From: Escherichia coli
Lineage (GTDB): Bacteria; Pseudomonadota; Gammaproteobacteria; Enterobacterales; Enterobacteriaceae
Strand: one strand, 5' to 3'
NCBI RefSeq assembly: GCF_050320075.1
Contig: NZ_CP190018.1
Length of the DNA: 64,000 nucleotides
In this document: one piece after another, positions 1-64,000 of the stretch
How the letters are laid out: the number at the start of each line of letters is the position of its first letter
Position numbering within the stretch: the stretch's first letter is position 1
Program-made: the position numbers and the translations under genes
The notes under the pieces: generated by a model
Database searches by the model: none
Told to the model about the DNA's origin: nothing
Seen by the model: only the letters and a program-made list of their open reading frames with translations

Positions 1-409
1 GCACACAGCCCATCGGGATGGCGCTTTTAATTTCTTTACCGCCCGTTTGCAGAATGTGCCACGGATCGATATTTTCCGGATAGTTAGCCGCTGCGGCGAT
101 AAATTTGGTGCCGTCCAGTACAGAACCGCCGCCAACCGCCAGCAGGAAAGTCACTTTTTGTTCGCGAACCAGTTTCACGGCGTTCATCAGCGTTTCATAA
201 GCCGGGTTTGGCTCAATACCGCCAAATTCCAGCACGTCCATGCCTTTCAGGGCATCCAGAACTTGATCGAGAACGCCGGTTTTTTTCACGCTGCCGCCGC
301 CGTAGGTAATCAATACGCGAGCATCGTGAGGAATTTGTTCGCGTAAACCAGCGATTGCGCCTTTACCAAACAGAATGCGGGTTGGGGTGTGCAGATTAAA
401 GTTGTTCAT
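1..409 (-). CDS. yqhD: NADPH-dependent aldehyde reductase YqhD (iron-containing alcohol dehydrogenase family), N-terminal part only; the gene runs off the left edge of the window
   Basis: Reverse-strand translation from the ATG (complement of 407-409) reads [50 protein letters not shown]..., matching recalled YqhD. Not in the ORF track because the stop lies outside the window. Confidence 0.9.
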
Positions 410-545
410 TACTTGCTCCCTTTGCTGGGCCAATATGAGGGCAGAGAACGATCTGCCTGATGTTTTTCATTGTGATCGCCAGCGCCCTGGCTCTCAATGC
501 TCATTTCTGCCAATGTCTTGCCTATTTCTCCAGAGTGCTGGAGAA
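410..545. promoter_or_regulatory. Divergent yqhD / yqhC promoter region
   Basis: Intergenic segment between divergently oriented yqhD and yqhC. No individual sites were mapped. Confidence 0.4.
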
Positions 546-1502
546 ATGCTACAAAATTGCGCACAATCAAATTGCCGCATTATTCCTAAGAAATTACGCG
601 ATATGAAACGTGAAGAGATTTGCCGCTTGCTGGCGGATAAAGTTAATACACTGAAAAATAAAGAAAATGGTTTGTCAGAGCTGTTGCCCGATGTGCGTTT
701 GTTGTATGGCGAGACGCCTTTCGCACGTACACCGGTAATGTACGAGCCTGGCATCATAATTCTCTTTTCCGGGCATAAAATCGGTTATATCAATGAACGC
801 GTGTTTCGTTATGATGCCAATGAATACCTGCTGCTGACGGTGCCGTTGCCGTTTGAGTGCGAAACCTATGCCACGTCAGAGGTGCCGCTGGCAGGGTTGC
901 GTCTCAATGTCGATATTTTGCAGTTACAGGAACTGTTGATGGACATTGGCGAAGATGAGCATTTCCAGCCGTCGATGGCAGCCAGCGGGATTAACTCCGC
1001 CACGTTATCAGAAGAGATTTTATGCGCGGCGGAGCGGTTACTCGACGTGATGGAGCGACCACTGGATGCGCGTATTCTCGGCAAACAGATCATCCGCGAA
1101 ATTTTGTACTACGTGCTGACCGGACCTTGCGGCGGCGCGTTACTGGCGCTGGTCAGTCGCCAGACTCACTTCAGCCTGATTAGCCGCGTGCTGAAACGGA
1201 TTGAGAATAAATACACCGAAAACCTGAGCGTCGAGCAACTGGCGGCAGAAGCCAACATGAGCGTATCGGCGTTCCACCATAATTTTAAGTCTGTCACCAG
1301 CACCTCGCCGTTGCAGTATTTGAAGAATTACCGTCTGCATAAGGCGCGGATGATGATCATCCACGACGGCATGAAAGCCAGTGCGGCAGCGATGCGCGTC
1401 GGTTACGAAAGCGCATCGCAATTTAGCCGTGAGTTTAAACGTTACTTTGGTGTGACGCCGGGGGAAGATGCGGCAAGAATGCGGGCGATGCAGGGGAATT
1501 AA
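546..1502 (+). CDS. yqhC: AraC-family transcriptional activator YqhC
   Basis: Track ORF 375..1502 trimmed to the ATG at 546 ([13 protein letters not shown]...). The C-terminus has an AraC-type helix-turn-helix. Divergent from yqhD as in E. coli. Confidence 0.88.
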
Positions 1503-1506
1503 ATAC

Positions 1507-1530
1507 GTTCCCGGTACAGCAACCGGGAAC
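1507..1530. terminator. Stem-loop between convergent yqhC and yghB (gttcccgg ... ccgggaac)
   Basis: 8-bp inverted repeat with an 8-nt loop, directly seen. No clean U-tract. Confidence 0.35.
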
Positions 1531-1541
1531 GGGAAAAATCG

Positions 1542-2201
1542 TCAGGCGTTACAGTATTTTTTTTTAATCACCACAAACAGCGTGCCTAACAAGCCAGCGG
1601 TTAACAAGGCAATTGGCAGGATCATCAGGATCGTCATTACCTGATCTTCATGGCGTTTAACGAACGGAATCATACTTAAGGCATAGCCGAAACTGGTTAC
1701 CACGCTGACCCACAGCAATCCACTTAACCAGTTGAAAAACTGGAAGCGGCGGTTTGGCAGACCGGAAATTCCCGCCATGGTTGGCAGCAACGTACGGACA
1801 AATGCAAGAAAACGTCCAGCCAGCAGCGCCAGCAGACCGTGGCGGTCAAACATGCAGGTGGCGCGCTGGTGATATTTAGCGGGAAGCTGTGCCAGCCAGC
1901 CTTTCACCGTTTTGGTATTCCCTAACCAGCGCCCCTGAATATAACTTAACCAGCAGCCCAGACTTGCTGCGGCGGTCAGAATCGCAATCGTAGGCAGAAA
2001 ATCCATAACCCCCTGGGCAATCAATGCGCCAGCCAATATCAACAAGCTGTCGCCTGGCAAAAATGAGGCGGGCAGCAGGCCGTTTTCTAAAAACAGCGTG
2101 GCAAACATGACAAAGTAAACAACGCTAACAATATGAGGATCCGCCAGCGCGGCAAAGTCGTGTTGCCAGAGCGCAGCGATGATATCTTGAATAACAGCCA
2201 T
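1542..2201 (-). CDS. yghB: DedA-family inner membrane protein YghB
   Basis: 219-aa hydrophobic ORF; translation matches recalled YghB. Confidence 0.88.
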
Positions 2202-2340
2202 GGACTTTCCTGTGGAACAGCGTTTAAGCCTTTATCTGCCTATTGTACTCCTGAATCGTCCGGGACGCCTTGATCCCGGACGCAACAATTTAAGACTTTT
2301 CACAATAAAATGTCTGCAAAATTGTCCAAAAGTGGCAATG

Positions 2341-3528
2341 TTATACAATTCGCGCAAAACCGGCGTCCAGATCGGCAATCAGATCGTCGACATCTTCCAG
2401 ACCAATATGCAGGCGAATCAAGGTCCCGCTAAAATCGATCTCGCCTTGTGGGCGAATGGCGGCGATATGTTCTGGTTGATTTGCCAGGATCAACGATTCA
2501 TACCCACCCCACGAGTAGGCCATGCTGAATAAACTGAATTTATCCAGATAGTTCGCCAGCTCTTCATCATTGAGTTTTTTCTTAAGCACAAAGGAAAATA
2601 GCCCGCTGCTACCTGTAAAGTCTCGTTTCCAGAATTCGTGGCCTTTACTGCCAGGCAGAGCAGGGTGGTTAACTCGCGCTACTTGCGGATGTCCTGCCAG
2701 CCACTCAGCCACTTTCAGACTGCTTTCATGATGTTGACGCAGGCGAACACCCAAAGTGCGCAGGCCACGGCTGGTTATATAGGCGGTATCGGCATCGACC
2801 ATCTGGCCCATCAGATAGGCATTCTCCCGCAGCTGCTCCCAGCAACGGGCATTGCATACGGCAGTACCAATCATCGCATCTGAATGCCCAACCAGATATT
2901 TGGTAGCGGCCTGAATGGAAACATCGATGCCAAAATCCAGCGCCTTAAACAGCACACCGGCCGCCCAGGTGTTATCGATCATAATGATGGCATCCGGCAC
3001 CACACTGCGCACGGCGGCAACAATCGCCGGAACGTCGTGGACTTCCATGGTGATGGAGCCTGGGGATTCCAGAAACACGATTTTAGTGTTTGGCTGCACA
3101 TGTTTAACGATATCTGCGCCAATCAGCGGATCAAACCACGATGTCGTTACGCCCAGTTTGCTGAGGATTTTGCTACAGAAATCCTGACTCGGTTCATAGG
3201 CGGTGTTGGTCATCAACACATGATCGCCCTGTTCGACAAAAGCAAGAATAGAATTAGCAACCGCCGCCGCCCCGCAGGGGAACAGCACGCAGCCTGCGCC
3301 ACCTTCCAGTTCACACATCGCTTGTTGTAAGGAAAAATGGGTTAACGTTCCGCGCCGTCCATAGAACAACTCGCCATTGGCGCGATTGCGCGTCGCGTGC
3401 TTTTTGGCTGCCACACTGTCAAAGACCAGCGAAGAAGCGCGCTGAATCACGCTATTTACCGCGCCGAGAGTGTATTTTTTGCTGCGTCCTGCATTCACCA
3501 GTTGAGTATCAAGCTTTTTGTCCGCCAT
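2341..3528 (-). CDS. metC: Cystathionine beta-lyase MetC (PLP-dependent)
   Basis: Track ORF 2341..3663 trimmed to the ATG at the complement of 3526-3528 ([25 protein letters not shown]...), 395 aa. Confidence 0.92.
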
Positions 3529-3546
3529 GTCGGGATTCCTGTTTTT

Positions 3547-3570
3547 ATACGTCTGGATGTCTAAACTAGC
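3547..3570. promoter_or_regulatory. Tandem MetJ-box-like octamers (atacgtct ggatgtct aaactagc) upstream of metC
   Basis: Three adjacent 8-mers resembling the AGACGTCT met-box consensus, 19-42 bp upstream of the metC start on its coding strand. Confidence 0.45.
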
Positions 3571-3693
3571 ATGAATATTCGCGGGCGCATCCTGAAGAAT
3601 TGGCATAAAGCAGAAAATTTTCGCAAATGGCGTGCTGGTGACTTTTATACTGCGTAAACGCAAGGAAAAGAAAGCAAAGGTACGGCAGTATGC

Positions 3694-3716
3694 AAATAGT
3701 AATGAGAACGACTATC
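3694..3716. promoter_or_regulatory. Possible Fur box upstream of exbB
   Basis: aaatagtaatgagaacgactatc partially matches the GATAATGATAATCATTATC consensus. exbBD is a known Fur-regulated operon. The match is imperfect. Confidence 0.35.
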
Positions 3717-3779
3717 AATTCGACGTCGTTTTGATATTATTATGCGCAGATTTTGTGACTTGCGTCCTGGAGATACACA

Positions 3780-4514
3780 GTGGGTAATAATTTAATGCAG
3801 ACGGACCTTTCCGTCTGGGGTATGTATCAGCACGCCGATATTGTCGTTAAGTGCGTGATGATTGGGCTTATTTTGGCCTCCGTAGTCACCTGGGCAATCT
3901 TCTTCAGTAAGAGCGTAGAGTTCTTCAATCAGAAGCGTCGCCTTAAGCGCGAGCAGCAACTGCTGGCTGAAGCGCGTTCCTTAAACCAGGCCAACGATAT
4001 TGCCGCTGATTTTGGTAGCAAAAGCTTAAGCCTGCATTTGCTCAATGAAGCGCAGAATGAGCTGGAACTGTCAGAAGGCAGCGACGATAACGAAGGTATT
4101 AAAGAACGTACCAGCTTCCGTCTGGAGCGTCGGGTCGCCGCAGTAGGTCGTCAAATGGGCCGCGGTAACGGCTATCTGGCAACCATCGGCGCGATTTCGC
4201 CGTTCGTTGGTCTGTTTGGTACGGTCTGGGGCATCATGAACAGCTTTATTGGTATCGCGCAAACGCAGACCACTAACCTGGCAGTCGTTGCGCCGGGTAT
4301 TGCAGAAGCTCTGTTAGCAACGGCAATCGGCCTCGTGGCAGCGATTCCGGCGGTCGTTATCTATAACGTATTTGCACGTCAGATTGGCGGCTTTAAAGCG
4401 ATGCTGGGTGATGTCGCAGCGCAGGTATTGTTGCTGCAAAGCCGTGACCTGGATCTGGAAGCCAGCGCCGCTGCGCATCCGGTTCGTGTCGCACAAAAAT
4501 TACGCGCAGGATAA
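3780..4514 (+). CDS. exbB: TonB-system energizer ExbB
   Basis: 244-aa ORF with a GTG start (MGNNLMQTDLSVWGMYQHADIVVK...), matching recalled ExbB. Confidence 0.95.
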   Translation: MGNNLMQTDLSVWGMYQHADIVVKCVMIGLILASVVTWAIFFSKSVEFFNQKRRLKREQQLLAEARSLNQANDIAADFGSKSLSLHLLNEAQNELELSEGSDDNEGIKERTSFRLERRVAAVGRQMGRGNGYLATIGAISPFVGLFGTVWGIMNSFIGIAQTQTTNLAVVAPGIAEALLATAIGLVAAIPAVVIYNVFARQIGGFKAMLGDVAAQVLLLQSRDLDLEASAAAHPVRVAQKLRAG

Positions 4515-4520
4515 TGTCCG

Positions 4521-4946
4521 ATGGCAATGCATCTTAACGAAAACCTCGACGATAACGGCGAAATGCATGATATCAACGTGACGCCGTTTATCGACGTGAT
4601 GTTGGTTCTGCTGATTATCTTTATGGTGGCGGCACCGTTAGCGACGGTAGATGTGAAGGTGAACTTGCCTGCTTCTACCAGCACGCCGCAGCCGCGCCCG
4701 GAAAAACCGGTTTATCTGTCGGTGAAGGCAGACAACTCGATGTTTATCGGTAACGATCCGGTCACCGATGAAACAATGATTACGGCGTTGAATGCGTTAA
4801 CCGAAGGCAAGAAAGACACCACCATCTTCTTCCGAGCGGACAAAACCGTCGATTACGAGACGTTGATGAAGGTAATGGATACGCTGCATCAGGCGGGTTA
4901 TCTGAAGATAGGTCTGGTCGGCGAAGAAACCGCCAAAGCGAAATAA
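4521..4946 (+). CDS. exbD: TonB-system energizer ExbD
   Basis: 141-aa ORF 7 nt after exbB; a single N-terminal TM segment; matches recalled ExbD. Confidence 0.95.
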   Translation: MAMHLNENLDDNGEMHDINVTPFIDVMLVLLIIFMVAAPLATVDVKVNLPASTSTPQPRPEKPVYLSVKADNSMFIGNDPVTDETMITALNALTEGKKDTTIFFRADKTVDYETLMKVMDTLHQAGYLKIGLVGEETAKAK

Positions 4947-4951
4947 AAATG

Positions 4952-4987
4952 ATGCCCGGTTGCTTTTCACAACCGGGCATTTTTTTA
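4952..4987. terminator. Bidirectional rho-independent terminator shared by exbD (+) and yghA (-)
   Basis: Perfect 11-bp stem (atgcccggttg / caaccgggcat) with a 7-nt loop, followed by TTTTTT on the plus strand and an A/T-rich run on the minus strand. Confidence 0.8.
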
Positions 4988-5869
4988 ACCTAAATGCTCG
5001 CCGCCGCACACGCCGTGCACTTCTGCGGTGACGTAGCTCGACTCCTGACTTGCCAGATAAACATATACAGGGGCCAGTTCCGCCGGTTGCCCCGCACGTT
5101 TCATCGGCGTTTGCTGACCAAACTGCGGGATCTTATCCTGCGTTTGCCCGCCGGAAATTTGCAGTGCTGTCCAGATCGGGCCTGGCGCAACAATATTCAC
5201 CCGAATACCTTTCTCTGCGACCTGTGTTGCCAGGCCACGGCTGTAGTTCAGAATCGCCGCCTTCGTAGCCGCATAGTCCAGTAAATGCGGGCTTGGCTGG
5301 TATGCCTGGATTGACGAAGTGGTGATGATACTGGCACCTTTCGGTAGCAGGGGGATCGCTTCCTGGGTTAGCCAGAACAGAGCGAAAACGTTAATGGCAA
5401 AGGTCTTTTGAAACTGTTCGCTGGTGAGGTCTGCAATATCAGGAATGGCAACCTGTTTCCCGGCGACCAGCGCCATAATATCCAGCCCGCCTAACGCCTT
5501 ATGCGCTTCGTGAACCAGCGAACGGGCGAATTTCTCATCGCTTAAATCGCCTGGCAGCAGGACGGCTTTGCGTCCGCATTCTTCAATGATCTTTTTCACA
5601 TCCTGAGCGTCTTGTTCTTCTACGGGAAGATAACTGATCGCCACGTCAGCCCCTTCACGCGCGTAAGCAATGGCGGCAGCGCGACCGATTCCGGAATCGC
5701 CCCCTGTCACCAGTGCTTTACGATCTTTCAGGCGACCGCTACCAACATAGGTTTTCTCGCCGCAATCCGGCACCGGTGTCATTTTCGCCTGGATGCCTGG
5801 CGTCGGTTGTTTCTGTTTGGGATATTCACCAGTGTAATACTGCGTGGTCGGGTCTTTTAAATGAGACAT
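4985..5869 (-). CDS. yghA: Short-chain dehydrogenase/reductase-family oxidoreductase YghA
   Basis: 294-aa ORF with a GxxxGIG Rossmann motif ([12 protein letters not shown]); matches recalled YghA. Confidence 0.88.
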
Positions 5870-5990
5870 CGTTTTTCTCCCTTCAGGTTCAACGTCCTTT
5901 AAGGGTAGACGCTCTCGATGCGTTGATAAGGGAACCAGGAAGATCCCTAAACCTCGGATTTATGCGACAAAGGTTTAACGGATATGTTGA

Positions 5991-6554
<564 letters not shown>

Positions 6555-6593
6555 TCTGATTCGGGCGCGGTTCTCGCGCCCGTTATTAACAGG

Positions 6594-7634
6594 TCATTTA
6601 TCGGAAGACGCCTGCCACAGATTCAGCTCGCCATCGGCGATATGCTGATCAATCTGCGCCAGCTCCTCGGTGCTAAATGTCAGATTATTCAGCGCCTGCA
6701 CGTTCTCCTCAAGTTGCTCCGCGCGGCTGGCACCAATCAATACCGACGTCACGCGATCATCTTTCAGCAACCAGCTTAACGCCATTTGCGCCATTGATTG
6801 TCCACGCTGCTGTGCCATTTCATTCAATAACCGCAGGCTGTTGAGGTTGGCTTCGGTGAGCATTTTCGGCGTCAGACCACGAACTTTATTCCCTTCACGA
6901 TGCATCCGTGAATCTTCAGGAATGCCGTTGAGATATTTTCCGGTCAGCAATCCCTGAGCCAGAGGAGTAAAGGCAATGCAGCCCACGCCGTTATGTTGCA
7001 GGGTATCCAGCAGGCCGCTTTTATCCACCCAGCGGTTCAGTAAATTGTAAGAAGGTTGATGAATTAACAGCGGAATTTTCCACTCGCGCAGCAACTCGAC
7101 CATTTTTTGCGTCCGCTCTGGCGAGTAAGAGGAGATCCCGACATAAAGCGCCTTACCGCTTTGTACCGCATGAGCCAGCGCAGAGGCGGTTTCTTCCATC
7201 GGCGTATTTTCATCGACGCGATGAGAGTAAAAGATATCGACATACTCAAGCCCCATCCGCTTCAGGCTTTGGTCGAGGCTGGCGAGCAGGTATTTACGTG
7301 AGCCGCCAGAGCCGTACGGGCCGGGCCACATATCGTATCCGGCTTTGGTAGAGATAATCAGTTCATCGCGATAAACAGCAAAATCCTCCCGAAGCAGGCG
7401 ACCAAAGTTCTCTTCTGCGCTTCCTGGAGGCGGCCCGTAATTGTTGGCTAAATCAAAGTGCGTAATGCCTAAATCAAACGCTTTACGCAGGATCGCACGC
7501 TGTGATTCCAGCGCGTTAACGTGACCGAAATTGTGCCATAAACCGAGCGATAACGCGGGCAGGCGTAAACCGCTTTTTCCGCAATAACGGTACTGCATCT
7601 GCCCGTAACGCTCGGGATTCGCTAACCAGACCAT
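6594..7634 (-). CDS. gpr: L-glyceraldehyde-3-phosphate reductase (aldo-keto reductase)
   Basis: 346-aa ORF (MVWLANPERYGQMQYRYCGKSGLRLPALSLGLWHNFG...), matching recalled Gpr/YghZ. Confidence 0.9.
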   Translation of the reverse strand: MVWLANPERYGQMQYRYCGKSGLRLPALSLGLWHNFGHVNALESQRAILRKAFDLGITHFDLANNYGPPPGSAEENFGRLLREDFAVYRDELIISTKAGYDMWPGPYGSGGSRKYLLASLDQSLKRMGLEYVDIFYSHRVDENTPMEETASALAHAVQSGKALYVGISSYSPERTQKMVELLREWKIPLLIHQPSYNLLNRWVDKSGLLDTLQHNGVGCIAFTPLAQGLLTGKYLNGIPEDSRMHREGNKVRGLTPKMLTEANLNSLRLLNEMAQQRGQSMAQMALSWLLKDDRVTSVLIGASRAEQLEENVQALNNLTFSTEELAQIDQHIADGELNLWQASSDK

Positions 7635-7787
7635 GACCTCTCCTTTCCACCATTCAATTTCGAAACAATGTTTCTAGTTTAGCGATTCATCAGCGCGTAT
7701 CCCGTAGTCTGGCTCACAGAGTGACGAAAAACTGGGCAAAAACACGTGCTTATGCTTTGCTTAAAAAAACACCAGCTGAGGAGTGCA

Positions 7788-8678
7788 ATGATGCCGCGTT
7801 TAACCGCCAAAGATTTCCCACAAGAGTTGCTGGATTACTACGACTATTACGCTCACGGGAAAATCTCGAAACGTGAGTTCCTCAACCTTGCGGCGAAGTA
7901 TGCGGTAGGCGGGATGACGGCATTAGCGTTGTTTGATTTGCTCAAGCCAAATTATGCGCTAGCGACTCAGGTAGAGTTTACCGACCCGGAGATTGTTGCT
8001 GAGTACATCACGTATCCTTCACCAAATGGTCACGGCGAGGTACGGGGTTATCTGGTGAAGCCCGCAAAGATGAGCGGCAAAACGCCAGCCGTGGTGGTGG
8101 TGCATGAGAATCGTGGACTGAATCCGTATATCGAAGATGTGGCACGGCGAGTGGCGAAGGCGGGGTATATCGCCCTGGCACCTGACGGCTTAAGTTCCGT
8201 TGGAGGTTATCCGGGTAATGATGATAAAGGTCGTGAGCTGCAACAGCAGGTTGATCCAACCAAACTGATGAATGATTTCTTTGCCGCAATTGAGTTTATG
8301 CAACGCTATCCGCAAGCGACAGGCAAAGTGGGTATTACCGGATTTTGCTATGGCGGTGGCGTATCGAACGCGGCGGCTGTCGCGTATCCGGAACTGGCCT
8401 GCGCGGTGCCGTTTTATGGTCGACAGGCACCCACCGCCGATGTGGCGAAGATTGAAGCGCCTTTACTACTCCACTACGCGGAACTGGACACCCGAATCAA
8501 CGAGGGCTGGCCTGCTTACGAGGCGGCGTTGAAAGCCAATAATAAGGTCTATGAGGCGTATATCTATCCGGGGGTTAATCACGGATTCCATAATGATTCC
8601 ACGCCCCGTTATGACAAATCTGCCGCCGATCTTGCCTGGCAAAGGACGCTGAAATGGTTCGATAAATATCTCTCCTGA
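7788..8678 (+). CDS. yghX: Dienelactone-hydrolase-family protein YghX, apparently intact
   Basis: Uninterrupted ORF. GAGGAG ribosome-binding site at 7778-7783, then tandem ATGs at 7788 and 7791; the start is uncertain by one codon. Confidence 0.8.
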   Translation: MMPRLTAKDFPQELLDYYDYYAHGKISKREFLNLAAKYAVGGMTALALFDLLKPNYALATQVEFTDPEIVAEYITYPSPNGHGEVRGYLVKPAKMSGKTPAVVVVHENRGLNPYIEDVARRVAKAGYIALAPDGLSSVGGYPGNDDKGRELQQQVDPTKLMNDFFAAIEFMQRYPQATGKVGITGFCYGGGVSNAAAVAYPELACAVPFYGRQAPTADVAKIEAPLLLHYAELDTRINEGWPAYEAALKANNKVYEAYIYPGVNHGFHNDSTPRYDKSAADLAWQRTLKWFDKYLS

Positions 8679-8796
8679 TAGGTTTATCTCTTACGGGATT
8701 ACGTCTTAAACAAGCATGAAAAAATAGCGTGCGCAAAAGTCGTTCTTTGCCTAAAATATCGCTATATATGGCAATATATAGCGAATGAGGTGAACG

Positions 8797-9084
8797 ATGA
8801 ATAACCATTTTGGTAAAGGCTTAATGGCGGGATTAAAAGCAACGCATGCCGACAGTGCGGTTAATGTGACAAAATACTGTGCCGATTATAAACGCGGTTT
8901 TGTATTAGGCTACTCACACCGGATGTACGAAAAGACCGGAGATCGCCAGCTTAGCGCCTGGGAAGCGGGTATTCTGACGCGCCGCTATGGACTGGATAAA
9001 GAGATGGTAATGGATTTCTTTCGTGAGAATAATTCCTGTTCTACGTTGCGCTTTTTTATGGCCGGTTATCGCCTCGAAAATTGA
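8797..9084 (+). CDS. yghW: Small protein YghW (DUF2623)
   Basis: 95-aa ORF in the conserved position upstream of hybO. Confidence 0.75.
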
Positions 9085-9272
9085 TCAAACATACGTATTA
9101 TCTTGCTTTAATTAATTACACTAATGCTTCTTCCCTTCGTTTTAGCGCCCCGCCGCAGTATCATGATATCGATAACCATAATAAATGTGTGGTAAATGGC
9201 GCATCGATCGCATTATTGATTTTGCGATTGAGGCAAAATATATGCCAGGTCTTCGCAACGGAATAACTATAA

Positions 9273-10391
9273 ATGACTGGAGATAACACCCTCATCCATT
9301 CTCACGGCATTAACCGTCGTGATTTCATGAAGCTTTGTGCAGCATTAGCCGCCACCATGGGGTTAAGTAGCAAAGCCGCTGCAGAGATGGCCGAATCGGT
9401 TACTAACCCGCAGCGTCCGCCAGTTATCTGGATTGGCGCGCAGGAGTGTACCGGTTGTACGGAATCTCTGCTTCGTGCAACGCATCCAACGGTAGAAAAC
9501 CTCGTGCTGGAGACTATCTCTCTGGAGTATCACGAAGTGCTTTCCGCCGCCTTCGGTCATCAGGTCGAAGAGAACAAACATAACGCTCTCGAGAAGTACA
9601 AAGGGCAGTATGTGTTAGTGGTGGATGGTTCCATCCCATTAAAAGATAATGGTATTTATTGCATGGTTGCCGGTGAGCCGATTGTGGATCACATCCGCAA
9701 AGCGGCGGAAGGCGCAGCAGCCATTATCGCTATCGGTTCCTGCTCTGCGTGGGGCGGTGTTGCCGCGGCTGGGGTTAACCCTACCGGCGCGGTCAGCCTG
9801 CAAGAAGTTCTGCCAGGCAAAACCGTTATTAACATTCCAGGCTGCCCGCCAAACCCGCACAACTTCCTCGCGACCGTTGCGCACATCATCACTTACGGCA
9901 AACCGCCGAAGCTGGATGATAAAAACCGTCCGACCTTCGCCTATGGTCGTCTGATTCACGAACACTGTGAACGTCGTCCGCACTTCGATGCTGGTCGTTT
10001 TGCCAAAGAGTTCGGCGATGAAGGCCACCGCGAAGGTTGGTGCCTGTACCACCTCGGCTGTAAAGGGCCAGAAACTTACGGCAACTGCTCAACGCTGCAA
10101 TTCTGCGACGTTGGCGGTGTGTGGCCGGTGGCAATTGGTCACCCATGCTATGGCTGTAACGAAGAAGGTATCGGCTTCCATAAAGGCATCCATCAGCTTG
10201 CCAACGTCGAAAACCAGACGCCGCGTTCACAAAAACCGGACGTCAACGCTAAAGAAGGCGGCAACGTCTCTGCGGGCGCTATTGGTTTGCTCGGCGGCGT
10301 GGTTGGGCTGGTTGCCGGTGTCAGCGTGATGGCGGTGCGTGAACTGGGGCGTCAGCAAAAGAAAGATAACGCTGACTCACGGGGAGAATAA
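9273..10391 (+). CDS. hybO: Hydrogenase-2 small subunit HybO (Tat-exported, [NiFe] hydrogenase)
   Basis: 372 aa with a twin-arginine signal (NRRDFMK) and Cys-rich FeS ligand motifs. Confidence 0.95.
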
Positions 10392-10393
10392 CC

Positions 10394-11380
10394 GTGAACA
10401 GACGTAATTTTATTAAAGCAGCCTCCTGCGGGGCATTGCTGACGGGCGCGTTGCCGTCTGTCAGTCATGCGGCTGCTGAAAACCGCCCGCCAATTCCGGG
10501 ATCGCTGGGGATGTTGTATGACTCGACCTTGTGCGTAGGCTGCCAGGCTTGCGTCACCAAGTGTCAGGATATCAACTTCCCTGAACGTAACCCGCAAGGG
10601 GAACAGACCTGGTCGAACAACGACAAACTGTCGCCGTATACCAATAACATCATTCAGGTGTGGACCAGTGGCACGGGTGTCAACAAAGACCAGGAAGAGA
10701 ACGGCTACGCGTACATTAAGAAACAGTGTATGCACTGCGTCGATCCGAACTGTGTCTCCGTGTGTCCGGTCTCTGCGCTGAAAAAAGATCCGAAAACCGG
10801 CATTGTCCATTACGACAAAGATGTGTGCACTGGCTGCCGTTACTGCATGGTCGCCTGCCCATACAACGTGCCGAAGTACGACTACAACAACCCATTTGGT
10901 GCGCTGCATAAGTGTGAACTGTGCAACCAGAAAGGTGTGGAACGTCTTGATAAAGGCGGTCTGCCTGGCTGCGTAGAAGTGTGCCCGGCGGGCGCGGTGA
11001 TTTTTGGTACGCGTGAAGAGCTGATGGCGGAGGCGAAAAAACGCCTGGCGCTGAAGCCTGGCAGCGAATACCACTATCCGCGTCAGACGCTGAAATCTGG
11101 CGACACTTACCTGCACACGGTGCCGAAATATTATCCGCATCTGTACGGCGAGAAAGAGGGCGGCGGTACTCAGGTTCTGGTACTGACGGGTGTGCCTTAT
11201 GAAAATCTCGACCTGCCGAAGCTGGACGATCTTTCTACCGGTGCGCGTTCCGAAAATATTCAACACACCCTGTATAAAGGCATGATGCTACCACTGGCCG
11301 TGCTGGCGGGCTTAACCGTGCTGGTTCGTCGCAACACCAAAAACGACCATCACGACGGAGGAGACGATCATGAGTCATGA
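10394..11380 (+). CDS. hybA: Hydrogenase-2 ferredoxin-type subunit HybA
   Basis: 328 aa with a Tat signal (MNRRNFIKA) and several CxxCxxCxxxCP 4Fe-4S motifs. Confidence 0.95.
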
Positions 11381-12548
11381 TCCACAACCGCTGGGCGGCA
11401 AAATCATCAGTAAACCGGTCATGATTTTTGGACCGTTAATCGTCATCTGTATGCTCCTGATTGTGAAGCGTCTGGTGTTCGGTCTGGGCTCTGTCTCTGA
11501 CCTGAACGGCGGTTTCCCGTGGGGCGTATGGATCGCGTTTGACCTGCTGATCGGCACCGGCTTCGCCTGTGGCGGCTGGGCGCTGGCGTGGGCGGTATAC
11601 GTCTTTAACCGTGGACAATACCATCCGCTAGTGCGTCCGGCGCTGTTGGCGAGTCTGTTCGGTTACTCACTGGGTGGCTTGTCGATCACTATCGACGTCG
11701 GTCGCTACTGGAACCTGCCGTACTTCTACATTCCGGGTCACTTCAACGTGAACTCGGTACTGTTCGAGACGGCGGTCTGTATGACCATCTACATCGGCGT
11801 GATGGCACTGGAGTTTGCTCCGGCACTGTTTGAACGTCTGGGCTGGAAAGTGTCGCTCAAACGGCTGAACAAGGTGATGTTCTTCATCATCGCGCTCGGT
11901 GCGCTGCTGCCAACTATGCACCAGTCTTCAATGGGGTCGCTGATGATCTCGGCGGGCTACAAAGTGCATCCGCTGTGGCAGAGCTATGAAATGTTGCCGC
12001 TGTTCTCACTGCTGACGGCGTTCATCATGGGCTTCTCGATTGTCATCTTTGAAGGTTCGCTGGTGCAGGCGGGTCTGCGTGGCAACGGTCCGGATGAAAA
12101 GAGTCTGTTCGTTAAGCTGACCAACACCATCAGTGTGTTGCTGGCGATTTTCATCGTGCTGCGCTTTGGCGAGCTTATCTATCGCGACAAGCTGTCGTTA
12201 GCGTTTGCCGGTGACTTCTACTCCGTGATGTTCTGGATTGAAGTCCTGCTGATGCTCTTCCCGCTGGTCGTTCTGCGTGTGGCGAAGCTGCGTAATGATT
12301 CCCGCATGCTGTTCCTGTCAGCACTGAGCGCACTGTTAGGTTGTGCAACCTGGCGTCTGACCTATTCGCTGGTGGCATTCAACCCGGGCGGCGGTTACGC
12401 CTACTTCCCGACCTGGGAAGAACTGTTGATTTCTATTGGTTTTGTGGCTATTGAGATTTGCGCTTACATCGTACTCATTCGTCTACTGCCGATACTTCCT
12501 CCTTTAAAACAAAACGATCATAATCGTCATGAGGCGAGCAAAGCATGA
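11370..12548 (+). CDS. hybB: Hydrogenase-2 integral membrane subunit HybB
   Basis: 392-aa polytopic membrane ORF that overlaps the hybA end by 11 nt. Confidence 0.92.
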
Positions 12549-14248
12549 GCCAGAGAATTACTATTGATCCGGTAACCCGTATTGAGGGGCATTTACGCAT
12601 CGATTGCGAAATCGAAAATGGTGTCGTTTCGAAAGCATGGGCTTCCGGTACCATGTGGCGCGGCATGGAAGAGATCGTGAAAAACCGCGATCCGCGCGAT
12701 GCATGGATGATTGTGCAACGTATCTGTGGCGTATGTACTACCACTCACGCGCTGTCTTCCGTTCGTGCGGCAGAGAGTGCGCTGAATATCGACGTTCCGG
12801 TTAACGCGCAATACATCCGTAACATCATTCTGGCTGCGCACACCACGCATGACCATATCGTTCATTTCTATCAACTTTCGGCGCTGGACTGGGTGGATAT
12901 CACTTCTGCACTGCAAGCTGACCCAACCAAAGCCTCCGAAATGCTGAAAGGCGTTTCGACCTGGCATCTGAACAGTCCGGAAGAGTTCACTAAAGTTCAG
13001 AACAAGATCAAAGATCTGGTTGCCAGCGGTCAGTTGGGTATTTTCGCCAATGGCTACTGGGGTCACCCGGCGATGAAACTGCCGCCGGAAGTGAACCTGA
13101 TTGCGGTAGCGCACTACCTGCAGGCGCTGGAGTGCCAGCGTGACGCTAACCGCGTCGTGGCGCTGCTGGGCGGTAAAACGCCGCACATTCAGAACCTGGC
13201 AGTAGGTGGGGTCGCTAACCCGATCAACCTCGACGGTCTGGGCGTGCTGAATCTTGAGCGTCTGATGTACATCAAGTCCTTCATCGACAAGCTGAGCGAC
13301 TTTGTTGAGCAGGTTTATAAGGTTGATACCGCGGTTATCGCCGCGTTCTATCCGGAATGGCTGACGCGCGGTAAAGGTGCGGTGAACTACCTGAGCGTGC
13401 CGGAATTCCCGACCGACAGTAAAAACGGCAGCTTCCTGTTCCAGGGCGGCTACATTGAGAATGCGGATCTGTCCTCGTATCGTCCGATCACTTCTCATTC
13501 CGATGAATACCTGATCAAAGGCATTCAGGAAAGCGCGAAGCACTCCTGGTATAAAGACGAAGCGCCGCAGGCACCGTGGGAAGGCACCACCATTCCGGCT
13601 TATGATGGTTGGTCTGACGACGGGAAATATTCCTGGGTGAAATCACCGACTTTCTACGGCAAAACGGTAGAAGTGGGTCCGCTGGCTAATATGCTGGTGA
13701 AACTGGCGGCAGGTCGCGAATCTACCCAGAATAAACTGAATGAAATCGTTGCGATTTATCAGAAACTGACTGGCAACACGCTGGAAGTGGCGCAGCTGCA
13801 CTCCACGCTGGGCCGTATTATTGGTCGTACCGTTCACTGCTGCGAATTGCAGGATATCCTGCAAAATCAATACAGTGCACTGATCACCAATATCGGCAAA
13901 GGCGATCACACCACCTTTGTGAAGCCGAACATTCCGGCAACGGGTGAGTTCAAAGGTGTTGGCTTCCTCGAAGCACCGCGCGGTATGCTCTCTCACTGGA
14001 TGGTTATTAAAGACGGTATCATCAGCAACTACCAGGCAGTTGTTCCATCAACCTGGAACTCTGGCCCACGTAACTTCAATGATGACGTCGGTCCTTACGA
14101 GCAGTCGCTGGTGGGTACACCGGTTGCCGATCCGAATAAACCGCTGGAAGTGGTGCGTACCATTCACTCCTTCGACCCGTGCATGGCCTGTGCGGTACAC
14201 GTAGTGGATGCCGACGGCAACGAAGTGGTTTCAGTGAAGGTTCTGTAA
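12545..14248 (+). CDS. hybC: Hydrogenase-2 large subunit HybC ([NiFe] centre)
   Basis: 567 aa with an N-terminal RICGVC motif and a C-terminal DPCMACAVH Ni-binding motif. Confidence 0.95.
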   Translation: MSQRITIDPVTRIEGHLRIDCEIENGVVSKAWASGTMWRGMEEIVKNRDPRDAWMIVQRICGVCTTTHALSSVRAAESALNIDVPVNAQYIRNIILAAHTTHDHIVHFYQLSALDWVDITSALQADPTKASEMLKGVSTWHLNSPEEFTKVQNKIKDLVASGQLGIFANGYWGHPAMKLPPEVNLIAVAHYLQALECQRDANRVVALLGGKTPHIQNLAVGGVANPINLDGLGVLNLERLMYIKSFIDKLSDFVEQVYKVDTAVIAAFYPEWLTRGKGAVNYLSVPEFPTDSKNGSFLFQGGYIENADLSSYRPITSHSDEYLIKGIQESAKHSWYKDEAPQAPWEGTTIPAYDGWSDDGKYSWVKSPTFYGKTVEVGPLANMLVKLAAGRESTQNKLNEIVAIYQKLTGNTLEVAQLHSTLGRIIGRTVHCCELQDILQNQYSALITNIGKGDHTTFVKPNIPATGEFKGVGFLEAPRGMLSHWMVIKDGIISNYQAVVPSTWNSGPRNFNDDVGPYEQSLVGTPVADPNKPLEVVRTIHSFDPCMACAVHVVDADGNEVVSVKVL

Positions 14249-14742
14249 TGCGTATTTTAGTCTTAGGGGTTGGCAATATTTTGCTGACCGATGAAGCCAT
14301 CGGTGTGCGGATTGTCGAAGCGTTAGAGCAACGATACATTCTGCCGGATTATGTTGAGATCCTCGATGGCGGCACGGCGGGAATGGAGCTGCTTGGCGAC
14401 ATGGCAAATCGCGATCATCTGATCATTGCGGATGCCATTGTGTCGAAGAAGAGCGCGCCGGGAACGATGATGATCCTGCGGGATGAAGAAGTTCCGGCGT
14501 TGTTTACCAACAAAATCTCTCCGCATCAGCTTGGCCTGGCCGACGTATTGTCGGCCCTGCGCTTCACCGGTGAGTTTCCGAAAAAGCTGACCCTGGTCGG
14601 CGTGATCCCGGAATCGCTGGAGCCACACATCGGCTTAACGCCGACGGTTGAAGCAATGATTGAACCTGCGCTTGAGCAGGTTCTGGCTGCGCTGCGCGAA
14701 TCAGGCGTGGAAGCCATCCCACGGGAGGCGACTCATGACTGA
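14248..14742 (+). CDS. hybD: Hydrogenase-2 maturation endopeptidase HybD
   Basis: Track ORF 14179..14742 trimmed to the ATG at 14248 (MRILVLGVGNILLTDEAIG...), which overlaps the hybC stop (TAATG). Confidence 0.9.
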   Translation: MRILVLGVGNILLTDEAIGVRIVEALEQRYILPDYVEILDGGTAGMELLGDMANRDHLIIADAIVSKKSAPGTMMILRDEEVPALFTNKISPHQLGLADVLSALRFTGEFPKKLTLVGVIPESLEPHIGLTPTVEAMIEPALEQVLAALRESGVEAIPREATHD

Positions 14743-15223
14743 AGAGATAGCAGGTTTCCAGACCTCCCCGAAGGCGCAAGTACAGGCAGCTTTTGAAGAA
14801 ATTGCCCGGCGTTCGATGCATGATCTCTCTTTTCTGCATCCTTCAATGCCGGTGTATGTTTCTGACTTTACGCTGTTCGAAGGTCAGTGGACGGGGTGTG
14901 TGATCACCCCGTGGATGCTGAGTGCAGTTATCTTCCCCGGCCCGGATCAACTCTGGCCGCTGCGCAAAGTGAGTGAAAAAATTGGTCTGCAACTGCCGTA
15001 TGGCACCATGACCTTTACCGTTGGCGAACTGGACGGTGTTTCGCAATACCTCTCCTGCTCGCTGATGTCGCCGCTTTCGCACAGCATGTCGATTGAAGAG
15101 GGCCAACGCCTGACGGATGACTGCGCACGAATGATCCTTTCGCTGCCAGTCACGAATCCGGATGTACCACACGCAGGGCGTCGCGCCCTGCTGTTTGGCC
15201 GCAGGAGTGGCGAAAATGCATGA
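14735..15223 (+). CDS. hybE: Hydrogenase-2 operon chaperone HybE
   Basis: Track ORF 14660..15223 trimmed to the ATG at 14735 (MTEEIAGFQTSPKAQ...). Confidence 0.88.
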   Translation: MTEEIAGFQTSPKAQVQAAFEEIARRSMHDLSFLHPSMPVYVSDFTLFEGQWTGCVITPWMLSAVIFPGPDQLWPLRKVSEKIGLQLPYGTMTFTVGELDGVSQYLSCSLMSPLSHSMSIEEGQRLTDDCARMILSLPVTNPDVPHAGRRALLFGRRSGENA

Positions 15224-15557
15224 GTTGTCGCTTTGCCAGAGCGCCGTTGAAATTATCCAACGGCAGGCGGAGCAGCACGATGTTAAGCGCGTCACCGCCG
15301 TGTGGCTGGAAATTGGCGCGCTCTCCTGCGTTGAGGAGAACGCCGTCCGTTTTAGTTTTGAAATTGTCTGCCACGGAACGGTGGCGCAAGGGTGCGATTT
15401 ACATATCGTCTATAAACCCGCCCAGGCCTGGTGCTGGGATTGCAGCCAGGTGGTGGAGATTCATCAGCACGATGCGCAGTGTCCGCTCTGTCATGGCGAG
15501 CGGTTGCGTGTCGATACCGGCGATTCGCTGATCGTCAAAAGTATTGAAGTTGAATAA
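15216..15557 (+). CDS. hybF: Hydrogenase nickel-incorporation protein HybF (HypA paralog)
   Basis: Track ORF 15162..15557 trimmed to the ATG at 15216 (MHELSLCQSAVEII...); C-terminal CxxC...CxxC zinc motif. Confidence 0.9.
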   Translation: MHELSLCQSAVEIIQRQAEQHDVKRVTAVWLEIGALSCVEENAVRFSFEIVCHGTVAQGCDLHIVYKPAQAWCWDCSQVVEIHQHDAQCPLCHGERLRVDTGDSLIVKSIEVE

Positions 15558-15569
15558 CCGGAGTTAACA

Positions 15570-15818
15570 ATGTGTATTGGCGTTCCAGGCCAGGTGCTGG
15601 CTGTCGGTGAGGATATTCACCAGCTTGCGCAGGTTGAAGTATGTGGTATCAAGCGCGACGTGAATATCGCCCTGATTTGTGAAGGTAACCCTGCCGATCT
15701 GCTGGGCCAGTGGGTGCTGGTACACGTCGGATTTGCCATGAGCATCATCGACGAAGATGAAGCCAAAGCCACATTAGACGCGCTGCGCCAAATGGATTAC
15801 GACATTACCAGCGCGTGA
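15570..15818 (+). CDS. hybG: Hydrogenase maturation factor HybG (HypC paralog)
   Basis: 82-aa ORF starting MCIGVPGQV (the HypC-family N-terminal Cys). Confidence 0.9.
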
Positions 15819-15826
15819 TGATTAAA

Positions 15827-15856
15827 GCCGGATGCGGCGTAAATGCTTTATCCGGC
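15827..15856. repeat. REP (repetitive extragenic palindrome) element
   Basis: gccggatgcggcgtaaatgctttatccggc matches the canonical E. coli REP pattern. It sits between convergent hybG and yghU. Confidence 0.7.
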
Positions 15857-15887
15857 TACATAGCGATAAGCCTGCCAATGTTGCGAC

Positions 15888-16754
15888 TTACCCCTGACGC
15901 TTATCTTCCGTATTCGTCTCGAAATCACTGGCGTCATGGCGTTCATGCAACTGCTCGTTCAGCGGTCCGTTGGTGCGGTTAACAATACGCCCACGCTTCA
16001 CCGCCGGACGTTCGCCCACTTCTTTCGCCCAGCGTTGTACGTGTTTATAACTACCTGCATCAAGAAACTCTGCGGCATCATACACGCCGCCTAACACCAC
16101 GTTGCCAAACCACGGCCAAATCGCCATATCCGCAATGGTGTACTCATCGCCCGCAACAAACTTATGCTGCGCCAGTTGCTTATCCAGCACGTCGAGCAGG
16201 CGCTTGGCTTCCATGGTAAAGCGATTGATGGCGTACTCAATTTTCACCGGCGCGTAATGGTAAAAGTGACCAAAACCACCGCCGAGAAACGGCGCAGCAC
16301 CCTGTAACCAGAACAACCAGTTCATTGCTTCAGTACGCTTTGCCAGATCCTGCGGCAGGAAGTAGCCAAATTTCTCCGCCAGATAAAGCAGAATCGATCC
16401 AGACTCAAACACGCGGATCGGCGGATTATGCGTATGATCGCGCAGCGCCGGGATCTTCGAGTTTGGGTTTACTTCGACAAAACCGCTGGAGAATTGATCG
16501 CCATCGCCTATGCGTATCAGCCAGGCGTCGTACTCTGCACCCGTAACGCCCAGCGCCAGCAGCTCCTCAAGCATAATCGTTACTTTCTGACCGTTCGGCG
16601 TTCCCAGTGAATAAAGTTGCAATGGATGTTTGCCAACGGGCAGCGTTTTTTCATGCGTCGGACCAGAAACCGGGCGATTGATATTGGCGAACGCGCCGCC
16701 AGCGGATTTATCCCACGTCCAGACTTTCGCGGGCTGATAAGTATTGTCTGTCAT
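15888..16754 (-). CDS. yghU: Glutathione S-transferase-like protein YghU
   Basis: Track ORF 15888..16802 trimmed to the ATG at the complement of 16752-16754 (MTDNTYQPAKVWTWDKSAGG...). Confidence 0.88.
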   Translation of the reverse strand: MTDNTYQPAKVWTWDKSAGGAFANINRPVSGPTHEKTLPVGKHPLQLYSLGTPNGQKVTIMLEELLALGVTGAEYDAWLIRIGDGDQFSSGFVEVNPNSKIPALRDHTHNPPIRVFESGSILLYLAEKFGYFLPQDLAKRTEAMNWLFWLQGAAPFLGGGFGHFYHYAPVKIEYAINRFTMEAKRLLDVLDKQLAQHKFVAGDEYTIADMAIWPWFGNVVLGGVYDAAEFLDAGSYKHVQRWAKEVGERPAVKRGRIVNRTNGPLNEQLHERHDASDFETNTEDKRQG

Positions 16755-16958
16755 AGTGAGTTGCCTTCTGAGTGGTAGTGTTGAAGCAGTGTAGCAGGTC
16801 ACTTGCTGTACAGAATGTGAATTTTTTAACCCTTTGCGCCAGCCGCTGCGATGAGGTGTATGATTAGTCTGACCTCTGTCCGGTTAATGTCGCTGAGCAG
16901 GTAATCAGAGCACAACAATTACGCCAACTGCTTAGGTTGTATTGTTAAAGGTAAAGTG

Positions 16959-18818
16959 ATGAGCAAAGGAACGACCAGCCAGGATGCCCCGTTCGGGACA
17001 TTATTGGGCTACGCCCCAGGTGGTGTAGCAATCTACTCTTCAGATTACAGTTCTCTCGATCCGCAGGAATACGAAGATGACGCCGTATTCCGTAGCTATA
17101 TCGACGACGAATATATGGGCCACAAATGGCAATGCGTTGAATTTGCTCGCCGTTTTCTCTTTCTGAATTACGGTGTGGTCTTTACTGACGTGGGTATGGC
17201 GTGGGAGATTTTCTCGCTGCGCTTCCTGCGTGAAGTGGTTAATGACAACATCCTGCCATTGCAGGCATTTCCTAATGGCTCGCCGCGTGCACCGGTCGCG
17301 GGCGCGCTTCTTATCTGGGATAAAGGCGGTGAATTTAAAGACACTGGCCATGTCGCCATCATTACCCAATTGCATGGCAACAAAGTCCGTATTGCGGAAC
17401 AGAACGTGATTCATTCCCCGTTACCGCAAGGGCAACAGTGGACGCGCGAGCTGGAGATGGTGGTCGAAAACGGCTGCTATACCCTTAAAGACACGTTTGA
17501 TGACACCACCATTCTCGGCTGGATGATCCAGACGGAAGATACTGAATACAGCTTACCGCAGCCGGAAATTGCAGGCGAGTTGCTGAAAATCAGCGGAGCG
17601 CGCCTGGAAAACAAAGGCCAGTTTGACGGTAAATGGCTGGATGAAAAAGATCCGCTACAAAACGCCTATGTGCAGGCCAACGGTCAGGTGATCAATCAGG
17701 ATCCGTATCATTACTACACCATTACCGAGAGTGCCGAGCAGGAGCTGATTAAAGCCACCAACGAGCTGCACCTGATGTATCTTCACGCCACCGACAAGGT
17801 GCTGAAAGATGACAACCTGCTGGCGCTGTTCGACATCCCAAAAATCCTCTGGCCACGTTTGCGTCTCTCCTGGCAGCGTCGCCGTCACCATATGATCACC
17901 GGTCGTATGGATTTCTGTATGGACGAACGTGGCCTGAAGGTCTACGAATACAACGCCGATTCCGCCTCCTGTCATACCGAAGCGGGCTTGATCCTCGAAC
18001 GTTGGGCGGAGCAGGGCTATAAAGGCAACGGCTTCAATCCGGCGGAAGGGCTGATTAACGAACTGGCCGGTGCCTGGAAACACAGTCGTGCACGTCCGTT
18101 TGTCCATATCATGCAAGACAAAGATATCGAGGAAAACTATCACGCGCAGTTTATGGAGCAGGCGCTGCACCAGGCGGGCTTTGAAACGCGTATCTTGCGC
18201 GGGCTGGATGAACTGGGCTGGGATGCTGCCGGGCAACTGATTGATGGGGAAGGGCGACTGGTTAACTGCGTGTGGAAAACCTGGGCGTGGGAAACCGCGT
18301 TTGATCAGATTCGTGAAGTTAGCGACCGTGAGTTTGCTGCGGTGCCGATCCGTACCGGTCATCCGCAAAATGAAGTGCGTCTTATCGACGTATTGCTGCG
18401 CCCGGAAGTGCTGGTCTTTGAACCTCTGTGGACAGTGATCCCCGGCAACAAAGCGATTCTGCCGATCCTCTGGTCGCTGTTCCCGCACCATCGTTACCTA
18501 CTGGATACCGATTTCACTGTTAATGATGAACTGGTAAAAACAGGTTACGCAGTGAAACCGATCGCCGGTCGCTGTGGCAGTAACATCGACCTCGTCAGCC
18601 ATCATGAAGAGGTGCTGGACAAAACCAGCGGTAAATTTGCCGAGCAGAAAAACATCTATCAGCAACTGTGGTGTTTGCCGAAAGTGGACGGTAAATACAT
18701 TCAGGTATGTACCTTCACCGTTGGCGGCAACTACGGTGGGACGTGTTTGCGCGGTGATGAATCACTGGTCATCAAAAAAGAGAGTGATATTGAACCGCTA
18801 ATTGTGGTGAAAGAGTAA
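16959..18818 (+). CDS. gss: Bifunctional glutathionylspermidine synthetase/amidase
   Basis: ATG at 16959 (MSKGTTSQDAPFGTLLGYAPGG...), 619 aa, matching recalled Gss/Gsp. Confidence 0.92.
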   Translation: MSKGTTSQDAPFGTLLGYAPGGVAIYSSDYSSLDPQEYEDDAVFRSYIDDEYMGHKWQCVEFARRFLFLNYGVVFTDVGMAWEIFSLRFLREVVNDNILPLQAFPNGSPRAPVAGALLIWDKGGEFKDTGHVAIITQLHGNKVRIAEQNVIHSPLPQGQQWTRELEMVVENGCYTLKDTFDDTTILGWMIQTEDTEYSLPQPEIAGELLKISGARLENKGQFDGKWLDEKDPLQNAYVQANGQVINQDPYHYYTITESAEQELIKATNELHLMYLHATDKVLKDDNLLALFDIPKILWPRLRLSWQRRRHHMITGRMDFCMDERGLKVYEYNADSASCHTEAGLILERWAEQGYKGNGFNPAEGLINELAGAWKHSRARPFVHIMQDKDIEENYHAQFMEQALHQAGFETRILRGLDELGWDAAGQLIDGEGRLVNCVWKTWAWETAFDQIREVSDREFAAVPIRTGHPQNEVRLIDVLLRPEVLVFEPLWTVIPGNKAILPILWSLFPHHRYLLDTDFTVNDELVKTGYAVKPIAGRCGSNIDLVSHHEEVLDKTSGKFAEQKNIYQQLWCLPKVDGKYIQVCTFTVGGNYGGTCLRGDESLVIKKESDIEPLIVVKE

Positions 18819-18833
18819 TACATGTTGTAGCAA

Positions 18834-18868
18834 CCCCGTACTGATTATGAAGAATAATCAGTACGGGG
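18834..18868. terminator. Perfect 15-bp stem-loop downstream of gss
   Basis: ccccgtactgattat-gaaga-ataatcagtacgggg, 16 nt after the gss stop. No U-tract, so it may be a structural or processing element rather than a classic terminator. Confidence 0.45.
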
Positions 18869-19109
18869 ATTAATCAAAACATTCAACATTTATATATTCC
18901 AATATTTATTTATTTAATATATGAATATATTAACCAGTGGAATACCTGTGTTTTGATTATTTCTAAAGGTTTTGAATGAATGCTTATTATCTGATACACA
19001 AGAAATAACACTCTTTTTATCGTTAAAAAATGATATTTCACTTTGCCCACGCCGTTAAAGTCACTGATAATGCGTCCGTTCGTAAATTCAAAATGGCGTA
19101 ATCTAATAT

Positions 19110-20609
19110 ATGCTAAATTTATTTGTTGGCCTTGATATATACACGGGGCTTTTGTTATTACTTGCTCTGGCATTTGTGTTGTTCTACGAAGCAATCAATG
19201 GTTTTCATGATACGGCGAATGCGGTGGCAACCGTTATTTATACTCGTGCCATGCAACCACAACTTGCTGTGGTGATGGCGGCATTTTTTAACTTTTTTGG
19301 CGTATTGCTAGGCGGACTTAGCGTTGCCTATGCCATTGTCCATATGTTGCCAACCGATTTGTTGCTGAATATGGGGTCAACTCACGGCCTGGCGATGGTC
19401 TTTTCCATGCTGCTGGCGGCGATTATCTGGAACCTGGGAACGTGGTTCTTTGGTTTACCGGCCTCCAGTTCGCATACCTTGATTGGTGCGATTATCGGCA
19501 TCGGTTTAACCAACGCGCTGTTAACCGGCTCATCGGTGATGGATGCGTTAAACCTGCGTGAAGTGACCAAAATTTTCTCCTCGCTGATTGTTTCCCCTAT
19601 CGTCGGCCTGGTCATTGCGGGAGGCCTGATATTCCTGCTGCGCCGCTACTGGAGCGGGACGAAAAAGCGTGACCGTATTCACCGCATTCCGGAAGATCGC
19701 AAAAAGAAAAAAGGCAAACGTAAGCCACCATTCTGGACGCGTATTGCGCTGATTGTTTCCGCTGCGGGCGTGGCGTTTTCGCACGGTGCTAACGACGGGC
19801 AGAAAGGGATCGGCCTGGTGATGCTGGTACTGGTGGGGATTGCCCCTGCTGGCTTCGTCGTCAATATGAACGCGTCCGGCTATGAAATTACCCGTACCCG
19901 CGATGCCGTCACCAACTTCGAACACTACCTGCAACAGCATCCTGAACTGCCGCAGAAGTTGATTACGATGGAACCTCCATTGCCTGCGACATCGACTGAT
20001 GGCACGCAAGTAACAGAGTTTCACTGTCATCCGGCAAATACCTTTGATGCGATTGCGCGCGTTAAAACGATGCTGCCAGGCAATATGGAAAGCTACGAGC
20101 CGTTAAGCGTGAGTCAGCGCAGCCAGCTGCGCCGCATTATGCTGTGCATCTCTGATACCTCTGCGAAGCTGGCGAAACTGCCAGGTGTCAGTAAAGAAGA
20201 TCAGAACCTGCTGAAAAAATTGCGCAGCGATATGTTAAGCACCATTGAGTACGCTCCGGTGTGGATCATCATGGCGGTAGCACTGGCGCTCGGCATTGGT
20301 ACCATGATTGGCTGGCGTCGTGTAGCGATGACCATCGGTGAGAAGATTGGTAAGCGCGGCATGACGTATGCGCAAGGGATGGCGGCGCAGATGACGGCGG
20401 CGGTATCTATCGGCCTTGCCAGTTATATTGGGATGCCCGTCTCCACAACACACGTCCTCTCGTCTGCGGTAGCAGGGACGATGGTGGTGGACGGCGGTGG
20501 GTTACAGCGTAAAACGGTAACCAGCATCCTGATGGCGTGGGTGTTTACTTTACCGGCGGCGATTTTTCTTTCTGGTGGGTTGTACTGGATAGCATTGCAG
20601 TTGATTTAA
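19110..20609 (+). CDS. pitB: Low-affinity inorganic phosphate transporter PitB
   Basis: 499-aa polytopic ORF matching recalled PitB; preceded by an AT-rich leader. Confidence 0.9.
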
Positions 20610-20618
20610 TCTTCCTGA

Positions 20619-20656
20619 AAATGCCCGGTCCTGGCGATCGGGCATTTCCATTTTTG
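20619..20656. terminator. Bidirectional terminator shared by pitB (+) and yghT (-)
   Basis: 9-bp stem (aaatgcccg / cgggcattt) with an 11-nt loop, followed by a cca-TTTTT run. Confidence 0.6.
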
Positions 20657-20657
20657 A

Positions 20658-21350
20658 CTAGTGATAACCACGCGCGGTCATAAAATCCGTAATCGCTTTT
20701 TCTGCATCAACCAGTACCTTTTCCAGTGGCTGATTGGCGTCGATATCAACCAGTTGTGCACCACCAAAGGTTAACTGTGGCGTTATGGCTATCTTTCTTG
20801 CCAGCGATTCCCTTTTGTGGTCAGGCTTACGCGCGCAGGCCACATCTAGATCGACATTGAGTTTGATGACCAGATCAGGTTTATGGCTCGCCATCCAGTG
20901 AAACGCTTTACGTTCCTGGCTTGCCAGCCATGAGACAAAACGACCGCCTTCAACGTTAGGTGGGAACACTGTACCATCGTAAGCGCCAGGAATTTGGTCC
21001 TGAGGATAACGGTCGGTTAGAACAATTAACCCGCGACGACGACAGGCAAGCATATGACGAAAGCGCAGTAAGCGACGGGCGACAAACGCTGTAATTACCA
21101 GCGCCGGAACAGGGCCAGGCAATTTTTTTGCTGTTTTCACCTGATTTCGTTCAATTGTTTTATGTAAGGATTTTCCCATCAACGGTAATTTTGTCACTGC
21201 ACGACCGACATTTCCGGCCTGTTTTCCTAAATGAACTCTTTCGGCTGCACCATATTTTTCGACAACGGTAATGAGATGTTCACACACCGTTGACTTGCCT
21301 GAACCATCGCTACCAATAACGGCAATTAATGGAGGTGTTATTGACTGCAT
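20658..21350 (-). CDS. yghT: P-loop NTPase (putative kinase) YghT
   Basis: 230 aa with Walker [10 protein letters not shown] near the N-terminus; paralogous to the next two genes. Confidence 0.85.
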
Positions 21351-21523
21351 GAATATATCCTTTAATTTAAATATCCATTAAAAATATTTATTTGGTTAAT
21401 ATGTTTTTATGAAAGCGTAATTCAGGTCAATGTCACAATTAACCATTGTCACAATAAGGTTGAACGGATATTCTGAGCACGGACCACGTAATATTCAATA
21501 CATTATTTGCTGCCGGGTTTTTC

Positions 21524-22237
21524 GTGAATCAACGTAATATGTCAATAATTAATTCCACGCCAGTGCGTGTTATTGCCATTGTAGGATGTGATGGTTCAGG
21601 TAAATCGACCCTCACGGCAAGCCTGGTAAATGAACTGGCAGCAAGAATGCCAACAGAACACATTTATCTCGGGCAATCGTCCGGGCGAATTGGCGAATGG
21701 ATTTCACAGCTCCCTGTTATTGGCGCACCTTTTGGGCGTTATTTGCGAAGTAAAGCGGCACATGTGCACGAAAAGCCCTTAACACCGCCTGGCAATATTA
21801 CTGCGCTGGTTATCTATCTGCTTTCCTGCTGGCGGGCGTACAAGTTTCGCAAAATGTTGTGTAAAAGCCAGCAAGGCTATCTGCTCATCACCGACCGCTA
21901 CCCGCAGGTTGAAGTGCCGGGTTTTCGCTTTGATGGCCCGCAATTGGCAAAAACCACGGGCGGTAACGGCTGGATAAAAATGTTAAGGCAGCGCGAGCTG
22001 AAGCTGTACCAATGGATGGCGTCTTATTTGCCCGTATTGTTGATTCGTCTTGGCATTGATGAACAAACCGCGTTTTCGCGTAAACCTGACCATCAACTGG
22101 CGGCGTTACAGGAAAAAATCGCCGTTACGCCGCAACTGACATTCAATGGCGCAAAGATCCTTGAACTGGATGGTCGGCAACCAGCCGATGAAATTATGCA
22201 AGCGTCACTACGCGCAATTCACGCCGCGCTTTCCTGA
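21524..22237 (+). CDS. yghS: P-loop NTPase (putative kinase) YghS
   Basis: 237 aa with Walker A GCDGSGKST; paralog of YghT and YghR (shared DRYPQ and ISRKPDH/FSRKPDH motifs). Confidence 0.85.
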   Translation: MNQRNMSIINSTPVRVIAIVGCDGSGKSTLTASLVNELAARMPTEHIYLGQSSGRIGEWISQLPVIGAPFGRYLRSKAAHVHEKPLTPPGNITALVIYLLSCWRAYKFRKMLCKSQQGYLLITDRYPQVEVPGFRFDGPQLAKTTGGNGWIKMLRQRELKLYQWMASYLPVLLIRLGIDEQTAFSRKPDHQLAALQEKIAVTPQLTFNGAKILELDGRQPADEIMQASLRAIHAALS

Positions 22238-22268
22238 TCACCAAAATGGATAGGGGATGATTTAACGA

Positions 22269-23027
22269 ATGGATGCACTACAAACACAAACTGTTAATAG
22301 TACAACCGCGCCGCAGCCCAACTACATTCCGGGGCTGATTGCGGTGGTCGGGTGTGATGGCACCGGTAAATCCACGCTGACCACCGACCTGGTGAAATCG
22401 CTGCAACAACACTGGCAAACCGAGCGCCGCTATTTGGGGCTGCTCTCCGGCGAAGACGGCGACAAAATCAAACGATTGCCGTTGGTTGGCGTCTGGCTGG
22501 AACGGCGACTGGCGGCCAAATCCTCGAAAACCCAAAGCATGAAAACCAAATCTCCAGCGCTATGGGCGGCGGTGATTATGTACTGCTTCTCGCTGCGAAG
22601 AATGGCGAATCTACGCAAGGTTCAGCGACTGGCGCAAAGTGGCGTTCTGGTGGTCAGCGATCGCTTCCCGCAGGCTGAAATTTCGGGCTTTTATTATGAC
22701 GGACCGGGGATTGGCGTCGAGCGCGCGACCGGGAAAATCAACCAATTTCTGGCGCAGCGCGAGCGACAGTTATACCAACAAATGGCGCAGTATCGTCCTG
22801 AATTAATCATTCGTTTGGGGATTGATATTGATACTGCCATCTCCCGCAAGCCTGACCATGACTATGCCGAGCTGCAGGACAAAATCGGCGTCATGTCGAC
22901 GATTGGCTATAACGGCTCAAAAATTCTTGAGATTGATTCCAGAGCGCCCTACAGCGAAGTGCTGGAACAGGCACAGAAGGCGGTTTCTCTGGTTGCCATC
23001 GTTTCTGACCGCCGAAGTTTAACTTAA
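22269..23027 (+). CDS. yghR: P-loop NTPase (putative kinase) YghR
   Basis: 252 aa with Walker A GCDGTGKST; paralog of YghS and YghT. Confidence 0.85.
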   Translation: MDALQTQTVNSTTAPQPNYIPGLIAVVGCDGTGKSTLTTDLVKSLQQHWQTERRYLGLLSGEDGDKIKRLPLVGVWLERRLAAKSSKTQSMKTKSPALWAAVIMYCFSLRRMANLRKVQRLAQSGVLVVSDRFPQAEISGFYYDGPGIGVERATGKINQFLAQRERQLYQQMAQYRPELIIRLGIDIDTAISRKPDHDYAELQDKIGVMSTIGYNGSKILEIDSRAPYSEVLEQAQKAVSLVAIVSDRRSLT

Positions 23028-23072
23028 GGCTGGCGGGATACTTTTTACTATCAACGATAAGGTCAGGCTGAA

Positions 23073-24422
23073 TTGGCGGGTTTTAACATCAAACATTGGT
23101 TTGCAGATGGCGCGTTTCGCACCATTATTCGCAATAGCGCCTGGTTAGGCTCCAGTAATGTCGTGAGCGCTTTGCTGGGTCTGTTGGCGCTCTCGTGTGC
23201 CGGTAAAGGGATGACGCCCGCCATGTTTGGCGTACTGGTGATTGTGCAATCGTACGCCAAGTCGATCAGCGATTTTATTAAGTTTCAGACATGGCAGTTG
23301 GTGGTGCAGTACGGAACGCCAGCCTTGACCAACAATAATCCGCAGCAATTTCGCAATGTCGTCTCATTTTCCTTCTCGTTGGATATCGTCAGCGGCGCGG
23401 TGGCGATTGTCGGCGGCATTGCCTTACTCCCTTTTCTTTCCCATTCATTAGGTCTGGATGACCAAAGCTTTTGGCTGGCAGCGCTGTATTGCACGCTCAT
23501 TCCTTCAATGGCTTCCTCCACGCCGACCGGCATTCTGCGTGCGGTAGATCGCTTCGACTTAATTGCTGTACAGCAGGCGACGAAACCTTTTCTGCGCGCA
23601 GCGGGGAGCGTCGTTGCCTGGTATTTTGACTTTGGTTTTGCGGGTTTTGTTATTGCCTGGTACGCCTCGAATCTTGTTGGCGGCACCATGTACTGGTGGT
23701 TTGCCGCACGTGAATTACGCCGCAGAAATATCCATAACGCGTTCAAATTGAATCTGTTTGAGTCTGCCCGACACATCAAAGGCGCGTGGAGTTTTGTCTG
23801 GTCAACCAACATTGCCCATTCCATCTGGTCGGCGCGTAATTCGTGCAGCACAGTGTTGGTGGGGATCGTGTTAGGACCCGCTGCCGCCGGGTTATTTAAA
23901 ATCGCCATGACATTCTTCGACGCCGCCGGAACGCCAGCGGGTTTACTGGGTAAAAGTTTTTACCCAGAGGTGATGCGTTTAGATCCGCGCACCACCAGAC
24001 CGTGGTTGTTAGGCGTGAAGTCCGGTTTACTGGCGGGCGGAATCGGTATTCTGGTGGCGCTCGCGGTGTTGATCGTCGGCAAGCCGCTCATTTCGCTGGT
24101 GTTTGGCGTTAAGTATCTCGAAGCGTATGACCTGATTCAGGTGATGCTGGGCGCAATTGTGATCTCGATGCTGGGCTTCCCTCAGGAGTCATTGCTATTG
24201 ATGGCGGGAAAACAGCGCGCTTTTCTCGTGGCGCAAACCATCGCCTCAATCGGCTACATCGTATTGCTGTTCATGTTCTGTCATCTGTTTGGCGTGCTGG
24301 GGGCTGCATTTGCTTACTTCGGTGGGCAATGTCTGGATGTGGTGTTCTCGCTAATTCCGACCTTAAAGGCATTTTTTCAGCGCCATTCCTTGCTTTATAA
24401 CTCAGCCGGAGAGAAATCCTGA
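23073..24422 (+). CDS. yghQ: Polytopic membrane protein YghQ, flippase-like (MOP/Wzx-type polysaccharide or lipid translocase fold inferred)
   Basis: Track ORF with a TTG start at 23073. The true start is uncertain; an ATG such as 23211 is possible. About 12 predicted hydrophobic segments. Its stop overlaps the next ORF's ATG. Confidence 0.75.
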   Translation: MAGFNIKHWFADGAFRTIIRNSAWLGSSNVVSALLGLLALSCAGKGMTPAMFGVLVIVQSYAKSISDFIKFQTWQLVVQYGTPALTNNNPQQFRNVVSFSFSLDIVSGAVAIVGGIALLPFLSHSLGLDDQSFWLAALYCTLIPSMASSTPTGILRAVDRFDLIAVQQATKPFLRAAGSVVAWYFDFGFAGFVIAWYASNLVGGTMYWWFAARELRRRNIHNAFKLNLFESARHIKGAWSFVWSTNIAHSIWSARNSCSTVLVGIVLGPAAAGLFKIAMTFFDAAGTPAGLLGKSFYPEVMRLDPRTTRPWLLGVKSGLLAGGIGILVALAVLIVGKPLISLVFGVKYLEAYDLIQVMLGAIVISMLGFPQESLLLMAGKQRAFLVAQTIASIGYIVLLFMFCHLFGVLGAAFAYFGGQCLDVVFSLIPTLKAFFQRHSLLYNSAGEKS

Positions 24423-25246
24423 TGATGAGAAAATATTTCCCGCTTGAGGCGAGCGAGCGTCTATTTGTTGCGATTGAAGAAGATGATGTTGTTGATGCAC
24501 AGGTCAGTTTGCCGCCGACTATCGCACTAAGTTGTACCACCGAAATCATCCATGATAATTACGCGTTATGCCTGCAATTCTGGCTCAATGGCGTCAATCG
24601 CCAGGAGTTACTGCGTTTAATATGCAAACAGGCCAAAGGCGATGAGCTGACTGCTGATGAGCGCAAACAATTTAAATACATGCGAGCGCGCTACAAGCAC
24701 CTGCGTTTTGCGCAACGGCTGTATTTAAAAAAGCATCAGGCCGGATTTTTATTCGGCAAAACGACCGTTTTTTTGGGGCGTTTTCAGGACGGCTTTCGTA
24801 ACGGTAAGAAAAATATTGTGTCGTATTACGGCAACCTGTTACGGGTTTATTTAAGCTCTCCGGTCTGGTCGTTGGTGAACTATTCATTACGCCATAGCCA
24901 GTTAGAAAGCGTAAGCGGTTTTATTGCCTATCGGCAAAAGCAAATGCATACCCTGAAAGAGATAATTGCCAAATCGCGACTAACTGGCAGGGAATTTCAT
25001 GATGTGCGAAAAATCATCAGCCAGCAGGTTTCTTATTACGACACCCTAAGATCGCTTGATCCTGAAAATAAAGAGGCGTTACAGATTTCCCGCTTCCTCG
25101 CCGCCATTAATGGCCTGATGGGGGATAAACACGACGACATGGTGGCGGATGATATGGAAAACCGCCAGTCGTATGATGCACCGATGGCGCTGGATAGCGA
25201 TATTCGTCAGCGCTTAGAACTGCTGATTTCGCGTTTTCCGCTATAA
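24422..25246 (+). CDS. Hypothetical soluble protein, 274 aa, translationally coupled to yghQ
   Basis: The ATG at 24422 overlaps the yghQ TGA. No signal peptide or TM segment and no family recognised; basic composition. Confidence 0.55.
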   Translation: MMRKYFPLEASERLFVAIEEDDVVDAQVSLPPTIALSCTTEIIHDNYALCLQFWLNGVNRQELLRLICKQAKGDELTADERKQFKYMRARYKHLRFAQRLYLKKHQAGFLFGKTTVFLGRFQDGFRNGKKNIVSYYGNLLRVYLSSPVWSLVNYSLRHSQLESVSGFIAYRQKQMHTLKEIIAKSRLTGREFHDVRKIISQQVSYYDTLRSLDPENKEALQISRFLAAINGLMGDKHDDMVADDMENRQSYDAPMALDSDIRQRLELLISRFPL

Positions 25247-25254
25247 CCGGAGCA

Positions 25255-25818
25255 ATGATGTCATCTCGTTTGATTATTGCGCTGGTTATCATGCTCTTAG
25301 CCCCGGGTGTGCAGGCGCACAATTTCGTCACTGGTAAAACGGTTACCCCTGTTTATATCCAGGAAGGCGGCGAGCTGCTTCTGAATAGCGAAGACGAAAT
25401 TCACTACCAAAAGTGGAACAGCACACAGCTGGCGGGAAAAGTCCGCATTATTCAGTATATCGCCGGGCGTAAGTCGGCGAAGAAAAAGAACTCACTGTTA
25501 ATTAAAGCGGTTGAAGCGGCAAACTTTCCGCAGGATCGTTTTCAGCCCACCACCATTGTGAACACTGATGATGCCATCTTTGGTACCGACTATTTTGTCG
25601 TTGGCAAAATCGAAAAAAATAAACGCCGCTATCCATGGGCGCAATTCGTTATTGACGGCAATGGACAGGGACGCGTTGCCTGGCACTTGCAGGAGCAGAG
25701 TTCAACCATTCTGGTGCTGAATAAAACCGGGCAAATTCAGTGGGCAAAGGACGGCAGTCTGACGCCGGAAGAGGTAGATCATGTCATTGCGCTGGCGCAG
25801 AAACTGATCAATGAATAA
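25255..25818 (+). CDS. YtfJ-family periplasmic protein (signal peptide)
   Basis: 187 aa with an N-terminal signal (MMSSRLIIALVIMLLAPGVQA). It resembles recalled E. coli YtfJ over its whole length (HNFVTGKTVTP..., TTIVNTDDAI..., WAKDGSLTPEEV). Confidence 0.7.
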   Translation: MMSSRLIIALVIMLLAPGVQAHNFVTGKTVTPVYIQEGGELLLNSEDEIHYQKWNSTQLAGKVRIIQYIAGRKSAKKKNSLLIKAVEAANFPQDRFQPTTIVNTDDAIFGTDYFVVGKIEKNKRRYPWAQFVIDGNGQGRVAWHLQEQSSTILVLNKTGQIQWAKDGSLTPEEVDHVIALAQKLINE

Positions 25819-25848
25819 AAAATTCAAAGGATTGAGGGCGTTAGTGAG

Positions 25849-26919
25849 ATGAAGCTGGTTGAACACTACATCATGCGTGGTACGCGCCGTCTGGTGCTGA
25901 TTATCGTCGGTTTTCTGATCTTTATTTTCGCCAGCTACTCCGCACAGCGTTATCTGACCGAAGCGGCAAATGGGACATTAGCTCTTGATGTTGTGCTGGA
26001 TATCGTTTTCTACAAGGTGCTGATTGCACTGGAGATGTTGTTACCTGTTGGACTGTATGTGTCAGTTGGCGTGACGCTAGGGCAGATGTATACCGACTCG
26101 GAAATTACCGCTATCTCTGCGGCGGGGGGCAGTCCGGGACGCTTGTACAAAGCCGTTCTTTATCTGGCGATACCGCTAAGTATTTTTGTCACCCTTCTGT
26201 CGATGTATGGTCGTCCGTGGGCTTATGCACAGATTTATCAACTGGAGCAACAGTCACAGTCGGAGCTGGATGTTCGCCAGTTGCGGGCAAAGAAATTTAA
26301 CACTAACGATAACGGACGAATGATCCTTTCGCAGACGGTTGATCAGGATAATAATCGCCTGACTGACGCGCTGATTTATACTTCTACTGCCAATCGAACC
26401 CGCATTTTCCGCGCCCGTTCGGTTGATGTGGTTGACCCATCACCTGAGAAACCGACCGTTATGTTGCATAACGGGACCGCCTATCTTCTCGATCATCAGG
26501 GGCGTGACGACAACGAACAGATCTACCGTAATCTGCAATTACATCTGAATCCGCTGGATCAAAGCCCTAACGTCAAACGCAAAGCAAAATCGGTCACGGA
26601 GCTGGCGCGCTCCGTCTTTCCAGCCGATCATGCCGAACTGCAATGGCGACAAAGCCGTGGCCTGACAGCGTTGTTGATGGCGCTGCTGGCCATTTCATTA
26701 AGTCGGGTAAAACCGCGGCAAGGGCGATTTTCAACGTTATTGCCACTGACGTTGCTGTTTGTTGCCATTTTTTATGGCGGCGACGTCTGCCGTACGCTGG
26801 TGGCTAACGGCGCGATTCCCCTCATTCCTGGTTTGTGGTTAGTACCCGGACTCATGCTAATGGGCCTGCTGATGCTGGTCGCACGCGACTTCTCTTTGCT
26901 GCAGAAATTTTCCCGATGA
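25849..26919 (+). CDS. LptF-like permease (YjgP/YjgQ family) paralog
   Basis: 356 aa with the LptF/LptG architecture: three TM segments, a large periplasmic insert, then three TM segments. N-terminus MKLVEHYIMRGTRRLVLIIVGFL. Distinct from housekeeping lptF. Confidence 0.75.
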   Translation: MKLVEHYIMRGTRRLVLIIVGFLIFIFASYSAQRYLTEAANGTLALDVVLDIVFYKVLIALEMLLPVGLYVSVGVTLGQMYTDSEITAISAAGGSPGRLYKAVLYLAIPLSIFVTLLSMYGRPWAYAQIYQLEQQSQSELDVRQLRAKKFNTNDNGRMILSQTVDQDNNRLTDALIYTSTANRTRIFRARSVDVVDPSPEKPTVMLHNGTAYLLDHQGRDDNEQIYRNLQLHLNPLDQSPNVKRKAKSVTELARSVFPADHAELQWRQSRGLTALLMALLAISLSRVKPRQGRFSTLLPLTLLFVAIFYGGDVCRTLVANGAIPLIPGLWLVPGLMLMGLLMLVARDFSLLQKFSR

Positions 26920-27995
26920 ATGTTTTCAGTCGCTATTTAATCCGTCATCTCTTTCTCGGTTTTGCCGCCGCCGCAGGGCTATTGCTGCCGCTTTTTACTA
27001 CCTTCAACCTGATTAACGAACTGGATGATGTCAGCCCGGGCGGTTATCGCTGGACTCAGGCGGTGCTGGTGGTGCTGATGACCTTACCGCGTACACTGGT
27101 CGAACTTTCGCCGTTTATCGCCTTATTGGGAGGGATTGTTGGCCTGGGGCAGTTATCGAAAAACAGTGAGCTTACCGCCATTCGCAGCACAGGGTTTTCT
27201 ATCTTCCGTATTGCACTGGTGGCGCTGGTTGCCGGGATATTGTGGACTGTTTCGTTAGGCGCGATAGATGAGTGGGTGGCGTCGCCATTGCAGCAACAGG
27301 CGCTGCAAATCAAATCGACTGCCACCGCGTTGGGGGAGGACGATGACATTACCGGCAATATGCTTTGGGCCAGGCGCGGTAATGAATTTGTGACGGTGAA
27401 ATCGCTGAACGAGCAGGGCCAGCCTGTGGGCGTGGAGATATTTCATTATCGCGACGATCTCTCGCTCGAATCCTACATTTTTGCACGCAGTGCCTCCATT
27501 GAAGACGACAAAACATGGATCCTGCATGGTGTGAATCATAAAAAATGGTTGAATGGCAAAGAAACGCTGGAAACATCAGATAATCTTGCCTGGCAATCGG
27601 CCTTCACCAGTATGAATCTTGAAGAGTTATCGATGCCGGGAAATACTTTTTCTGTCCGTCAACTTAATCATTACATCCATTATTTGCAGGAAACTGGGCA
27701 ACCCAGCAGCGAATACCGCCTTGCACTGTGGGAAAAACTGGGACAACCCATCCTGACCCTGGCGATGATTTTGCTGGCTGTGCCGTTTACCTTTAGTGCC
27801 CCGCGTTCGCCAGGGATGGGTAGCCGTCTCGCTGTAGGCGTCATCGTTGGCTTACTCACCTGGATCAGCTATCAAATCATGGTCAATCTGGGGTTGCTAT
27901 TTGCGTTGAGCGCACCTGTTACCGCGCTCGGTTTACCGGTAGCGTTTGTGCTGGTGGCGTTGAGCCTGGTGTATTGGTATGACAGACAACATTAA
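26916..27995 (+). CDS. LptG-like permease (YjgP/YjgQ family) paralog
   Basis: Track ORF 26835..27995 trimmed to the ATG at 26916 (MNVFSRYLIRHLFLGFAAAAG...), which overlaps the stop of the preceding permease (ATGA). Same architecture as LptG. Confidence 0.75.
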   Translation: MNVFSRYLIRHLFLGFAAAAGLLLPLFTTFNLINELDDVSPGGYRWTQAVLVVLMTLPRTLVELSPFIALLGGIVGLGQLSKNSELTAIRSTGFSIFRIALVALVAGILWTVSLGAIDEWVASPLQQQALQIKSTATALGEDDDITGNMLWARRGNEFVTVKSLNEQGQPVGVEIFHYRDDLSLESYIFARSASIEDDKTWILHGVNHKKWLNGKETLETSDNLAWQSAFTSMNLEELSMPGNTFSVRQLNHYIHYLQETGQPSSEYRLALWEKLGQPILTLAMILLAVPFTFSAPRSPGMGSRLAVGVIVGLLTWISYQIMVNLGLLFALSAPVTALGLPVAFVLVALSLVYWYDRQH

Positions 27996-28029
27996 ACCCG
28001 CCGTGGCGCAGCGCCACAGCGGGCTCACA

Positions 28030-29202
28030 TTACTGCTTCAGAGTAGCGAACGCTTGAATGATGGCATCAATTTGCTCACGACTGTGGGCAGCGTTTACGC
28101 TACAGCGCAGCAGCGTGATGCCTGCAGGCGCGGCAGGTGGCAGGATAAGATTCACATAAACGCCCAGCGAAATAAGCTCGCGCCAGATGCGTAAACCGTC
28201 CTCTTTCGAACCGATTATTACTGGCACTACCGGGCTAATATGTGAACTTAACTCGTAACCCAGTTTTTGCAGACCGTCATACAGATGGTTGGCATTATCC
28301 ATCAGCTTTTGCCGCAACTCTGGTTGTGTAGCAATGGTTCTTAACGACGAGCGCACGGTCGCAATGCAGGACGGAGAAGGAGAGGCGGTAAAAATATACG
28401 GGCGGCTGCCGTAGCGCAGCACTTCCATCGCTTCCGAACCGACAGCAAAACCGCCAATCGAGGCCAGACTTTTACTGAAAGTACCAACGATAATATCCAC
28501 ATCATCTTCAACGCCAACGGCTTCAGCCAGTCCGCGCCCCGTTGCGCCTAACACGCCAAACGAATGCGCTTCATCGACAATCAAATAACCACCGAGACGA
28601 CGTTTGATATCAACAATTTCCGCCAGCGGCGCAACGTCACCGAGCATACTGTAGATGCCTTCAACGATGATAATCGCCTCTTTTGCCCGTTCACCGAGGC
28701 GAACCATGCGCCGTTCCAGATCTTTAGCATCGTTATGGCGGAAACGAATAATTTCCGCGCCACCGAGAGAACAGGCGTCATAAATACTGGCGTGGCTGTC
28801 GGCATCCAGTAACACCACGGCGTTATGGTCGGCAAGTGCGCTGATGACGCCTAAATTAGCGGTATAACCGGTTGAAAAAACGATAGCGGTAGGGCGATTA
28901 AAAAACTCGGCGATCTCTTTCTCTAACGCCAGATGCGGCGCATAACTGCCGTTTGCCATACGAGAACCGGTGGTGCCGGTGCCTTGGGCCGCTAACGCTG
29001 CCTGACCTTCGGCGATGGCATCATGATTGAAGGTTAATCCGAGATAATTATTGGTCCCGGCCAGAATCACTTTTTTATTGCCGATCCGGCCTTCGGTGGC
29101 GGAATACACTTCATCAATACAGGTACCAAACGGCGTTAACCCGTTGTCACTAAATTGCAGTCGCTCGCCAGCAAGACGCGCATATTTATCGTATAGCCCC
29201 AT
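28030..29202 (-). CDS. Alpha-oxoamine synthase (class-II aminotransferase), serine-palmitoyltransferase-like
   Basis: 390 aa with the PLP-lysine motif GTFSKSLASIGG and a HSFG motif, typical of the Spt/BioF/KBL family. Last gene of a four-gene minus-strand operon. Confidence 0.8.
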   Translation of the reverse strand: MGLYDKYARLAGERLQFSDNGLTPFGTCIDEVYSATEGRIGNKKVILAGTNNYLGLTFNHDAIAEGQAALAAQGTGTTGSRMANGSYAPHLALEKEIAEFFNRPTAIVFSTGYTANLGVISALADHNAVVLLDADSHASIYDACSLGGAEIIRFRHNDAKDLERRMVRLGERAKEAIIIVEGIYSMLGDVAPLAEIVDIKRRLGGYLIVDEAHSFGVLGATGRGLAEAVGVEDDVDIIVGTFSKSLASIGGFAVGSEAMEVLRYGSRPYIFTASPSPSCIATVRSSLRTIATQPELRQKLMDNANHLYDGLQKLGYELSSHISPVVPVIIGSKEDGLRIWRELISLGVYVNLILPPAAPAGITLLRCSVNAAHSREQIDAIIQAFATLKQ

Positions 29203-29450
29203 TATTTATTCTCCAGCCATGGAAGTAGTGTTTCCATTAATTGCGCAGGGGTTTTGACATCCAGCAGAATATTAATAGGAATGGAAATATCGAATCTGTC
29301 TTCCAGCATCATTAAGAGATCCATCACTTTGATCGACTCCAGGCCAAGATCGTTGACGAGATCGCTGTCGGGCTTAATTTCCACACCGTTTTCGACCAAA
29401 TCCTGTAAACAGGAAAGGATGTAATCCATTACTATTTCACGATTTACCAT
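29202..29450 (-). CDS. Standalone acyl carrier protein
   Basis: 82 aa with a phosphopantetheine-attachment-like motif (DLGLESIKVMDL). Its stop overlaps the start of the downstream alpha-oxoamine synthase. Confidence 0.75.
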   Translation of the reverse strand: MVNREIVMDYILSCLQDLVENGVEIKPDSDLVNDLGLESIKVMDLLMMLEDRFDISIPINILLDVKTPAQLMETLLPWLENK

Positions 29451-29481
29451 AGAAACGTTAACACACCTTTAAACAAGACAA

Positions 29482-30396
29482 TCAAAATAGCCCGTTGCGT
29501 AATGCGTGTTCCAGGCTAATCCCGGGAAACCAATTAATATCTTCAGAAATACGGTTATTACTTGCTGACCAGTCGGCGTGGGTTAATTCACGGATTTTCG
29601 AGCGGGTCAGCATAGGTTCTTTACCTGCCAGGCGACTCAACGTGGTACTGATATCCGCAAGGCAGGTGAGTACCGACAGAGGAATACCAACCATTCGAAC
29701 GGAACCACAACGGGCGTCGGCGGCAAGCTGTCTTACGCGTTGCCAGTCATAGCCGCCGGCGACGCCATCGCATAATTCATAGGTTTGCGTCTGTACAGTT
29801 TCGGCGCTTAACCACTGCCCCACGGCTTGCGCGAAATCGGTGACGTGCAGGAAAGAGAGCTGTGTATCTGGCGCACCAAGTCGTGGCAGCAGGCCGCGCA
29901 GCATCCAGTCAAACAGCGGTTTTAACTCTTTATCGCCGGGACCATACACGGCTGTCGGGCGAAAAATGCCCAGCGTAATTTCGTCAGCCATTGCGGTCAG
30001 TCGTTGTTCGGCGACGTGTTTGGAGTTTGCATACCAGGAGAGTTCGGGATGACGCGCCGCCAGCGAAGAGATAAACAGAAAACGTTGGCAAAAGCCGCTC
30101 TCTTTTGCCGCTTGCATCAGGCGCAGGCTGCCGTCAACGTTACAGCGGGTAAAAATCTCTTCTTTGTGTCCGCGCACTTGTCCGGCGCAATGGACCACCG
30201 CGCTGGCTCCGGCAACCAGTTCGCTAAGCGAATGTGTATCTTCCAGCGAACCGCGCACCCAGATGAGATTATCATTGACGTGAGCGCGGGCAGTACGCGT
30301 CAATGCGCGAACGTGAAAGCCGCGGGCGAGCAGGTTATCGATAATATATTTACCGATAAACCCGGTAGCGCCCGTCACCGCGACAGTTTGATTCAT
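29482..30396 (-). CDS. NAD(P)-dependent epimerase/dehydratase (extended SDR) family reductase
   Basis: 304 aa with an N-terminal GATGFIG Rossmann motif and a YANSK (YxxxK) catalytic motif. Its start overlaps the upstream ligase stop by 4 nt. Confidence 0.8.
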   Translation of the reverse strand: MNQTVAVTGATGFIGKYIIDNLLARGFHVRALTRTARAHVNDNLIWVRGSLEDTHSLSELVAGASAVVHCAGQVRGHKEEIFTRCNVDGSLRLMQAAKESGFCQRFLFISSLAARHPELSWYANSKHVAEQRLTAMADEITLGIFRPTAVYGPGDKELKPLFDWMLRGLLPRLGAPDTQLSFLHVTDFAQAVGQWLSAETVQTQTYELCDGVAGGYDWQRVRQLAADARCGSVRMVGIPLSVLTCLADISTTLSRLAGKEPMLTRSKIRELTHADWSASNNRISEDINWFPGISLEHALRNGLF

Positions 30397-32114
30397 GCCA
30401 GGGATTCCTGCACATGAAGGCTTGCAGCATAAGCCTTCTGATAACGTTTTTTCGCTTCCGCACGGGCAGGCTTGCCGGAGGACGTTCGGGGAATACTGTG
30501 GGGCGGCAACAGATCGATAGCCGCGGTCACGCCAAATTCGCTTTGGATCCGTGCTGCCAGCGCGTGGATAAGCTGCCCGCGACGTTCTTCATCGCTGATC
30601 CGACACTGGATCTGCAAAATGATTTTTTCCTGGGCGGTAACAAAAGCAATCGCATCGCCAGAATGAATTTCCGGTTCCTGTTCCGCAATATATTCAATAT
30701 CCTGCGGCCAGATATTGCGGCCACGAATAATAATCAGATCTTTAATGCGTCCGGTGACATACAGATAACCGTCCAGCAGATAACCGAGGTCGCCGGTGTC
30801 TAACCAGCCCGTCGCGGCAATCTCGTCTTGTGAAATCTGGTCGCCAAAGTAACCGCTCATCAGGCTAGGGCCGGAGATGCAAATATGGCCTACCACACGT
30901 TCCGCGACAGGTATACCTGCTTCATTGCGGATTTCAATGCCATGTTCCGGCAACGCTTTACCGCAGTTGACGAAAGTCGATACGGCGCGTGTTTCAGCAT
31001 CCGGCGCGACGGCTTTGCCCTGATATTCGAGGATGTCGCGATCCACTTCGTTAACCACAACCCCGGAAGCTTCATCAGAGAAGCTGACAGCCAGCGCATT
31101 TTCTGCCAGTCCGTAGCACGGCATGAACGTTTTATCGTCAAAGTTAACCTGACGAAAACATTCAGCGAATTGATGGAGTTGTTCTGCGGAGATCGGTTCT
31201 GCGCCAATACCAGCGACGCGCCAGCAGGAAAGATCCAGTTCAGCGAGATCTTTTTCATTCACGCGGCGCTGGCACAATTCATAGCCAAACGGCGGCGCAA
31301 CGGAAACGGTGCCGCGATTTTTACTGATCAATTTAAGCCATTGCAGAGGACGCATGGCAAAATCCTGAGTGCGCAAATAATCTACTGAGAGCTGCGTGGC
31401 GACGGGGGTCAGGAGAAAGCCGACCAGTCCCATATCATGGTAGAAAGGCAGCCAGGAGACGCAGCGGTCGCCAGGGCGTAATTTAATGCCATCGTGGCTT
31501 ATAGCACGTAGATTAGCCATCACTTCGCGATGGGTGATAATGACGCCACGGGGAAAACGGGTGCTGCCGGAGGTGTACTGGAGGTAGGCGATATCGTTCG
31601 GAACTGGACGCTGGAGTGCAACATCGGCTTCCGGTAATGCCTTAAACCAGGCGTGGCTTAAAACATGTAATTCGGGTTTGTTATGCGTCGCGGCATTGAC
31701 CAGCGGTAACCACTCATCACCAGTGATAATGGCTGCGGGCTGGCAACTTGCCAGTAAACCCTGCAGTTTGGCGCTCCAGGAATCCCGCTGACCGACGCCC
31801 ATTGGAATCGCCAACGGGACGGCGATTAAGCCGGCATACTGGCAGGAAAAAAAAGCCTCTACGAACCCGCTACTGGTTTCGGCAATCAGCGCCACGCGAT
31901 CGCCTTTTTTCAGGTTCAGCGATAACAACCGCTTCGCACCAGCTTCGGCACGCGCTTTTAACGTCTGATATTCCAGTTGATCTTCAAGTTGGCAACGTCT
32001 GTCATAAAAATTCATTCCGGCGCTACTCAGAGCGGCGTAGTCCAAAGCATCAACCAGCGTTGGAAAATCGGCATAGCGCATAGGTAGGGAATGCGTAAAG
32101 ATTTTATTAGACAT
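30393..32114 (-). CDS. AMP-binding enzyme, fatty-acyl-AMP ligase or acyl-ACP synthetase-like
   Basis: Track ORF 30393..32141 trimmed to the ATG at the complement of 32112-32114 (MSNKIFTHSLPMRY...). Adenylation core motif YTSGSTRFPRGV. First gene of the operon. Confidence 0.8.
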   Translation of the reverse strand: MSNKIFTHSLPMRYADFPTLVDALDYAALSSAGMNFYDRRCQLEDQLEYQTLKARAEAGAKRLLSLNLKKGDRVALIAETSSGFVEAFFSCQYAGLIAVPLAIPMGVGQRDSWSAKLQGLLASCQPAAIITGDEWLPLVNAATHNKPELHVLSHAWFKALPEADVALQRPVPNDIAYLQYTSGSTRFPRGVIITHREVMANLRAISHDGIKLRPGDRCVSWLPFYHDMGLVGFLLTPVATQLSVDYLRTQDFAMRPLQWLKLISKNRGTVSVAPPFGYELCQRRVNEKDLAELDLSCWRVAGIGAEPISAEQLHQFAECFRQVNFDDKTFMPCYGLAENALAVSFSDEASGVVVNEVDRDILEYQGKAVAPDAETRAVSTFVNCGKALPEHGIEIRNEAGIPVAERVVGHICISGPSLMSGYFGDQISQDEIAATGWLDTGDLGYLLDGYLYVTGRIKDLIIIRGRNIWPQDIEYIAEQEPEIHSGDAIAFVTAQEKIILQIQCRISDEERRGQLIHALAARIQSEFGVTAAIDLLPPHSIPRTSSGKPARAEAKKRYQKAYAASLHVQESLA

Positions 32115-32141
32115 ATACACCACGAAAAAATTGGATATCAA

Positions 32142-32485
32142 AAATAAAATGACAATAATGCGGTGGATTATATAGGCATAAAAGATAAATGAGATAGTAT
32201 TTTCATCAGTGTGAAAATGAACATTGATTTAAATAATGAGTTTGAGTTTTTTTGTTTTTATTGTGAATGATATTTAATTTATGAATGTATTAAGAAGAAG
32301 CCTTGTCCGGTCGCCTTAAATCGACAAAAGGCATTGTGGCGCTTCTGTGTAGTCTCTGACCTTATCGTAATCATTAATAAATACTATTTATTCGTCGTTT
32401 GTATTCATTGGGTTGATTATTAAGGTGCCGTTCGTTGCTGTTGCAACCTGTTTGTCACCGTTAATTATTTGTTACCCACAGAACT
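32142..32485. promoter_or_regulatory. AT-rich divergent promoter region between the ligase operon (-) and the yghO-like gene (+)
   Basis: 344-bp non-coding, visibly AT-rich segment. No individual sites were mapped. Confidence 0.4.
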
Positions 32486-33628
32486 ATGGAATGCGATCTG
32501 CTGATGATTAAAATTGAAAAAGTAATTAATAAAAATGACCTTAAGGCATTTATCGCTTTTCCGTCATCACTTTATCCCGACGATCCAAACTGGATACCCC
32601 CTTTATTCATTGAACGCAACGAGCATTTGTCTGCGAAAAATCCGGGGACGGACCATATCATCTGGCAGGCGTGGGTGGCAAAAAAAGCAGGGCAGATAGT
32701 TGGGCGTATTACCGCGCAAATCGATACCTTGCACCGCGAGCGTTACGGCAAAGATACCGGTCATTTCGGCATGATTGACGCCATTGATGATCCGCAGGTT
32801 TTTGCCGCGTTGTTTGGCGCAGCGGAAGCGTGGTTGAAGTCACAAGGTGCAAGTAAGATCAGCGGTCCTTTCAGCCTGAATATCAATCAGGAAAGCGGAT
32901 TACTGATTGAAGGTTTCGATACACCACCCTGTGCGATGATGCCACACGGCAAACCGTGGTATGCCGCGCATATTGAACAATTGGGTTATCACAAAGGCAT
33001 TGATTTACTGGCGTGGTGGATGCAGCGAACCGATCTCACTTTCTCTCCGGCCCTAAAAAAACTGATGGATCAGGTGCGCAAAAAAGTGACCATTCGCTGC
33101 ATCAATCGCCAGCGGTTTGCCGAAGAGATGCAAATCCTGCGTGAGATTTTCAACTCTGGCTGGCAGCACAACTGGGGATTTGTGCCGTTTACCGAACATG
33201 AGTTCGCGACCATGGGCGATCAACTTAAATATCTGGTGCCGGACGATATGATCTACATCGCTGAGATTGATTCTGCACCCTGCGCGTTTATTGTCGGCTT
33301 GCCGAACATCAACGAGGCGATTGCCGATCTGAACGGATCGCTCTTTCCCTTCGGCTGGGCAAAATTGCTGTGGCGTTTGAAAGTCAGCGGTGTGCGAACT
33401 GCGCGAGTACCGCTGATGGGCGTGCGGGACGAGTATCAGTTCAGCCGCATCGGCCCGGTGATTGCGCTGTTATTGATTGAAGCCTTACGCGATCCGTTTG
33501 CCCGCCGGAAGATCGATGCGCTGGAGATGTCATGGATCCTCGAAACCAATACAGGCATGAATAACATGCTGGAACGCATTGGGGCGGAGCCGTACAAGCG
33601 TTACCGATTGTATGAAAAGCAGATTTGA
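32486..33628 (+). CDS. yghO: YghO-like protein, intact; candidate acyltransferase (function inferred from context, not proven)
   Basis: 380-aa ORF (the start may instead be the ATG at 32504). Soluble, no signal peptide. Sits between the lipid operon and glcC, where K-12 has the yghO remnant. Confidence 0.65.
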   Translation: MECDLLMIKIEKVINKNDLKAFIAFPSSLYPDDPNWIPPLFIERNEHLSAKNPGTDHIIWQAWVAKKAGQIVGRITAQIDTLHRERYGKDTGHFGMIDAIDDPQVFAALFGAAEAWLKSQGASKISGPFSLNINQESGLLIEGFDTPPCAMMPHGKPWYAAHIEQLGYHKGIDLLAWWMQRTDLTFSPALKKLMDQVRKKVTIRCINRQRFAEEMQILREIFNSGWQHNWGFVPFTEHEFATMGDQLKYLVPDDMIYIAEIDSAPCAFIVGLPNINEAIADLNGSLFPFGWAKLLWRLKVSGVRTARVPLMGVRDEYQFSRIGPVIALLLIEALRDPFARRKIDALEMSWILETNTGMNNMLERIGAEPYKRYRLYEKQI

Positions 33629-33634
33629 TGGCAG

Positions 33635-34399
33635 TCACCCCTGCTTCATCTCCAGCGGCACCGCCGAGCGAATCAAATGGTGGCCTTCCAGCTCGATATA
33701 GTGGAGATTCTTTTTCACGGTCCGCACATGATCGCATGCTGCGCGCTGGGCGACGTGCGGCAGCCGCTGCAACACCGCGTTGTAGATCCGCGCATGCTGG
33801 CGATCGATCTGCTTTTTTTGCTGTGGTCGATGGTAGAGATTATTTACGCTGGCAAACACTGAATTAAACATCAGATCGGTCAATGATTGCAGCGTAAACA
33901 CCAACACCTGATTGTGAGAAGCCTGACAAATGGCGAGATGGAAAGCGTGATCCAACTGCGCATGTTCGATCAGCGAAATCTCTTTGTTGTTCTCACTGGC
34001 GGCGAGCATTTTTTCATAACAGCGGGTTATCACAACAAAATCAGCCTGGGTTCCCAGCGTTGCCGCAAGCCTTGCCGATTCACCCTCCAGCAATGCGCGA
34101 ACGTCGAGCAGATCGTACAGCGTTCGCGGCTGCGTGCTGAACAGATGAATTAGCGGGCTGGTATCCTGCACCCGATTAAGCCGTGCGACACGAGAATCGC
34201 GACCCTGCGCCGTTTCAATAATCCCGCGCCCGCGCAGCACGGTCAGCCCTTCACGCAGTGCGGAGCGTGAGAAGCCGAGCTTTTCACACAGTCGACGTTC
34301 CGAGGGAAGCGGCTGACCGACCTTCAGTACGCCGTCGATAATTAACCGTTCGATACTCTCTGCAACCACTTCGCAAATAGGGCGACGTTCATCTTTCAT
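33635..34399 (-). CDS. glcC: GntR-family regulator of the glc operon, GlcC
   Basis: Track ORF 33635..34459 trimmed to the ATG at the complement of 34397-34399 (MKDERRPICEVVAESIERLIIDG...). Confidence 0.9.
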   Translation of the reverse strand: MKDERRPICEVVAESIERLIIDGVLKVGQPLPSERRLCEKLGFSRSALREGLTVLRGRGIIETAQGRDSRVARLNRVQDTSPLIHLFSTQPRTLYDLLDVRALLEGESARLAATLGTQADFVVITRCYEKMLAASENNKEISLIEHAQLDHAFHLAICQASHNQVLVFTLQSLTDLMFNSVFASVNNLYHRPQQKKQIDRQHARIYNAVLQRLPHVAQRAACDHVRTVKKNLHYIELEGHHLIRSAVPLEMKQG

Positions 34400-34649
34400 T
34401 CCCGGACCTCGTGCACAGGTAGGACCAATTTTTCTGTTCTTGACTCGCAAAACACGCACATCACGTAAGTGATTATGTTACATCAATTTAACATTAAGTT
34501 AACCAAGACAAGGTCACAGAGCTGGAAAAAAAATGGTCTGACCGGTAGCTAAAGAGATAGACGAAAACGAAAAGCCCGCTTAATAACTGTTCACAGAAGC
34601 AGCGCGCAAAAATCAGCTGCCACACAACACAACAAAGCGAAGCCTACTC

Positions 34650-36149
34650 ATGAGCATCTTGTACGAAGAGCGTCTTGATGGCGCTTTACCCGATGTCGAC
34701 CGCACATCGGTACTGATGGCACTGCGTGAGCATGTCCCTGGACTGGAGATCCTGCATACCGATGAGGAGATCATTCCTTACGAGTGTGACGGGTTGAGCG
34801 CGTATCGCACGCGTCCATTACTGGTTGTTCTGCCTAAGCAAATGGAACAGGTGACAGCGATTCTGGCTGTTTGTCACCGCCTGCATGTACCGGTGGTGAC
34901 CCGTGGTGCAGGCACCGGGCTTTCTGGTGGCGCGCTGCCGCTGGAAAAAGGTGTGTTGTTGGTGATGGCGCGCTTTAAAGAGATCCTCGACATTAACCCC
35001 GTTGGTCGCCGCGCGCGCGCGCAGCCGGGCGTGCGTAACCTGGCGATCTCCCAGGCCGTTGCGCCGCATAATCTCTATTACGCGCCGGATCCTTCCTCAC
35101 AAATCGCCTGTTCAATTGGCGGCAATGTGGCGGAAAATGCCGGTGGCGTCCACTGCCTGAAATATGGTCTGACCGTACATAACCTGCTGAAAATTGAAGT
35201 GCAAACGCTGGACGGCGAGGCGCTGACGCTGGGATCGGACGCGCTGGATTCGCCTGGTTTTGACCTGCTGGCGCTGTTCACCGGATCGGAAGGTATGCTC
35301 GGCGTGACCACCGAAGTGACGGTAAAACTGCTGCCGAAGCCGCCCGTGGCGCGGGTTCTGTTAGCCAGCTTTGACTCGGTAGAAAAAGCCGGACTTGCGG
35401 TTGGTGACATCATCGCCAATGGCATTATCCCCGGCGGGCTGGAGATGATGGATAACCTGTCGATCCGCGCGGCGGAAGATTTTATTCATGCCGGTTATCC
35501 GGTCGACGCCGAAGCGATTTTGTTATGCGAGCTGGACGGCGTGGAGTCTGACGTACAGGAAGACTGCGAGCGGGTTAACGACATCTTGTTGAAAGCGGGC
35601 GCGACTGACGTCCGTCTGGCACAGGACGAAGCAGAGCGCGTACGTTTCTGGGCCGGTCGCAAAAATGCGTTCCCTGCGGTAGGACGAATCTCCCCGGATT
35701 ACTACTGCATGGATGGCACCATCCCGCGCCGCGCCCTGCCTGGCGTACTGGAAGGCATTGCCCGTTTATCGCAGCAATATGATTTACGCGTTGCCAACGT
35801 CTTTCATGCCGGAGACGGCAACATGCACCCGTTAATCCTTTTCGATGCCAACGAACCCGGTGAATTTGCCCGCGCGGAAGAGCTGGGCGGGAAGATCCTC
35901 GAACTCTGCGTTGAAGTTGGCGGCAGCATCAGTGGGGAACATGGCATCGGGCGCGAAAAAATCAATCAAATGTGCGCCCAGTTCAACAGCGATGAAATCA
36001 CGACCTTCCATGCGGTCAAGGCGGCGTTTGACCCCGATGGTTTGCTGAACCCTGGGAAAAACATTCCCACGCTACACCGCTGTGCTGAATTTGGTGCCAT
36101 GCATGTGCATCACGGTCATTTACCTTTCCCTGAACTGGAGCGTTTCTGA
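34650..36149 (+). CDS. glcD: Glycolate oxidase FAD-binding subunit GlcD
   Basis: 499 aa, matching recalled GlcD. Confidence 0.95.
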   Translation: MSILYEERLDGALPDVDRTSVLMALREHVPGLEILHTDEEIIPYECDGLSAYRTRPLLVVLPKQMEQVTAILAVCHRLHVPVVTRGAGTGLSGGALPLEKGVLLVMARFKEILDINPVGRRARAQPGVRNLAISQAVAPHNLYYAPDPSSQIACSIGGNVAENAGGVHCLKYGLTVHNLLKIEVQTLDGEALTLGSDALDSPGFDLLALFTGSEGMLGVTTEVTVKLLPKPPVARVLLASFDSVEKAGLAVGDIIANGIIPGGLEMMDNLSIRAAEDFIHAGYPVDAEAILLCELDGVESDVQEDCERVNDILLKAGATDVRLAQDEAERVRFWAGRKNAFPAVGRISPDYYCMDGTIPRRALPGVLEGIARLSQQYDLRVANVFHAGDGNMHPLILFDANEPGEFARAEELGGKILELCVEVGGSISGEHGIGREKINQMCAQFNSDEITTFHAVKAAFDPDGLLNPGKNIPTLHRCAEFGAMHVHHGHLPFPELERF

Positions 36150-37201
36150 TGCTACGCGAGTGTGATTACAGCCAGGCGCTGCTGGAGCAGGTGAATCAGG
36201 CGATTAGCGATAAAACGCCGCTGGTGATTCAGGGCAGCAATAGCAAAGCCTTTTTAGGTCGTCCTGTCACCGGGCAAACGCTGGATGTGCGTTGTCATCG
36301 CGGCATTGTTAATTACGACCCGACCGAGCTGGTGATAACCGCTCGTGCCGGAACGCCGCTGGTGGCGATTGAAGCGGCGCTGGAGAGCGCCGGGCAAATG
36401 CTCCCCTGCGAGCCGCCGCATTATGGTGAAGAAGCCACCTGGGGCGGGATGGTCGCCTGCGGGCTGGCGGGGCCGCGTCGCCCGTGGAGCGGTTCGGTCC
36501 GCGATTTTGTCCTCGGCACGCGCATCATTACCGGCACTGGAAAACATCTGCGTTTTGGTAGCGAAGTGATGAAAAACGTTGCCGGATACGATCTCTCACG
36601 GTTAATGGCCGGAAGCTACGGTTGTCTGGGTGTGCTCACTGAAATCTCGATGAAAGTGTTACCGCGACCACGCGCCACCCTGAGTCTGCGTCGGGAAATC
36701 AGCCTGCAAGAAGCCATGAATGAAATCGCCCAGTGGCAACTCCAGCCATTACCCATTAGTGGCTTATGTTACTTCGACAATGCGTTGTGGATCCGCCTTG
36801 AGGGCGGCGAAGGATCGGTAAAAGCAGCGCGTGAACTGCTGGGGGGCGAAGAGGTTGCGGGTCAGTTCTGGCAGCAATTGCGTGAACAACAACTGCCGTT
36901 CTTCTCGTTACCAGGTACCTTATGGCGCATTTCCTTACCCTGCGATGCGCCGATGATGGATTTACCCGGCGAGCAACTGATCGACTGGGGCGGGGCGTTA
37001 CGCTGGCTGAAATCGACAGCCGAGGACAATCAAATCCATCGCATCGCCCGCAACGCTGGCGGTCATGCGACCCGCTTTAGTGCCGGAGATGGTGGCTTTG
37101 CCCCGCTATCGGCTCCTTTATTCCGCTATCACCAGCAGCTTAAACAGCAGCTCGACCCTTGCGGCGTGTTTAATCCCGGTCGCATGTACGCGGAGCTTTA
37201 A
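36149..37201 (+). CDS. glcE: Glycolate oxidase subunit GlcE
   Basis: 350 aa; its ATG overlaps the glcD stop (TGATG). Confidence 0.93.
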   Translation: MLRECDYSQALLEQVNQAISDKTPLVIQGSNSKAFLGRPVTGQTLDVRCHRGIVNYDPTELVITARAGTPLVAIEAALESAGQMLPCEPPHYGEEATWGGMVACGLAGPRRPWSGSVRDFVLGTRIITGTGKHLRFGSEVMKNVAGYDLSRLMAGSYGCLGVLTEISMKVLPRPRATLSLRREISLQEAMNEIAQWQLQPLPISGLCYFDNALWIRLEGGEGSVKAARELLGGEEVAGQFWQQLREQQLPFFSLPGTLWRISLPCDAPMMDLPGEQLIDWGGALRWLKSTAEDNQIHRIARNAGGHATRFSAGDGGFAPLSAPLFRYHQQLKQQLDPCGVFNPGRMYAEL

Positions 37202-37211
37202 GGAGCAGGCT

Positions 37212-38435
37212 ATGCAAACCCAATTAACCGAAGAGATGCGGCAGAACGCGCGGGCGCTGGAAGCCGACAGCATCCTGCGCGCCTGTGTTCACTGCGGATT
37301 TTGTACCGCAACCTGCCCAACCTATCAGCTCCTGGGCGATGAACTGGACGGGCCGCGCGGGCGCATCTATCTGATTAAACAGGTGCTGGAAGGTAACGAA
37401 GTCACGCTTAAAACACAGGAGCATCTCGATCGCTGTCTCACTTGCCGCAATTGTGAAACCACCTGTCCTTCTGGTGTGCGCTATCACAATTTGCTGGATA
37501 TCGGGCGTGATATTGTCGAGCAGAAAGTGAAACGCCCACTGCCGGAGCGAATGCTGCGCGAAGGATTGCGCCAGGTAGTGCCGCATCCGGCTGTCTTCCG
37601 TGCGCTGACGCAGGTAGGGCTGGTGCTGCGACCGTTTTTACCGGAACAGGTCAGAGCAAAACTGCCTGCTGAAACCGTAAAAGCTAAACCGCGTCCACCG
37701 CTGCGCCATAAGCGTCGGGTTTTAATGCTGGAAGGCTGCGCCCAGCCTACGCTTTCGCCCAACACCAACGCGGCAACTGCGCGAGTGCTGGATCGTCTGG
37801 GGATCAGCGTGACGCCAGCTAATGAAGCAGGCTGTTGTGGCGCGGTGGACTATCATCTTAATGCGCAAGAGAAAGGGCTGGCGCGGGCGCGCAATAATAT
37901 TGATGCCTGGTGGCCCGCGATTGAAGCAGGTGCCGAGGCTATTTTGCAGACTGCCAGCGGCTGCGGCGCGTTTGTCAAAGAGTATGGGCAGATGCTGAAA
38001 AACGATGCGTTGTATGCCGATAAAGCGCGTCAGGTCAGTGAGCTGGCGGTCGATTTAGTCGAACTTCTGCGCGAGGAACCGCTGGAAAAACTGGCAATTC
38101 GCGGCGATAAAAAACTGGCCTTCCACTGCCCGTGTACCCTGCAACATGCGCAAAAGCTGAACGGCGAAGTGGAAAAAGTGTTACTTCGTCTTGGATTTAC
38201 CTTAACGGACGTTCCCGACAGCCATCTGTGCTGCGGTTCAGCGGGAACATATGCGTTAACGCATCCCGATCTGGCGCGCCAGCTGCGGGATAACAAAATG
38301 AATGCGCTGGAAAGCGGCAAACCGGAAATGATCGTCACCGCCAACATTGGTTGCCAGACGCATCTGGCGAGCGCCGGTCGTACCTCTGTGCGTCACTGGA
38401 TTGAAATTGTAGAACAAGCCCTTGAAAAGGAATAA
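37212..38435 (+). CDS. glcF: Glycolate oxidase iron-sulfur subunit GlcF
   Basis: Track ORF 37065..38435 trimmed to the ATG at 37212 (MQTQLTEEMRQNARALEADSILRACVHCGFCTATCPTYQ...), 407 aa with two Cys clusters. Confidence 0.93.
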   Translation: MQTQLTEEMRQNARALEADSILRACVHCGFCTATCPTYQLLGDELDGPRGRIYLIKQVLEGNEVTLKTQEHLDRCLTCRNCETTCPSGVRYHNLLDIGRDIVEQKVKRPLPERMLREGLRQVVPHPAVFRALTQVGLVLRPFLPEQVRAKLPAETVKAKPRPPLRHKRRVLMLEGCAQPTLSPNTNAATARVLDRLGISVTPANEAGCCGAVDYHLNAQEKGLARARNNIDAWWPAIEAGAEAILQTASGCGAFVKEYGQMLKNDALYADKARQVSELAVDLVELLREEPLEKLAIRGDKKLAFHCPCTLQHAQKLNGEVEKVLLRLGFTLTDVPDSHLCCGSAGTYALTHPDLARQLRDNKMNALESGKPEMIVTANIGCQTHLASAGRTSVRHWIEIVEQALEKE

Positions 38436-38439
38436 CAAA

Positions 38440-38844
38440 ATGAAAACTAAAGTCATTCTTAGCCAGCAAATGGCGAGTGCAATTATTGCCGCAGGTCAGG
38501 AAGAGGCGCAGAAAAATAACTGGTCTGTTTCCATTGCTGTTGCCGATGACGGCGGTCATCTGCTGGCGTTAAGTCGCATGGACGATTGCGCGCCGATTGC
38601 GGCTTACATCTCCCAGGAGAAAGCGCGTACCGCCGCGCTGGGGCGTCGTGAAACTAAGGGCTATGAAGAGATGGTGAACAACGGACGTACCGCGTTCGTG
38701 ACTGCGCCGTTATTAACGTCGCTGGAAGGCGGCGTACCGGTTGTTGTTGATGGGCAAATTATTGGTGCCGTGGGCGTTTCTGGTTTAACCGGAGCACAGG
38801 ATGCGCAGGTCGCGAAAGCGGCAGCAGCGGTGTTGGCGAAATAA
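38440..38844 (+). CDS. glcG: GlcG (heme-binding, DUF336-like)
   Basis: Track ORF 38422..38844 trimmed to the ATG at 38440 (MKTKVILSQQMASAI...), 134 aa. Confidence 0.88.
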   Translation: MKTKVILSQQMASAIIAAGQEEAQKNNWSVSIAVADDGGHLLALSRMDDCAPIAAYISQEKARTAALGRRETKGYEEMVNNGRTAFVTAPLLTSLEGGVPVVVDGQIIGAVGVSGLTGAQDAQVAKAAAAVLAK

Positions 38845-38865
38845 GCGAAAACGAGGAGAGAAACA

Positions 38866-41037
38866 ATGAGTCAAACCATAACCCAGGGCCGTTTACGCAT
38901 TGACGCCAATTTTAAACGTTTTGTGGATGAAGAAGTTTTGCCGGGAACAGGGTTGGACGCTGCGGCGTTCTGGCGCAATGTTGATGAGATCGTTCACGAT
39001 CTGGCACCAGAAAATCGTCAGTTGCTGGCAGAACGCGATCGCATTCAGGCGGCGCTTGATGAGTGGCATCGCAGCAATCCGGGGCCGGTTAAAGATAAAG
39101 CGGCCTATAAATCTTTCCTGCGTGAACTGGGCTACCTGGTGCCACAACCGGATCGCGTGACGGTGGAAACCACGGGCATTGACAGCGAAATCACCAGCCA
39201 GGCGGGGCCACAGCTGGTGGTTCCGGCAATGAACGCCCGCTACGCGCTGAACGCGGCGAACGCTCGCTGGGGCTCACTGTACGATGCGTTATACGGCAGC
39301 GACATCATCCCGCAGGAAGGGGCGATGGTCAGCGGCTACGATCCGCAGCGCGGTGAGCAGGTTATCGCCTGGGTTCGGCGTTTCCTCGATGAATCACTAC
39401 CGCTGGAAAACGGCAGCTATCAGGATGTGGTGGCGTTTAAGGTGGTTGATAAACAATTACGCATCCAGTTGAAAAATGGTAAAGAAACCACGTTACGCAC
39501 CCCGGCGCAGTTTGTCGGTTACCGTGGCAATGCCGCTGCGCCGTCCTGCATTTTGCTGAAAAATAACGGCCTGCATATTGAGCTGCAAATCGATGCCAAC
39601 GGGCGGATTGGCAAAGACGATCCGGCGCATATCAACGATGTTATCGTCGAAGCGGCCATCAGTACCATTCTCGACTGCGAAGATTCGGTCGCGGCGGTTG
39701 ATGCGGAAGATAAAATCCTGCTGTACCGCAACCTGCTGGGCCTGATGCAGGGGACTCTGCAAGAGAAAATGGAAAAAAACGGTCGGCAAATCGTGCGTAA
39801 ACTGAATGACGATCGTCATTACACCGCCGCCGATGGCTCTGAAATTTCTCTGCACGGACGCTCGCTGCTGTTTATCCGCAACGTGGGTCATTTGATGACC
39901 ATTCCTGTGATTTGGGACAGCGAAGGCAATGAAATCCCGGAAGGCATTCTTGATGGCGTCATGACTGGCGCGATTGCCCTCTATGATTTAAAAGTGCAGA
40001 AAAACTCGCGCACTGGCAGCGTCTATATTGTGAAACCGAAAATGCACGGTCCGCAGGAAGTGGCGTTCGCCAACAAACTGTTTACCCGCATTGAGACAAT
40101 GCTCGGTATGGCACCGAATACCCTGAAAATGGGCATTATGGATGAAGAACGTCGGACCTCGCTGAACTTGCGTAGCTGTATCGCTCAGGCGCGCAACCGC
40201 GTGGCGTTCATCAATACCGGTTTCCTCGACCGTACCGGCGATGAAATGCATTCGGTGATGGAAGCTGGCCCGATGCTGCGTAAAAATCAGATGAAATCGA
40301 CGCCTTGGATCAAAGCCTACGAGCGTAATAACGTGCTTTCCGGTCTGTTCTGTGGGCTGCGCGGTAAAGCGCAAATTGGTAAAGGCATGTGGGCAATGCC
40401 GGACCTGATGGCAGACATGTACAGCCAGAAGGGCGACCAACTGCGTGCCGGGGCAAACACAGCCTGGGTTCCGTCACCAACCGCTGCTACGCTCCATGCG
40501 CTGCACTACCACCAAACCAACGTACAGAGCGTGCAGGCCAACATTGCCCAGAGCGAGTTCAATGCTGAATTTGAACCGCTGCTGGACGATCTGCTGACTA
40601 TTCCGGTGGCTGAAAACGCTAACTGGTCGGTGGAAGAGATCCAACAAGAGCTGGATAACAACGTGCAGGGGATTCTGGGGTACGTGGTGCGTTGGGTGGA
40701 GCAGGGGATTGGTTGTTCAAAAGTGCCGGATATTCACAACGTGGCGCTGATGGAAGACCGCGCAACGCTGCGTATCTCCAGCCAGCATATCGCCAACTGG
40801 TTACGTCACGGTATTCTGACCAAAGAACAGGTGCAGGCGTCGCTGGAGAATATGGCGAAAGTGGTTGATCAGCAAAACGCTGGCGATCCGGCTTATCGTC
40901 CGATGGCGGGGAATTTCGCTAACTCGTGTGCTTTTAAAGCTGCCAGCGATTTAATCTTCCTCGGCGTGAAACAGCCAAACGGCTATACCGAACCGTTATT
41001 ACACGCCTGGCGTTTACGCGAAAAAGAAAGTCATTAA
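38866..41037 (+). CDS. glcB: Malate synthase G
   Basis: 723 aa ([31 protein letters not shown]...), matching recalled GlcB. Confidence 0.95.
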
Positions 41038-41050
41038 TAGCGTCAAAAAA

Positions 41051-41076
41051 GCCCCGGCAAGTTTTATTGTCGGGGC
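41051..41076. terminator. Stem-loop after glcB (gccccggcaa / ttgtcggggc)
   Basis: 10-bp stem with one G-U position and a T-rich loop. No downstream U-tract, so the call is uncertain. Confidence 0.35.
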
Positions 41077-41391
41077 TATGATAGTAACTGCGGTAGTACA
41101 TTTATCCCGGAAATAACCGGAGCGATTATCAGGGTTTAACAATATTAAATACCCGTAGCGCATTACTAGCGGGCCTAAAACAACAATATGGACATCTTAA
41201 CGATACTCTGCGCCTGCGTGTGCGGAACAGAAACCCTTACCCGATATACTTGTTATGCCAGAGGTAGCAATTGCGTTAGCAGCGTACTGTTGCTGTAAAG
41301 TATAACGCCTATATTTTACAGTTCAGTCCTCTTTTGCTTATTACAACCTTAAGTATATCAAGCATATAAAGATAATAAGAGACTGAACAAT

Positions 41392-43074
41392 ATGGTTACC
41401 TGGACCCAAATGTATATGCCGATGGGAGGACTGGGGCTATCCGCTCTGGTCGCCCTGATCCCGATAATATTCTTCTTCGTTGCACTCGCGGTATTACGTC
41501 TGAAAGGACATGTCGCTGGAGCAATAACCCTTATATTATCTATCCTGATTGCAATATTCGCCTTTAAAATGCCGATTGATATGGCATTTGCTGCTGCGGG
41601 CTATGGCTTTATTTATGGTTTATGGCCTATTGCGTGGATTATTGTCGCGGCGGTATTCTTGTATAAATTAACCGTTGCCAGCGGCCAGTTCGATATTATC
41701 CGCAGCTCGGTTATCTCCATCACCGACGATCAGCGTTTGCAGGTGTTACTGATTGGTTTCTCCTTTGGCGCGTTGCTGGAAGGGGCGGCTGGCTTTGGTG
41801 CGCCGGTGGCGATTACCGGTGCGCTGCTGGTGGGCCTGGGCTTCAAACCGTTATACGCGGCGGGGCTGTGTCTGATTGCCAACACTGCGCCGGTGGCGTT
41901 TGGTGCGTTGGGCGTGCCGATTCTGGTCGCCGGTCAGGTAACGGGAATCGATCCGTTCCACATTGGCGCAATGGCGGGACGTCAGTTACCGTTCCTGTCG
42001 GTTCTTGTGCCGTTCTGGCTGGTAGCAATGATGGACGGCTGGAAAGGGGTGAAAGAGACGTGGCCAGCGGCGCTGGTTGCTGGGGGAAGCTTCGCTGTCA
42101 CTCAGTTCTTTACCTCTAACTATATTGGTCCGGAACTGCCGGATATTACTTCGGCGCTGGTGAGTATCGTCTCACTCGCTTTATTCCTTAAAGTCTGGCG
42201 GCCGAAAAATACCGAAACGGCAATCAGCATGGGACAATCCGCAGGTGCGATGGTGGTGAATAAACCATCTTCTGGCGGTCCCGTGCCTTCAGAATATAGT
42301 CTGGGGCAAATCATTCGTGCGTGGTCACCGTTTTTAATCTTAACGGTGCTGGTCACCATCTGGACCATGAAGCCGTTTAAAGCGTTATTTGCTCCGGGCG
42401 GCGCGTTTTATTCACTGGTGATTAATTTCCAGATCCCTCATTTGCATCAACAAGTGTTGAAAGCGGCACCCATTGTCGCCCAACCAACGCCAATGGATGC
42501 GGTGTTTAAATTAGACCCTCTCTCGGCTGGCGGCACCGCTATTTTTATTGCGGCGATTATCTCTATCTTCATCCTCGGCGTGGGCATCAAGAAAGGGATT
42601 GGCGTCTTTGCCGAAACGCTAATTAGTCTGAAGTGGCCGATATTGTCGATTGGCATGGTGCTGGCGTTCGCCTTCGTCACCAACTATTCCGGTATGTCCA
42701 CCACGCTGGCGCTGGTACTGGCAGGTACAGGCGTGATGTTCCCGTTTTTCTCACCGTTTCTCGGCTGGCTGGGCGTATTCCTTACCGGCTCGGACACCTC
42801 CTCTAACGCCCTGTTTGGTTCACTGCAATCGACCACGGCGCAGCAAATCAACGTCTCTGACACTCTGCTGGTGGCAGCAAATACCAGCGGCGGCGTAACT
42901 GGCAAGATGATCTCCCCGCAATCTATCGCCGTGGCCTGCGCCGCGACGGGCATGGTGGGCCGAGAATCTGAACTGTTCCGCTACACCGTGAAGCACAGTC
43001 TGATTTTTGCCAGCGTTATCGGCATTATCACGCTGTTGCAGGCGTATGTGTTTACCGGGATGTTAGTTTCGTAA
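41392..43074 (+). CDS. glcA: Glycolate/lactate permease GlcA
   Basis: 560-aa polytopic ORF matching the recalled GlcA/LldP family. Confidence 0.92.
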
Positions 43075-43083
43075 GTCAATAAT

Positions 43084-43110
43084 GCCGGATGATCGTTAAT
43101 ATCATCCGGC
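43084..43110. terminator. Hairpin terminator after glcA
   Basis: Perfect 10-bp stem (gccggatgat / atcatccggc) with a 7-nt loop, followed by a moderately T-rich tract. Confidence 0.55.
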
Positions 43111-43559
43111 TACATTTACATTATTCTGTCTTATTAATTGAAAATTATTTCCCTCTTTATTATCCATGCAGCAATAATGTTTTGCGTTCAGATAACCTGC
43201 TAAATAATTAAGAACGTGAGAATATCTATTTTTTTATCACGCAAAACAAGTTTGTACTAATTATGTTCGCTTGATGAGCAAACACCGTGCTATCTGTTGC
43301 TTTTGCAATCGCAATCGTTAAAACTATCAACAACTTGGGATAGTTACATTGTGAATAATTGTTACTTTTTTGTTTGTTGAATCTTTTTATAAATACCCCG
43401 TCTGACATCGAATAGGGGTTATTCTTATAAATTTTACCTGCTTTGCTATCAATGATGCCGTTTTATTAAGAATGGAGGAAGTTATTAGAGAAGATAAAGC
43501 ATAAAACTATTTCTCCCAGTTACGAATTTTTTAACATTGTTTTGTCACTTGCGTTATTA

Positions 43560-46500
43560 ATGAATAAGAAATTTAAATATAAGAAATCGCTTTTAGCGGC
43601 TATTTTGAGCGCAACCCTGTTAGCCGGTTGTGATGGCGGTGGTTCCGGATCTTCCTCCGATACGCCGCCTGTAGATTCTGGAACAGGGTCTTTGCCGGAA
43701 GTGAAACCTGATCCAACACCAAACCCGGAGCCGACGCCTGAGCCAACGCCGGACCCAGAACCTACGCCGGAACCGACACCTGATCCTGAGCCAACACCAG
43801 AACCGGAGCCAGAACCTGTTCCTACGAAAACGGGTTATCTGACCCTGGGCGGAAGCCAGCGGATAACTGGTGCTACTTGTAATGGTGAATCCAGCGATGG
43901 CTTTACCTTTACGCCAGGCGACAAAGTCACCTGTGTGGCAGGGAACAACACGACAATTGCTACCTTCGACACCCAGTCAGAAGCTGCGCGTAGCCTGCGT
44001 GCGGTTGAAAAAGTGTCGTTTAGTCTTGAGGATGCGCAAGAACTGGTGGCTTCCGATGACAAGAAAAGCAATGCGGTTTCGCTGGTAACGTCCAGTAACA
44101 GCTGTCCGGCGAATACAGAACAGGTTTGCCTGACGTTCTCCTCTGTGATCGAGAGTAAACGTTTCGACTCACTGTATAAGCAAATCGATCTGGCACCGGA
44201 AGAGTTCAAAAAGCTGGTCAATGAAGAGGTGGAAAACAATGCTGCGACCGATAAAGCGCCATCCACTCATACCTCACCGGTTGTGCCTGTCACCACGCCG
44301 GGAACAAAACCGGATCTGAACGCTTCCTTCGTGTCGGCTAACGCGGAACAGTTTTATCAGTATCAACCTTCGGAAATCATTCTCTCCGAAGGCCGACTGG
44401 TCGATAGCCAGGGATATGGTGTTGCTGGCGTCAACTACTACACCAATTCAGGCCGTGGCGTGACAGGGGAAAATGGTGAATTTTCCTTTAGCTGGGGCGA
44501 AACCATCTCCTTTGGTATCGATACCTTTGAACTGGGCTCAGTGCGCGGCAATAAGTCGACCATTGCATTGACTGAACTGGGTGATGAAGTTCGCGGGGCG
44601 AATATTGATCAGCTTATTCATCGCTATTCGACGACCGGGCAAAATAATACCCGTGTTGTTCCGGACGATGTACGCAAGGTCTTTGCCGAATATCCCAACG
44701 TGATCAACGAGATTATCAATCTCTCGTTATCCAACGGTGCGACGCTGGATGAAGGTGAGCAAGTTGTTAATCTGCCAAACGAATTTATTGAGCAGTTTAA
44801 GACGGGTCAAGCCAAAGAGATCGATACCGCAATCTGTGCGAAAACTGGCGGTTGCAACCAGGCACGCTGGTTCTCGCTGACGACGCGCAATGTTAATGAC
44901 GGCCAGATTCAGGGCGTTATCAACAAGCTGTGGGGCGTGGATACAAGTTACAAATCTGTCAGCAAGTTCCATGTATTCCATGACTCCACCAACTTCTATG
45001 GCAGCACCGGTAATGCGCGCGGTCAGGCGGTGGTGAATATCTCTAACGCGGCCTTCCCGATTCTGATGGCGCGTAATGATAAAAACTACTGGCTGGCCTT
45101 CGGCGAGAAACGCGCCTGGGATAAAAACGAGCTGGCGTACATTACGGAAGCGCCTTCTCTTGTTGAGCCGGAAAACGTTACGCGCGATACCGCCACCTTT
45201 AACCTGCCGTTTATTTCGCTGGGGCAAGTCGGTGAGGGCAAACTGATGGTTATCGGTAACCCGCACTACAACAGCATTTTGCGTTGTCCGAACGGTTACA
45301 GCTGGAACGGGGGCGTTAATAAAGACGGGCAGTGTACGCTCAGCGGTGATTCAGATGACATGAAGCACTTCATGCAGAACGTACTGCGCTATCTGTCCGA
45401 CGATAAATGGACTCCGGACGCGAAAGCCAGCATGACCGTAGGCACCAACCTGGATACTGTCTATTTCAAACGTCATGGTCAGGTTACAGGAAATAGCGCT
45501 GAGTTCGGCTTTCATCCGGATTTTGCGGGTATCTCTGTTGAGCATTTAAGTAGCTATGGCGATCTCGACCCGCAGGAAATGCCGCTGCTGATCCTCAACG
45601 GCTTTGAGTATGTGACTCAGGTTGGTAACGATCCTTATGCAATCCCGCTGCGAGCAGATACCAGCAAACCGAAGCTGACTCAGCAGGATGTGACCGATCT
45701 GATCGCCTATCTGAACAAAGGTGGATCGGTGCTGATCATGGAAAACGTGATGAGCAATCTTAAGGAAGAGAGCGCGTCTGGCTTTGTACGTCTGCTTGAT
45801 GCCGCAGGTCTGTCGATGGCACTGAACAAGTCGGTAGTAAATAACGATCCGCAAGGGTATCCGAACCGCGTTCGTCAGCAGCGCGCAACGGGCATTTGGG
45901 TCTATGAACGTTATCCTGCCGTAGATGGTGCGCTGCCGTACACCATCGATAGTAAGACAGGGGAAGTTAAGTGGAAATATCAGGTAGAAAACAAACCTGA
46001 TGACAAACCGAAGCTGGAAGTTGCCAGCTGGCTGGAAGATGTAGATGGCAAACAGGAAACGCGTTATGCCTTTATTGATGAGGCCGATCATAAAACAGAG
46101 GATTCTCTGAAGGCTGCGAAGGCAAAAATCTTTGAGAAGTTTCCTGGATTAAAGGAGTGTAAGGACCCAACTTACCACTACGAGGTCAACTGTCTGGAAT
46201 ATCGTCCTGGCACGGGGGTTCCGGTTACTGGTGGCATGTATGTTCCACAGTATACGCAACTAAGCCTTAACGCCGACACGGCAAAAGCGATGGTGCAGGC
46301 TGCGGATTTAGGCACCAACATTCAGCGTCTGTATCAGCATGAGCTCTACTTCCGGACCAATGGTCGCAAAGGTGAGCGTCTGAGCAGCGTCGATCTGGAA
46401 CGTCTGTACCAGAACATGTCGGTCTGGCTGTGGAATAAAATTGAATATCGCTATGAAAACGACAAGGATGACGAGCTGGGCTTTAAAACGTTCACTGAGT

Positions 46501-48128
46501 TCCTGAATTGCTACGCCAACAATGCCTATAGCGAAGGCACGCAGTGTTCTGCAGATCTGAAAAAATCGCTTGTCGATAACAACATGATCTACGGTGACGG
46601 TAGCAGCAAAGCAGGCATGATGAACCCGAGCTATCCGCTCAACTATATGGAAAAACCGCTGACGCGCCTGATGCTGGGTCGTTCCTGGTGGGATCTGAAC
46701 ATCAAAGTTGATGTCGAGAAGTATCCGGGAGCGGTATCGGCAGAAGGTGAGAAGGTTACTGAAACCATCAGCCTGTACTCGAATCCGACCAAATGGTTTG
46801 CGGGTAACATGCAGTCTACTGGCCTGTGGGCTCCGGCTCAGAAAGAGGTCACCATTGAGTCTACTGCATCAGTTCCTGTGACTGTCACCGTGGCGCTGGC
46901 CGACGATCTGACCGGACGCGAGAAGCATGAAGTCGCGCTGAACCGTCCGCCAAAAGTGACGAAAACCTATGATCTGAAAGCCAATGATAAGGTGACCTTC
47001 AAGGTGCCTTACGGTGGTCTGATTTATATCAAGGGCAACAGCCCAAAGAATGAGTCAGCCGAATTCACCTTTACTGGTGTGGTAAAAGCGCCGTTCTATA
47101 AAGACGGCGAATGGAAAAACGCTCTGAACTCCCCTGCGCCGTTGGGTGAGCTGGAGTCAGATTCTTTCGTCTACACTGCACCGAAGAACAACCTGAACGC
47201 CAGCAATTACAAGGATAAGGGTGGCCTGAAACAATTCGCTAAAGATCTGGATACCTTTGCCAGCTCGATGAATGATTTCTACGGTCGTAATGATGAAGAC
47301 GGTAAGCACCGGATGTTTACCTATAAAAACTTGACGGGGCACAAGCATCGTTTCACCAACGATGTGCAGATCTCCATCGGTGATGCGCACTCTGGTTATC
47401 CGGTAATGAACAGCAGCTTCTCGACGAACAGCACCACGCTGCCGACGACGCCGCTGAACGACTGGCTGATCTGGCACGAAGTTGGTCACAACGCCGCCGA
47501 AACGCCGCTGACTGTTCCTGGCGCAACTGAAGTAGCGAACAACGTGCTGGCGCTGTACATGCAGGATCGCTATCTCGGCAAGATGAACCGTGTCGCTGAC
47601 GACATTACCGTCGCGCCGGAATATCTGGAGGAGAGCAACGGTCAGGCATGGGCGCGCGGCGGTGCGGGGGACCGTCTGCTGATGTACGCACAGCTGAAAG
47701 AGTGGGCAGAGAAAAACTTTGATATCAAGACGTGGTATCCAGATGGCAATCTGCCAGAGTTCTACAGCGAGCGTGAAGGGATGAAAGGCTGGAACCTGTT
47801 CCAGTTGATGCACCGTAAAGCGCGCGGCGATGAGGTTGGCAATAACAAGTTCGGCAGTAAGAACTACTGTGCTGAATCTAACGGTAACGCTGCCGACACG
47901 CTGATGCTGTGTGCCTCCTGGGTCGCCCAGACGGATCTTTCGGAGTTCTTTAAGAAATGGAATCCGGGCGCGAATGCTTACCAGTTGCCGGGAGCGACGG
48001 AGATGAGCTTCGAAGGCGGTGTGAGCCAGTCGGCTTACAACACGCTCGCGTCACTCGATCTGCCGAAACCGAAGCAAGGGCCGGAAACCATTAATAAGGT
48101 TACCGAATATTCGATGCCTGCTGAATAA
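43560..48128 (+). CDS. sslE: SslE/YghJ surface lipoprotein, M60-like zinc metalloprotease (mucinase), substrate of the adjacent type II secretion system
   Basis: Track ORF 43542..48128 (TTG start) trimmed to the ATG at 43560 (MNKKFKYKKSLLAAILSATLLAGC). LAGC lipobox, a Pro/Glu/Thr-rich linker, and an HEVGH zinc-binding motif (LIWHEVGHNAAE). Confidence 0.9.
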   Translation: MNKKFKYKKSLLAAILSATLLAGCDGGGSGSSSDTPPVDSGTGSLPEVKPDPTPNPEPTPEPTPDPEPTPEPTPDPEPTPEPEPEPVPTKTGYLTLGGSQRITGATCNGESSDGFTFTPGDKVTCVAGNNTTIATFDTQSEAARSLRAVEKVSFSLEDAQELVASDDKKSNAVSLVTSSNSCPANTEQVCLTFSSVIESKRFDSLYKQIDLAPEEFKKLVNEEVENNAATDKAPSTHTSPVVPVTTPGTKPDLNASFVSANAEQFYQYQPSEIILSEGRLVDSQGYGVAGVNYYTNSGRGVTGENGEFSFSWGETISFGIDTFELGSVRGNKSTIALTELGDEVRGANIDQLIHRYSTTGQNNTRVVPDDVRKVFAEYPNVINEIINLSLSNGATLDEGEQVVNLPNEFIEQFKTGQAKEIDTAICAKTGGCNQARWFSLTTRNVNDGQIQGVINKLWGVDTSYKSVSKFHVFHDSTNFYGSTGNARGQAVVNISNAAFPILMARNDKNYWLAFGEKRAWDKNELAYITEAPSLVEPENVTRDTATFNLPFISLGQVGEGKLMVIGNPHYNSILRCPNGYSWNGGVNKDGQCTLSGDSDDMKHFMQNVLRYLSDDKWTPDAKASMTVGTNLDTVYFKRHGQVTGNSAEFGFHPDFAGISVEHLSSYGDLDPQEMPLLILNGFEYVTQVGNDPYAIPLRADTSKPKLTQQDVTDLIAYLNKGGSVLIMENVMSNLKEESASGFVRLLDAAGLSMALNKSVVNNDPQGYPNRVRQQRATGIWVYERYPAVDGALPYTIDSKTGEVKWKYQVENKPDDKPKLEVASWLEDVDGKQETRYAFIDEADHKTEDSLKAAKAKIFEKFPGLKECKDPTYHYEVNCLEYRPGTGVPVTGGMYVPQYTQLSLNADTAKAMVQAADLGTNIQRLYQHELYFRTNGRKGERLSSVDLERLYQNMSVWLWNKIEYRYENDKDDELGFKTFTEFLNCYANNAYSEGTQCSADLKKSLVDNNMIYGDGSSKAGMMNPSYPLNYMEKPLTRLMLGRSWWDLNIKVDVEKYPGAVSAEGEKVTETISLYSNPTKWFAGNMQSTGLWAPAQKEVTIESTASVPVTVTVALADDLTGREKHEVALNRPPKVTKTYDLKANDKVTFKVPYGGLIYIKGNSPKNESAEFTFTGVVKAPFYKDGEWKNALNSPAPLGELESDSFVYTAPKNNLNASNYKDKGGLKQFAKDLDTFASSMNDFYGRNDEDGKHRMFTYKNLTGHKHRFTNDVQISIGDAHSGYPVMNSSFSTNSTTLPTTPLNDWLIWHEVGHNAAETPLTVPGATEVANNVLALYMQDRYLGKMNRVADDITVAPEYLEESNGQAWARGGAGDRLLMYAQLKEWAEKNFDIKTWYPDGNLPEFYSEREGMKGWNLFQLMHRKARGDEVGNNKFGSKNYCAESNGNAADTLMLCASWVAQTDLSEFFKKWNPGANAYQLPGATEMSFEGGVSQSAYNTLASLDLPKPKQGPETINKVTEYSMPAE
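43705..43825 (+). repeat. In-frame tandem repeat encoding the (P-E-P-T-P-D)n low-complexity linker of SslE
   Basis: Reiterated ccggagccgacgcct / ccagaacctacgccg-type units; protein reads PDPTPNPEPTPEPTPDPEPTPEPTPDPEPTPEPEPEPVPT. Confidence 0.8.
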
Positions 48129-48267
48129 CCCGGATAAGGCGTTCGCGCCGCATCCGGCATGAAATAAGGCGCATCGGGTTGCGCCAGCTTATCGGGCCTG
48201 GAGGAAAGCCGTATGGCATACACCTGCAGGCCCGCATCCGGCAAGTTACAATAAATAACCTTTAACC

Positions 48268-49077
48268 ATGTTTTTTGATGTTTTTCAGCAATACCCCGCG
48301 GCGATGCCCGTCCTGGCTACCGTCGGAGGATTGATTATCGGCAGTTTTTTGAATGTGGTGATTTGGCGTTACCCCATCATGCTGCGCCAACAAATGGCGG
48401 AGTTTCACGGTGAAATGCCGAGTACGCAGTCAAAAATAAGCCTGGCGCTGCCACGCTCGCACTGTCCGCATTGCCAGCAGACTATCCGCGTTCGTGACAA
48501 TATTCCGCTGCTCTCCTGGTTGATGCTCAAAGGGCGCTGCCGTGATTGTCAGGCGAAAATCAGCAAGCGTTATCCGCTGGTCGAGTTATTGACAGCACTC
48601 GCTTTTTTGCTGGCGAGTCTGGTCTGGCCGGAAAGTGGATGGGCGCTGGCGGTGATGATATTATCCGCCTGGCTGATTGCTGCGAGCGTCATCGACCTCG
48701 ACAACCAATGGCTGCCCGATGTTTTTACTCAGGGCGTATTGTGGACCGGGCTGATTGCGGCATGGGCGCAACAGAGTCCGTTAACACTACAAGATGCAGT
48801 TACCGGCGTCCTGGTGGGGTTTATCACTTTTTACTCTCTGCGCTGGATAGCCGGAATAGTTCTGCGTAAAGAAGCATTAGGCATGGGCGATGTATTATTG
48901 TTCGCTGCGTTAGGTAGTTGGGTGGGGGCGTTATCACTGCCCAACGTTGCTTTAATCGCCTCATGCTGCGGCCTGATATATGCCGTTATTACAAAAAGAG
49001 GATCAACCACACTGCCTTTTGGACCGTGTTTAAGTCTGGGCGGTATAGCAACACTTTATCTACAGGCATTGTTTTAA
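48268..49077 (+). CDS. pppA: Prepilin (type 4 leader) peptidase PppA
   Basis: 269 aa with two CxxC pairs (CPHC...CRDC) and a polytopic membrane domain. Confidence 0.88.
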
Positions 49078-49142
49078 TGATAACCACGTCATTATCGAAG
49101 TGACATTTTTACTCTTATTAATAACCTTAGAGATTATTTACC

Positions 49143-49553
49143 ATGTCGATAAAACAAATGCCAGGGAGGGTATTAATATCGCTATTGTTGAGCGTTACAG
49201 GATTATTAAGTGGCTGTGCCAGTCATAATGAAAATGCCAGTTTACTGGCGAAAAAACAGGCGCAAAATATCAGCCAAAACCTGCCGATTAAATCTGCGGG
49301 ATATACCTTAGTGCTGGCGCAAAGTAGCGGCACGACGGTAAAAATGACCATTATCAGCGAAGCGGGTGCTCAGACCACGCAGACGCCTGATGCCTTTTTA
49401 ACCAGCTATCAACGACAAATGTGCGCTGACCCGACGGTGAAATTAATGATTACCGAGGGAATTAATTACAGCATAACGATTAATGATACACGTACAGGTA
49501 ACCAGTATCAGCGGAAACTGGATCGTACCACCTGTGGAATAGTCAAAGCATAA
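49143..49553 (+). CDS. yghG: Type II secretion pilotin lipoprotein YghG (GspS-type)
   Basis: 136 aa with a signal peptide and LSGC lipobox (LLSGCAS); conserved position before gspC. Confidence 0.8.
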   Translation: MSIKQMPGRVLISLLLSVTGLLSGCASHNENASLLAKKQAQNISQNLPIKSAGYTLVLAQSSGTTVKMTIISEAGAQTTQTPDAFLTSYQRQMCADPTVKLMITEGINYSITINDTRTGNQYQRKLDRTTCGIVKA

Positions 49554-49570
49554 CGTCGGGTAGATATAAA

Positions 49571-50530
49571 TTGGCGCGGGTTGTTTTTCGTGACGCACGA
49601 ATTTATCTCATTCAATGGCTGACAAAAATTCGTCACACTCTTAACCAGAGACAATCTCTTAATACAGACAAAGAGCATCTGCGAAAAATTGTACGCGCGA
49701 TGTTCTGGCTGATGCTGCTTATTATTTCTGCAAAAGTGGCGCATTCACTCTGGCGCTATTTCTCCTTTTCTGCGGAATATACGGCGGTTTCCCCATCGGC
49801 GAATAAACCGCCCCGTGCAGATGCAAAAACGTTCGATAAAAATGACGTGCAATTAATCAGCCAGCAAAACTGGTTTGGCAAATATCAGCCTGTCGCCGTG
49901 CCGGTAAAACAACCTGAACCTGCGCCTGTGGCAGAAACACGTCTTAATGTGGTGCTGCGCGGGATCGCCTTTGGTACCAGACCTGGCGCGGTTATTGAAG
50001 AAGGCGGCAAACAGCAGGTCTATTTGCAGGGGGAACGGCTTGGTTCTCACAACGCGGTGATTGAGGAAATCAACCGCGACCATGTGATGCTGCGCTATCA
50101 GGGAAAAATAGAGCGCCTGAGCCTGGCAGAAGAGGAGCGTTCCACCGTAGCCGTGACCAACAAAAAAGCCATCAGTGACGAAGCAAAGCAAGCTGTTGCT
50201 GAGCCTGCTGCCAGTGCGCCAGTTGAGATCCCGACTGCTGTGCGTCAGGCACTGGCGAAAGATCCGCAGAAAATTTTTAACTATATCCAGCTTACGCCTG
50301 TGCGTAAGGAGGGGATTGTCGGTTATGCAGTGAAGCCGGGGGCAGATCGTTCTCTGTTCGATGCCAGCGGTTTCAAGGAAGGCGATATCGCCATTGCGTT
50401 AAATCAGCAGGATTTCACTGATCCACGAGCAATGATTGCTCTGATGCGGCAGTTACCTTCAATGGATTCCATTCAACTTACGGTTTTACGCAAGGGTGCG
50501 CGCCACGACATTTCCATCGCGCTGCGCTAA
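49571..50530 (+). CDS. gspC: Type II secretion system protein GspC
   Basis: Track ORF with a TTG start; the true start is uncertain (possibly the ATG near 49700). One TM segment then a periplasmic domain. Confidence 0.75.
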   Translation: MARVVFRDARIYLIQWLTKIRHTLNQRQSLNTDKEHLRKIVRAMFWLMLLIISAKVAHSLWRYFSFSAEYTAVSPSANKPPRADAKTFDKNDVQLISQQNWFGKYQPVAVPVKQPEPAPVAETRLNVVLRGIAFGTRPGAVIEEGGKQQVYLQGERLGSHNAVIEEINRDHVMLRYQGKIERLSLAEEERSTVAVTNKKAISDEAKQAVAEPAASAPVEIPTAVRQALAKDPQKIFNYIQLTPVRKEGIVGYAVKPGADRSLFDASGFKEGDIAIALNQQDFTDPRAMIALMRQLPSMDSIQLTVLRKGARHDISIALR

Positions 50531-50559
50531 CCGCATTTAATCCAGGAGAATCATTCATC

Positions 50560-52620
50560 GTGTTTTGGCGTGATATTACGTTGTCGGTCTGGCGTAAGAA
50601 GACAACTGGCCTCAAAACAAAAAAGCGTTTACTGCCGCTGGTGCTGGCAGCGGCATTATGCAGTTCACCGGTCTGGGCGGAAGAAGCCACTTTCACCGCT
50701 AATTTTAAAGATACCGACCTGAAATCGTTCATCGAAACCGTCGGCGCTAACCTTAATAAAACCATCATTATGGGGCCGGGCGTACAGGGGAAAGTGAGTA
50801 TTCGTACCATGACTCCGCTCAATGAACGCCAGTATTACCAGCTATTCCTTAACCTGCTGGAAGCACAGGGGTATGCCGTCGTACCGATGGAAAACGACGT
50901 GCTGAAGGTGGTGAAATCCAGCGCCGCGAAAGTCGAGCCACTGCCGTTGGTCGGTGAAGGCAGCGACAACTACGCGGGCGATGAAATGGTCACCAAAGTA
51001 GTGCCGGTACGTAATGTGTCGGTCCGCGAACTGGCACCGATTTTGCGCCAGATGATCGACAGCGCAGGCTCAGGCAACGTTGTTAATTACGATCCCTCCA
51101 ACGTAATTATGCTCACCGGACGCGCCTCCGTCGTGGAGCGGTTGACAGAAGTGATCCAGCGCGTGGATCACGCGGGTAATCGCACTGAAGAGGTGATCCC
51201 GCTGGATAACGCCTCGGCTTCGGAAATCGCCCGCGTGCTGGAAAGCCTGACCAAAAACAGCGGCGAGAACCAGCCAGCAACGCTGAAATCTCAAATTGTC
51301 GCCGATGAACGCACCAACAGTGTGATTGTCAGTGGTGACCCCGCCACGCGGGACAAAATGCGCCGTCTGATCCGTCGCCTGGACTCAGAAATGGAGCGCA
51401 GCGGCAACAGCCAGGTTTTCTATCTCAAATACAGCAAAGCCGAAGATCTGGTCGATGTACTGAAGCAGGTCAGCGGCACGCTCACGGCGGCTAAAGAAGA
51501 GGCGGAAGGCACGGTCGGTAGCGGGCGTGAGGTTGTCTCCATCGCCGCCAGCAAACACAGTAATGCCCTGATTGTTACCGCGCCGCAGGACATCATGCAG
51601 TCGCTGCAAAGCGTGATTGAACAACTGGATATTCGCCGTGCTCAGGTGCATGTCGAGGCGTTGATCGTGGAAGTTGCTGAAGGCAGCAATATCAACTTCG
51701 GCGTGCAGTGGGCGTCGAAAGATGCCGGATTAATGCAGTTTGCTAACGGTACGCAGATCCCTATCGGTACGCTGGGCGCAGCGATTTCTCAGGCGAAACC
51801 GCAGAAAGGCTCGACGGTGATCAGTGAAAACGGCGCTACCACCATTAATCCGGATACCAACGGCGATCTCTCCACGCTCGCCCAGCTTCTTTCCGGCTTC
51901 AGTGGTACGGCGGTTGGCGTGGTGAAAGGCGACTGGATGGCACTGGTACAGGCGGTCAAAAACGACTCCAGCTCGAACGTGCTCTCCACGCCGAGCATCA
52001 CCACGCTGGACAACCAGGAAGCCTTCTTCATGGTGGGCCAGGACGTTCCGGTATTAACCGGCTCTACCGTTGGCTCCAATAACAGCAATCCTTTCAATAC
52101 AGTAGAAAGGAAAAAAGTCGGCATCATGCTGAAGGTCACGCCGCAGATTAACGAAGGTAACGCGGTACAGATGGTGATTGAGCAGGAAGTGTCGAAGGTG
52201 GAAGGACAGACCAGCCTCGATGTGGTGTTTGGCGAGCGCAAACTGAAGACTACCGTGCTGGCTAACGATGGTGAGTTGATTGTGCTTGGCGGTCTGATGG
52301 ACGACCAGGCGGGAGAAAGCGTGGCGAAAGTGCCGTTGTTGGGCGATATCCCGTTGATTGGCAACCTGTTTAAGTCCACGGCAGATAAAAAAGAAAAACG
52401 TAACCTGATGGTGTTTATCCGTCCGACCATTCTGCGTGACGGTATGGCGGCAGACGGCGTGTCGCAGCGCAAATATAACTATATGCGCGCCGAGCAGATC
52501 TATCGCGATGAGCAAGGCTTAAGCCTGATGCCGAACACTGCGCAGCCGGTACTACCAGCGCAAGACCAAGCCTTACCGCCGGAAGTTCGCGCGTTCCTTA
52601 ATGCCGGGAGAACGCGTTAA
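50560..52620 (+). CDS. gspD: Type II secretion system secretin GspD
   Basis: 686 aa with a signal peptide and the secretin C-terminal domain pattern ([15 protein letters not shown]). Confidence 0.9.

Positions 52621-64000: not shown

Follow-up and report, generated by a model that had tools for sequence, protein, structure and literature searches.

The window, i.e., the whole stretch of 64,000 nucleotides of Escherichia coli DNA analysed here, contains at positions 7791 to 8678 (plus strand) what is in all likelihood the intact, ancestral E. coli core gene yghX. Its product would be a 295-residue precursor which consists of a 58-residue leader and a dienelactone-hydrolase-fold domain with the triad Cys186-His264-Asp233. 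The YghX leader is the small oddity of this protein: it is unusually conserved, confidently modelled and Tat-like, and it can be tested. In addition, the small protein YqhI of K-12, known from work on its induction by stress, is the stump that is translated from the yghX pseudogene. This bears on the interpretation of the yqhI deletion phenotype and of the 'YqhI-like' protein family.

The reading frame, its start and its neighbours

The open frame extends from 7746 to 8678 on the plus strand. From an in-frame ATG at 7788 the ORF listing yields 891 nt, i.e., 296 codons and a TGA stop (7788 to 8678). By chance, a given start would be followed by 296 codons without a stop with a probability of about 7e-7, and the translation matches the NCBIfam family NF041440 (YghX family hydrolase) with 588 bits against a curated cut-off of 460, covering profile positions 1-292 of 292. 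Thus, the yghX ORF is a real gene.

The first-pass annotation had noted an uninterrupted ORF of about 296 aa with a good ribosome-binding site. The frame is indeed open from 7788 to 8678, and a Shine-Dalgarno sequence, GAGGAG, can be read at 7778-7783 (plus strand). The start, however, is the next ATG at 7791, which shortens the protein to 295 aa. We place it there because 7791 is the start in all homologues, because PGAP selected it for the identical gene of E. coli strain 746, and because the epitope-tagged YqhI of K-12 is annotated from the same ATG. The CDS then comprises 295 codons plus TGA (7791 to 8678, plus strand) and corresponds to the PGAP CDS WP_001309763.1 of strain 746, whose yghX copy is 100% identical to that of the window. 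The distance between GAGGAG and the ATG at 7791 is 7 nt, which is ideal. The upstream in-frame ATG (7788-7790, plus strand) is probably not used as a start. Among the alleles examined it is present only in the lineage of the window; the codon is ACG in K-12 as well as in four divergent alleles of E. coli. If used, it would add a single Met, and it is merely 4 nt away from the ribosome-binding site.

Two syntenic markers flank the gene. Upstream and divergently transcribed is gpr (6594 to 7634, minus strand), downstream is yghW (DUF2623; 8797 to 9084, plus strand). The window shares the order gpr-yghX-yghW with 5415 of the 5426 complete E. coli genomes. A simple scan of 7500-9300 detected neither a sigma-70-like site on the plus strand upstream of yghX nor a terminator behind it; the missing promoter is uninformative because the expression of YqhI in K-12 proves that a promoter exists. 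Two antisense ORFs within yghX (8008-8289 and 8575-8808, both on the minus strand) were considered and discarded, as nothing was found in their favour. An antisense overlapping pair 'yghX/modA' of K-12 is cited in two papers. Since modA lies elsewhere these citations cannot mean the present locus, and the name has apparently been mixed up.

For the downstream neighbour yghW a promoter TTGCCT-17-GACAAT has been reported (Shimada 2014). In the window it reads TTGCCT at 8747-8752 and GGCAAT at 8770-8775; K-12 has an A at 8771. A perfect inverted repeat, TCGCTATATAT-GGCA-ATATATAGCGA, is located at 8759-8784, where it overlaps the spacer and the -10 element. Positioned just upstream of the yghW ribosome-binding site, it is a possible operator.

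Family, fold and catalytic triad

Beyond NF041440 two Pfam families are matched. PF01738 (DLH) scores 164.7 bits against a gathering threshold of 21 (3e-48; profile positions 1-217 of 217), and PF23678 ('YqhI-like') scores 75.9 bits against 27. The α/β-hydrolase domain with the dienelactone hydrolase fold comprises residues 59-295 (7965 to 8675, plus strand). For this part an experimental structure of an orthologue exists: PDB entry 4ZV9, an E. coli O157:H7 Sakai protein deposited as 'uncharacterized protein', is 98% identical over YghX residues 59-294. The AlphaFold model of YghX superimposes on 4ZV9 with an rmsd of 1.0 Å (TMt 0.99) and, according to Foldseek, on the dienelactone hydrolase ClcD (1DIN) with an rmsd of 2.4 Å over 234 columns (TMt 0.84).

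The triad was placed by a HMMER alignment to Pseudomonas dienelactone hydrolase (4U2C, 1DIN), and residue conservation was read from 33 homologues with 36-68% identity. Cys186 (codon TGC, 8346-8348), the predicted nucleophile, aligns with ClcD residue 123 and is a Cys in 30/33 homologues. Asp233 (codon GAC, 8487-8489) aligns with ClcD Asp171 and is invariant (33/33), and His264 (codon CAC, 8580-8582) aligns with ClcD His202 and is conserved in 30/33; all three codons are on the plus strand. ClcD residues 123, 171 and 202 constitute its catalytic triad. In the same alignment E106 of YghX falls on E36 of ClcD.

Five intact E. coli alleles were compared by the Nei-Gojobori method. The dN/dS ratios are 0.02-0.13 at dS values of up to 0.22, and the first 58 codons are free of any amino-acid replacement. 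The two-domain architecture of 294-299 aa is retained in Citrobacter, Enterobacter, Leclercia, Kosakonia and Pseudescherichia at 85-93% identity. Intact yghX alleles are thus under strong purifying selection. Because of the low dN/dS, the preserved architecture, the orthologue structure 4ZV9 and the conserved Cys-Asp-His triad, YghX is very probably an active thiol-nucleophile hydrolase. Most likely it would be an esterase or a lactonase which operates via an acyl-enzyme intermediate as in ClcD. The earlier suggestion of a functional enzyme of the dienelactone hydrolase family is well supported on these grounds, i.e., by the intact triad, the dN/dS values and the 98% identical O157:H7 orthologue structure.

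One may object that the ORF is open by chance or by recent history, and that yghX is a dispensable, cryptic gene which is decaying in the lineage of the window, too. After all, its loss is tolerated by about 23% of E. coli genomes, and K-12 strains which carry expression cassettes in place of yghX grow well. Dispensability in these strains has to be weighed against dN/dS ratios of 0.02-0.13 between intact alleles, against the conservation of the catalytic residues, and against an architecture of 295 aa which was kept in the five other genera named above. On balance, we consider decay in the window highly improbable and retain the reading of an intact, selected gene.

A literature search retrieved no report on enzymatic activity, substrate or localisation of YghX. 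In one paper a YghX-like protein of another species is listed as devoid of PETase activity. The annotation of strain 746 contains no pathway genes next to yghX, those of the chlorocatechol pathway included. The neighbourhoods of the distant homologues P0122, P0140 and P0214, on contigs of 1.9-4.1 kb, have no neighbour in common and supply no functional clue.

Two deletions in the K-12 gene

The first-pass annotation described yghX as a pseudogene in K-12 and proposed an alignment to locate the lesion. This description was correct. MG1655 has yghX (b4658) annotated as a pseudogene, with a 47-residue CDS, yqhI (b4755), over its 5' end, and PGAP flags yghX of BW25113 as 'frameshifted'. Pairwise alignment of window positions 7600-8800 with MG1655 shows 20 substitutions and two deletions in K-12; DNA identity at the locus is 98.1%. 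The K-12 copy, with these two deletions in MG1655, is thus not intact, unlike that of the window. The first lesion is a 2-bp deletion in codon 37 (TAT in AAG-TAT-GCG; 7899-7901, plus strand), which causes the frameshift and terminates YqhI at 47 aa. The second is a 1-bp deletion of a C in codon 157 (ACC; 8259-8261, plus strand; position 8260 or 8261) by which the original frame is regained. The window is undeleted at both codons, i.e., it does not carry a K-12-type pseudogene.

Of the 12 substitutions within the CDS, 11 are synonymous, and the +1 frame of K-12 between both lesions is free of stops and still encodes conserved YghX sequence. The K-12 pseudogene is therefore young. The idea that the second deletion rescued the protein by restoring the frame was dismissed: the shifted frame meets a stop 11 codons past the first deletion.

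Allele frequencies and order of events

Alleles were counted by megablast in 5426 complete genomes using 44-nt queries which span the junctions. As neither flank reaches the length of the 28-nt word, a hit can be seeded only in carriers of the respective allele. The 2-bp deletion allele of K-12 is present in 1251/5426 genomes and the 1-bp deletion allele in 1199. The undeleted codon-157 allele was counted in 4221 genomes and the undeleted codon-37 allele in 3333, the latter being an undercount with nearby SNPs as the probable cause. The deletions are not specific for K-12: they are present in about 23% of the complete E. coli genomes and absent from about 77%. The ETEC strain H10407 has them, and so do many wild isolates of human, pig, poultry, dog and water origin.

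Two genomes, LD93-1 and 30859_5#40, share all 12 K-12 substitutions and carry the 2-bp deletion only; their genes are flagged as frameshifted by PGAP. Because these two have solely the 2-bp deletion, it must have come first, and the 1-bp deletion followed later on the same haplotype. The pseudogene thus arose in two steps on a single haplotype, at codon 37 and subsequently at codon 157. A two-step lesion that roughly a quarter of the complete genomes have in common is a lineage marker rather than a laboratory artefact.

In principle, the direction could be reversed. The K-12 arrangement of YqhI and a separate downstream remnant would then be ancestral, and the long ORF of the window a secondary fusion. 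YqhI can be detected as a protein, and nothing else speaks for such a scenario. The outgroups refute it: the other genera and the representatives at 36-68% identity all possess a single protein of about 295 aa. Moreover, conserved YghX sequence is still encoded in the +1 frame between the K-12 deletions, and an intermediate allele with one deletion exists. The probability of a fusion is practically nil, and the loss of an ancestral long gene stands.

The intact yghX of the window is the normal, ordinary state, which was known already and is documented in annotation. Most E. coli genomes have it, the loss of the gene in K-12 belongs to textbook knowledge, and the locus routinely serves as a neutral integration site; in W3110 yghX is the standard 'pseudogene locus' for integration.

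Relation of the window to strain 746 and to K-12

The intact frame had also been taken as support for a non-K-12 origin of the DNA. The origin is correct; the argument is weakly informative, because a gene state shared by about 77% of complete genomes, i.e., those without the deletions, has little diagnostic value. Stronger evidence comes from elsewhere in the window. Over positions 1-50000 the window is collinear with NZ_CP023353.1 of strain 746, a canine strain from Edinburgh; in these 50 kb the two differ by 11 mismatches and by no indel. Further, none of 156 25-mers sampled from window positions 24,400-32,200 is present in the corresponding K-12 region, which has an IS5 between yghO and a shortened yghQ. 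The near-identity to strain 746 and this cluster of about 8 kb, missing from the corresponding K-12 region, are better evidence for the non-K-12 origin than the intact yghX. At 7600-8800, 181 of 5425 genomes are at least 99% identical to the window.

According to the annotation of strain 746 the roughly 8 kb at 24400-32200 encode a hypothetical protein, a YtfJ-family protein, LptF/LptG-like permeases and a serine palmitoyltransferase, and also an acyl carrier protein, an epimerase and a fatty acyl-AMP ligase. At 43560-50000 the same annotation lists sslE (a lipoprotein metalloprotease), followed by pppA, gspS-beta and gspC of the type II secretion system beta. The K-12 names for the corresponding set are yghJ, pppA, yghG and yghF.

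YqhI is the stump of yghX

In K-12 YqhI (b4755) is located at NC_000913.3 3147597-3147740. It consists of YghX residues 1-36 and a frameshift tail of 11 residues; the resulting sequence, MPRLTAKDFPQELLDYYDYYAHGKISKREFLNLAAKCGRRDDGISVV, matches the published YqhI sequence exactly. The part kept in YqhI is the conserved segment ahead of the leader motif (residues 1-36; 7791 to 7898, plus strand). This is also what PF23678 describes: the 36 positions of the family match residues 2-37 of the 296-aa translation, i.e., residues 1-36 when counted from the conserved start. Judged by these sequence matches, both the Pfam family PF23678 and YqhI derive from the N-terminal leader of YghX.

YqhI protein has been detected by chromosomal epitope tagging (PMC6001520). 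It is induced under Mg2+ limitation independently of PhoQP, as seen by ribosome profiling and RNA-seq (PMC11429745). What K-12 continues to translate from the yghX start, as far as the first frameshift, is YqhI; thus, the promoter, ribosome-binding site and ATG of yghX are active. Neither of the two papers describes YqhI as the stump of yghX. One gives only 'yghX_2 / gpr' as neighbours; in the other the words 'yghX' and 'pseudogene' are absent, and the phenotype of the yqhI deletion was not complemented by the peptide. YqhI is reported to be soluble, as expected because it does not contain the hydrophobic part of the leader.

The N-terminal leader

The putative Tat-type leader comprises residues 1-58 (7791 to 7964, plus strand) and was not part of the 4ZV9 construct. 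In E. coli it starts with a conserved n-region which includes L-L-D-Y-Y-D-Y-Y-A-H-G-K-I-S. This is followed by K27-R28-E-F-L, a hydrophobic stretch rich in Gly, Ala and Thr, and P-N-Y-A56-L-A58, such that A56-L57-A58 directly precedes the start of the crystallised domain. The motif S-K-R-E-F-L compares with the Tat consensus S/T-R-R-x-F-L-K. K27-R28 (7869 to 7874, plus strand) occupies the position of the twin arginines, and R-R is present here in 26/33 distant homologues; F30 is conserved in 29/33 and A58 in 25/33. The segment ahead of the motif carries a conserved signature of its own, L16-[YF]17-D18-x-[YF]20-x-H22.

Across the family the same picture emerges. A leader-length N-terminus is present in 84 of 150 cluster representatives, with RR in 73/84 and KR in 9/84. 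Among the 82 RR/KR representatives the leader ends in A-x-A in 68 and in a lipobox in 6, and in 56/82 a [LIV]-[YF]-D-x-[YF]-x-H signature is positioned upstream of RR. In P0203, P0214 and P0227 a terminal (I/L)LAAC is followed by a Pro/Thr/Ala/Ser-rich linker of 40-80 residues before the catalytic domain begins; by its sequence this combination of lipobox and linker is a signature of Tat-type lipoproteins. In E. coli the uncharged stretch from Y37 to F48, bounded by K36 and D49, comprises 12 residues; in the family its median length is 15, with a range of 7-35. According to rules of the TatFind type, the motif should be followed by an uncharged hydrophobic region at least about 13 residues long. 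Single K-R variants of Tat signals are functional, a natural example being TtrB of Salmonella.

Tat-type export is the best reading for the family because it accommodates the RR/KR motif, the A-x-A or lipobox ending and the lipoprotein-like linkers. The leader would then most likely be a Tat-type signal, in E. coli a natural K-R variant, which is cleaved after A-L-A58 and directs the folded enzyme to the periplasm. From such features we consider it quite probable that the YghX family as a whole is exported; for the E. coli protein itself export appears moderately likely. The literature on localisation and Tat dependence of proteins of the dienelactone hydrolase family yielded nothing specific to the YghX subfamily.

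A different picture emerges from structure prediction. AlphaFold, run on an alignment of 33 sequences and without templates, folds residues 1-60 into three short helices with pLDDT values of 92-96. In the model of P0214 the leader reaches a pLDDT of 87-93 and the intervening linker about 40. The leader is thus confidently modelled despite a disordered linker, which suggests a specific association with the enzyme domain, as far as a model can tell. Such a confidently predicted fold conflicts with a simple cleavable Tat signal. The signature upstream of RR, the K-R and the short uncharged stretch of E. coli, and the high conservation of the leader within Enterobacteriaceae do not fit a disposable signal peptide either.

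Consequently, an alternative has to be weighed in which the gene is intact and functional, YghX is cytoplasmic, and residues 1-58 form a folded three-helix element (a helix-loop-helix and a third helix) which would pack against the hydrolase domain, e.g., as a lid or as a regulatory cap. The confident folding of the E. coli leader and, in spite of its disordered linker, of that of P0214 fits such a cap. The same holds for its conservation, which is at least as high as that of the enzyme in Enterobacteriaceae (92% for the leader vs 88% for the enzyme) and admits no change among the five E. coli alleles. K-R takes the place of R-R in E. coli, and the charged residues K36 and D49 flank merely 12 hydrophobic residues; the EF-hand-like matches of residues 10-36, weak and not significant, may be added. 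Yet a cap leaves unexplained why RR or KR, with F/L and a hydrophobic stretch behind it, is found in 82/84 representatives with a leader, why the ending is A-x-A in 68/82 of these and a lipobox in 6, and why three of the latter have long Pro/Thr-rich tethers typical of lipoproteins. Further, the catalytic domain folds and crystallises in the absence of the leader (4ZV9), and in comparisons of distant relatives it is the leader that has diverged faster (32% vs 46% for the enzyme). A cytoplasmic YghX with a permanent cap is therefore unlikely in our view, and the Tat-type signal remains the preferred reading.

The two sets of observations might be accommodated jointly. The leader could be a folded three-helix pro-segment which docks on the hydrolase in the cytoplasmic precursor and is removed later; YqhI, induced by Mg2+ starvation in K-12, would be its orphaned first half, with expression having outlasted the loss of the enzyme. 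Suggested by models, this is a tentative idea which we rate as doubtful. If true, the pro-segment could, for instance, mask the active-site cysteine or provide the precursor with its own quality control of Tat export.

The first two helices of the leader (residues 10-36; window 7818-7898) have weak matches to the EF-hands of centrin and calcineurin B (E 0.08-1.6). The loop carries D, G, I and E at EF-hand positions 1, 6, 8 and 12, and Y and H at the ligand positions 3 and 5. A classification of the leader as an EF-hand was rejected: a search of solved structures with the leader alone was non-significant (E≥0.08), and the positions of the Ca ligands are not conserved.

Comparison with known systems

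The closest relative with a structure is the O157:H7 Sakai orthologue (4ZV9). It occupies the same gpr-yghX-yghW position and is 98% identical over residues 59-294. A few polymorphisms (V69F, S135N, Y229F) distinguish an O157 allele from that of the window, and the crystallised construct is devoid of the 58-residue leader; there is no substantive difference. The K-12 pair yghX (b4658)/YqhI (b4755) shares the locus and the start codon with the gene of the window. It differs by the deletions in codons 37 and 157, and from the start codon only the 47-residue stump YqhI is made.

ClcD (carboxymethylenebutenolidase, EC 3.1.1.45; PDB 1DIN) has the fold, the Cys-Asp-His triad, the equivalent of Glu36 and the PF01738 domain in common with YghX. 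Identity is, however, about 25%, and ClcD has no N-terminal leader. ClcD belongs to the chlorocatechol pathway.

With Tat signal peptides the YghX family shares the x-R-R-x-F-L motif, a moderately hydrophobic stretch rich in Gly, Ala, Ser and Thr, and an A-x-A or lipobox ending. In contrast to these, YghX possesses a conserved segment of about 20 residues ahead of the motif, E. coli YghX has K-R in place of the twin arginines, and the whole YghX leader is modelled by AlphaFold as a folded entity.

Follow-up and report, generated by a model that had tools for sequence, protein, structure and literature searches.

The gss gene of Escherichia coli is followed by a perfect 15-bp stem-loop, a real and selected RNA structure that belongs to an already described class and is not a new type of element. 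It is probably the 3'-terminal stem-loop that fixes and protects the end of the gss mRNA, of the class described for Rho-dependent transcripts by Dar and Sorek (2018). RNA polymerase would transcribe through the hairpin into an untranslated, A+U-rich and G-poor spacer, in which transcription would stop diffusely, most likely via Rho and possibly aided by the hairpin-plus-weak-hybrid context. The 3'-to-5' exonucleases PNPase and RNase II would then trim the tail until blocked by the 15-bp helix, leaving a uniform end 3-5 nt beyond the stem, so that the helix would set the 3' end of the gss mRNA and protect the message. Positions below refer to the window, i.e. the whole 64-kb stretch of E. coli DNA that was analysed, and the features are collected in the table.

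Table. Features of the gss-pitB region in the window, with the basis of each assignment.
Feature	Position	Strand	Basis
gss transcription start site	16871	+	projected from K-12 NC_000913.3 3138610, SMRT-Cappable-seq
gss CDS, bifunctional glutathionylspermidine synthetase/amidase, 619 aa	16959..18818	+	ORF list, RefSeq annotation of matching E. coli records, K-12 mapping
Hairpin 5' arm, CCCCGTACTGATTAT = CCCCGUACUGAUUAU	18834..18848	+	sequence
Hairpin loop, GAAGA	18849..18853	+	sequence
Hairpin 3' arm, ATAATCAGTACGGGG = AUAAUCAGUACGGGG	18854..18868	+	sequence; covariation
Steady-state 3' end of full-length primary gss transcripts	18872	+	projected from K-12 3136609
A+T-rich, G-poor untranslated spacer; putative zone of actual transcription stop (Rho and/or leaky termination) before trimming to the hairpin	18869..19008	+	composition, read-through sizes, 55-84% identity among Escherichia species
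pitB CDS	19110..20609	+	ORF list, RefSeq annotation of matching records

The arms are complementary at 15/15 positions (18834-18868), and the base of the stem holds a concentration of G-C pairs, of which the 15-bp stem has 6. The stem sets in at the 16th nt after the stop codon of gss (TAA, 18816-18818). This gap of 15 nt would place it just outside the footprint of a ribosome terminating at that codon, and the stem should thus be able to form despite the ribosome. The folding energy is -24.8 to -25.9 kcal/mol for the hairpin alone and -28.5 kcal/mol for its 86-nt context (z = -6.2, with 0/200 shuffles as stable). With loops of 3-8 nt allowed, no other perfect stem in the entire window is as long. 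In shuffled windows (n=10) the longest stems measured 7-12 bp, and 3.6e-4 stems of at least 15 bp are expected analytically per 64-kb window. The preliminary description, which had reported a perfect 15-bp stem with a 5-nt loop and judged it too strong to be accidental, was right on both points.

It was right also in finding no U-tract. The 8 nt after the stem (ATTAATCA) contain 3 T, none of them at the first position, and 7/8 are A or U; there is neither an A-tract before the stem nor a U-rich tract after it, and a terminator consensus scan made no call at the hairpin. The T-tail weight is 1.07, vs 2.6-5.0 for three canonical T-run tails that follow gss in other genera (L013, L023 and L043). 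The minus strand likewise lacks a T-run beside the stem, and the neighbouring genes are co-directional; a bidirectional terminator was rejected on these grounds.

The hairpin occurs at a single locus. The arm sequence has no second copy in the window, and a 51-nt query found one hairpin locus per genome in 5,402 complete E. coli genomes, so that the search for the same dyad elsewhere in the genome, proposed in the preliminary description, gave no second site in either set. Genomes with a perfect palindrome gave 2 places and those with imperfect alleles exactly 1 place at E<=10, the second place presumably being the same locus read on the opposite strand. A REP element was rejected in view of the single copy and the lack of a REP consensus. 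Nothing is annotated in RefSeq under the hairpin match in the E. coli genomes. In Rfam 15 (E<=10), the best overlapping matches scored 19.8-22 bits against thresholds of 40-100, and are sub-threshold, snoRNA- or sRNA-like noise.

Published 3' end mapping in K-12 places the end of gss transcripts at the hairpin. SMRT-Cappable-seq, which sequences full-length 5'-triphosphate transcripts, identified a transcription unit (NC_000913.3 3136609-3138610, reverse) that covers b2988 (gss) only, with its end typed 'novelTTS' (PMC6131387, Supplementary Data 1). In M9 medium, 120 reads were counted at the TSS, of which 76 end at the TTS, 6 pass through and 3 end within 50 bp; in rich medium the corresponding numbers were 35, 26, 0 and 1 (PMC6131387). 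Thus 76/85 (M9) and 26/27 (rich) of the reads that reach the site end there and 0-5% pass, with a median read-through past the gss TTS of 212 nt in M9 and 96 nt in rich medium (PMC6131387). The gss mRNA is therefore monocistronic, its ends coincide with the hairpin, and read-through is low. The authors of that study take their ends as genuine termination sites (PMC6131387). We found no gss, pitB or 31366xx entry among the rows listed in the supplements of Adams 2021 and TERMITe 2025, and a full-text literature search returned nothing relevant linking gss or pitB to Rho or termination.

Read directly from NC_000913.3, the K-12 stem lies at 3136647-3136613 on the minus strand. The 501-nt stretch round the hairpin is 100% identical to that of E. 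coli strain 746 and 97.8% identical to that of K-12, and the projection from K-12 to the window is collinear, without indels and with 49 mismatches in 2401 nt. The gss RNA ends in ...ACGGGG-AUUA-3', 4 nt past the last G of the stem, with an uncertainty of about 2 nt, as an A-tail is added in the protocol and the genomic sequence there is AA. Intrinsic termination releases the transcript 7-9 nt after the stem, and a trimmed end is thus the simplest reading of the end at +4. The absence of a U-tract and this position both bear out the earlier judgement that the hairpin is not a canonical intrinsic terminator. Just upstream of the projected TSS, there is a TATGAT -10-like hexamer with a preceding TG (GGTGTATGATTAGTCTG; window 16826-16876).

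In the minimum free energy fold of the 86-nt context, the hairpin is enclosed by an outer helix (18818-18827 / 18884-18893, AUACAUGUUG / CAACAUUUAU); E. albertii has another outer pairing (ACAUGU / ACAUGU). This helix was rejected as part of the element since its 3' arm lies past the mapped RNA end, and it could be relevant only in nascent or read-through RNA.

The structure is kept across Escherichia. The DNA palindrome is perfect in most E. coli genomes, 4035/5402 of which match at >=99% identity. We aligned 11 distinct Escherichia versions, comprising alleles from E. coli genomes and one representative genome per species. In the proposed helix 95.8% of the cells form standard pairs, as compared to 27-46% when the partners are slid by 1-3 columns. 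Two pairs show compensatory double changes. One, from A-U to G-C, is seen in E. whittamii and Escherichia sp. E1V33; the other, from U-A to C-G, is carried by E. coli SCU-105 and CB209. E. coli strain G5 has the intermediate U.G at the latter pair, so that all stages of this compensatory path segregate within E. coli. The covariation comprises few independent events in closely related genomes, and the 5/500 runs in which a shuffle control matched its score are not to be read as a probability. Within the inner 13 pairs there is one unpaired cell, at the innermost (loop-closing) pair of E. albertii, accompanied by a 1-nt loop deletion, and the remaining unpaired cells are all confined to the outermost two pairs. 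Identity to the other Escherichia species is 83-97% in the hairpin vs 55-78% in the next 40 nt, and the tails after the stem are neither U-rich nor conserved (AUUAAUCA in the window, and AAUAAUCA, AAAAUCGU and AGCAUGUC; G/C in E. albertii). The alignment indicates that the maintained part is the helix and not a terminator tail. The hairpin withstood both refuting conditions set in the preliminary description, as transcript ends fall at it and related Escherichia genomes keep it.

The direction of the remaining changes distinguishes between RNA and DNA. Five more pairs vary one-sidedly, and all six events are + strand transitions, either C-to-T or A-to-G, each of which leaves a G.U pair in the gss-sense RNA but mismatches C with A in the antisense RNA or the DNA dyad. 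There are 15 stem sites at which a transition keeps + strand pairing and 15 at which pairing is lost, and in a sign test on this basis the 6:0 split has a one-sided probability of about 0.016. The hairpin of the + strand retains a dG of -20.4 to -27.9 kcal/mol across all alleles, while that of the minus strand weakens to -15.5 to -19.4 kcal/mol in the wobble alleles. Because all one-sided changes keep G.U pairing on the gss-sense RNA only, selection acts on the + strand RNA and not on the DNA dyad.

The spacer between the hairpin and pitB (18869-19109) is 241 nt long with 73% A+T (A 35%, T 38%, C 15%, G 12%), and the GC content is 29% in the intergenic region vs 52% in gss and pitB. Its first 80 nt contain 5 G, placing them in the lowest 0.2% of 80-mers in the window, and 10 C (12.5%), giving a C/G ratio of 2. 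The corresponding C/G counts in sister species are 11/7, 9/11, 12/10 and 9/14, with no bias of C over G in E. whittamii or Escherichia sp. E1V33 and a weak one in E. albertii. The spacer shows no evident conserved rut site, and its composition argues at most weakly for one.

The preliminary description had called the spacer an AT-rich 240-bp leader before pitB, of which the length and composition hold up but the term leader finds no support. The sole promoter-like match upstream of pitB in a promoter scan lies at 19043-19071 (TTGCCC-17-GATAAT), and most of the 241-nt spacer is therefore probably upstream of the pitB promoter. The 100 nt before the pitB start (19009-19109) are 91-98% identical across Escherichia species, i.e. 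conserved like coding sequence, and the preceding 140 nt are 55-84% identical; the last ~25 nt before pitB resemble the region upstream of pitA (primer sequences, PMC6469041). The segment 19009-19109 is probably the pitB promoter and 5' UTR.

According to a published description, PitB is not normally functional in wild-type E. coli (PMC6469041). The pitB of E. coli strain 119 (NZ_CP028662.1, locus 911-1501) carries a pseudogene annotation, its C-terminus being missing, which fits a dispensable pitB. An imperfect 15-bp hairpin (TGAAAATGCCCGGTC / GATCGGGCATTTCCA, 20616-20650) directly follows the pitB stop codon, between pitB and the convergent minus-strand ORF 20658-21350 (yghT), and is likely a shared or bidirectional terminator.

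Two independent IS1 insertions at the hairpin or spacer were found among about 15 sampled alleles, and the A+T-rich spacer seems to attract IS1. In E. coli STEC388 (NZ_CP041425.1, locus 1837-2534), IS1A is inserted ~220 nt downstream of the hairpin (window ~19040), and the sequence lacks pitB and continues into a truncated yghO. In E. coli 360D-1 (NZ_CM180504.1, locus ~194-336), IS1B is inserted inside the 3' arm (window ~18862) and the helix is destroyed. The latter strain is a natural hairpin knock-out, which could be used to test the effect of the hairpin on gss mRNA.

Several other readings of the site were weighed. The sharp and efficient end (76/85 reads in M9 and 26/27 in rich medium) would also suit a non-canonical, U-tract-poor intrinsic terminator, in which the hairpin and a weak A/U-rich hybrid (AUUAAUCA) would bring about release without Rho and minor nibbling would yield the end at +4. 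The A/U-rich composition of the 8 nt after the stem fits this possibility, gss ends in a T-run hairpin in 35/80 other species, making an intrinsic terminator a common solution at this gene end, and Dar and Sorek mention possible mixed or transitional terminators (PMC6061677). It is a conceivable but doubtful reading, considering that the 3 U of the tail, none in first place, failed the terminator rule with a low T-tail weight, that the tail is unconserved among Escherichia species and is G/C in E. albertii, and that an end at +4 is too near the stem for a primary release point. Replacement of the U-tract abolishes intrinsic termination by E. coli RNA polymerase. A truly U-tract-independent intrinsic terminator, with the 15-bp helix and AUUAAUCA reaching about 90-96% efficiency without Rho, would contradict this accepted requirement in E. 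coli if true, and we consider it very unlikely. The hairpin might instead be an exonuclease barrier on ends made by RNase E, such that the spacer is cut, the hairpin stabilises the gss fragment, and no dedicated termination takes place nearby. This route would rely on the same barrier function as the trimmed Rho-dependent end preferred here, and is consistent with the A/U-rich, unstructured spacer and the existence of read-through reads of 96-212 nt; it is nevertheless unlikely given that 0-5% of the reads pass the site, that no unit with pitB (b2987) is among the SMRT-Cappable-seq units listed (PMC6131387), and that RNase E, as the authors of that study argue, acts poorly on 5'-triphosphate transcripts (PMC6131387).

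A role at the DNA level, as a regulator binding site for pitB or gss, a cruciform or a recombination site, is suggested by the position upstream of pitB and by the palindrome being perfect in most E. coli genomes. All six one-sided substitutions (6/6) break the symmetry and keep the RNA G.U pair on one strand only, which contradicts the protein-binding dyad put forward in the preliminary description. Typical regulator sites are far shorter than 35 bp with 15-bp arms. Since, in addition, the element is single-copy with no second genomic site, transcript ends map to the hairpin, and no PhoB binding was detected at pitB (PMC10294691), such a role is most improbable. The perfect, uninterrupted A-form helix at an mRNA end could likewise be a site of processing by RNase III or the terminator hairpin of a small RNA derived from the 3'UTR, but the mapped 3' end lies outside the intact stem and not within it, there is no U-tail for Hfq and no Rfam match, and the 15 nt between stop and stem leave no room for a seed region. 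Typical RNase III substrates are also longer than 15 bp, and we give this reading hardly any weight. Among the roles proposed in the preliminary description, which included a Rho-assisted pause site, that of an RNA-stability element is favoured by the conservation of the gss-sense RNA and by the 3' end 4 nt past the stem, with the stabilising effect itself being presumed.

To place the hairpin in a wider context, we retrieved gss loci from 80 species (L010-L085), 76 of them outside Escherichia, and scanned the 120 nt after the gss stop by rule. Among these 80 species, pitB follows gss only in Escherichia; the 3' flank of gss is unrelated in the 76 non-Escherichia species, which makes the end of gss a synteny breakpoint. 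In these species nothing matches the window over the 2.5 kb that follow gss, bar a weak match in L062/L072 to an unrelated part of the window around 10.7-11.1 kb. Most of the species nevertheless have some hairpin after the stop codon. A stem with a T-run follows gss in 35/80 species, and a perfect stem of >=7 bp without a T-run in 21/80, including Salmonella enterica subsp. arizonae and diarizonae and some Citrobacter. The other 24/80 fit neither strict rule; in several of them, those of Klebsiella and Raoultella included, imperfect stems can be made out by eye. Across the Enterobacteriaceae, the end of gss is thus a site of free exchange between U-tract and U-tract-less hairpins, the turnover that Dar and Sorek predicted (PMC6061677).

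The finding places the 3' boundary of the gss unit at a site that is unannotated in RefSeq and was previously only one 'novelTTS' line in a high-throughput table. The arrangement of hairpin plus spacer goes together with almost no gss transcription entering the poorly expressed pitB, and insulation of pitB may be a function of the element. The segregating U-A, U.G and C-G alleles provide a clean within-species case of compensatory evolution in an mRNA 3' hairpin. The gss hairpin opens no new question of mechanism, and its practical value is modest.

Three known systems invite comparison. REP/BIME elements are mRNA 3' stabilisers (e.g. in malE-malF), are present in hundreds of copies and are often associated with downstream Rho-dependent termination. 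The gss hairpin resembles them in being a transcribed palindrome proposed to block 3'-to-5' exonucleases, but is found at one locus per genome and lacks the REP consensus; REP/BIME elements are discussed in PMC6061677. The canonical intrinsic terminators after gss in Citrobacter, Enterobacter and Lelliottia (AAAAGCCGGAG...CTCCGGCTTTTTT) share with the E. coli hairpin their position 5-60 nt after the stop codon, a similar free energy, a G+C-rich stem base and a sharp transcript end. In contrast to these, the E. coli hairpin has neither a U-tract nor an upstream A-tract, and the 3' end is at +4 and not at +7 to +9; the two are not homologous, the 3' flank having been replaced at the synteny break. 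Stem-loops at the ends of Rho-dependent transcripts were reportedly hypothesised by Peters et al. 2012, and trp t' (Mott et al. 1985) is said to be the classic case. Dar and Sorek 2018 showed that Rho-dependent E. coli transcripts have precise steady-state 3' ends directly after stable stem-loops without U-tracts, with a mild bias of C over G downstream, and that PNPase and RNase II trim from distal, diffuse termination points back to the stem (PMC6061677). The gss site differs from this class in that the downstream region is A+T-rich and not clearly C-rich, the 15-bp stem is exceptional in its length and perfection, and Rho dependence and trimming by PNPase/RNase II are features that we infer. 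Like the members of this class, gss has a stable stem-loop without a U-tract immediately upstream of a precise steady-state 3' end, a G-poor downstream region and a monocistronic mRNA end.

Follow-up and report, generated by a model that had tools for sequence, protein, structure and literature searches.

YghT, YghS and YghR of Escherichia coli are paralogous kinases encoded beside the genes for (dihydro)ceramide synthesis, and most likely phosphorylate the sphingolipid of this organism rather than making DNA precursors. Judging from sequence comparison and gene context, they would be catalytically competent phosphotransferases of the thymidylate kinase (dTMPK) superfamily that were recruited to the Spt-type sphingolipid pathway and constitute, together with a CHAD-domain protein and the flippase YghQ, a head-group cassette; we favour this view tentatively and give it slightly less than an even chance. 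With the same reservation, the product of the cassette may be an anionic, possibly oligophosphorylated, ceramide destined for flipping by YghQ and Lpt-type export.

The sphingolipid locus and its three kinase genes

The window, a stretch of 64,000 nt, stems from a non-K-12 E. coli chromosome. The gene yghT (20658-21350, minus strand) codes for a T-type kinase of 230 aa with a pI of 9.9, yghS (21524-22237, plus strand, GTG start) for an S-type paralog of 237 aa, and yghR (22269-23027, plus strand) for an R-type paralog of 252 aa. Open reading frames are present at all three positions, and an E. coli genome that is 100% identical is annotated accordingly in RefSeq. An earlier note on this DNA had described three tandem P-loop proteins of about 230-250 aa; the sizes are as described, while the term tandem is strictly true for yghS and yghR alone, yghT being located on the opposite strand. 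The divergent orientation of yghT and yghS, also part of that description, was confirmed, with an AT-rich spacer of 173 bp (21351-21523) that is presumed to carry promoters in both directions. Likewise, yghS and yghR run into yghQ, with gaps of 31 bp (yghS-yghR) and 45 bp (yghR-yghQ). A scan for promoters and terminators gave matches at chance level, including one weak sigma-70-like match in the spacer (21446-21474), with the exception of a hairpin between pitB and yghT. A FlhDC SELEX peak was reported inside the yghT-yghS spacer of K-12 (PMC9962212). The pitB gene adjoins the kinase module in E. coli only.

The gene yghQ (23073-24422, plus strand) encodes a MOP/PST-family (Wzx-like) flippase of 449 aa; its NCBIfam match to 'MOP flippase family' is weak, and the Serratia ortholog matches Pfam Polysacc_synt_3. 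Its stop codon is overlapped by the start of a gene annotated as 'hypothetical protein' (24422-25246, plus strand). Structure comparison and ortholog annotation assign the 274-aa product of this gene to the CHAD fold, which is known to bind polyphosphate; the His and basic residues typical of it are conserved. Searches of Pfam, NCBIfam and PDB sequences with this protein were all empty, and hhalign of its alignment gave no match to the CHAD-containing YgiF of E. coli. The protein may bind polyphosphate, as other CHAD proteins are known to do.

Further genes on the plus strand encode a YtfJ-family protein (25255-25818; TIGR01626, 213 bits) with an N-terminal signal-like peptide, which is probably periplasmic and belongs to the enterobacterial form of the operon, and the paralogs of the LPS permeases LptF and LptG (PF03739), lptF2 (25849-26919) and lptG2 (26916-27995). 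By analogy with Caulobacter, the LptF2 and LptG2 proteins are presumed to extract the sphingolipid with the housekeeping LptB. According to RefSeq, the dihydroceramide synthesis operon (28030-32114, minus strand) comprises spt (28030-29202), acpR (29202-29450), a cerR-like epimerase/reductase gene (epi, 29482-30396) and aasR (30393-32114). It is followed by yghO (32486-33628, plus strand), encoding a homolog of the bacterial ceramide synthase/acyl-CoA N-acyltransferase (aca, ECD_02850). The genes beside the kinases are the known (dihydro)ceramide cluster of E. coli and the LptF/G paralogs; the E. coli B orthologs of spt, acpR, the cerR-like gene and aasR (ECD_02851-02854) were characterised biochemically (PMC9386255).

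An IS5-associated deletion removed most of the sphingolipid locus from K-12, in which yghQ is truncated and yghQ'RST remain as orphans. The stretch bounded by the CHAD gene and spt is intact in 4086 of 5426 complete E. coli genomes (about three quarters). The loss of the locus core from K-12, the usual model, is the probable reason why yghR, yghS and yghT stayed uncharacterised for so long. Literature searches on yghR/S/T, on UTI89 and sphingolipid, and on thymidylate kinase and bacterial sphingolipid found no functional study; the proteins are mentioned in four papers, none of which deals with their function.

Paralogy, motifs and fold

Pairwise BLASTP resulted in 35.9% identity over 217 aa for YghT and YghS (E 6e-53), 34.1% over 220 aa for YghT and YghR (E 7e-48), and 43.3% over 217 aa for YghS and YghR (E 8e-63). 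This similarity is far above chance, and together with the common motifs it confirms that the three P-loop proteins are paralogs. The Walker A motif reads GSDGSGKST in YghT (21288-21314), GCDGSGKST in YghS (21584-21610) and GCDGTGKST in YghR (22350-22376). YghT (21000-21014) and YghS (21893-21907) have DRYPQ, YghR has DRFPQ (22659-22673), and a third motif is present as CARKPDH in YghT (20817-20837), FSRKPDH in YghS (22073-22093) and ISRKPDH in YghR (22839-22859). The first two motifs are as quoted before; the quoted FSRKPDH/ISRKPDH hold for YghS and YghR, but not for YghT. Of 136 kinase domains drawn from the three orthogroups, nearly all retain Walker A, DRxPQ and RKPDH, with DRxPQ in 35 of 36 R-type, 44 of 44 S-type and 50 of 56 T-type domains. 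The P-loop Lys, the DRx Arg and a basic LID are present in YghT, YghS and YghR. The pI of the kinases is 9.5-9.9, and the net charge of the acceptor domains ranges from +10 to +18. Members of the T clade span Alpha-, Beta- and Gammaproteobacteria; since the T and S/R orthogroups are both common to Alphaproteobacteria too, the triplication is, by this distribution, ancient.

Structure comparison revealed a three-layer P-loop kinase fold for YghT/S/R that is closest to thymidylate kinase. The family profile matched TMPK structures with an E value of 1.7e-11, and hhalign aligned the family to E. coli Tmk with 96.3% probability over 197 columns, with the P-loop, the Arg78-equivalent, the DRx Arg and the LID Arg/Lys all in register. 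This is in agreement with the earlier view that the proteins are not ABC ATPases. A regex search detected neither an ABC signature (LSGGQ-like) nor an hhhhDE Walker B in YghT/S/R, and their ABC-ATPase matches were confined to the P-loop. LptB and the ABC-transporter ATPases share Walker A alone with these kinase-type P-loop proteins and differ in fold. Some further assignments were dropped, namely an LptB-like ATPase, a BY-kinase-type regulator and LpxK membership on fold and motifs (LpxK was not in the top 60 structural matches), and PPK2 polyphosphate kinase, to whose family model or structures no sequence or structural signal was seen. PADLOC gave no match to an anti-phage defence system, only P-loop-level noise (E of at least 2e-4).

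The trio clearly differs from Tmk, to which it is about 20% identical. TIGR00041 scores were 24.3, 25.3 and 31.7 bits, far under the family cutoff of 83.25; Pfam gave nothing significant for YghS (Thymidylate_kin, PF02223, i-E 0.012), and NCBIfam only sub-threshold dTMP-kinase and P-loop matches for the trio. The hhalign alignment places 'DRHdlstqayqg' of Tmk opposite the family-invariant 'DRYPQxExxGxxDGP'. This stretch after the DRx motif contains Thr105 and Tyr108 of Tmk, which we take to be the residues for base and sugar recognition. As far as the alignment tells, these dTMP-recognition residues are not conserved in YghT/S/R, and DR[YF]PQ..G..DGP and RKPDH stand in their place. The acceptor domain of the trio contains a basic insert of about 25 residues that Tmk lacks; in the AF2 model the acceptor domain (residues 51-82) is of low confidence. 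The canonical tmk sits elsewhere in the E. coli genome, while the trio family occurs off the tmk-holB position, as 2-4 paralogs per locus in sphingolipid/flippase loci. The earlier note had named, as a refutation of a role in the lipid pathway, the fold of a nucleotide-metabolism enzyme with all catalytic residues conserved and no tie to the locus by phenotype or expression. Such a fold was indeed found, but the residues that give Tmk its substrate specificity are not kept, and the kinases are strongly tied to the locus, so that this refutation fails.

Conservation of the kinase module

Two to four kinase genes adjoin those for YghQ and the 274-aa CHAD protein in Enterobacterales, Rhodanobacteraceae, Sphingomonadaceae, Acetobacteraceae and others. 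The locus is rearranged in Serratia, yet yghT/S/R-yghQ-CHAD-ytfJ-lptF2G2 is kept beside spt. The functional tie to the adjacent lipid and export genes, as suggested by the earlier note, is supported by their staying together in Serratia and in many taxa. GTDB species genomes were scanned, and matches with at least 36% identity were considered close relatives; among the matches listed, these come from Enterobacterales, Dyella/Luteibacter, Halioglobus, Sphingomonadaceae, Acetobacteraceae, Pseudomonas and Nitrosomonas-like lineages. The 51 close-relative loci among the matches listed include 19 with spt/acpR/epi/aasR within 10 kb, 33 with YghQ and 35 with the CHAD protein, while none of these was present at the 24 distant single-copy loci listed.

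Every module among the matches listed contains at least one T-type and at least one S/R-type kinase. S-R and T-S/R fusions were found among representatives, and in-frame fusions of T with S/R in Saccharibacter and two Bombella genomes. PAP2 lipid-phosphatase genes lie within the module at no fewer than 10 loci from 5 lineages, and the Halioglobus module also carries LptA-like and LptF2G2 genes. Some homologs of YghT/S/R have N-terminal TM-like anchors. Among distant relatives there are fusions or overlaps with a Polysacc_synt_3 flippase or a GT4 glycosyltransferase, and many are fused to an NTP_transf_5 nucleotidyltransferase-like domain (P0168 is such a fusion, P0235 a flippase-NTase-kinase fusion). 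GT4, sulfotransferase and flippase genes cluster around these NTase-kinase relatives. The YghT/S/R subfamily lacks the NTase-like domain. These analyses show that the kinases are paralogs, which fold they have, that their motifs are conserved, and that their genes are syntenic and in some genomes fused; they also identify the neighbour as a CHAD protein.

Proposed role and alternative explanations

Ceramide, flippase and LptF2G2 genes are common to the loci of E. coli and Caulobacter. The Caulobacter cpg genes, among them cpgB (CC_1160), fill the variable part of this otherwise shared Spt-type sphingolipid locus, and they act as we suggest for the kinases, by placing an anionic, phosphate-containing head group on ceramide before LptF2G2 export. 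CpgB, however, is a DAG-kinase-family enzyme without homology to the trio, and the Caulobacter pathway needs a CDP-alcohol transferase and nucleotidyltransferases. The E. coli locus has no homologs of these or of the Caulobacter ceramide kinase, and descriptions of the Caulobacter locus note no YghT/S/R homolog. We infer that the head-group cassette takes the place of the cpg genes. LpxK, the lipid A 4'-kinase, also works in a similar way, as a P-loop kinase whose substrate is a membrane lipid bound for flipping and Lpt export, but it belongs to another P-loop lineage, is membrane-anchored and is encoded by a single-copy gene.

According to our model, in which lipid substrate, number of phosphates and kinase complex are inferred, AasR, AcpR, Spt, the reductase and YghO would make (dihydro)ceramide on the side of the inner membrane that faces the cytoplasm. 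The lipid head group would then be phosphorylated with ATP by two kinases, one T-type and one S/R-type, which probably act as a hetero-oligomer in view of their obligate pairing and natural fusions. Like the acceptor of dTMPK, theirs would already be phosphorylated, so that the one or more phosphates added would be phosphoanhydride-linked. The basic CHAD protein would bind the phosphate-rich head group, YghQ would flip the anionic lipid, and LptB2-LptF2G2 would extract it for transfer to the outer membrane. The CHAD neighbour, the PAP2 genes, the basic character of the kinases, the TM-like anchors and the flippase/GT4 fusions all speak for lipid kinases. Several points count against them. We know of no dTMPK-superfamily member with a lipid acceptor. 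The E. coli trio has no predicted membrane segment, and its acceptor domain was modelled with low confidence. The ceramides for which sphingomonads and Acetobacteraceae are known are glycoceramides or free ceramides rather than phosphorylated forms. The Caulobacter reductase CerR was reported to be periplasmic (PMC11087976), in which case mature ceramide and a cytoplasmic kinase would be separated by the membrane.

The combination of a CHAD protein with paired dTMPK-fold proteins fits a soluble polyphosphate kinase (PPK3) equally well. In that case a T and S/R hetero-oligomer would interconvert ATP/ADP and inorganic oligo- or polyphosphate. Holding the polyphosphate would be the task of the CHAD protein, and the link to sphingolipids would be indirect, e.g., by supply of a phosphoryl donor or polyanion for the envelope. 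We consider this unlikely, but it is the main rival. SaPPK3 of Sulfolobus acidocaldarius (Saci_2019/Saci_2020) is an alpha2beta2 enzyme of two adjacent dTMPK-fold paralogs, mis-annotated as thymidylate kinases, whose operon also encodes a CHAD protein (PMC12995831). Like YghT/S/R, it has lost the dTMP-binding residues and gained a basic acceptor site, and adjacent, in some genomes fused, T and S/R kinases are found in every module listed. Regulatory PPK3 subunits, however, lack the DRx arginine that all paralogs of the trio keep (see the DRxPQ counts above), so that no regulatory subunit is obvious, and the neighbourhood has the CHAD gene and no ppx, sixA or pst genes. The family is also nearer to canonical TMPKs than to 2plr (E 1.7e-5, P-loop only), the one proxy by which closeness to PPK3 was judged (the same distinct sequence as 5h70, a cPPK3 homolog), and has no specific sequence affinity to it. 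Most PPK3 hosts are without PPK1 and PPK2, while hosts of the trio have PPK1; E. coli has PPK1 and PPX. Moreover, a polyphosphate kinase leaves unexplained the constant MOP flippase, the usual sphingolipid, Lpt or PAP2 partners and the restriction to sphingolipid-producing lineages.

Somewhat less probable still is the phosphorylation of a soluble small molecule or nucleotide that a transferase encoded elsewhere later joins to ceramide or an envelope glycoconjugate. The NTP_transf_5 fusions of the distant relatives, and their clusters with GT4, sulfotransferase and flippase genes, do look like an activation pathway. The YghT/S/R subfamily is without this domain, though, and the modules of E. 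coli, Serratia, sphingomonads and Acetobacteraceae contain no transferase, the CHAD protein being the only soluble non-kinase partner.

It is quite improbable that the proteins are nucleotide-dependent regulators or energisers of YghQ or LptF2G2 instead of biosynthetic kinases. The kinases always adjoin a flippase, to which one distant relative is fused and whose gene another overlaps, and no ATPase for LptF2G2 is encoded in the locus. Conservation of the acceptor-directed catalytic set (DRx Arg, Arg78-equivalent, LID Arg/Lys) and the missing ABC signature argue against this role, and MOP flippases are not driven by ATP. In Caulobacter, the LptF2/G2 paralogs bind the housekeeping LptB and work with it (bioRxiv 10.64898/2026.04.12.717747).

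That YghT/S/R are true thymidylate kinases (EC 2.7.4.9), as RefSeq calls YghS and YghT ('dTMP kinase') and as fold and motifs might suggest, is hardly credible in view of the TIGR00041 scores, the replaced post-DRx stretch, the basic insert, the separate tmk and the experimental disproof of the identical annotation for PPK3 (PMC12995831).

Our data flag a systematic mis-annotation of this kinase family as dTMP kinase in RefSeq. Next to archaeal PPK3, the family may be the second instance in which thymidylate-kinase paralogs were exapted alongside a CHAD protein. Placing the module in the sphingolipid pathway gives testable hypotheses on the E. coli-type sphingolipid and its head group, and makes YghQ a candidate for the flippase step still missing from models of bacterial sphingolipid export. 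A more far-reaching version of the lipid-kinase model, which we regard as doubtful, is that T- and S/R-type kinases extend ceramide directly by a chain of phosphoanhydrides (di-, tri- or longer). The CHAD protein would bind or measure this chain, YghQ would flip the product and LptB2-LptF2G2 would export it. If true, the 2-4 paralogs would determine how many steps there are, and most E. coli strains and many sphingolipid-producing Proteobacteria would carry a ceramide-anchored oligo- or polyphosphate; this polyanionic outer-membrane lipid would form a new class, as would the lipid kinases that make it.

Three paralogous kinases of the dTMPK superfamily

The earlier note placed a trio of paralogous P-loop proteins at 20658-23027, and this holds: yghT (20658-21350, minus strand), yghS (21524-22237, plus strand, GTG start) and yghR (22269-23027, plus strand) are open reading frames of 230, 237 and 252 aa, and pairwise BLASTP gave identities of 35.9% (T-S), 34.1% (T-R) and 43.3% (S-R) over ~217-220 residues (E ~1e-48 to 1e-63). 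Several non-K-12 E. coli chromosomes are 100% identical to the window over 4.5 kb and have the same three genes annotated. The motifs quoted for the trio are present, with one correction: the RKPDH variant reads CARKPDH in YghT, versus FSRKPDH in YghS and ISRKPDH in YghR. As described, yghT is divergent from yghS, with an AT-rich spacer of 173 bp, and a motif search of the three proteins for the ABC signature, and also for Walker B, found neither in any of them. In K-12, genomic SELEX revealed an FlhDC binding peak in this spacer (window 21351-21523, K-12 ~3134000; PMC9962212). On the other side, pitB and yghT converge on a hairpin with a 12-bp stem (20619-20647), likely a bidirectional terminator.

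A Pfam search with YghS gave no significant match. The question of kinase versus other P-loop class was answered in favour of the thymidylate kinase (TMPK) superfamily: a 25-sequence family profile matched TMPK structures at E 1.7e-11, spanning the P-loop, the helix-plus-DRY segment and the LID, and hhalign aligned E. coli Tmk with the family over 197 columns at 96.3% probability. RefSeq/PGAP names the products of yghS and yghT (20658-22237) 'dTMP kinase'. On TIGR00041, the NCBIfam dTMP-kinase equivalog, the three proteins score 24-32 bits, YghS and YghT only 24-25, and since this is far under the cutoff of 83.25, the name is a propagated over-annotation.

Four catalytic elements align to Tmk (hhalign), namely the P-loop, an Arg in the helix preceding DRx, the DRx Arg and a basic LID. 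In Tmk structures, both arginines clamp the phosphates of donor and phosphorylated acceptor. The stretch C-terminal to DRx, in which we assume that Tmk recognizes thymine and deoxyribose, is replaced in the kinase family by an invariant DR[YF]PQ..G..DGP (hhalign). The acceptor-binding domain, for which model confidence in the structure prediction is low, is ~25 residues longer than that of Tmk and very basic (net charge +10 to +18); the pI of the whole proteins is 9.5-9.9. Of 136 domains that cover the three orthogroups, nearly all retain Walker A, DRxPQ and RKPDH, by which all three copies look catalytically active. At the level of sequence comparison, the assignment of YghT, YghS and YghR as dTMPK-superfamily phosphotransferases that are not Tmk is solid.

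The adjacent ceramide and export locus

The locus beside the kinases is the counterpart in E. coli of the rhodobacterial (dihydro)ceramide cluster, with spt, acpR, a CerR-like reductase gene, aasR and yghO. The latter, annotated in K-12 as 'putative DNA-binding transcriptional regulator', is a homolog of ceramide synthase (aca). The E. coli B orthologs ECD_02850-02854 have been described (Fig. 9 in PMC9386255), and AasR, AcpR and Spt were biochemically characterised in the same study. Gene-to-gene gaps 3′ of yghS are 31, 45, −1, 8, 30 and −4 bp, so that yghS-yghR-yghQ-(274-aa gene)-ytfJ-lptF2-lptG2 looks like a single operon. The 274-aa neighbour (24422-25246) is a CHAD protein; it had no match in a Pfam, NCBIfam or PDB sequence search, and its alignment contains invariant Lys, Arg and His residues.

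The two permease genes at 25849-27995, in RefSeq simply 'LPS export ABC transporter permease LptF/LptG', encode the LptF/LptG paralogs of the sphingolipid locus, LptF2 and LptG2. For lptG2, a mechanical ORF call starts at GTG 26835, versus 26916 in RefSeq (4-nt overlap with lptF2). No LptB gene is encoded in the locus. Sphingolipid export in Caulobacter requires the LptF/LptG paralogs, and these bind LptB of the housekeeping system (bioRxiv 10.64898/2026.04.12.717747), which supports the earlier view that the 'missing ATPase' does not have to be sought in YghR/S/T.

In K-12 MG1655 (our locus L004) an IS5 lies between yghO and a truncated yghQ (NC_000913.3 3130146-3131340; window ~24140-32500), and the CHAD gene, ytfJ, lptF2, lptG2, spt, acpR, the reductase gene and aasR are absent. 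Given this loss from the 274-aa gene through aasR, yghQ'RST in K-12 are orphaned remnants. An intact locus is the norm in E. coli: the yghTSR region occurs in 5082 of 5426 complete genomes, and 4086 of the 5426 have the stretch from the 274-aa gene through spt at ≥80% coverage.

Distribution, gene fusions and recurrent partners

YghS orthologs are widespread across Enterobacterales. The locus is rearranged in Serratia marcescens, where the spt operon is upstream of yghT and not downstream of lptG2; the block of yghT and yghS-yghR-yghQ-(CHAD)-ytfJ-lptF2-lptG2 is still attached to it. A scan of GTDB species genomes with the family alignment found at least 75 loci, and the 75 listed were searched with all E. 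coli locus proteins, an HMM of the 274-aa protein and a kinase HMM. Among the matches listed, 51 loci are close relatives, with a kinase at least ~36% identical to YghT. Their hosts are Enterobacterales, Dyella, Luteibacter, Halioglobus, Lysobacteraceae, Pseudomonas, several Beta- and Deltaproteobacteria MAGs, Sphingomonadaceae (Novosphingobium, Sphingomonas, Sphingobium, Sphingopyxis) and Acetobacteraceae (Acetobacter, Gluconobacter, Commensalibacter, Bombella, Saccharibacter); Spt has been reported in several of these lineages (PMC9386255).

Most of the 51 listed close loci have 2-4 kinase genes; a YghQ homolog is present in 33, a homolog of the 274-aa protein in 35, and spt/acpR/reductase/aasR lie within 10 kb in 19. 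Sphingomonadaceae and Acetobacteraceae have the ceramide genes elsewhere, and kinases, YghQ and the 274-aa protein are still a tight unit. Neither YghQ, the 274-aa protein nor ceramide genes were neighbours in any of the 24 distant single-copy loci among the matches listed (Pontibacter, Bradyrhizobium, Firmicutes, others). It is a solid conclusion that YghT/S/R are functionally part of one module with YghQ and the CHAD protein, and also that this module is tied to Spt-type sphingolipid producers.

A rough neighbour-joining tree without support values, together with best-hit analysis, gave two ancient clades, T and S/R, the latter splitting later. Modules captured on long contigs have at least one T-type and at least one S/R-type kinase; on short or split contigs a single type is visible, and ~14 kb separate the T copy from the S/R pair in a Betaproteobacteria MAG. 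In-frame fusions of T and S/R occur in Saccharibacter floricola and two Bombella species, and S-R and T-S/R fusions are also found among database representatives. These natural fusions suggest that T-type and S/R-type kinases act together physically.

Genes for PAP2-family lipid-phosphate phosphatases, either a secreted form of 182 aa or a membrane form of 239 aa, occur within the module or next to it at no fewer than 10 loci of five non-enterobacterial lineages (L023 5884-6432; L028 8404-9123 and 9276-9821; also L021, L026, L027, L029, L036, L040, L043 and L048). In Halioglobus, the module includes a gene for an LptA-like periplasmic protein beside LptF2/G2 and the kinases (L023 9905-10441; L027 5493-6026), which points to a dedicated Lpt-type bridge that is more complete in these bacteria.

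With an E-value limit of 1e-3, the wider family numbers 2202 representatives. Many are ~500 aa long, and in 4 of 14 fusions examined the N-terminal domain matched NTP_transf_5. A GT4-kinase fusion is also present, and P0235 joins a flippase, an NTase-like domain and the kinase in a triple fusion. In a GT4/sulfotransferase cluster (L082 6457-10233), an NTase-like/kinase gene and the stop codon of a Polysacc_synt_3 flippase gene overlap, and the gene that follows the fusion encodes a further small P-loop protein. Flippase fusion and overlap in such distant relatives imply that kinases and MOP flippases became associated before the sphingolipid module arose. Among representatives P0168-P0270, a large distant subfamily has an NTP_transf_5-like domain fused to the kinase. 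In P0130, P0136, P0139, P0144 and P0180 the N-terminus contains one or two hydrophobic TM-like stretches, absent from the E. coli proteins; these could be genuine membrane anchors or result from misplaced gene starts. The 2487-aa P0128, in which 39 separate stretches match the kinase profile, has no BLASTP match to YghT/S/R and may be repetitive or an artefact.

A candidate head-group cassette

The Caulobacter locus shares ceramide genes, flippase and LptF2G2 with the E. coli-type locus, whereas its head-group genes (ceramide kinase CpgB, CDP-alcohol transferase, nucleotidyltransferases) are all absent from the latter, which has YghT/S/R and the CHAD protein in their place. We tentatively favour the simplest view, that these proteins are the head-group cassette of the E. 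coli-type locus: YghT/S/R would phosphorylate a ceramide-derived lipid, YghQ would flip the anionic product, and LptB2F2G2 would extract it. A product with more than one phosphate is possible, given the retained phosphate-clamping arginines, the basic acceptor site, a putative polyphosphate-binding partner and PAP2 nearby, and we consider it rather unlikely. Pyrophosphate-linked lipids are the usual cargo of MOP flippases. CerR was reported to be periplasmic in Caulobacter (PMC11087976), which makes a cytoplasmic kinase acting on mature ceramide harder to fit. Our literature search found no experimental data on YghT/S/R.

Alternatively, YghT/S/R could be members of PPK3, the heteromeric polyphosphate kinase of Sulfolobus acidocaldarius, which likewise combines dTMPK-fold paralogs, exapted to a new role, with a CHAD protein. 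However, all paralogs here retain the DRx Arg, ppx and sixA genes were not found nearby, the family is nearer in sequence to canonical TMPKs, and PPK3 membership would not account for the link to envelope lipids. We rank the remaining readings lower: activation of a soluble precursor is improbable, regulation of the flippase still more so, and a role as true dTMP kinases, as the RefSeq name has it, can be dismissed almost entirely.

YghT/S/R are a real, ancient paralog set whose annotation is wrong or empty, and their genomic company is informative and partly unexpected. Through them, the head group of the E. coli sphingolipid becomes directly testable.

What the first reader, a model, noticed from the sequence alone, without database searches (positions are those of the whole stretch)
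23073..27995. Operon with an LptF/LptG paralog pair, a YtfJ-like periplasmic protein and a flippase-like membrane protein, convergent on the lipid operon: candidate dedicated lipid export route
Seen in sequence: yghQ (polytopic), a 274-aa soluble unknown, a signal-peptide YtfJ-family protein and two YjgP/YjgQ-family permeases are chained with overlapping stops and starts (ATGA junctions at 24422 and 26916). They end 35 bp from the stop of the alpha-oxoamine synthase gene. Established knowledge: LptF and LptG form the inner-membrane extractor for lipopolysaccharide, working with the LptB ATPase. Inference: a second LptFG-type pair beside a lipid-biosynthesis operon suggests extraction of a non-LPS lipid from the inner membrane toward the outer membrane, with the flippase-like YghQ moving it across the bilayer. 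No cognate ATPase gene is present in the operon, which raises the question of whether housekeeping LptB is shared or another energiser is used.
Basis: partly seen in the sequence, partly recalled or inferred. Interest (0 to 1): 0.8.

Follow-up and report, generated by a model that had tools for sequence, protein, structure and literature searches.

The report
E. coli sphingolipid export genes (LptF2/LptG2)
This is the transport half of the E. coli sphingolipid gene cluster: a second, intact LptF/LptG pair plus a flippase-like protein that most likely move a ceramide-based lipid to the outer membrane, an idea already published for the equivalent Caulobacter genes.

Summary
Window 23073-27995 carries five intact, tightly packed + strand genes: yghQ (MOP/Wzx-type membrane protein), a 274-aa protein with no family match, a secreted YtfJ-family protein, and an LptF-like and an LptG-like permease. 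They converge on spt-acpR-cerR-aasR, the E. coli ceramide operon.

The permeases are about 29-32% identical to housekeeping E. coli LptF/LptG. They evolve under strong purifying selection and keep the glutamate that docks LptB. In 80 genomes the pair is always adjacent. It lies within 10 kb of ceramide genes in 70 of them; the other 10 loci are truncated.

PMC11324152 (2024) proposed LptF2/LptG2/LptC2 and a PF01943-type flippase for sphingolipid export in Caulobacter. A 2026 preprint showed that the Caulobacter pair is essential when anionic sphingolipid is made, that it binds LptB, and drew the E. coli UTI89 locus.

What I add:
- yghQ, the 274-aa gene and ytfJ-like form an Enterobacterales-only module.
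- That module is never found with the CPG head-group genes and MsbA-like exporter of other lineages.
- The 274-aa protein has a CHAD-like fold.
- K-12 lost the locus through an IS5-associated deletion.

No E. coli lipid product has been reported.

The parts
20658..21350 (-). yghT, a P-loop dTMP-kinase-like protein; one of three paralogues flanking the cluster
   Evidence: Weak TIGR00041/NF005923 matches. RefSeq annotation. Co-located with the cluster in 39 of 80 loci, including 6 Pseudomonas loci.
21524..22237 (+). yghS, a P-loop kinase-like protein; possible first gene of the + strand unit
   Evidence: A 9/12 promoter-like site lies at 21446-21474; this is a consensus match only.
22269..23027 (+). 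yghR, a P-loop kinase-like protein
   Evidence: Only weak AAA and thymidylate-kinase matches.
23073..24422 (+). yghQ, a polytopic MOP/Wzx-type (PF01943) membrane protein; candidate inner-membrane sphingolipid flippase
   Evidence: PF01943 E=2.7e-8. MOP flippase NF007773 E=2.4e-8. At least 6 hydrophobic segments. dN/dS 0.03. Same Pfam/InterPro family as Caulobacter CC_1166.
24422..25246 (+). 274-aa cytoplasmic all-helical protein with a CHAD-like fold; no sequence family
25255..25818 (+). ytfJ-like gene (YtfJ2): secreted YtfJ-family protein without cysteines
   Evidence: TIGR01626 213 bits against a cutoff of 151. PF09695 E=1.5e-59. Signal-like N terminus. dN/dS 0.11-0.15.
25849..26919 (+). lptF2, an LptF-type permease paralogue
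   Evidence: TIGR04407 319 bits. Near-full-length alignments to solved LptF chains, E about 1e-25 to 1e-32. About 32% identity to E. coli LptF over residues 4-126. Coupling-helix Glu85 aligns with LptF E84. dN/dS 0.05-0.08.
26916..27995 (+). lptG2, an LptG-type permease paralogue
   Evidence: TIGR04408 305 bits. Near-full-length alignments to solved LptG chains, E about 1e-42. About 29% identity to E. coli LptG. Glu85 aligns with LptG E88 and is invariant in 15 orthologues. dN/dS 0.03-0.05.
27993..28027 (.). 16-pair G+C-rich hairpin between the convergent lptG2 and spt genes; likely a bidirectional terminator
28030..29202 (-). spt, serine palmitoyltransferase
   Evidence: RefSeq annotation. 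The E. coli BL21 enzyme was assayed (PMC9386255).
29202..29450 (-). acpR, the specialised acyl carrier protein
   Evidence: PMC9386255.
29482..30396 (-). cerR-type epimerase/dehydrogenase (ceramide reductase homologue)
   Evidence: Listed as 'epi' ECD_02852 in PMC9386255.
30393..32141 (-). aasR, acyl-AcpR synthetase (annotated fatty acyl-AMP ligase). RefSeq starts the gene 27 nt inside this ORF.
   Evidence: PMC9386255.
32486..33628 (+). yghO, the bacterial ceramide synthase-type N-acyltransferase
   Evidence: Listed as 'aca: yghO ECD_02850' in PMC9386255. Conserved beside lptF2 in most non-enterobacterial loci.

Best explanation
The five genes are the export arm of the E. coli sphingolipid cluster.

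Proposed mechanism:
1. Ceramide is made at the cytoplasmic face of the inner membrane by Spt, AcpR, AasR, YghO and CerR. This part is shown biochemically in part, for E. coli BL21 proteins.
2. The lipid, perhaps after head-group modification by the YghT/S/R kinase-like proteins, is moved to the periplasmic leaflet by the MOP-type protein YghQ. This step is inferred.
3. LptF2-LptG2 extract it from that leaflet. They would be powered by the housekeeping LptB dimer docking on their conserved coupling helices, and would pass the lipid to the Lpt bridge toward the outer membrane. This step is inferred by analogy with Caulobacter LptF2/LptG2.
4. The CHAD-like 274-aa protein (cytoplasmic) and YtfJ2 (periplasmic) are inherited as one unit with YghQ. 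They probably assist that step on either side of the membrane, but their roles are unknown.
For: - Family membership and full-length, undegraded genes.
- The coupling-helix glutamates are retained: LptF2 E85 and LptG2 E85 align with LptF E84 and LptG E88. These residues are needed for LptB binding (PMC5082905).
- No ABC ATPase gene lies in the cluster.
- lptF2-lptG2 are adjacent in 80 of 80 loci. At least one ceramide gene lies within 10 kb in 70 of 80, and the other 10 are truncated.
- Linkage persists through rearranged gene orders and down to 36-37% identity.
- The yghQ-274aa-ytfJ2 triplet is present in all 48 enterobacterial loci wherever the sequence allows. It lies on either strand relative to lptF2G2.
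- Loci with the triplet lack the MsbA-like ABC exporter and the CPG genes, and the reverse also holds. This fits YghQ and the MsbA-like protein filling the same role.
- Caulobacter genetics and pull-downs, and the CC_1166 flippase proposal.
- The E. coli Spt/AcpR/AasR enzymes are active.
Against: - No sphingolipid has been reported from E. coli in the papers I could search.
- K-12-type strains lack the locus with no known defect.
- The gamma-proteobacterial pair is only weakly similar to the tested Caulobacter pair, so orthology is not shown.
- The YghQ match to flippase families is weak. MOP proteins normally flip undecaprenyl-linked glycans, not ceramides.
- No LptC2-like gene is present.
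- Nothing here bears directly on LptB use in E. coli.
Confidence: 0.68

Rival explanations
1. LptF2-LptG2 are an alternative extractor for LPS or a modified LPS form, used under particular conditions, and are only coincidentally next to the ceramide genes.
For: They pass the NCBIfam equivalog cutoffs for LptF and LptG, and RefSeq names them LPS export permeases. The basic residues R59 and K133 of LptG2 and R34 of LptF2 align with the LPS-contacting K62, R136 and R33.
Against: Linkage with ceramide genes is maintained across Enterobacterales, Pseudomonadales, Nitrococcus and Betaproteobacteria despite reshuffled gene order. In Caulobacter the paralogues become dispensable when sphingolipid synthesis is removed. 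Housekeeping lptFG is essential in E. coli, which is established knowledge, so these copies do not substitute for it in K-12-type strains that lack them.
Confidence: 0.07
2. The cluster is a silent or decaying remnant in E. coli that makes and exports nothing under natural conditions.
For: No E. coli sphingolipid is reported in the searched literature. About a quarter of complete genomes lack most of it. Deletion and fusion variants exist.
Against: dN/dS is 0.03-0.15 for all 13 genes between Escherichia lineages, with no stop codons and full coverage. The locus is intact in 4051-4057 of 5426 complete genomes. The same gene set is kept in more than 15 enterobacterial genera at 52-75% identity. 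The E. coli enzymes are active in vitro.
Confidence: 0.1
3. YghQ, the 274-aa protein and YtfJ2 do not flip the lipid. They build or attach a head group or surface polymer, for example with YghQ exporting a separate lipid-linked precursor, while flipping is done by MsbA or is spontaneous.
For: MOP/PF01943 proteins classically flip undecaprenyl-linked oligosaccharides. The CHAD-like fold and the three kinase-like neighbours point to phosphate chemistry rather than transport. Enterobacterial loci lack every CPG head-group gene, so some other head-group machinery is expected.
Against: No glycosyltransferase or polymerase gene lies in the cluster. The triplet and the MsbA-like exporter are never found in the same locus. 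CC_1166, of the same family, shows cofitness with transport and CPG2 genes in Caulobacter.
Confidence: 0.15

Closest known systems
Caulobacter crescentus LptF2/LptG2 (CCNA_01214/CCNA_01213 = CC_1156/CC_1155) sphingolipid transporter
   Same: An LptF/LptG paralogue pair encoded inside the sphingolipid cluster, adjacent to each other, with no dedicated LptB. Proposed to extract sphingolipid from the inner membrane. The E. coli UTI89 locus is drawn as homologous in the preprint's Figure 2B.
   Different: Sequence similarity between gamma-proteobacterial and Caulobacter proteins is low (24% identity for A. vinelandii against CC_1156). E. coli has no LptC2. E. coli has none of the CPG/CPG2 head-group genes, so the substrate is probably a different ceramide derivative. 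There are no experimental data for E. coli.
Housekeeping LptB2FG(C) LPS extractor (for example PDB 6MHU, 6S8G)
   Same: Same Pfam family (PF03739). Aligns over nearly the whole length, so by homology it should have six transmembrane helices and a periplasmic domain. The coupling-helix Glu is conserved.
   Different: About 29-32% identity. Encoded without lptB, lptC or lptA. Genomic context is ceramide synthesis, not pepA-lptFG. Dispensable, since it is absent from K-12-type strains.
CC_1166 (CCNA_01224), the putative sphingolipid flippase of Caulobacter (IPR002797/PF01943)
   Same: YghQ matches the same family and also sits in the sphingolipid cluster.
   Different: Direct similarity was not tested because no Caulobacter sequence was available. 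The only distant relative seen is a 453-aa gene in the metagenomic locus L005, at 25-30% identity. Neither protein has been assayed.
CPG-type sphingolipid loci of Pseudomonas, Azotobacter, Methyloversatilis and Nitrococcus
   Same: The same seven-gene core: spt, acpR, cerR, aasR, yghO-like, lptF2 and lptG2, at 43-76% identity.
   Different: They carry CpgC-like, CpgB-like (DAGK), CDP-alcohol phosphatidyltransferase, Elm1-like and MsbA-like ABC genes. They lack yghQ, the 274-aa gene and ytfJ2.
CHAD domains (PF05235; PDB 6QV5, 3E0S, 6RN5)
   Different: No Pfam CHAD match. Foldseek gave no significant hit. Polyphosphate binding is untested. The context is a lipid cluster, not polyphosphate metabolism.

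Membership tests
LptF/LptG permease family (PF03739; TIGR04407, TIGR04408) | Profile score above the curated cutoff over the full length | tested here: met
   LptF2 scores 319 bits against a cutoff of 230. LptG2 scores 305 bits against 240. Model coverage is 2-346 of 347 and 2-350 of 351.
LptF/LptG permease family (PF03739; TIGR04407, TIGR04408) | Conserved coupling-helix glutamate that engages the LptB groove (LptF E84, LptG E88) | tested here: met
   LptF2 Y81-x3-E85...G93 and LptG2 E85...G93 align without gaps to E. coli LptF Y80/E84/G92 and LptG E88/G96. The role of these residues is described in PMC5082905.
LptF/LptG permease family (PF03739; TIGR04407, TIGR04408) | Basic residues that contact the lipid A phosphates and inner core (LptG K34, K40, K41, K62, R133, R136; LptF R33, K317, K322) | tested here: inconclusive
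   LptG2 has N31, D37, D38, R59, L130 and K133. LptF2 has R34, V318 and I323. However, the acidic ELDDVG-type motif is common across the whole LptG family, including P. aeruginosa LptG. The difference therefore does not discriminate substrate.
LptF/LptG permease family (PF03739; TIGR04407, TIGR04408) | Transports LPS with LptB, LptC and LptA | not testable with these tools
   Needs genetics or biochemistry.
Sphingolipid-locus LptF2/LptG2 (Caulobacter type) | Adjacent paralogue pair encoded within or beside spt, bcerS and cerR | tested here: met
   In the window, lptG2 ends 34 nt from spt. The pair is adjacent in 80 of 80 loci, and ceramide genes lie within 10 kb in 70 of 80, the rest being truncated.
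Sphingolipid-locus LptF2/LptG2 (Caulobacter type) | No dedicated lptB in the locus | tested here: met
   No ABC ATPase is annotated between pitB and glcC or elsewhere in the 64-kb window.
Sphingolipid-locus LptF2/LptG2 (Caulobacter type) | Orthology to CCNA_01213/CCNA_01214 | not tested
   No Caulobacter sequence could be fetched. Published BLAST links A. vinelandii Avin_44330/44340 to CC_1156/CC_1155 only weakly, at E=1e-6 and 9e-13. E. coli LptG2 is 48% identical to the A. vinelandii protein (L072).
Sphingolipid-locus LptF2/LptG2 (Caulobacter type) | Deletion tolerated only when sphingolipid or its anionic head group is absent; co-purifies with LptB | not testable with these tools
   Shown for Caulobacter only.
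MOP/Wzx-type flippase (PF01943) | Profile match and polytopic membrane topology | tested here: inconclusive
   PF01943 E=2.7e-8 and PF13440 E=1.3e-7. NCBIfam NF007773 gives 33 bits against a cutoff of 273. Six strong hydrophobic segments were counted with a crude scale, fewer than the 12-14 typical of the family.
YtfJ family (TIGR01626, PF09695) | Profile score above cutoff; secreted | tested here: met
   213 bits against a cutoff of 151. PF09695 E=1.5e-59. N-terminal hydrophobic segment at residues 1-19.
CHAD domain (PF05235) | Sequence profile match | tested here: not met
   No Pfam hit with E<=0.001; the only match listed is SPP1_GP23-1 at E=0.48.
CHAD domain (PF05235) | Helical-bundle CHAD fold with conserved His and basic residues | tested here: met

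The most novel reading that the evidence does not exclude
Enterobacterales carry a distinct version of the bacterial sphingolipid system. The CPG head-group genes, LptC2 and the MsbA-like exporter are replaced by a co-inherited trans-membrane module plus a trio of P-loop kinase-like proteins (YghT/S/R). The module consists of a CHAD-like cytoplasmic protein, the MOP-type YghQ and periplasmic YtfJ2. On this reading E. coli and its relatives make and export to the outer membrane a still undescribed ceramide derivative, possibly phosphorylated. YtfJ2 would act as a new periplasmic partner of LptF2G2 or of the periplasmic ceramide-reduction step.
Probability: 0.3. Interest if true: 0.65.

Novelty: already known. 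Interest (0 to 1): 0.38.

Why it matters
E. coli is usually described as having no sphingolipids. Yet about three quarters of complete E. coli genomes, and many other enterobacterial genera, keep an intact ceramide synthesis and export cluster under purifying selection.

If the lipid is made, it would be an unrecognised outer-membrane component of a major pathogen and gut commensal. It could affect barrier function, polymyxin and detergent sensitivity, and host sphingolipid signalling. A second client for LptB and the Lpt bridge also matters for antibiotics aimed at LPS transport.

The central idea is already published for Caulobacter, so the value here is confirmation plus a clearer parts list for the enterobacterial variant.

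Tried and rejected
1. A substrate-specificity signature in LptG2. LptG2 replaces the lipid A-contacting K34, K40 and K41 with N, D and D. I first read this as evidence for a non-LPS substrate. An alignment of 137 full-length family representatives showed that the acidic ELDDVG-type motif is the common state of the family, and it is also seen in P. aeruginosa housekeeping LptG. I dropped it as evidence.

2. Structure of YtfJ2. The AlphaFold2 model from 24 orthologues had pLDDT 46, so I ran no fold search. Sequence and profile searches of the PDB found nothing.

3. YghR/S/T as homologues of the Caulobacter ceramide kinase CpgB. CpgB is a DAG-kinase/LCB5-type enzyme, not a P-loop protein, so there is no relation.

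5. Promoter and terminator scan. The number of promoter-like sites is below the shuffle expectation (13 against 15.6). No conclusion on operon starts is possible. Only the lptG2/spt hairpin stands out.

6. Unusual allelic divergence within E. coli. Identity of 96-98% across genomes is ordinary.

7. Literature search for an E. coli or enterobacterial sphingolipid product, and for any YtfJ function. Nothing found.

Full report
**Where the window comes from.** The window is E. coli chromosome, from the yqhD-hyb-gss-pitB side to the glc and gsp (type II secretion) side. Region 21400-32300 is 100% identical to several complete genomes. It is present at 80% coverage or more in 4057 of 5426 complete E. 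coli genomes (4051 for 20600-33700). The RefSeq annotation of an identical locus lists, in order: yghT (-), yghS, yghR, a 'lipopolysaccharide biosynthesis protein' (yghQ), a hypothetical protein, a YtfJ family protein, lptF and lptG (all +). Then come spt, an acyl carrier protein, an epimerase/dehydratase and a fatty acyl-AMP ligase (all -), and yghO (+).

**Check of the observation.**
- The two permeases pass the curated NCBIfam cutoffs for LptF and LptG (319 bits against 230; 305 against 240).
- The 187-aa protein passes the YtfJ cutoff (213 against 151) and matches PF09695 at E=1.5e-59.
- YghQ gives weak PF01943/PF13440 and MOP-flippase matches and is polytopic.
- The 274-aa protein has no Pfam or NCBIfam match and no hydrophobic segment.
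- The ATGA overlap at 26916 is real. The junction at 24422 is a 1-nt TGATG overlap.
- lptG2 ends 34 nt from the spt stop, and the gap holds a 16-pair hairpin.
- No ABC ATPase gene is in the cluster or anywhere else in the window.
- yghS and yghR lie directly upstream on the same strand (gaps of 31 and 45 nt), so the unit may be seven genes long. The promoter scan gives no usable evidence.

**The permeases are divergent paralogues, not degraded copies.**
- Both align over nearly their full length to solved LptF and LptG chains: E about 1e-25 to 1e-32 for LptF2 and about 1e-42 for LptG2.
- Identity to the E. coli housekeeping proteins is about 29% for LptG2 and about 32% for the N-terminal third of LptF2.
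- Against three other Escherichia lineages, all 13 genes of the cluster show full coverage and no stop codons. dN/dS is 0.05-0.08 for LptF2, 0.03-0.05 for LptG2, 0.03 for YghQ, 0.06-0.08 for the 274-aa protein and 0.11-0.15 for YtfJ2.
- The coupling-helix glutamates that LptF and LptG use to bind the LptB groove (E84 and E88; PMC5082905) are retained as LptF2 E85 and LptG2 E85. Neighbouring Tyr and Gly positions are retained too. E85 is invariant in 15 LptG2 orthologues.

**The neighbouring operon.** It is the ceramide pathway. Padilla-Gomez et al. showed that E. coli BL21 AcpR carries phosphopantetheine, that AasR acylates it, and that the E. coli Spt prefers acyl-AcpR. They listed ECD_02852 as the dehydrogenase and yghO as the N-acyltransferase (PMC9386255).

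- PMC11324152 (2024) describes CC_1168, CC_1156 and CC_1155 as second versions of LptC, LptF and LptG. It describes CC_1166 (IPR002797, the PF01943 family) as a potential flippase. [quoted passage not shown]
- The preprint 10.64898/2026.04.12.717747 (April 2026) shows that lptF2, lptG2 and lptC2 of Caulobacter can be deleted only in spt or cpgB deletion backgrounds.
- It also shows that LptF2 and LptG2 co-purify with each other and with the sole LptB.
- It states that such pairs occur in many alpha- and gamma-proteobacterial sphingolipid loci, and its Figure 2B draws the E. coli UTI89 locus.
It remains untested in E. coli.

**Comparative genomics done here.**
- LptG2 orthologues occur at 64-98% identity across Enterobacterales.
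- More distant ones occur at 51% in Pseudomonas, 44% in Methyloversatilis and 36-37% in metagenomes. All lie beside spt-acp-epimerase-AMP-ligase or other sphingolipid genes.
- A scan of one genome per species returned 80 loci. tblastn with the 13 E. coli proteins shows lptF2-lptG2 adjacent in 80 of 80.
- At least one ceramide gene lies within 10 kb in 70 of 80. The other ten are loci for which less than the full flank was held.
- Gene order differs among genera: the spt operon may be convergent, upstream, or separated by the kinase genes. Linkage is kept throughout.
- yghQ, the 274-aa gene and ytfJ2 occur in 48 loci, all Enterobacterales. All three are found in 43, and the other five are cut by the end of the locus.
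- The triplet is contiguous and co-oriented in 41 of 43. It lies on the same strand as lptF2G2 in 32 and on the opposite strand in 11. It is therefore a separable module.
- A second tblastn used genes from the Pseudomonas and Methyloversatilis loci. CpgC-like, CpgB-like (DAGK), CDP-alcohol phosphatidyltransferase, Elm1-like and MsbA-like ABC exporter genes occur only in non-enterobacterial loci, never together with the triplet.
- The mutually exclusive presence of a MOP-type protein and an MsbA-like exporter is what one expects if each supplies the flipping step. This is an inference.
- YghT/S/R-like proteins occur in 39 loci, including six Pseudomonas loci without the triplet. They form an independent module tied to sphingolipid clusters. 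They are unrelated to the DAG-kinase-type ceramide kinase CpgB.

**The two unknown proteins.**
- The 274-aa protein has orthologues only in the genera that have LptG2, and none has a Pfam domain.
- An AlphaFold2 model from 25 orthologues is confident (pLDDT 93) and all-helical.
- The alignment has many invariant His, Arg and Lys residues. I call it CHAD-like by fold only, because the Pfam test for CHAD is not met.
- CHAD domains are known as polyphosphate binders. This is my own knowledge, not tested here. A role in handling an anionic head group is speculation.
- YtfJ2 has no cysteines, no relative of known structure, and gave a poor model (pLDDT 46). I found no functional literature on YtfJ.

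**A lead that failed.** LptG2 lacks LptG K34, K40 and K41, which contact the lipid A phosphates and inner core (PMC6744409). It has N31, D37 and D38 instead. This looked like a substrate signature. However, an acidic ELDDVG-type motif is the usual state among 137 full-length representatives of the family, and P. aeruginosa housekeeping LptG also has an acidic or neutral motif. It says nothing about substrate.

**Limits.**
- The link to the experimentally studied Caulobacter pair is by genomic context. Published BLAST values between Caulobacter and A. vinelandii LptF2/G2 are weak (24% identity at E=1e-6, and E=9e-13), and I could not fetch Caulobacter sequences to build a tree.
- No paper in the searchable library reports a sphingolipid from E. 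coli or another enterobacterium.
- K-12-type strains carry an IS5 element and lack everything from the 3' end of yghQ to aasR. This explains why the locus has been little studied, and it shows the locus is dispensable in the laboratory.

**Verdict.** The most likely mechanism is as follows. Ceramide is made at the cytoplasmic face, possibly modified, and flipped by YghQ. LptF2-LptG2 then extract it using the housekeeping LptB and pass it on to the outer membrane. The steps shown are family membership, intactness, conserved linkage and in vitro activity of three biosynthetic enzymes. The steps inferred are flipping by YghQ, LptB sharing, use of the Lpt bridge, and the very existence of the lipid in E. 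coli. The enterobacterial accessory module is the only part I did not find described elsewhere.

Noticed in passing
L088 (NZ_CP026612.1, K-12-type strain); corresponds to window about 24140-32480: Laboratory K-12-type strains have an IS5 element between a 3'-truncated yghQ and yghO. Everything from the 274-aa gene to aasR is missing.
   Followed up: partly
window 20658-24422 (yghT, yghS, yghR, yghQ): Table 1 of PMC9278758 lists transposon mutants of yghQ, yghR, yghS and yghT, in a W3110-type strain, among 50 vancomycin-resistant mutants. That strain type lacks the spt and lptF2G2 genes, so the envelope phenotype is unexplained.
   Followed up: no
proteins P0024, P0152, P0437 (E. coli contigs); window 24422-27995 and about 49.5-60 kb: Some E. 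coli strains encode fusion ORFs: GspC::LptG2, GspM::274-aa protein and YtfJ2::LptF-like. These point to strain-specific deletions joining the gsp type II secretion cluster to this locus, or to internal deletions.
   Followed up: no
window 25255-25818: Truncated YtfJ2 variants of about 153 aa, with 64% coverage at 96-98% identity, occur on many E. coli contigs (for example P0513 on 120 contigs). YtfJ2 is also the fastest-evolving gene of the cluster (84-89% identity between Escherichia lineages, dN/dS 0.11-0.15).
   Followed up: partly
L045, L054, L056, L057, L060, L082 (Pseudomonas spp.): A third locus type has the ceramide core and lptF2G2 with CpgC-like, DAGK-like and MsbA-like genes and YghT/S/R-like kinases. 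It lacks the CDP-alcohol transferase and Elm1 genes and lacks the yghQ triplet.
   Followed up: partly
window 20658-33628: Synonymous divergence between Escherichia lineages varies widely inside the cluster, from dS about 0.10 for acpR to 0.5-0.8 for lptG2 and the 274-aa gene. This suggests a recombination mosaic.
   Followed up: no
window about 60700-64000 (from the annotation of NZ_CP123240.1): Beyond the gsp cluster lie an integrase fragment, a TPR protein and a glycosyltransferase family 29 (sialyltransferase-type) gene that runs off the end of the window.
   Followed up: no
L005 11369-12730 (metagenomic contig): One distant CPG-type locus has a 453-aa gene with no Pfam hit directly after lptG2. 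It is 25-30% identical to YghQ and is the only YghQ relative found outside Enterobacterales.
   Followed up: no

Follow-up and report, generated by a model that had tools for sequence, protein, structure and literature searches.

Four closely packed genes at positions 28030-32114 of a 64,000-nucleotide stretch of Escherichia coli DNA (contig NZ_CP190018.1, hereafter the window) raise the question of what they jointly make, and whether the strain uses it. The ORF list gives the following intact genes, all on the minus strand:

30393..32114, minus strand, aasR, fatty acyl-AMP ligase (family match, BL21 identity)
29482..30396, minus strand, cerR/epi-like extended SDR, predicted 3-keto reductase (motifs, BL21 identity)
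29202..29450, minus strand, acpR, specialised acyl carrier protein (motif, BL21 identity)
28030..29202, minus strand, spt, serine palmitoyltransferase (SPT equivalog, PDB relatives)

Organization of the operon and its counterpart in BL21(DE3)

The stop of the ligase gene overlaps the start of the SDR gene by 4 bases, the SDR stop is followed after a gap of 31 bases by the ACP start, and the ACP stop and the synthase start overlap by 1 base at 29202. All four genes have strong family matches, and the RefSeq annotation is identical, naming the synthase "spt: serine palmitoyltransferase". The ORFs, family matches and RefSeq annotation thus agree with the initial annotation, which had described a four-gene set with overlapping or near-overlapping ends, and the motifs that it had listed (YTSGSTRFPRGV, GATGFIG, YANSK, DLGLESIK, and GTFSKS) are all present in the named ORFs.

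The same locus in another strain is ECD_02850-ECD_02854 of BL21(DE3) (yghO/aca, aasR, epi, acpR, spt; Padilla-Gomez et al. 2022, Front Microbiol 13:961041, PMC9386255). The gene order is shared, both loci are flanked by glcC and, at the opposite end, by lptG/lptF paralogues, and the BL21(DE3) proteins are 96-100% identical to those of the window, with 1 substitution in Spt, 11 in the SDR, and 13 in AasR. We put the probability at roughly 90% that the four genes are the aasR-cerR-acpR-spt operon, which encodes the central enzymes of (dihydro)ceramide synthesis in Proteobacteria. Profile searches, BL21 identity, and PDB relatives all uphold the assignment to the bacterial set of Spt, dedicated ACP, acyl-ACP synthetase, and reductase. 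The sphingolipid reading is correct but not new, because the same E. coli enzymes (BL21) were biochemically tested in 2022, and it is already contained in the RefSeq annotation and in PMC9386255. [quoted passage not shown]

Occurrence, loss in K-12, and selection

Of the 5426 complete E. coli genomes, 4067 carry the operon on the chromosome, at 95-99% identity. The operon is missing from about 25% of complete genomes, where partial matches differ in kind (the K-12 IS5 deletion and others), and is therefore dispensable. Alignment with K-12 MG1655 showed that window 24142-32525 is absent there, with an IS5 element in its place. The initial annotation was accordingly right that K-12 lacks these genes, and the loss is an IS5-associated deletion. 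The order ligase, SDR, ACP, Spt recurs on a metagenome contig (Spt 56% identical) and across Enterobacterales, and the wider island to which the operon belongs persists in Enterobacterales in at least four rearranged orders of its genes. In comparison with BL21(DE3), dN/dS was 0.02 for spt, 0.115 for the ligase gene, and 0.149 for the SDR gene, and acpR had zero non-synonymous changes; none of the ten island genes is disrupted, and their dN/dS values range from 0 to 0.15 at a dS of about 0.05-0.12. The operon genes are under purifying selection.

These data bear on a rival view, that of a silent evolutionary remnant in which the enzymes work but expression is never physiologically meaningful and no native product exists. 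In PMC9386255, BL21(DE3) with empty vectors, whose chromosome has the locus, gave no visible product (no 3-oxo-sphinganine in vivo or in extracts, complex medium), and no report of a sphingolipid from wild-type E. coli was found in the literature searched. The quarter of genomes without the operon, with their different kinds of partial match, and a promoter-like scan whose sites were no more numerous than in shuffled sequence are also consistent with silence. However, retention in three quarters of the genomes and low dN/dS count against it, because a never-expressed locus is expected to decay, and the island has also survived the rearrangements of its gene order. A silent remnant is therefore improbable, and a maintained ceramide pathway is the preferred reading.

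Spt is a serine palmitoyltransferase

Spt is a PLP-dependent alpha-oxoamine synthase of 390 aa, with the PLP lysine K244 and the motif GTFSKS. Its score on the NF047599 SPT equivalog was 599.5 bits (cutoff 500), and this was the sole model above cutoff among SPT, bioF, Kbl, CqsA-type, and ALAS. The identities of BioF (333.8 bits, cutoff 426.45), Kbl (297 bits, cutoff 460), CAI-1-type autoinducer synthase (CqsA/LqsA; NF005526, 221.3 bits, cutoff 428), and ALAS (219.2 bits, cutoff 338.55) were rejected on their scores. A synthase grouping firmly with BioF or KBL would have spoken against the initial annotation; instead, it passes the SPT model and fails the other four.

A PDB search gave the Sphingomonas SPTs as the best solved relatives (377 bits, E 1e-111), whereas KBL/BioF structures scored at most 205 bits and CqsA structures 125 bits. 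The matches to the S. paucimobilis and S. wittichii enzymes (2JG2, 2X8U) cover the full length at E ~1e-111. His137, Asp210, His213, and Lys244 of Spt align with His159, Asp231, His234, and Lys265 of 2JG2. The shared residues thus include the PLP-binding Lys, the stacking His, and the Asp/His pair, and the Arg of LLRCS is also common to both. In contrast, the equivalent of Arg378 is Leu, with LPPAAP here and RPPATP in S. paucimobilis. The gene arrangement also differs: the four genes are united in a single operon here, but in Sphingomonadaceae aasR is located far from acpR-spt.

Spt is identical at 389 of 390 residues to ECD_02854. According to PMC9386255, ECD_02854 makes 3-oxo-sphinganine, 14C-serine entering a lipid that co-migrates with this compound, and the enzyme prefers palmitoyl-AcpR over palmitoyl-CoA or palmitoyl-AcpP. 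A lipid with the mobility of 3-oxo-sphinganine was likewise obtained when AasR(Ec), AcpR(Ec), and SPT(Ec) were expressed together. TLC co-migration was the basis for identifying the E. coli product there, and the mass spectrometry was of the Caulobacter enzyme set.

BioF, Kbl, and CqsA/LqsA have the same fold and the same PLP chemistry, in which an amino acid and an acyl thioester undergo a Claisen-type condensation, but they differ from Spt in genomic context. A non-sphingoid alpha-aminoketone product, whether a CAI-1/LAI-1-like alpha-hydroxyketone signal or an aminolipid precursor from an amino acid other than serine, would accord with the fold and PLP motifs common to all alpha-oxoamine synthases, with the sub-threshold matches, with the residue unlike that of the Sphingomonas enzyme at Arg378, and with a PMC9386255 section heading on the relaxed substrate specificity of rhodobacterial SPTs, but it is very improbable in view of the single above-cutoff model, the threefold higher PDB score of SPT than of CqsA structures, the serine labelling obtained with the near-identical enzyme, and the predicted ceramide-synthase orthologue yghO that adjoins the operon.

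AcpR and AasR supply the acyl substrate

AcpR has 82 aa, with the phosphopantetheine site Ser39 within DLGLESIK. It scored below the cutoff of the ACP models (35.6 bits vs 71) and is therefore not the housekeeping AcpP. All 82 residues are identical to ECD_02853 (shared accession WP_000248097.1), which was found experimentally to carry 4'-phosphopantetheine (PMC9386255). The acp gene stands directly ahead of spt here and in all related loci examined.

AasR, a putative specialised acyl-ACP synthetase of the FAAL type, is the product of the first gene of the operon and is encoded together with acpR and spt. It matched the NCBIfam model NF006624 "fatty acyl-AMP ligase" at 872 bits (cutoff 600), and its scores on the FadD-type CoA-ligase models were far under their cutoffs. 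It is identical to BL21(DE3) ECD_02851 at 549 of 562 residues. The start is ambiguous, with TTG 32141, ATG 32114, or a later ATG that gives the 562-aa BL21 form; ATG 32114, used here, is the RefSeq start and was also chosen in the initial annotation. The annotated length is accordingly 573 or 582 aa here and 562 aa in BL21. In PMC9386255, AasR(Ec) supports 3-oxo-sphinganine formation in vivo together with AcpR(Ec) and SPT(Ec), and AcpR(Cc) is not acylated by AasR(Ec). The in vitro selectivity for AcpR, as opposed to CoA or AcpP, described there is that of Caulobacter AasR, the E. coli AasR having been used in in vivo complementation only.

The predicted reductase and the ceramide-synthase orthologue

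The SDR, of the NAD(P)-dependent epimerase/dehydratase family, has 304 aa and carries GATGFIG (Rossmann) and YANSK (YxxxK catalytic) motifs. No NCBIfam model reached its cutoff, the top match being an HpnA-type SDR (93.6 bits); orthologues match Pfam Epimerase/3Beta_HSD. The protein is identical at 293 of 304 residues to ECD_02852, termed a predicted reductase in PMC9386255, whose Table S2 gives 34% identity to Caulobacter CC_1164 (E 7e-38, 94% coverage). On these similarities, the E. coli SDR is predicted to be the 3-keto reductase of the pathway.

The neighbouring yghO lies outside the coordinates of the initial annotation:

32486..33628, plus strand, divergent from the operon, yghO, predicted bCerS/Aca orthologue

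YghO had no match in Pfam or NCBIfam. It is identical to ECD_02850 at 380 of 380 residues, and ECD_02850 is 44% identical to Caulobacter CC_1154 (E 1e-107, 98% coverage; PMC9386255). Judged by sequence, YghO is the orthologue of the Caulobacter ceramide synthase bCerS (CC_1154/CCNA_01212). The sources label YghO homologues N-acetyltransferase. In Serratia and Pluralibacter, yghO adjoins the ligase gene of the spt operon. For E. coli, PMC9386255 says only that the genes "might encode" the reductase (SDR) and N-acyltransferase (YghO), at 34-44% identity to the Caulobacter proteins.

Flanking genes and the wider island

On the other side of the operon, the window contains the following features:

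27993..28027, G+C-rich stem-loop of 16 pairs, lying between the stops of the convergent genes lptG2 and spt, which leave a gap of 34 bases (terminator-like scan)
25849..27995, plus strand, convergent with spt, lptF2-lptG2, second LPS-exporter permease copies (LptF/LptG models)
25255-25818, plus strand, periplasmic YtfJ-family protein, co-conserved accessory gene
24422-25246, plus strand, 274-aa CHAD-like helical protein, co-conserved accessory gene
23073-24422, plus strand, yghQ, MOP/Polysacc_synt flippase-like, co-conserved accessory gene
20658..23027, three kinase-like P-loop paralogues, yghT on the minus strand and yghS and yghR on the plus strand

The stem-loop is likely a bidirectional terminator. 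The terminator-like scan of the whole region gave 8 matches, compared with 6.0 +/- 2.6 in shuffled sequence; there is no region-wide excess, and the position of the stem-loop is therefore only suggestive.

LptF2 scored 319 bits on TIGR04407 (LptF) and LptG2 304 bits on TIGR04408 (LptG); the RefSeq start of lptG2 is window 26916. According to a 2026 preprint (bioRxiv 10.64898/2026.04.12.717747), the Caulobacter LptF/LptG paralogues are needed downstream of spt and bind to LptB; the preprint also depicts the E. coli UTI89 locus with its lptF/lptG paralogues. By analogy, LptF2/G2 are candidate sphingolipid extractors.

YghR, YghS, and YghT have Walker A, DRYPQ, and RKPDH motifs in common. The structure model of YghS (pLDDT 83) best matched thymidylate and deoxynucleoside kinases, which suggests a kinase-like function for the three proteins. 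The spt gene lies within 10 kb of yghS in all 35 full-flank Enterobacterales loci and in 12 of 23 loci of other taxa, and the linkage of YghR/S/T and the CHAD-like protein to spt is kept across Proteobacteria. In 21 of the 35 Enterobacterales loci, yghO joins spt inside this 10-kb range; in the remainder, it may lie beyond the flank.

Comparison with Caulobacter and the proposed pathway

Caulobacter crescentus CC_1152-CC_1168 holds the same five ceramide genes, with the same order aasR-cerR-acpR-spt (aasR CC_1165, cerR CC_1164, acpR CC_1163, spt CC_1162, bCerS CC_1154, and the flippase-like CC_1166). Nearby, as in the window, are paired LptF/LptG paralogues and a candidate flippase of the Polysacc_synt type. 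For the Caulobacter head-group genes (ceramide kinase CC_1160; CC_1152, 1153, 1158, 1159, and 1161) and lptC2, no counterpart was noticed on inspection of the window. Unlike Caulobacter, the island here has three TMP-kinase-like paralogues, the CHAD-like protein, and the YtfJ-family protein.

In the proposed pathway, AasR adenylates a long-chain fatty acid and passes the acyl group to the phosphopantetheine arm of AcpR, and the PLP enzyme Spt joins acyl-AcpR and L-serine with release of CO2, giving 3-oxo-sphinganine. The experiments on the near-identical proteins of BL21(DE3) demonstrated these three steps. Following Caulobacter, in which CC_1154 and CC_1164 are both required for dihydroceramide synthesis, YghO (bCerS) would then N-acylate the keto-base and the SDR would reduce the 3-keto group to give dihydroceramide, or the reduction may precede the N-acylation. 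The products of the convergent yghQ...lptF2-lptG2 operon may flip the lipid and extract it toward the outer membrane.

The E. coli/Enterobacterales sphingolipid island possibly exceeds its described extent, with YghR/S/T, the CHAD-fold protein, and the YtfJ-family protein joining YghQ and LptF2/G2. It is a tentative proposal, which we consider rather doubtful as a whole, that together they make or process a new ceramide head group, probably a phosphorylated or anionic one, and carry the lipid to the outer membrane.

Most natural E. coli, among them BL21, UTI89, and numerous commensal and pathogenic isolates, have an intact, selected ceramide pathway that was lost in K-12, and the lipid biology of the species has been worked out largely with a strain unable to make these lipids. 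The conserved linkage of the kinase-like YghR/S/T and CHAD-like proteins makes them candidates for the missing head-group or transport steps. If the larger island is real, some three quarters of E. coli strains would have a latent capacity to make a new complex sphingolipid.

Identification of the four proteins of the spt operon

To define the operon, the open reading frames of the window were listed. The ORF listing confirmed the four minus-strand genes that the initial annotation had placed at 28030–32114, together with all the motifs quoted there.

Features of the operon and its divergent upstream region
28030–29202, minus strand: alpha-oxoamine synthase (spt), 390 aa
29202–29450, minus strand: carrier protein (acpR), 82 aa
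29482–30396, minus strand: SDR, 304 aa
30393–32114 (ATG, the RefSeq choice) or to 32141 (upstream TTG), minus strand: AMP-binding ligase
32115–32485: divergent ligase–yghO intergenic region, 371 bases, A+T-rich, with a G+C content of about 0.41–0.45

The ligase gene runs 4 bases into the SDR gene, a 31-base gap separates the SDR gene from the ACP gene, and the ACP and synthase reading frames share 1 base. In the terminator scan, a 16-pair G+C-rich hairpin occupied the 34 bases that separate the synthase stop codon from that of the convergent gene. Overall, the promoter and terminator scans performed no better than on shuffled sequence; therefore, we infer co-transcription of the four genes from their spacing and conserved order. 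The 32115–32485 region presumably holds both divergent promoters and any regulator sites, and the promoter scan found no convincing sigma-70 match in it.

RefSeq labels the four products as a fatty acyl-AMP ligase, an NAD-dependent epimerase/dehydratase family protein, an acyl carrier protein, and "spt: serine palmitoyltransferase". In the NCBIfam search, the synthase scored 599.5 bits against a cutoff of 500 for the serine palmitoyltransferase (SPT) equivalog NF047599 and stayed below the cutoffs for bioF, Kbl, the CqsA-type autoinducer synthase, and ALAS. The PDB sequence search ranked the SPTs of Sphingomonas paucimobilis and S. wittichii highest (about 377 bits), followed by the Sphingobacterium SPT (264 bits), cysteate acyltransferase, KBL, and BioF (no more than 205 bits), and CqsA (125 bits). 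BioF, Kbl, ALAS, and CqsA were ruled out by this ranking together with the NCBIfam cutoffs, so the clustering inside BioF or Kbl that the initial annotation had set against its own reading was not found, and the evidence favors SPT. In the alignment, K244 (PLP lysine), H137 (stacking histidine), and D210/H213 (Asp/His pair) matched the Sphingomonas catalytic residues.

The ligase exceeded the cutoff of the fatty acyl-AMP ligase subfamily (872 versus 600 bits). The small carrier protein matched ACP models only under their cutoffs and is therefore not a housekeeping AcpP, and the SDR showed weak matches to extended SDRs (all NCBIfam). As a separate observation, Spt residues ~355–362 contain LPPAAP in place of the RPPATP loop of S. 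paucimobilis SPT; therefore, the equivalent of Arg378 is Leu in the window protein. We take Arg378 of the S. paucimobilis enzyme to contact the serine carboxylate. The BL21 SPT, which has the same LPPAAP loop, is still active on serine.

The locus corresponds to a partly characterized sphingolipid locus of E. coli BL21

The same locus is present in BL21(DE3), where it is flanked by glcC–yghO and the lptG/lptF paralogue pair. The window and BL21 proteins share 389/390 identical residues in Spt, 82/82 in the ACP, 293/304 in the SDR, 549/562 in the ligase, and 380/380 in YghO. According to Padilla-Gomez et al. 2022 (PMC9386255), BL21 ECD_02851 (aasR), ECD_02853 (acpR), and ECD_02854 (spt) were examined directly: the BL21 ACP carried 4′-phosphopantetheine, the E. 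coli SPT preferred palmitoyl-AcpR over palmitoyl-CoA and palmitoyl-AcpP, and the E. coli AasR was functional when paired with the E. coli AcpR but not when paired with the Caulobacter protein. The paper identified ECD_02852 (SDR) as the orthologue of Caulobacter CC_1164 (34% identity, E 7e-38) and yghO/ECD_02850 as that of CC_1154 (44% identity, E 1e-107), both of which are needed for dihydroceramide synthesis in Caulobacter, and it gave the five-gene clustering for Caulobacter and E. coli BL21 only. The BL21 enzyme work and the Caulobacter orthology indicate that the initial annotation was correct in proposing a sphingolipid-type pathway, whereas its remark that the product is probably uncharacterized no longer holds where the enzymes or the first intermediate are concerned. 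The locus is real, its interpretation is correct, and it has already been described and partly characterized in E. coli itself.

In the proposed pathway, AasR would convert a long-chain fatty acid to the acyl-adenylate and load it on holo-AcpR, and Spt would then form 3-oxo-sphinganine from acyl-AcpR and L-serine with loss of CO2, as shown for the near-identical proteins. By analogy with Caulobacter, N-acylation by YghO (bCerS) and 3-keto reduction by the SDR (CerR) would yield dihydroceramide. Klein's group argued for acylation before reduction (PMC11087976), whereas the original proposal of Geiger's group was the reverse order, with reduction before acylation.

Export, again by analogy with Caulobacter, may be carried out by the LptF/LptG paralogues and a flippase-like protein, whose window counterparts are listed below.

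Putative transport genes
23073–24422: yghQ
25849–26919: lptF2
26916–27995: lptG2

Deletion of the LptF/LptG paralogues of Caulobacter was possible only when spt was absent, and the two proteins formed a complex with each other and bound LptB; the preprint reporting this also drew the E. coli UTI89 locus with LptF/LptG paralogues (10.64898/2026.04.12.717747). Geiger's group had earlier named LptC2/F2/G2 as candidates for transport, along with CC_1166, a flippase of the Polysacc_synt type (PMC11324152). Inspection of the window genes showed no evident counterpart of the Caulobacter head-group genes (ceramide kinase and partners). In PMC9386255, 3-oxo-sphinganine was not detectable in empty-vector BL21(DE3), which carries the chromosomal locus, and none of the literature searched described sphingolipids made by wild-type E. 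coli.

Distribution, loss, and selection of the operon

Of 5426 complete E. coli genomes, 4067 carried the four-gene operon at ≥80% coverage, in a chromosomal location and with 95–99% identity; the few "plasmid" matches were chromosome-sized records or a Rahnella megaplasmid. As the initial annotation had stated, K-12 lacks these genes: MG1655 has an IS5 element in place of window 24142–32525 (8.4 kb), which eliminates the 3′ end of yghQ and five downstream genes, the whole four-gene operon, and 40 bases at the start of yghO. In further E. coli genomes, matches were confined to other parts of the locus, indicating gaps of several kinds. Compared with BL21, spt had a dN/dS of 0.02, the ligase gene 0.115, and the SDR gene 0.149, and acpR and yghO had zero non-synonymous changes (dS range, 0.02–0.12). 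The low dN/dS values and the lack of non-synonymous changes in acpR and yghO indicate that the genes are maintained by selection.

Near Spt orthologues (84–96% identity) were found in E. albertii, Pseudocitrobacter, Citrobacter amalonaticus, and Hafnia, and YghO orthologues in Serratia, Pluralibacter, Pantoea, Erwinia, Kosakonia, and Mangrovibacter. The contigs of two representative Spt homologues were too short for context. In a metagenome locus whose Spt is 56% identical, the operon is preceded by a gene for a 334-aa protein, which was considered as a YghO homologue and rejected, as it showed no similarity. Strain YZLc1-3 differed from the window in glcD, an intact 499-aa ORF here (34650–36149, plus strand) whose counterpart (L001 14651–16148) is marked "frameshifted" by RefSeq; it was otherwise 100% identical across 23000–34500.

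Accessory genes are linked to spt across genera

In Hafnia, Citrobacter, and Pseudocitrobacter, the yghO-to-pitB block was syntenic with the window and the outer flanks differed, and in Serratia the spt operon directly adjoined yghT–yghS–yghR.

Further genes of the island
20658–23027: yghT (minus strand), yghS (plus strand), and yghR (plus strand), paralogous P-loop proteins with the motifs GxDGSGKS, DRYPQ, and RKPDH
25255–25818, plus strand: YtfJ-family protein with a signal-like N-terminus (MMSSRLIIALVIMLLAPGVQA), encoded after the CHAD-like gene and before lptF2

A YghR/S/T alignment was scanned over one genome per species, and the 80 loci obtained were searched for the island proteins of the window. 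In all 35 Enterobacterales loci with full flanks, Spt was encoded no more than 10 kb from YghS, over at least four gene orders, accompanied by the 274-aa CHAD-like protein (34/35), the YtfJ-family protein (34/35), YghQ (32/35), and LptF2/G2 (26/35). PitB, suggested as a member of the conserved block by the first three genera, was dropped, being adjacent in only 7 of the 35 loci. In other taxa, 12 of 23 full-flank loci had Spt (54–73% identity) no more than 10 kb away, including those of Rhodanobacter, Luteibacter, Dyella, Carnimonas, Rhodocyclaceae, and several Beta- and Gammaproteobacteria metagenome assemblies; shorter loci with Spt came from Sulfuritalea, Gallionellaceae, and an Aeromonadales assembly. 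In half of the loci from outside Enterobacterales, no spt lay within the 10 kb covered, as in Halioglobus, Nitrotoga, and sphingomonads. A YghQ-like gene was present in 18 of the 23 full-flank loci, and the YtfJ-family protein in only 1 of 40 loci outside Enterobacterales. YghQ and YghR/S-like genes occurred together in Sphingobium and Acetobacter (51–56% identity), Sphingobium also having the 274-aa protein (44%); the YghQ-like match in Novosphingobium reached only 26%.

The best matches of the YghS model were thymidylate and deoxynucleoside kinases. Homology of YghR/S/T to the Caulobacter ceramide kinase CpgB was rejected, as CpgB has an LCB5/DAG-kinase domain, whereas YghS is modeled as a TMP-kinase-like P-loop protein. 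PADLOC returned only P-loop noise for YghR/S/T, the PDB sequence search with YghS gave no significant match, Pfam gave none for YghO and the 274-aa protein, and no paper linking yghR/S/T to sphingolipids was found in the literature searched. The YtfJ-family protein may assist LptF2/G2 as a partner in the periplasm. In Hafnia, an Sfp-type 4′-phosphopantetheinyl transferase gene (L004 4570–5226) lies ~240 bases from the yghO orthologue; its product is a candidate AcpR activator, although the proximity could be coincidence. In Serratia liquefaciens, the gene after yghO encodes a prokaryotic diacylglycerol kinase (L012 11354–11716), which could also be coincidence.

The gene neighborhood suggests that the linked accessory genes may act on the lipid head group or its trafficking.

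Follow-up and report, generated by a model that had tools for sequence, protein, structure and literature searches.

The Escherichia coli protein YghO, encoded beside a sphingolipid operon, is the probable orthologue of the bacterial ceramide synthase

Introduction

Next to an operon for the synthesis of sphingoid bases Escherichia coli can carry the gene yghO, and the question raised by this locus is whether its product is the N-acyltransferase that turns such a base into a ceramide-like lipid. An original prediction, made from a 64-kb stretch of E. coli DNA (here called the window), had presented YghO as a candidate for this step. It is supported by the co-occurrence with sphingolipid genes described below as well as by the published orthology to the Caulobacter protein CC_1154 (PMC9386255). 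In our estimation YghO is with a probability of about 0.85 the E. coli orthologue of bCerS/CerS, namely a cytoplasmic enzyme built of two fused GNAT domains that N-acylates a long-chain base, with acyl-CoA as the most likely donor.

This assignment is already known. In 2022 Padilla-Gomez et al. (PMC9386255, Fig. 9) listed “aca: CC_1154, yghO ECD_02850” as the acyl-CoA N-acyltransferase within a five-gene set for dihydroceramide, and the published figure for the pair CC_1154 and ECD_02850 (i.e., yghO) amounts to 44% identity and 61% similarity at 98% coverage with an E-value of 1e-107 (Table S2 of the same paper). CC_1154, also denominated CerS, bCerS or CCNA_01212, is genetically required for (dihydro)ceramide formation in Caulobacter, and bCerS is a cytoplasmic, peripheral protein. 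[quoted passage not shown] The ceramide synthase assignment of E. coli YghO was thus published by homology, and what we contribute is independent support from the fold, synteny statistics, natural fusions and selection, and no discovery. Neither an assay nor a knockout of E. coli YghO was found in the literature searched, and its N-acyltransferase activity is what we infer here.

The yghO gene and its surroundings

The reading frame of yghO starts with ATG and runs through 380 codons to the stop without any interruption. Positions 32100-33700 of the window are 100% identical to strain YZLc1-3, where RefSeq denominates the gene yghO and its product “protein YghO” (WP_001300526.1), so that our analysis of open reading frames and the RefSeq call both agree with the uninterrupted 380-aa frame originally described. 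The arrangement of its neighbours was also described correctly. The gene diverges from the ligase operon across an AT-rich spacer of 344 bp, if the longest ligase frame (start at 32141) is taken, or of 371 bp from the RefSeq start (32114), and it converges with glcC (33635..34399, minus strand). Promoter- and terminator-like sites in the spacer are not more frequent than in shuffled sequences, and neither a match in Rfam nor meaningful repeats were detected in it. The stop codons of yghO and glcC lie 6 nt apart (33626-33637), and therefore a terminator of either gene, if there is one, would have to sit within the other. All features of the locus are collected in Table 1.

Table 1. Features of the yghO locus with their positions in the 64-kb window.
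Feature	Position	Strand	Basis or remark
yghQ, 274-aa protein without known family, YtfJ-family protein	23073..25818	+	rest of block deleted in K-12
lptF2-lptG2, LPS-extraction permease paralogs	25849..27995	+	NCBIfam TIGR04407 and TIGR04408 above cutoff
spt, serine palmitoyltransferase	28030..29202	-	NCBIfam equivalog NF047599, 599.5 bits (cutoff 500)
acpR, specialised acyl carrier protein	29202..29450	-	RefSeq and family scan
cerR/epi, NAD-dependent SDR-type reductase, orthologue of ECD_02852	29482..30396	-	RefSeq name, weak SDR hits, literature assignment
aasR, fatty acyl-AMP ligase / acyl-AcpR synthetase	30393..32114	-	NCBIfam NF006624, 872 bits (cutoff 600)
AT-rich divergent control region between ligase operon and yghO	32115..32485		32% GC against 51% for the window
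yghO, 380-aa protein, soluble tandem GNAT according to the model	32486..33628	+	probable orthologue of bacterial ceramide synthase (bCerS/CerS, Caulobacter CC_1154 = CCNA_01212)
N-terminal GNAT-like half, residues ~9-180	32510..33025	+	secondary structure of the model
C-terminal GNAT half, residues ~200-380	33083..33625	+	sole half with sequence-level GNAT signal
Signature N-S-G-W-Q-H-N-W-G-F-V-P, consensus NDAWxxNWGFVP	33152..33187	+	family alignment
G-V-R-D-E-Y-Q-F-S-R-I-G-P, expanded motif-A-like loop after strand beta-4 of the C-terminal half	33419..33457	+	HMM alignment
S-W-I-L-E-T-N motif, consensus SWILEDN	33530..33550	+	family alignment

In the window spt, acpR, cerR, aasR and lptF2/G2 all adjoin yghO. 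Among the BL21(DE3) counterparts SPT was assayed, the aasR orthologue ECD_02851 was biochemically characterised and the acpR product was found to carry 4'-phosphopantetheine (PMC9386255). For the cerR/epi product the function of a 3-keto reductase is predicted. Its N-terminus opens straight with a Rossmann motif (MNQTVAVTGATGFIGK), and visual inspection reveals no signal peptide. Caulobacter CerR is reported to be periplasmic, and the localisation of the reductase in E. coli may bear on the order of the pathway steps.

The permease genes lptF2 and lptG2 are second copies that lie within the sphingolipid locus, and RefSeq denominates them “LPS export ABC transporter permease LptF/LptG” because their scores exceed the curated NCBIfam equivalog cutoffs. 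A preprint from 2026 implicates the Caulobacter LptF2/G2 in sphingolipid export and draws the sphingolipid locus of E. coli UTI89 beside those of Caulobacter and Sphingomonas. Since this preprint ties the Caulobacter counterparts to sphingolipid export, the RefSeq names are probably misleading here, and lptF2-lptG2 can be considered as a candidate sphingolipid exporter.

YghO had originally been regarded as the sole unassigned enzyme-sized gene product of this region. This did not hold, since a 274-aa protein (24422..25246, plus strand) and a YtfJ-family protein are present as well. For the 274-aa protein no family was found in Pfam or NCBIfam. It is conserved with 51–74% identity across the clusters of Enterobacterales, and in Luteibacter (locus L051) a 51% match is situated close to the YghO homologue; it is a further candidate component of the pathway, with a possible role in head-group attachment or in transport. 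In the family scan YghQ appears weakly similar to MOP flippases. All three, i.e., yghQ and the genes of the 274-aa and the YtfJ-family protein, are co-conserved with the cluster in loci of Enterobacterales.

Further upstream the locus is flanked by three P-loop genes, yghT, yghS and yghR (20658-23027), which are kept in K-12 and are named “dTMP kinase” or “ATP-binding protein” in RefSeq. They were considered as an equivalent of the Caulobacter ceramide kinase and rejected, because that kinase belongs to the LCB5/diacylglycerol-kinase type and the products of yghR, yghS and yghT do not.

Genomic linkage and natural fusions

Loci with YghO homologues were collected by a signature scan with one genome per species, which yielded at least 600 loci, all of them confirmed by tblastn. 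The best 80 were taken with flanks of up to 10 kb and queried with the proteins of the window itself; the 55 in which each flank measures 8 kb or more form the full-flank set. In 50 of these 55 loci, drawn from the best 80 of at least 600, genes for Spt, ACP, reductase or ligase or the LptF2/G2 paralogs occur within 10 kb. The core set comprises Spt, AcpR, reductase and ligase; in 30 of these loci Spt occurs and no fewer than three of the four members are represented, and in 16 further ones LptF2/G2 alone adjoin the YghO homologue, which is the arrangement known from Nitrosomonas. Five full-flank loci are devoid of any sphingolipid gene within 10 kb. The original prediction had proposed co-occurrence across genomes as a check, and YghO homologues do indeed reside beside genes of sphingolipid synthesis and transport.

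One of the five loci without sphingolipid genes harbours the second paralog of Shimwellia pseudoproteus (L013:10001-11137), which is 74% identical to YghO and located on another contig than the first copy (L005), the latter being 83% identical and situated inside a full cluster.

Three natural fusions were found within the family. The protein P0191 (940 aa, L084:10001-12823) joins a YghO-like module (residues 1-373) with an AasR-like fatty acyl-AMP ligase (387-934), in P0132 (630 aa) a fatty-acid hydroxylase domain (PF04116, E 1e-18) precedes the YghO module at the N-terminus, and P0121 (784 aa) is a tandem of two complete YghO modules. Judged by these domain assignments, the three fusions point the same way and would agree with a role in a lipid pathway. 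In the surroundings of P0191 no spt is found within 10 kb and a gene for an MGDG-synthase-like glycosyltransferase adjoins; the fusion is known from one metagenome contig with many fragmented gene calls, whose assembly is possibly noisy.

A divergent ligase gene directly upstream of the YghO homologue, separated by 270-1080 bp as in the window, occurs in 28 of the best 80 loci. The respective organisms belong to Enterobacterales, Pseudomonas, Salinicola, Nitrococcus, Gemmatimonadota, Betaproteobacteria and Desulfuromonadales. The divergent AasR–YghO pair, which spans several phyla and is conserved more than any other feature of the surroundings, invites the reading that YghO does act in this pathway but receives its acyl chain from acyl-AcpR (or from the AasR-bound acyl-adenylate) and not from acyl-CoA, one ligase then feeding both lipid chains. 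The pairing could be explained by co-regulation alone, however, and the YghO–ligase fusion, which would also fit, stems from the single contig just mentioned. While Rhodobacterial SPTs favour acyl-AcpR over acyl-CoA (PMC9386255), CoA thioesters are typical for GNAT enzymes and CC_1154 is described in the literature as an acyl-CoA N-acyltransferase. We therefore hold acyl-AcpR to be an unlikely donor. If it were true in E. coli, a second chain fed by AasR and AcpR would explain the AT-rich control region common to aasR and yghO.

Protein family, fold and conserved motifs

Against Pfam the YghO query gives no match even at E ≤ 10, and the NCBIfam scan is empty as well. Exhaustive searches with HMMER reveal a large, uniform family: its cluster representatives number 6502 at E ≤ 1e-3 and 1128 at E ≤ 1e-30, and almost without exception their length is 370-400 aa. 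Homologues with about 80% identity are found in Serratia, Citrobacter, Pluralibacter, Pantoea and Erwinia, where databases name them “N-acetyltransferase”, “GNAT family N-acetyltransferase” or, wrongly, “DNA-binding protein”. The Pfam family PF00583 is reached at E ≤ 0.001 by 6 of 42 family members, and in a close homologue with a precomputed PF00583 flag the matches were non-significant on rescanning (E 1.7 and 5.4). A model dedicated to the bCerS/YghO family exists neither in Pfam nor in NCBIfam. Among the public names of the family also “DNA-binding transcriptional regulator” and “dATP pyrophosphohydrolase” occur, and like “DNA-binding protein” they do not fit a tandem GNAT fold.

The structure model of YghO, which was matched against solved structures, is compact and globular with two domains, and the GNAT alpha/beta fold occurs in it twice. 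The fold had been named originally as a point on which the prediction could fail; in the model two GNAT domains account for the entire chain and no DNA-binding or unrelated fold appears. A transmembrane segment is absent from YghO (the highest mean Kyte-Doolittle value over 19 residues is 1.36), as is a signal peptide or any other N-terminal hydrophobic stretch. This is consistent with a soluble peripheral protein of the cytoplasm like bCerS, and YghO is probably soluble and associated with the membrane periphery. At the level of sequence the similarity to solved GNATs is marginal (profile search, E 0.03-0.6), and thus the assignment of the active site rests on the model and on analogy.

In the N-terminal half residues G73, R74, A77, F94, G95, P128, N134, G138 and G143 are conserved according to the family alignment, and no R/Q-x-x-G-x-G/A pyrophosphate loop is recognisable past the fourth strand. 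This half may form part of the cleft for the lipid substrate. For the C-terminal half the family profile aligns residues 310-380 with the motif-A region of PDB entry 3tt2 and residues 218-295 with 7q3a, both matches being weak (E 0.03-0.1). By analogy with tandem GNATs, and because the motif-A-like loop and the GNAT signal occur in this half only, it would represent the acyl-thioester-binding, catalytic domain. Its signature NDAWxxNWGFVP contains W226, N229, W230, G231, F232 and P234, which are invariant or nearly so in the family alignment, and it was with this pattern that the genome scan yielded its at least 600 loci. The motif-A-like loop shows a 4-residue expansion if compared to “GVRRPWRGR----GIA” of 3tt2 in a weak profile-to-PDB match (E 0.03) and is regarded as the putative CoA pyrophosphate-binding loop. 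Within the SWILEDN motif N355 is invariant and W350 and L352 are nearly so, which makes it a candidate for the catalytic strand.

The best structural matches of the model are glucosamine N-acetyltransferase, MshD and Eis, so the solved structures nearest to it belong to acetyltransferases whose substrates are amino sugars or small molecules, and not to lipid acyltransferases. Together with the database name “N-acetyltransferase” this could suggest that YghO is an ordinary N-acetyltransferase of an amino sugar, a small amine or protein lysine that came to lie beside the lipid operon by chance. Such a chance neighbourhood would have to account for a linkage with sphingolipid genes that reaches from Enterobacterales to Nitrospira and Desulfobacterota, for the fusion of YghO modules to lipid enzymes and for the requirement of the Caulobacter orthologue in ceramide formation. 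It is true that yghO was among the candidates of a screen for lysine acetyltransferases of E. coli, but in the accessible part of that publication the gene is mentioned in the strain and plasmid lists only, and the K-12 allele used there is 5'-truncated. The screen reportedly yielded four new acetyltransferases, yghO not being one of them. Altogether an ordinary acetyltransferase appears improbable to us.

The solved tandem GNATs differ from YghO in further respects. MAB_4324 (7q3a), GlmA (5kf1), clavulanate ORF14 (2wpw) and MshD (1ozp) share only 13–15% sequence identity with it, transfer acetyl (or similarly small acyl) groups to sugars or small molecules and lack the NDAWxxNWGFVP and SWILEDN signatures. 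N-myristoyltransferase (e.g., 8fbt, 2p6e) is a much weaker structural match; it is eukaryotic and its substrate is the N-terminus of proteins. Eukaryotic ceramide synthases (Lag1/CerS, with TLC domain) catalyze the same overall reaction as proposed for YghO, the N-acylation of a sphingoid base, but they are unrelated polytopic membrane proteins, whereas YghO has a GNAT fold and neither a TLC-domain hit nor a transmembrane segment. That bacterial and eukaryotic ceramide synthases represent a case of convergence has already been stated in the field.

Distribution and selection within Escherichia coli

Among 5426 complete genomes of E. coli the operon of spt, acpR, reductase and ligase is present at ≥80% coverage in 4067, and yghO together with its upstream region in 4139, while approximately 875 are without any yghO. 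Compared to strain Ec1120 all 12 of 12 nucleotide differences in yghO are synonymous, and compared to an allele with 95% identity pN/pS is 0.086, the values ranging from 0 to 0.086. In E. coli purifying selection thus acts on yghO, and the gene is maintained.

A different situation is met in K-12. In MG1655 an IS5 element precedes the annotated yghO at a distance of 35 nt, and nothing is left of the block that extends from the truncated yghQ, whose 3' part is gone, up to codon ~13 of yghO. The MG1655 protein matches that of the window only from residue 15 on, where it is 99% identical. The original prediction, which spoke of a pseudogene remnant in K-12, was right insofar as the 5' part and the block of partner genes are gone next to IS5, but PGAP still annotates a CDS of 378 aa with a foreign N-terminus.

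It might accordingly be asked whether yghO is a decaying remnant without function in E. coli in general. K-12 has indeed lost its partner operon completely, along with the promoter and ~13 codons at the start of the gene, and the genomes without yghO counted above could be quoted in the same sense; against them stand the ~4139 genomes that retain the gene with its upstream region and the intact copy of the window with its low pN/pS, so that general decay is very improbable. For the allele of the window itself the pseudogene reading was ruled out by the selection data.

Least credible of all is the older view of YghO as a DNA-binding transcriptional regulator, a name still carried by some UniProt and NCBI entries, since the whole model consists of two GNAT domains and neither a helix-turn-helix nor another DNA-binding fold was among the matches, and on this modelled fold the legacy name was rejected.

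A loss of another kind was observed in E. coli 21AH057 (L085, 9094-12885), which retains a complete spt operon as well as the transport genes but has lost yghO; IS1, a gene for a TPR protein and an integrase gene by tRNA-Phe follow there directly past the ligase. This spt-positive and yghO-negative isolate is ready-made for comparison.

Comparison with Caulobacter and proposed pathway

Returning to YghO as ceramide synthase, the closest reference is Caulobacter bCerS (also “Aca”), which belongs to the same family and the same length class and is likewise encoded in a neighbourhood of spt, acpR, cerR, aasR, lptF2/G2 and a flippase-like gene. YghO is also 50% identical over residues 8-380 to a protein of N. 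eutropha (L071), whose orthologue in strain C91, Neut_1100, is listed in Table S2 of PMC9386255. The gene order differs: yghO of E. coli diverges from aasR, while its counterparts in Caulobacter and Nitrosomonas adjoin lptG2/lptF2 (in Caulobacter CCNA_01213 and CCNA_01214 come after CCNA_01212). Among the annotated genes of the E. coli locus none is an obvious homologue of those for the phosphoglycerate head group in Caulobacter, and hence the final lipid may differ from that of Caulobacter.

In the proposed pathway AasR would load a fatty acid onto AcpR, and Spt would condense the resulting acyl-AcpR with serine to 3-ketosphinganine, two steps that were shown for the BL21 proteins (PMC9386255). 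YghO would then acylate, in the cytoplasm, the C2 amino group of the long-chain base with a second fatty acyl chain taken from a thioester, giving (3-oxo)dihydroceramide. The donor would most likely be acyl-CoA, presumably held by the C-terminal GNAT half, while the N-terminal half may help to shape the pocket for the lipid amine. The SDR reductase of the operon would reduce the 3-keto group before or after N-acylation, the order of acylation and reduction being disputed in the field. As candidates for export the flippase-like YghQ and LptF2/G2 might finally move the lipid outwards.

Significance

With the spt operon in 4067 of 5426 complete genomes, about three quarters of E. coli would possess a full gene set for making ceramide and transporting it to the outer membrane, a set that K-12 lost by a deletion next to IS5. 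YghO is predicted to convert the sphingoid base into a lipid with two chains and thereby completes the pathway on paper, and its family still awaits a curated model and a correct name in the databases. Sphingolipids in commensal and pathogenic E. coli could affect the properties of the outer membrane and the interactions with the host.

Follow-up and report, generated by a model that had tools for sequence, protein, structure and literature searches.

A hairpin at mapped 3' ends of glcB transcripts and a strongly conserved region upstream of glcA in the long glcB-glcA spacer of Escherichia coli

Introduction

When Núñez et al. first described glcA (yghK) of Escherichia coli in 2001, they reportedly located it "350 bp downstream of glcB." From the same stretch of DNA, the small-RNA candidate C0719 is said to have been discovered by Tjaden et al. 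in 2002 in an oligonucleotide-array screen, with imprecise ends. The glcB-glcA spacer is already catalogued: C0719 has been listed in Rfam and EcoCyc for two decades, and published Term-seq tables contain the 3' end at the hairpin. With respect to C0719 (RF00117; EcoCyc G0-8912), the region studied here is the same DNA in the same place, read from the same minus strand and with no sequence difference, and hence it is that locus. It departs from what would be expected of C0719 as an independent RNA, for which it provides no above-chance promoter, no mapped ends, and no covariation.

For the sense strand, the 3' ends of Rho-terminated or cleaved transcripts are, according to what Dar and Sorek reportedly found in 2018, trimmed back to a protective hairpin. 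The glcB locus resembles such ends, as its transcripts end at a hairpin that lacks a U-tract and is followed by a long untranslated stretch in which Rho or RNase E could act, but it shows no marked C-over-G bias downstream, and a role of Rho is putative here. A similar likeness exists to the intercistronic stabilizer hairpins of selective RNA processing and stabilization (PMC10667835), i.e., a stable hairpin after the upstream cistron, 3' ends a few nucleotides further on, and an extended untranslated interval preceding a downstream cistron for a membrane protein. Unlike stabilizer elements of the REP type, the glcB hairpin is a unique sequence with one copy per genome. With Rho-independent terminators it has in common a G+C-rich stem of 11 bp, a small loop, and 3' ends that map shortly after it, whereas the sense strand has no U-tract; the U-tract lies on the antisense side, which lacks mapped ends.

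Results

The spacer and its hairpin

The window, i.e., the whole stretch of 64,000 nucleotides of E. coli contig NZ_CP190018.1 (assembly GCF_050320075.1) that was analyzed, contains the gene of malate synthase G (glcB, 38866..41037) and that of the glycolate/lactate:H+ symporter (glcA, 41392..43074) on the plus strand, and the list of open reading frames (ORFs) leaves a gap of exactly 354 nt between them (41038..41391). Both assignments agree with the K-12 annotation, with the malate-synthase domains that Pfam assigns to the GlcB orthologue of Klebsiella/Raoultella, and with the Pfam domain Lactate_perm on homologues of GlcA. In the K-12 RefSeq record, the two genes are annotated around a spacer that is 99.4% identical to that of the window (window position = 3162671 - genome position). 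The TAA stop codon of glcB is directly followed by an in-frame TAG (41038-41040), which results in tandem stops. The remaining glc junctions, mapped from K-12 coordinates to the window, measure only -1 nt (glcD/E), 10 nt (glcE/F), 4 nt (glcF/G), and 21 nt (glcG/B), which makes the gap of 354 nt an outlier, and its G+C content of 40.7% compares with 53.9% in glcB and 53.2% in glcA. The original prediction of an unusually long, AT-rich spacer that begins with a stem-loop in an otherwise packed glc cluster was correct in all details. Of 5426 complete E. coli genomes, 4543 contain the spacer at an identity of at least 95%, with a median of one place per genome, and an origin as a repeat or mobile element is ruled out by this single copy.

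Thirteen nucleotides past the TAA stop, a G+C-rich hairpin begins on the plus strand (41050..41077; inverted repeat I3 and folding), whose arms at 41050-41060 (AGCCCCGGCAA) and 41067-41077 (TTGTCGGGGCT) form a stem of 11 bp with a loop of 6 nt. It is abutted by a run of six A (41045..41050), equivalent to six U in a minus-strand RNA, and an A-run is found here in all five lineages compared (alignments A1 to A3). The hairpin core reaches -18.7 kcal/mol on the plus strand, with a perfect 11-bp stem including one G-U pair, versus -14.3 kcal/mol on the minus strand, where one A-C mismatch occurs. In E. albertii, in Raoultella (locus L006), and in Citrobacter (locus L085), the hairpin likewise contains G-U wobbles on the plus strand, each time at different positions, that turn into mismatches when read on the minus strand; only the hairpin of the Klebsiella/Raoultella locus L083 is symmetrical between the strands, and the plus strand is the more stable one in four of the five lineages.

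Published maps place the in vivo 3' ends of glc-sense RNAs at 41081..41084 on the plus strand (K-12 positions 3121590 to 3121587, minus strand), which is 4-7 nt past the hairpin, in four data sets. In the Term-seq data of Adams et al. 2021, the 3' end at 3121590(-), corresponding to window position 41081, is represented by 47,630 reads, in LB at an OD of 2.0 only, where it is categorized as a primary end of glcB and as antisense to C0719. Operon 398 of Table S7 in PMC10667835 extends over 3121589..3125148(-), comprises glcB, glcF, and glcG, and has one termination site with its boundary at 3121589. Supplementary Data 2 of PMC10687069 lists an RNAtag-seq site at 3121587-3121594(-) with a signal of 0.947 and, from the re-analyzed Term-seq data of Dar and Sorek, a glcB site with a signal of 1 that is designated "Alternative primary in TU." The published data hence show sense-strand ends a few nucleotides past a stable hairpin between two cistrons, as in an intercistronic 3' end or stabilizer. 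Since the asymmetry of the wobble pairs favors the plus strand and the mapped ends lie there, the hairpin has probably been selected as a part of the glc mRNA. The attenuator that had been proposed for the spacer is borne out to the extent that the plus-strand hairpin coincides with the mapped 3' end of the glcB transcript in all four data sets, which fits the role of an attenuator as it does that of a terminator or a stabilizer.

A G+C-rich stem is present on the sense strand, but its tail (UAUGAUAG) is not a U-tract, and a scan for consensus intrinsic terminators returned none on the sense strand; in its strict form, it also missed the hairpin with six U on the antisense strand. There, the sequence AGCCCCGACAAUAAAACUUGCCGGGGCUUUUUUGA has the shape of an intrinsic terminator, i.e., a hairpin with a stem of -14.3 kcal/mol followed by UUUUUU, and since the conserved A-run provides a U-tract on the minus strand only, the hairpin qualifies as a canonical terminator solely when transcription is antisense. 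In the sense direction, it acts either as a weak, noncanonical terminator or, with greater probability, as a barrier that stops the trimming of longer transcripts, and the observed 3' ends may originate from weak termination, from Rho termination with subsequent trimming, or from cleavage with subsequent trimming. With respect to Rho, the base composition downstream of the hairpin revealed no clear C-rich and G-poor window and no marked C-over-G bias indicative of a loading site, and no Rho region is listed for the spacer in Adams et al. 2021, a data set that covers only a condition without induction of glc.

In E. coli PEC408 (locus L001, NZ_CM168008.1, 4001-8047), the spacer is cut after the first 47 nt, just beyond the hairpin (window 41038-41084). 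Past the cut follow the IS5-like element ISKpn26, part of a gene for an N-acetylneuraminate epimerase, and a Zorya defense system of type II; glcA has been lost in this strain and the hairpin was kept.

The consequences of a strong end after glcB concern the established view of the operon. Published papers describe glcDEFGBA as one polycistronic unit, and read-through must accordingly occur under induction unless glcA has another start. A promoter of its own within the conserved 200 nt upstream of glcA, for which an activator or an alternative sigma factor might be required and by which glcA would be transcribed independently of glcDEFGB once most transcripts from upstream have stopped at the hairpin, is a possible but doubtful solution. 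It is favored by the efficient ending of transcripts at the hairpin and by the operon table of PMC10667835, in which no unit neighboring operon 398 contains glcA, and the strong constraint just 5' of glcA and an A+T-rich tract with several -10-like hexamers would suit it. However, the papers place glcA in the unit of the glcD promoter, and neither a start nor a processing site inside the spacer is entered in the Cappable-seq, SMRT-Cappable-seq, and PMC10667835 tables, whose files may be incomplete.

The promoter scans also speak against it. A strict sigma-70 consensus scan found 0 sites in the spacer versus 1.8 expected, and in a relaxed position-weight scan of both strands the best candidates scored 7.1 (minus strand, CTGAAC-16-TATACT, with the -10 hexamer at 41299-41304) and 5.8 (plus strand) compared with a median best score of 8.9 in shuffled sequences. 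Across E. coli and four orthologous spacers, no candidate is conserved in position and none exceeds shuffled sequence; the moderate candidate of Klebsiella/Raoultella L083 (GTGACG-16-TATATT, score 8.9) is not conserved in E. coli. The internal promoter considered in the original prediction receives no support from the sequence. In the passages covered from the gSELEX papers on LldR, PdhR, and FlhDC, no site is reported in this spacer. As an observation on the operon itself, the published glcF-glcG-glcB unit begins at K-12 position 3125148(-), approximately window position 37523, inside glcF, with several start sites listed, which may indicate 5' ends in the interior of the operon.

Constraint on the spacer in Escherichia

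The spacer is 94.9% identical to that of E. albertii, and identity rises to 98.5% over 41188..41391, a near-invariant region of about 200 nt just 5' of glcA on the plus strand with 3 differences in 204 nt, which we propose as a leader or regulatory region; the first 150 nt of the spacer contain 15 differences. For comparison, overall identity amounts to 90.9% for glcB and 90.1% for glcA and falls to 71.7% and 67.8%, respectively, at four-fold degenerate sites, and the intergenic region between glcA and yghJ (43075-43541, 467 nt) is only 75.8% identical to that of E. albertii and 56% identical to locus L004. This second intergenic region contains the site listed at K-12 position 3119339(-) in Supporting Table 1-2 of PMC10667835. 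In the bins that touch the spacer, four-fold identity to E. albertii amounts to 0.69-0.85, and an imported recombination tract as the source of the high identity is ruled out by these neutral levels at the adjoining four-fold sites. Within E. coli, 69% of the spacer copies (3123 of 4543) are at least 99% identical to that of the window, compared with 60% when the terminal 354 nt of glcB are considered and 2% when the initial 354 nt of glcA are. Judged from these comparisons, the spacer is under unusually strong purifying selection in Escherichia, which is a new result of the present study.

The first 354 nt of glcA in the window (41392-41745) represent a rare allele that is found with at least 99% identity in 108 of 4427 E. 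coli genomes (2%). Mutations at glcA have been reported to recur in experiments on long-term stationary-phase evolution, where they are contingent on earlier mutations in glcC (PMC11213340).

In view of these data, it is very improbable that the spacer is merely a neutral leftover of the joining of glcA to the glc operon, with no function beyond the ribosome-binding site. Such an origin would be compatible with the low G+C content, with a sequence that has mostly diverged past BLAST detection between genera, and with a rate of change close to the synonymous one in Klebsiella/Raoultella, but within Escherichia the rate of change in the spacer is about one-sixth of that at four-fold sites and far below that of the neighboring intergenic region, and the hairpin coincides with mapped RNA ends. 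The strong constraint argues that something in the spacer works, either the glcA leader or C0719.

The minus strand and C0719

A search with cmscan identified the Rfam family RF00117 (C0719) on the minus strand at 41092..41313, inside the spacer and opposite to both glcB and glcA (yghK), with 298.4 bits (gathering threshold of 50 bits; E = 3.9e-79) and over the full model (positions 1-222 of 222). It was the sole match: at E <= 1, no other family, including riboswitches, leaders, and thermometers on the plus strand, was found in 40500-42000. The model scores 272.7 bits in the E. albertii copy and does not match the Raoultella spacer. The family is confined to Escherichia/Shigella, and C0719 was described in published work as lost in phylogroup E and in some Shigella lineages. 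The current K-12 RefSeq record contains no RNA feature in the spacer and C0719 is absent from it.

The functional unit of the spacer could be the minus-strand RNA, transcribed from a promoter within 41300-41390, running antisense through the spacer, and stopping at the hairpin and six U next to the glcB stop codon. It would act in trans by means of a conserved seed at its 5' end or, in cis, on the mRNA of the glc operon. Such an explanation, which is compatible with a function of the sense strand, we regard as tentative and as rather doubtful. It has the full-length RF00117 match on its side, together with the terminator-shaped end, whose U-run has an equivalent in all five lineages, and a distribution of conservation that resembles a small RNA, i.e., a near-invariant 5' part with 78 nt upstream of it, a looser 3' part, and a retained terminator. 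On the other side, the wobble pairs of the hairpin favor the plus strand, no promoter exceeds chance (the best minus-strand score is the 7.1 mentioned above), and the tables of Adams et al. 2021 and the TRS/RNAtag-seq tables contain no C0719-sense 3' end near the U-run (K-12 plus strand, 31216xx) in the conditions sampled, despite the strong end on the sense strand. The available 3'-end maps thus favor the sense strand and not C0719, whose annotated 3' end (41092) stops 15 nt short of the start of the terminator-shaped hairpin on the minus strand (41077).

For the secondary structure of RF00117, five Escherichia sequences with little variation were compared: no pair of 32 changed on both sides, and of the one-sided changes three keep and two break the pairing. 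The three changes that are kept are A-to-G exchanges in helices 4 and 5 and preserve pairing on the minus strand only, which favors C0719, whereas compensatory pairs are missing and two changes break Rfam helices. Lack of conserved structure would have spoken against the original prediction; no covariation was found, but the sequence itself is strongly conserved.

Published experiments touch C0719 from several sides. A transposon insertion at the C0719 site lowered the retrohoming of a group II intron (PMC3636086), and reads assigned to C0719 increased in the transition phase (PMC4676190), both of which would agree with an active RNA. However, the read counting of the latter study was probably strand-unaware (the word "strand" is absent from its text), so that the intergenic C0719 counts may represent glc read-through, and the overexpression of C0719 was reported to cause no biofilm or motility phenotype. 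The idea that the spacer may contain a small RNA is therefore only partly sustained, as a candidate with 298 bits is catalogued here but lies on the strand opposite to glc and is unproven as an independent transcript; C0719 is a possible but unproven database annotation.

An additional ORF of the minus strand (window 41017-41163, 49 codons) extends over the glcB stop codon and the hairpin and has been annotated automatically as a "hypothetical protein" in a few E. coli genomes; there is no support for it as a gene.

Coding potential and folding of the plus strand

The plus strand of the conserved region contains an ORF of 36 codons (41188-41298, MDILTILCACVC...) that is intact in Escherichia. 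A small protein encoded by the spacer, for which this ORF would be the example, is hardly credible. The first 12 codons resemble an ORF of 12 to 15 codons in Klebsiella/Raoultella, but the likeness is at the level of nucleotides including third positions, only one of six codon differences is synonymous, and the reading frame comprises 36 codons in Escherichia versus 12-15 in Raoultella and has ACG in place of ATG in Citrobacter. Moreover, no Shine-Dalgarno sequence precedes it, and the exact peptide is absent from about 15 billion proteins. The small-ORF reading was rejected, as no ORF is common to the three enterobacterial lineages and the block is conserved as nucleotides.

On either strand, the predicted fold is somewhat more stable than that of shuffled sequences, more so on the plus strand. 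The whole spacer has a z score of -3.5 on the plus strand and -2.35 on the minus strand, and the 115 nt proximal to glcA have z scores of -3.5 and -1.9, respectively. A notably stable element is an A+U-rich hairpin or palindrome of 12 bp with a loop of 5 nt on the plus strand (CTGTAAAGTATA / TATATTTTACAG, 41293..41321; inverted repeat I2), whose surroundings (41286-41326) fold with -15 kcal/mol at z = -5.5, a stability reached by none of 200 shuffles. Of the natural changes in paired positions, eight keep and eight break a pair in the minimum-free-energy fold of the plus strand, versus five kept and eleven broken in that of the minus strand, again with no compensatory pairs. RNAalifold predicted "compensatory" pairs across genera only where the alignment is unreliable.

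The likely ribosome-binding site of glcA is AAGAGA (41377..41382, plus strand), 9 nt 5' of the ATG (alignments A2 to A4). It adjoins an inverted repeat of 8 bp in which 41321-41328 pairs with 41381-41388 (GTTCAGTC/GACTGAAC). Sequestration of the ribosome-binding site by this repeat was rejected, as the accessibility from -17 to +3 is 0.42 compared with 0.50 +/- 0.13 in shuffled sequences; in the other enterobacteria, the site is predicted not to be sequestered. The inverted repeat 41243-41251 / 41351-41359 was likewise discarded as a probable chance product, whose pairing is broken by two natural changes without compensation.

Distribution of glcA and of its upstream region

Orthologues of GlcA with at least 88% identity are confined to Escherichia, the Klebsiella/Raoultella group, and one assembly of Citrobacter freundii, and the next-best matches are Pseudomonas permeases with about 80% identity. 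In all of these enterobacteria, the order is glcB, a long spacer, and glcA, and the spacer, which comprises 354 nt in Escherichia, is longer in Klebsiella/Raoultella (397-401 nt) and in Citrobacter (415 nt); several genomes of Pseudomonas and Azotobacter have glcB and glcA separated by 110-480 nt. The spacer is not detectable by BLAST between genera, and a metagenome scan for further non-Escherichia spacers returned three chance matches, all of them without glcA or glcB.

Alignment uncovered several pieces that are common to the genera, namely, the A-run with the hairpin, a TGCGGTA motif, the block 41188-41241, and about 40 nt before the start codon. The block (41188..41241; ATGGACATCTTAA .. 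TCTGCGC .. GTGTGC.GAA .. CTTACC) is shared at the level of nucleotides, not codons (alignments A1 to A3), and in Citrobacter it has, next to the ACG, an insertion of 23 nt. Around the ribosome-binding site, an AATAAT.AGAGA block is common to Klebsiella/Raoultella, Citrobacter, and Pseudomonas veronii. Since the spacer of Klebsiella/Raoultella changes at about the synonymous rate (93% identity versus 92% and 84%), the strong constraint is specific to Escherichia.

The E. coli proteins GlcD (window 34650-36149) and GlcA are approximately 86-87% and 80% identical, respectively, to Pseudomonas proteins (loci L012, L015, L023, L026, and L028). The rarity of glcA in Enterobacteriaceae and this similarity to Pseudomonas suggest that the glc cluster or parts of it may have moved between the groups. 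A permease gene in a different setting was observed on an ENA contig (NODE_8868, 380-687; L086), where it is preceded not by glcB but by a DUF2810 gene; the permease shares 89% identity with GlcA of E. coli. The region upstream of this permease gene contains the palindrome AATTGGCCCTACCAATT, which is similar to PdhR sites (AATTGGT...ACCAATT) compiled in PMC7660256.

Discussion

Overall, the mapped 3' ends at the hairpin and the near-invariance of the region upstream of glcA are best explained, with a probability of roughly 0.6, by a hairpin that forms or protects the 3' end of the glcB mRNA and limits read-through, followed by a conserved glcA leader, with C0719 annotated on the opposite strand. 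The main activity of the spacer would lie on the sense strand. Transcription from upstream would reach the hairpin (41050-41077), and many transcripts would end there or be trimmed and protected 4-7 nt past it. A stable mRNA up to glcB and fewer transcripts into glcA would be the outcome, and the enzymes would probably be produced in larger amounts than the membrane permease. The other 300 nt of the spacer, chiefly the approximately 200 nt before the glcA start codon, would serve as a selectively constrained leader or regulatory region. We infer that the hairpin lowers the expression of glcA and that the effect of the conserved 200 nt is exerted through the glcA mRNA; the conserved 5' part and the terminator would suit a small RNA of the minus strand equally well.

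For the biology of E. coli, the textbook view of glcDEFGBA as a single unit has to be supplemented with a strong internal transcript end after glcB. Going beyond the leader proposed above, 41188-41391 might also be an undescribed regulatory RNA, either a structured leader of glcA that reacts to a signal or serves as a small-RNA target, or a sense/antisense pair with C0719 that sets the expression of the permease, but we consider this rather unlikely. If the pairing of 41188-41391 with C0719 proved true, an orphan array candidate from 2002 would become a functional regulator. For the most part, the present findings tidy the record; they may be of use for the engineering of glycolate uptake and for the re-evaluation of orphan small-RNA annotations.
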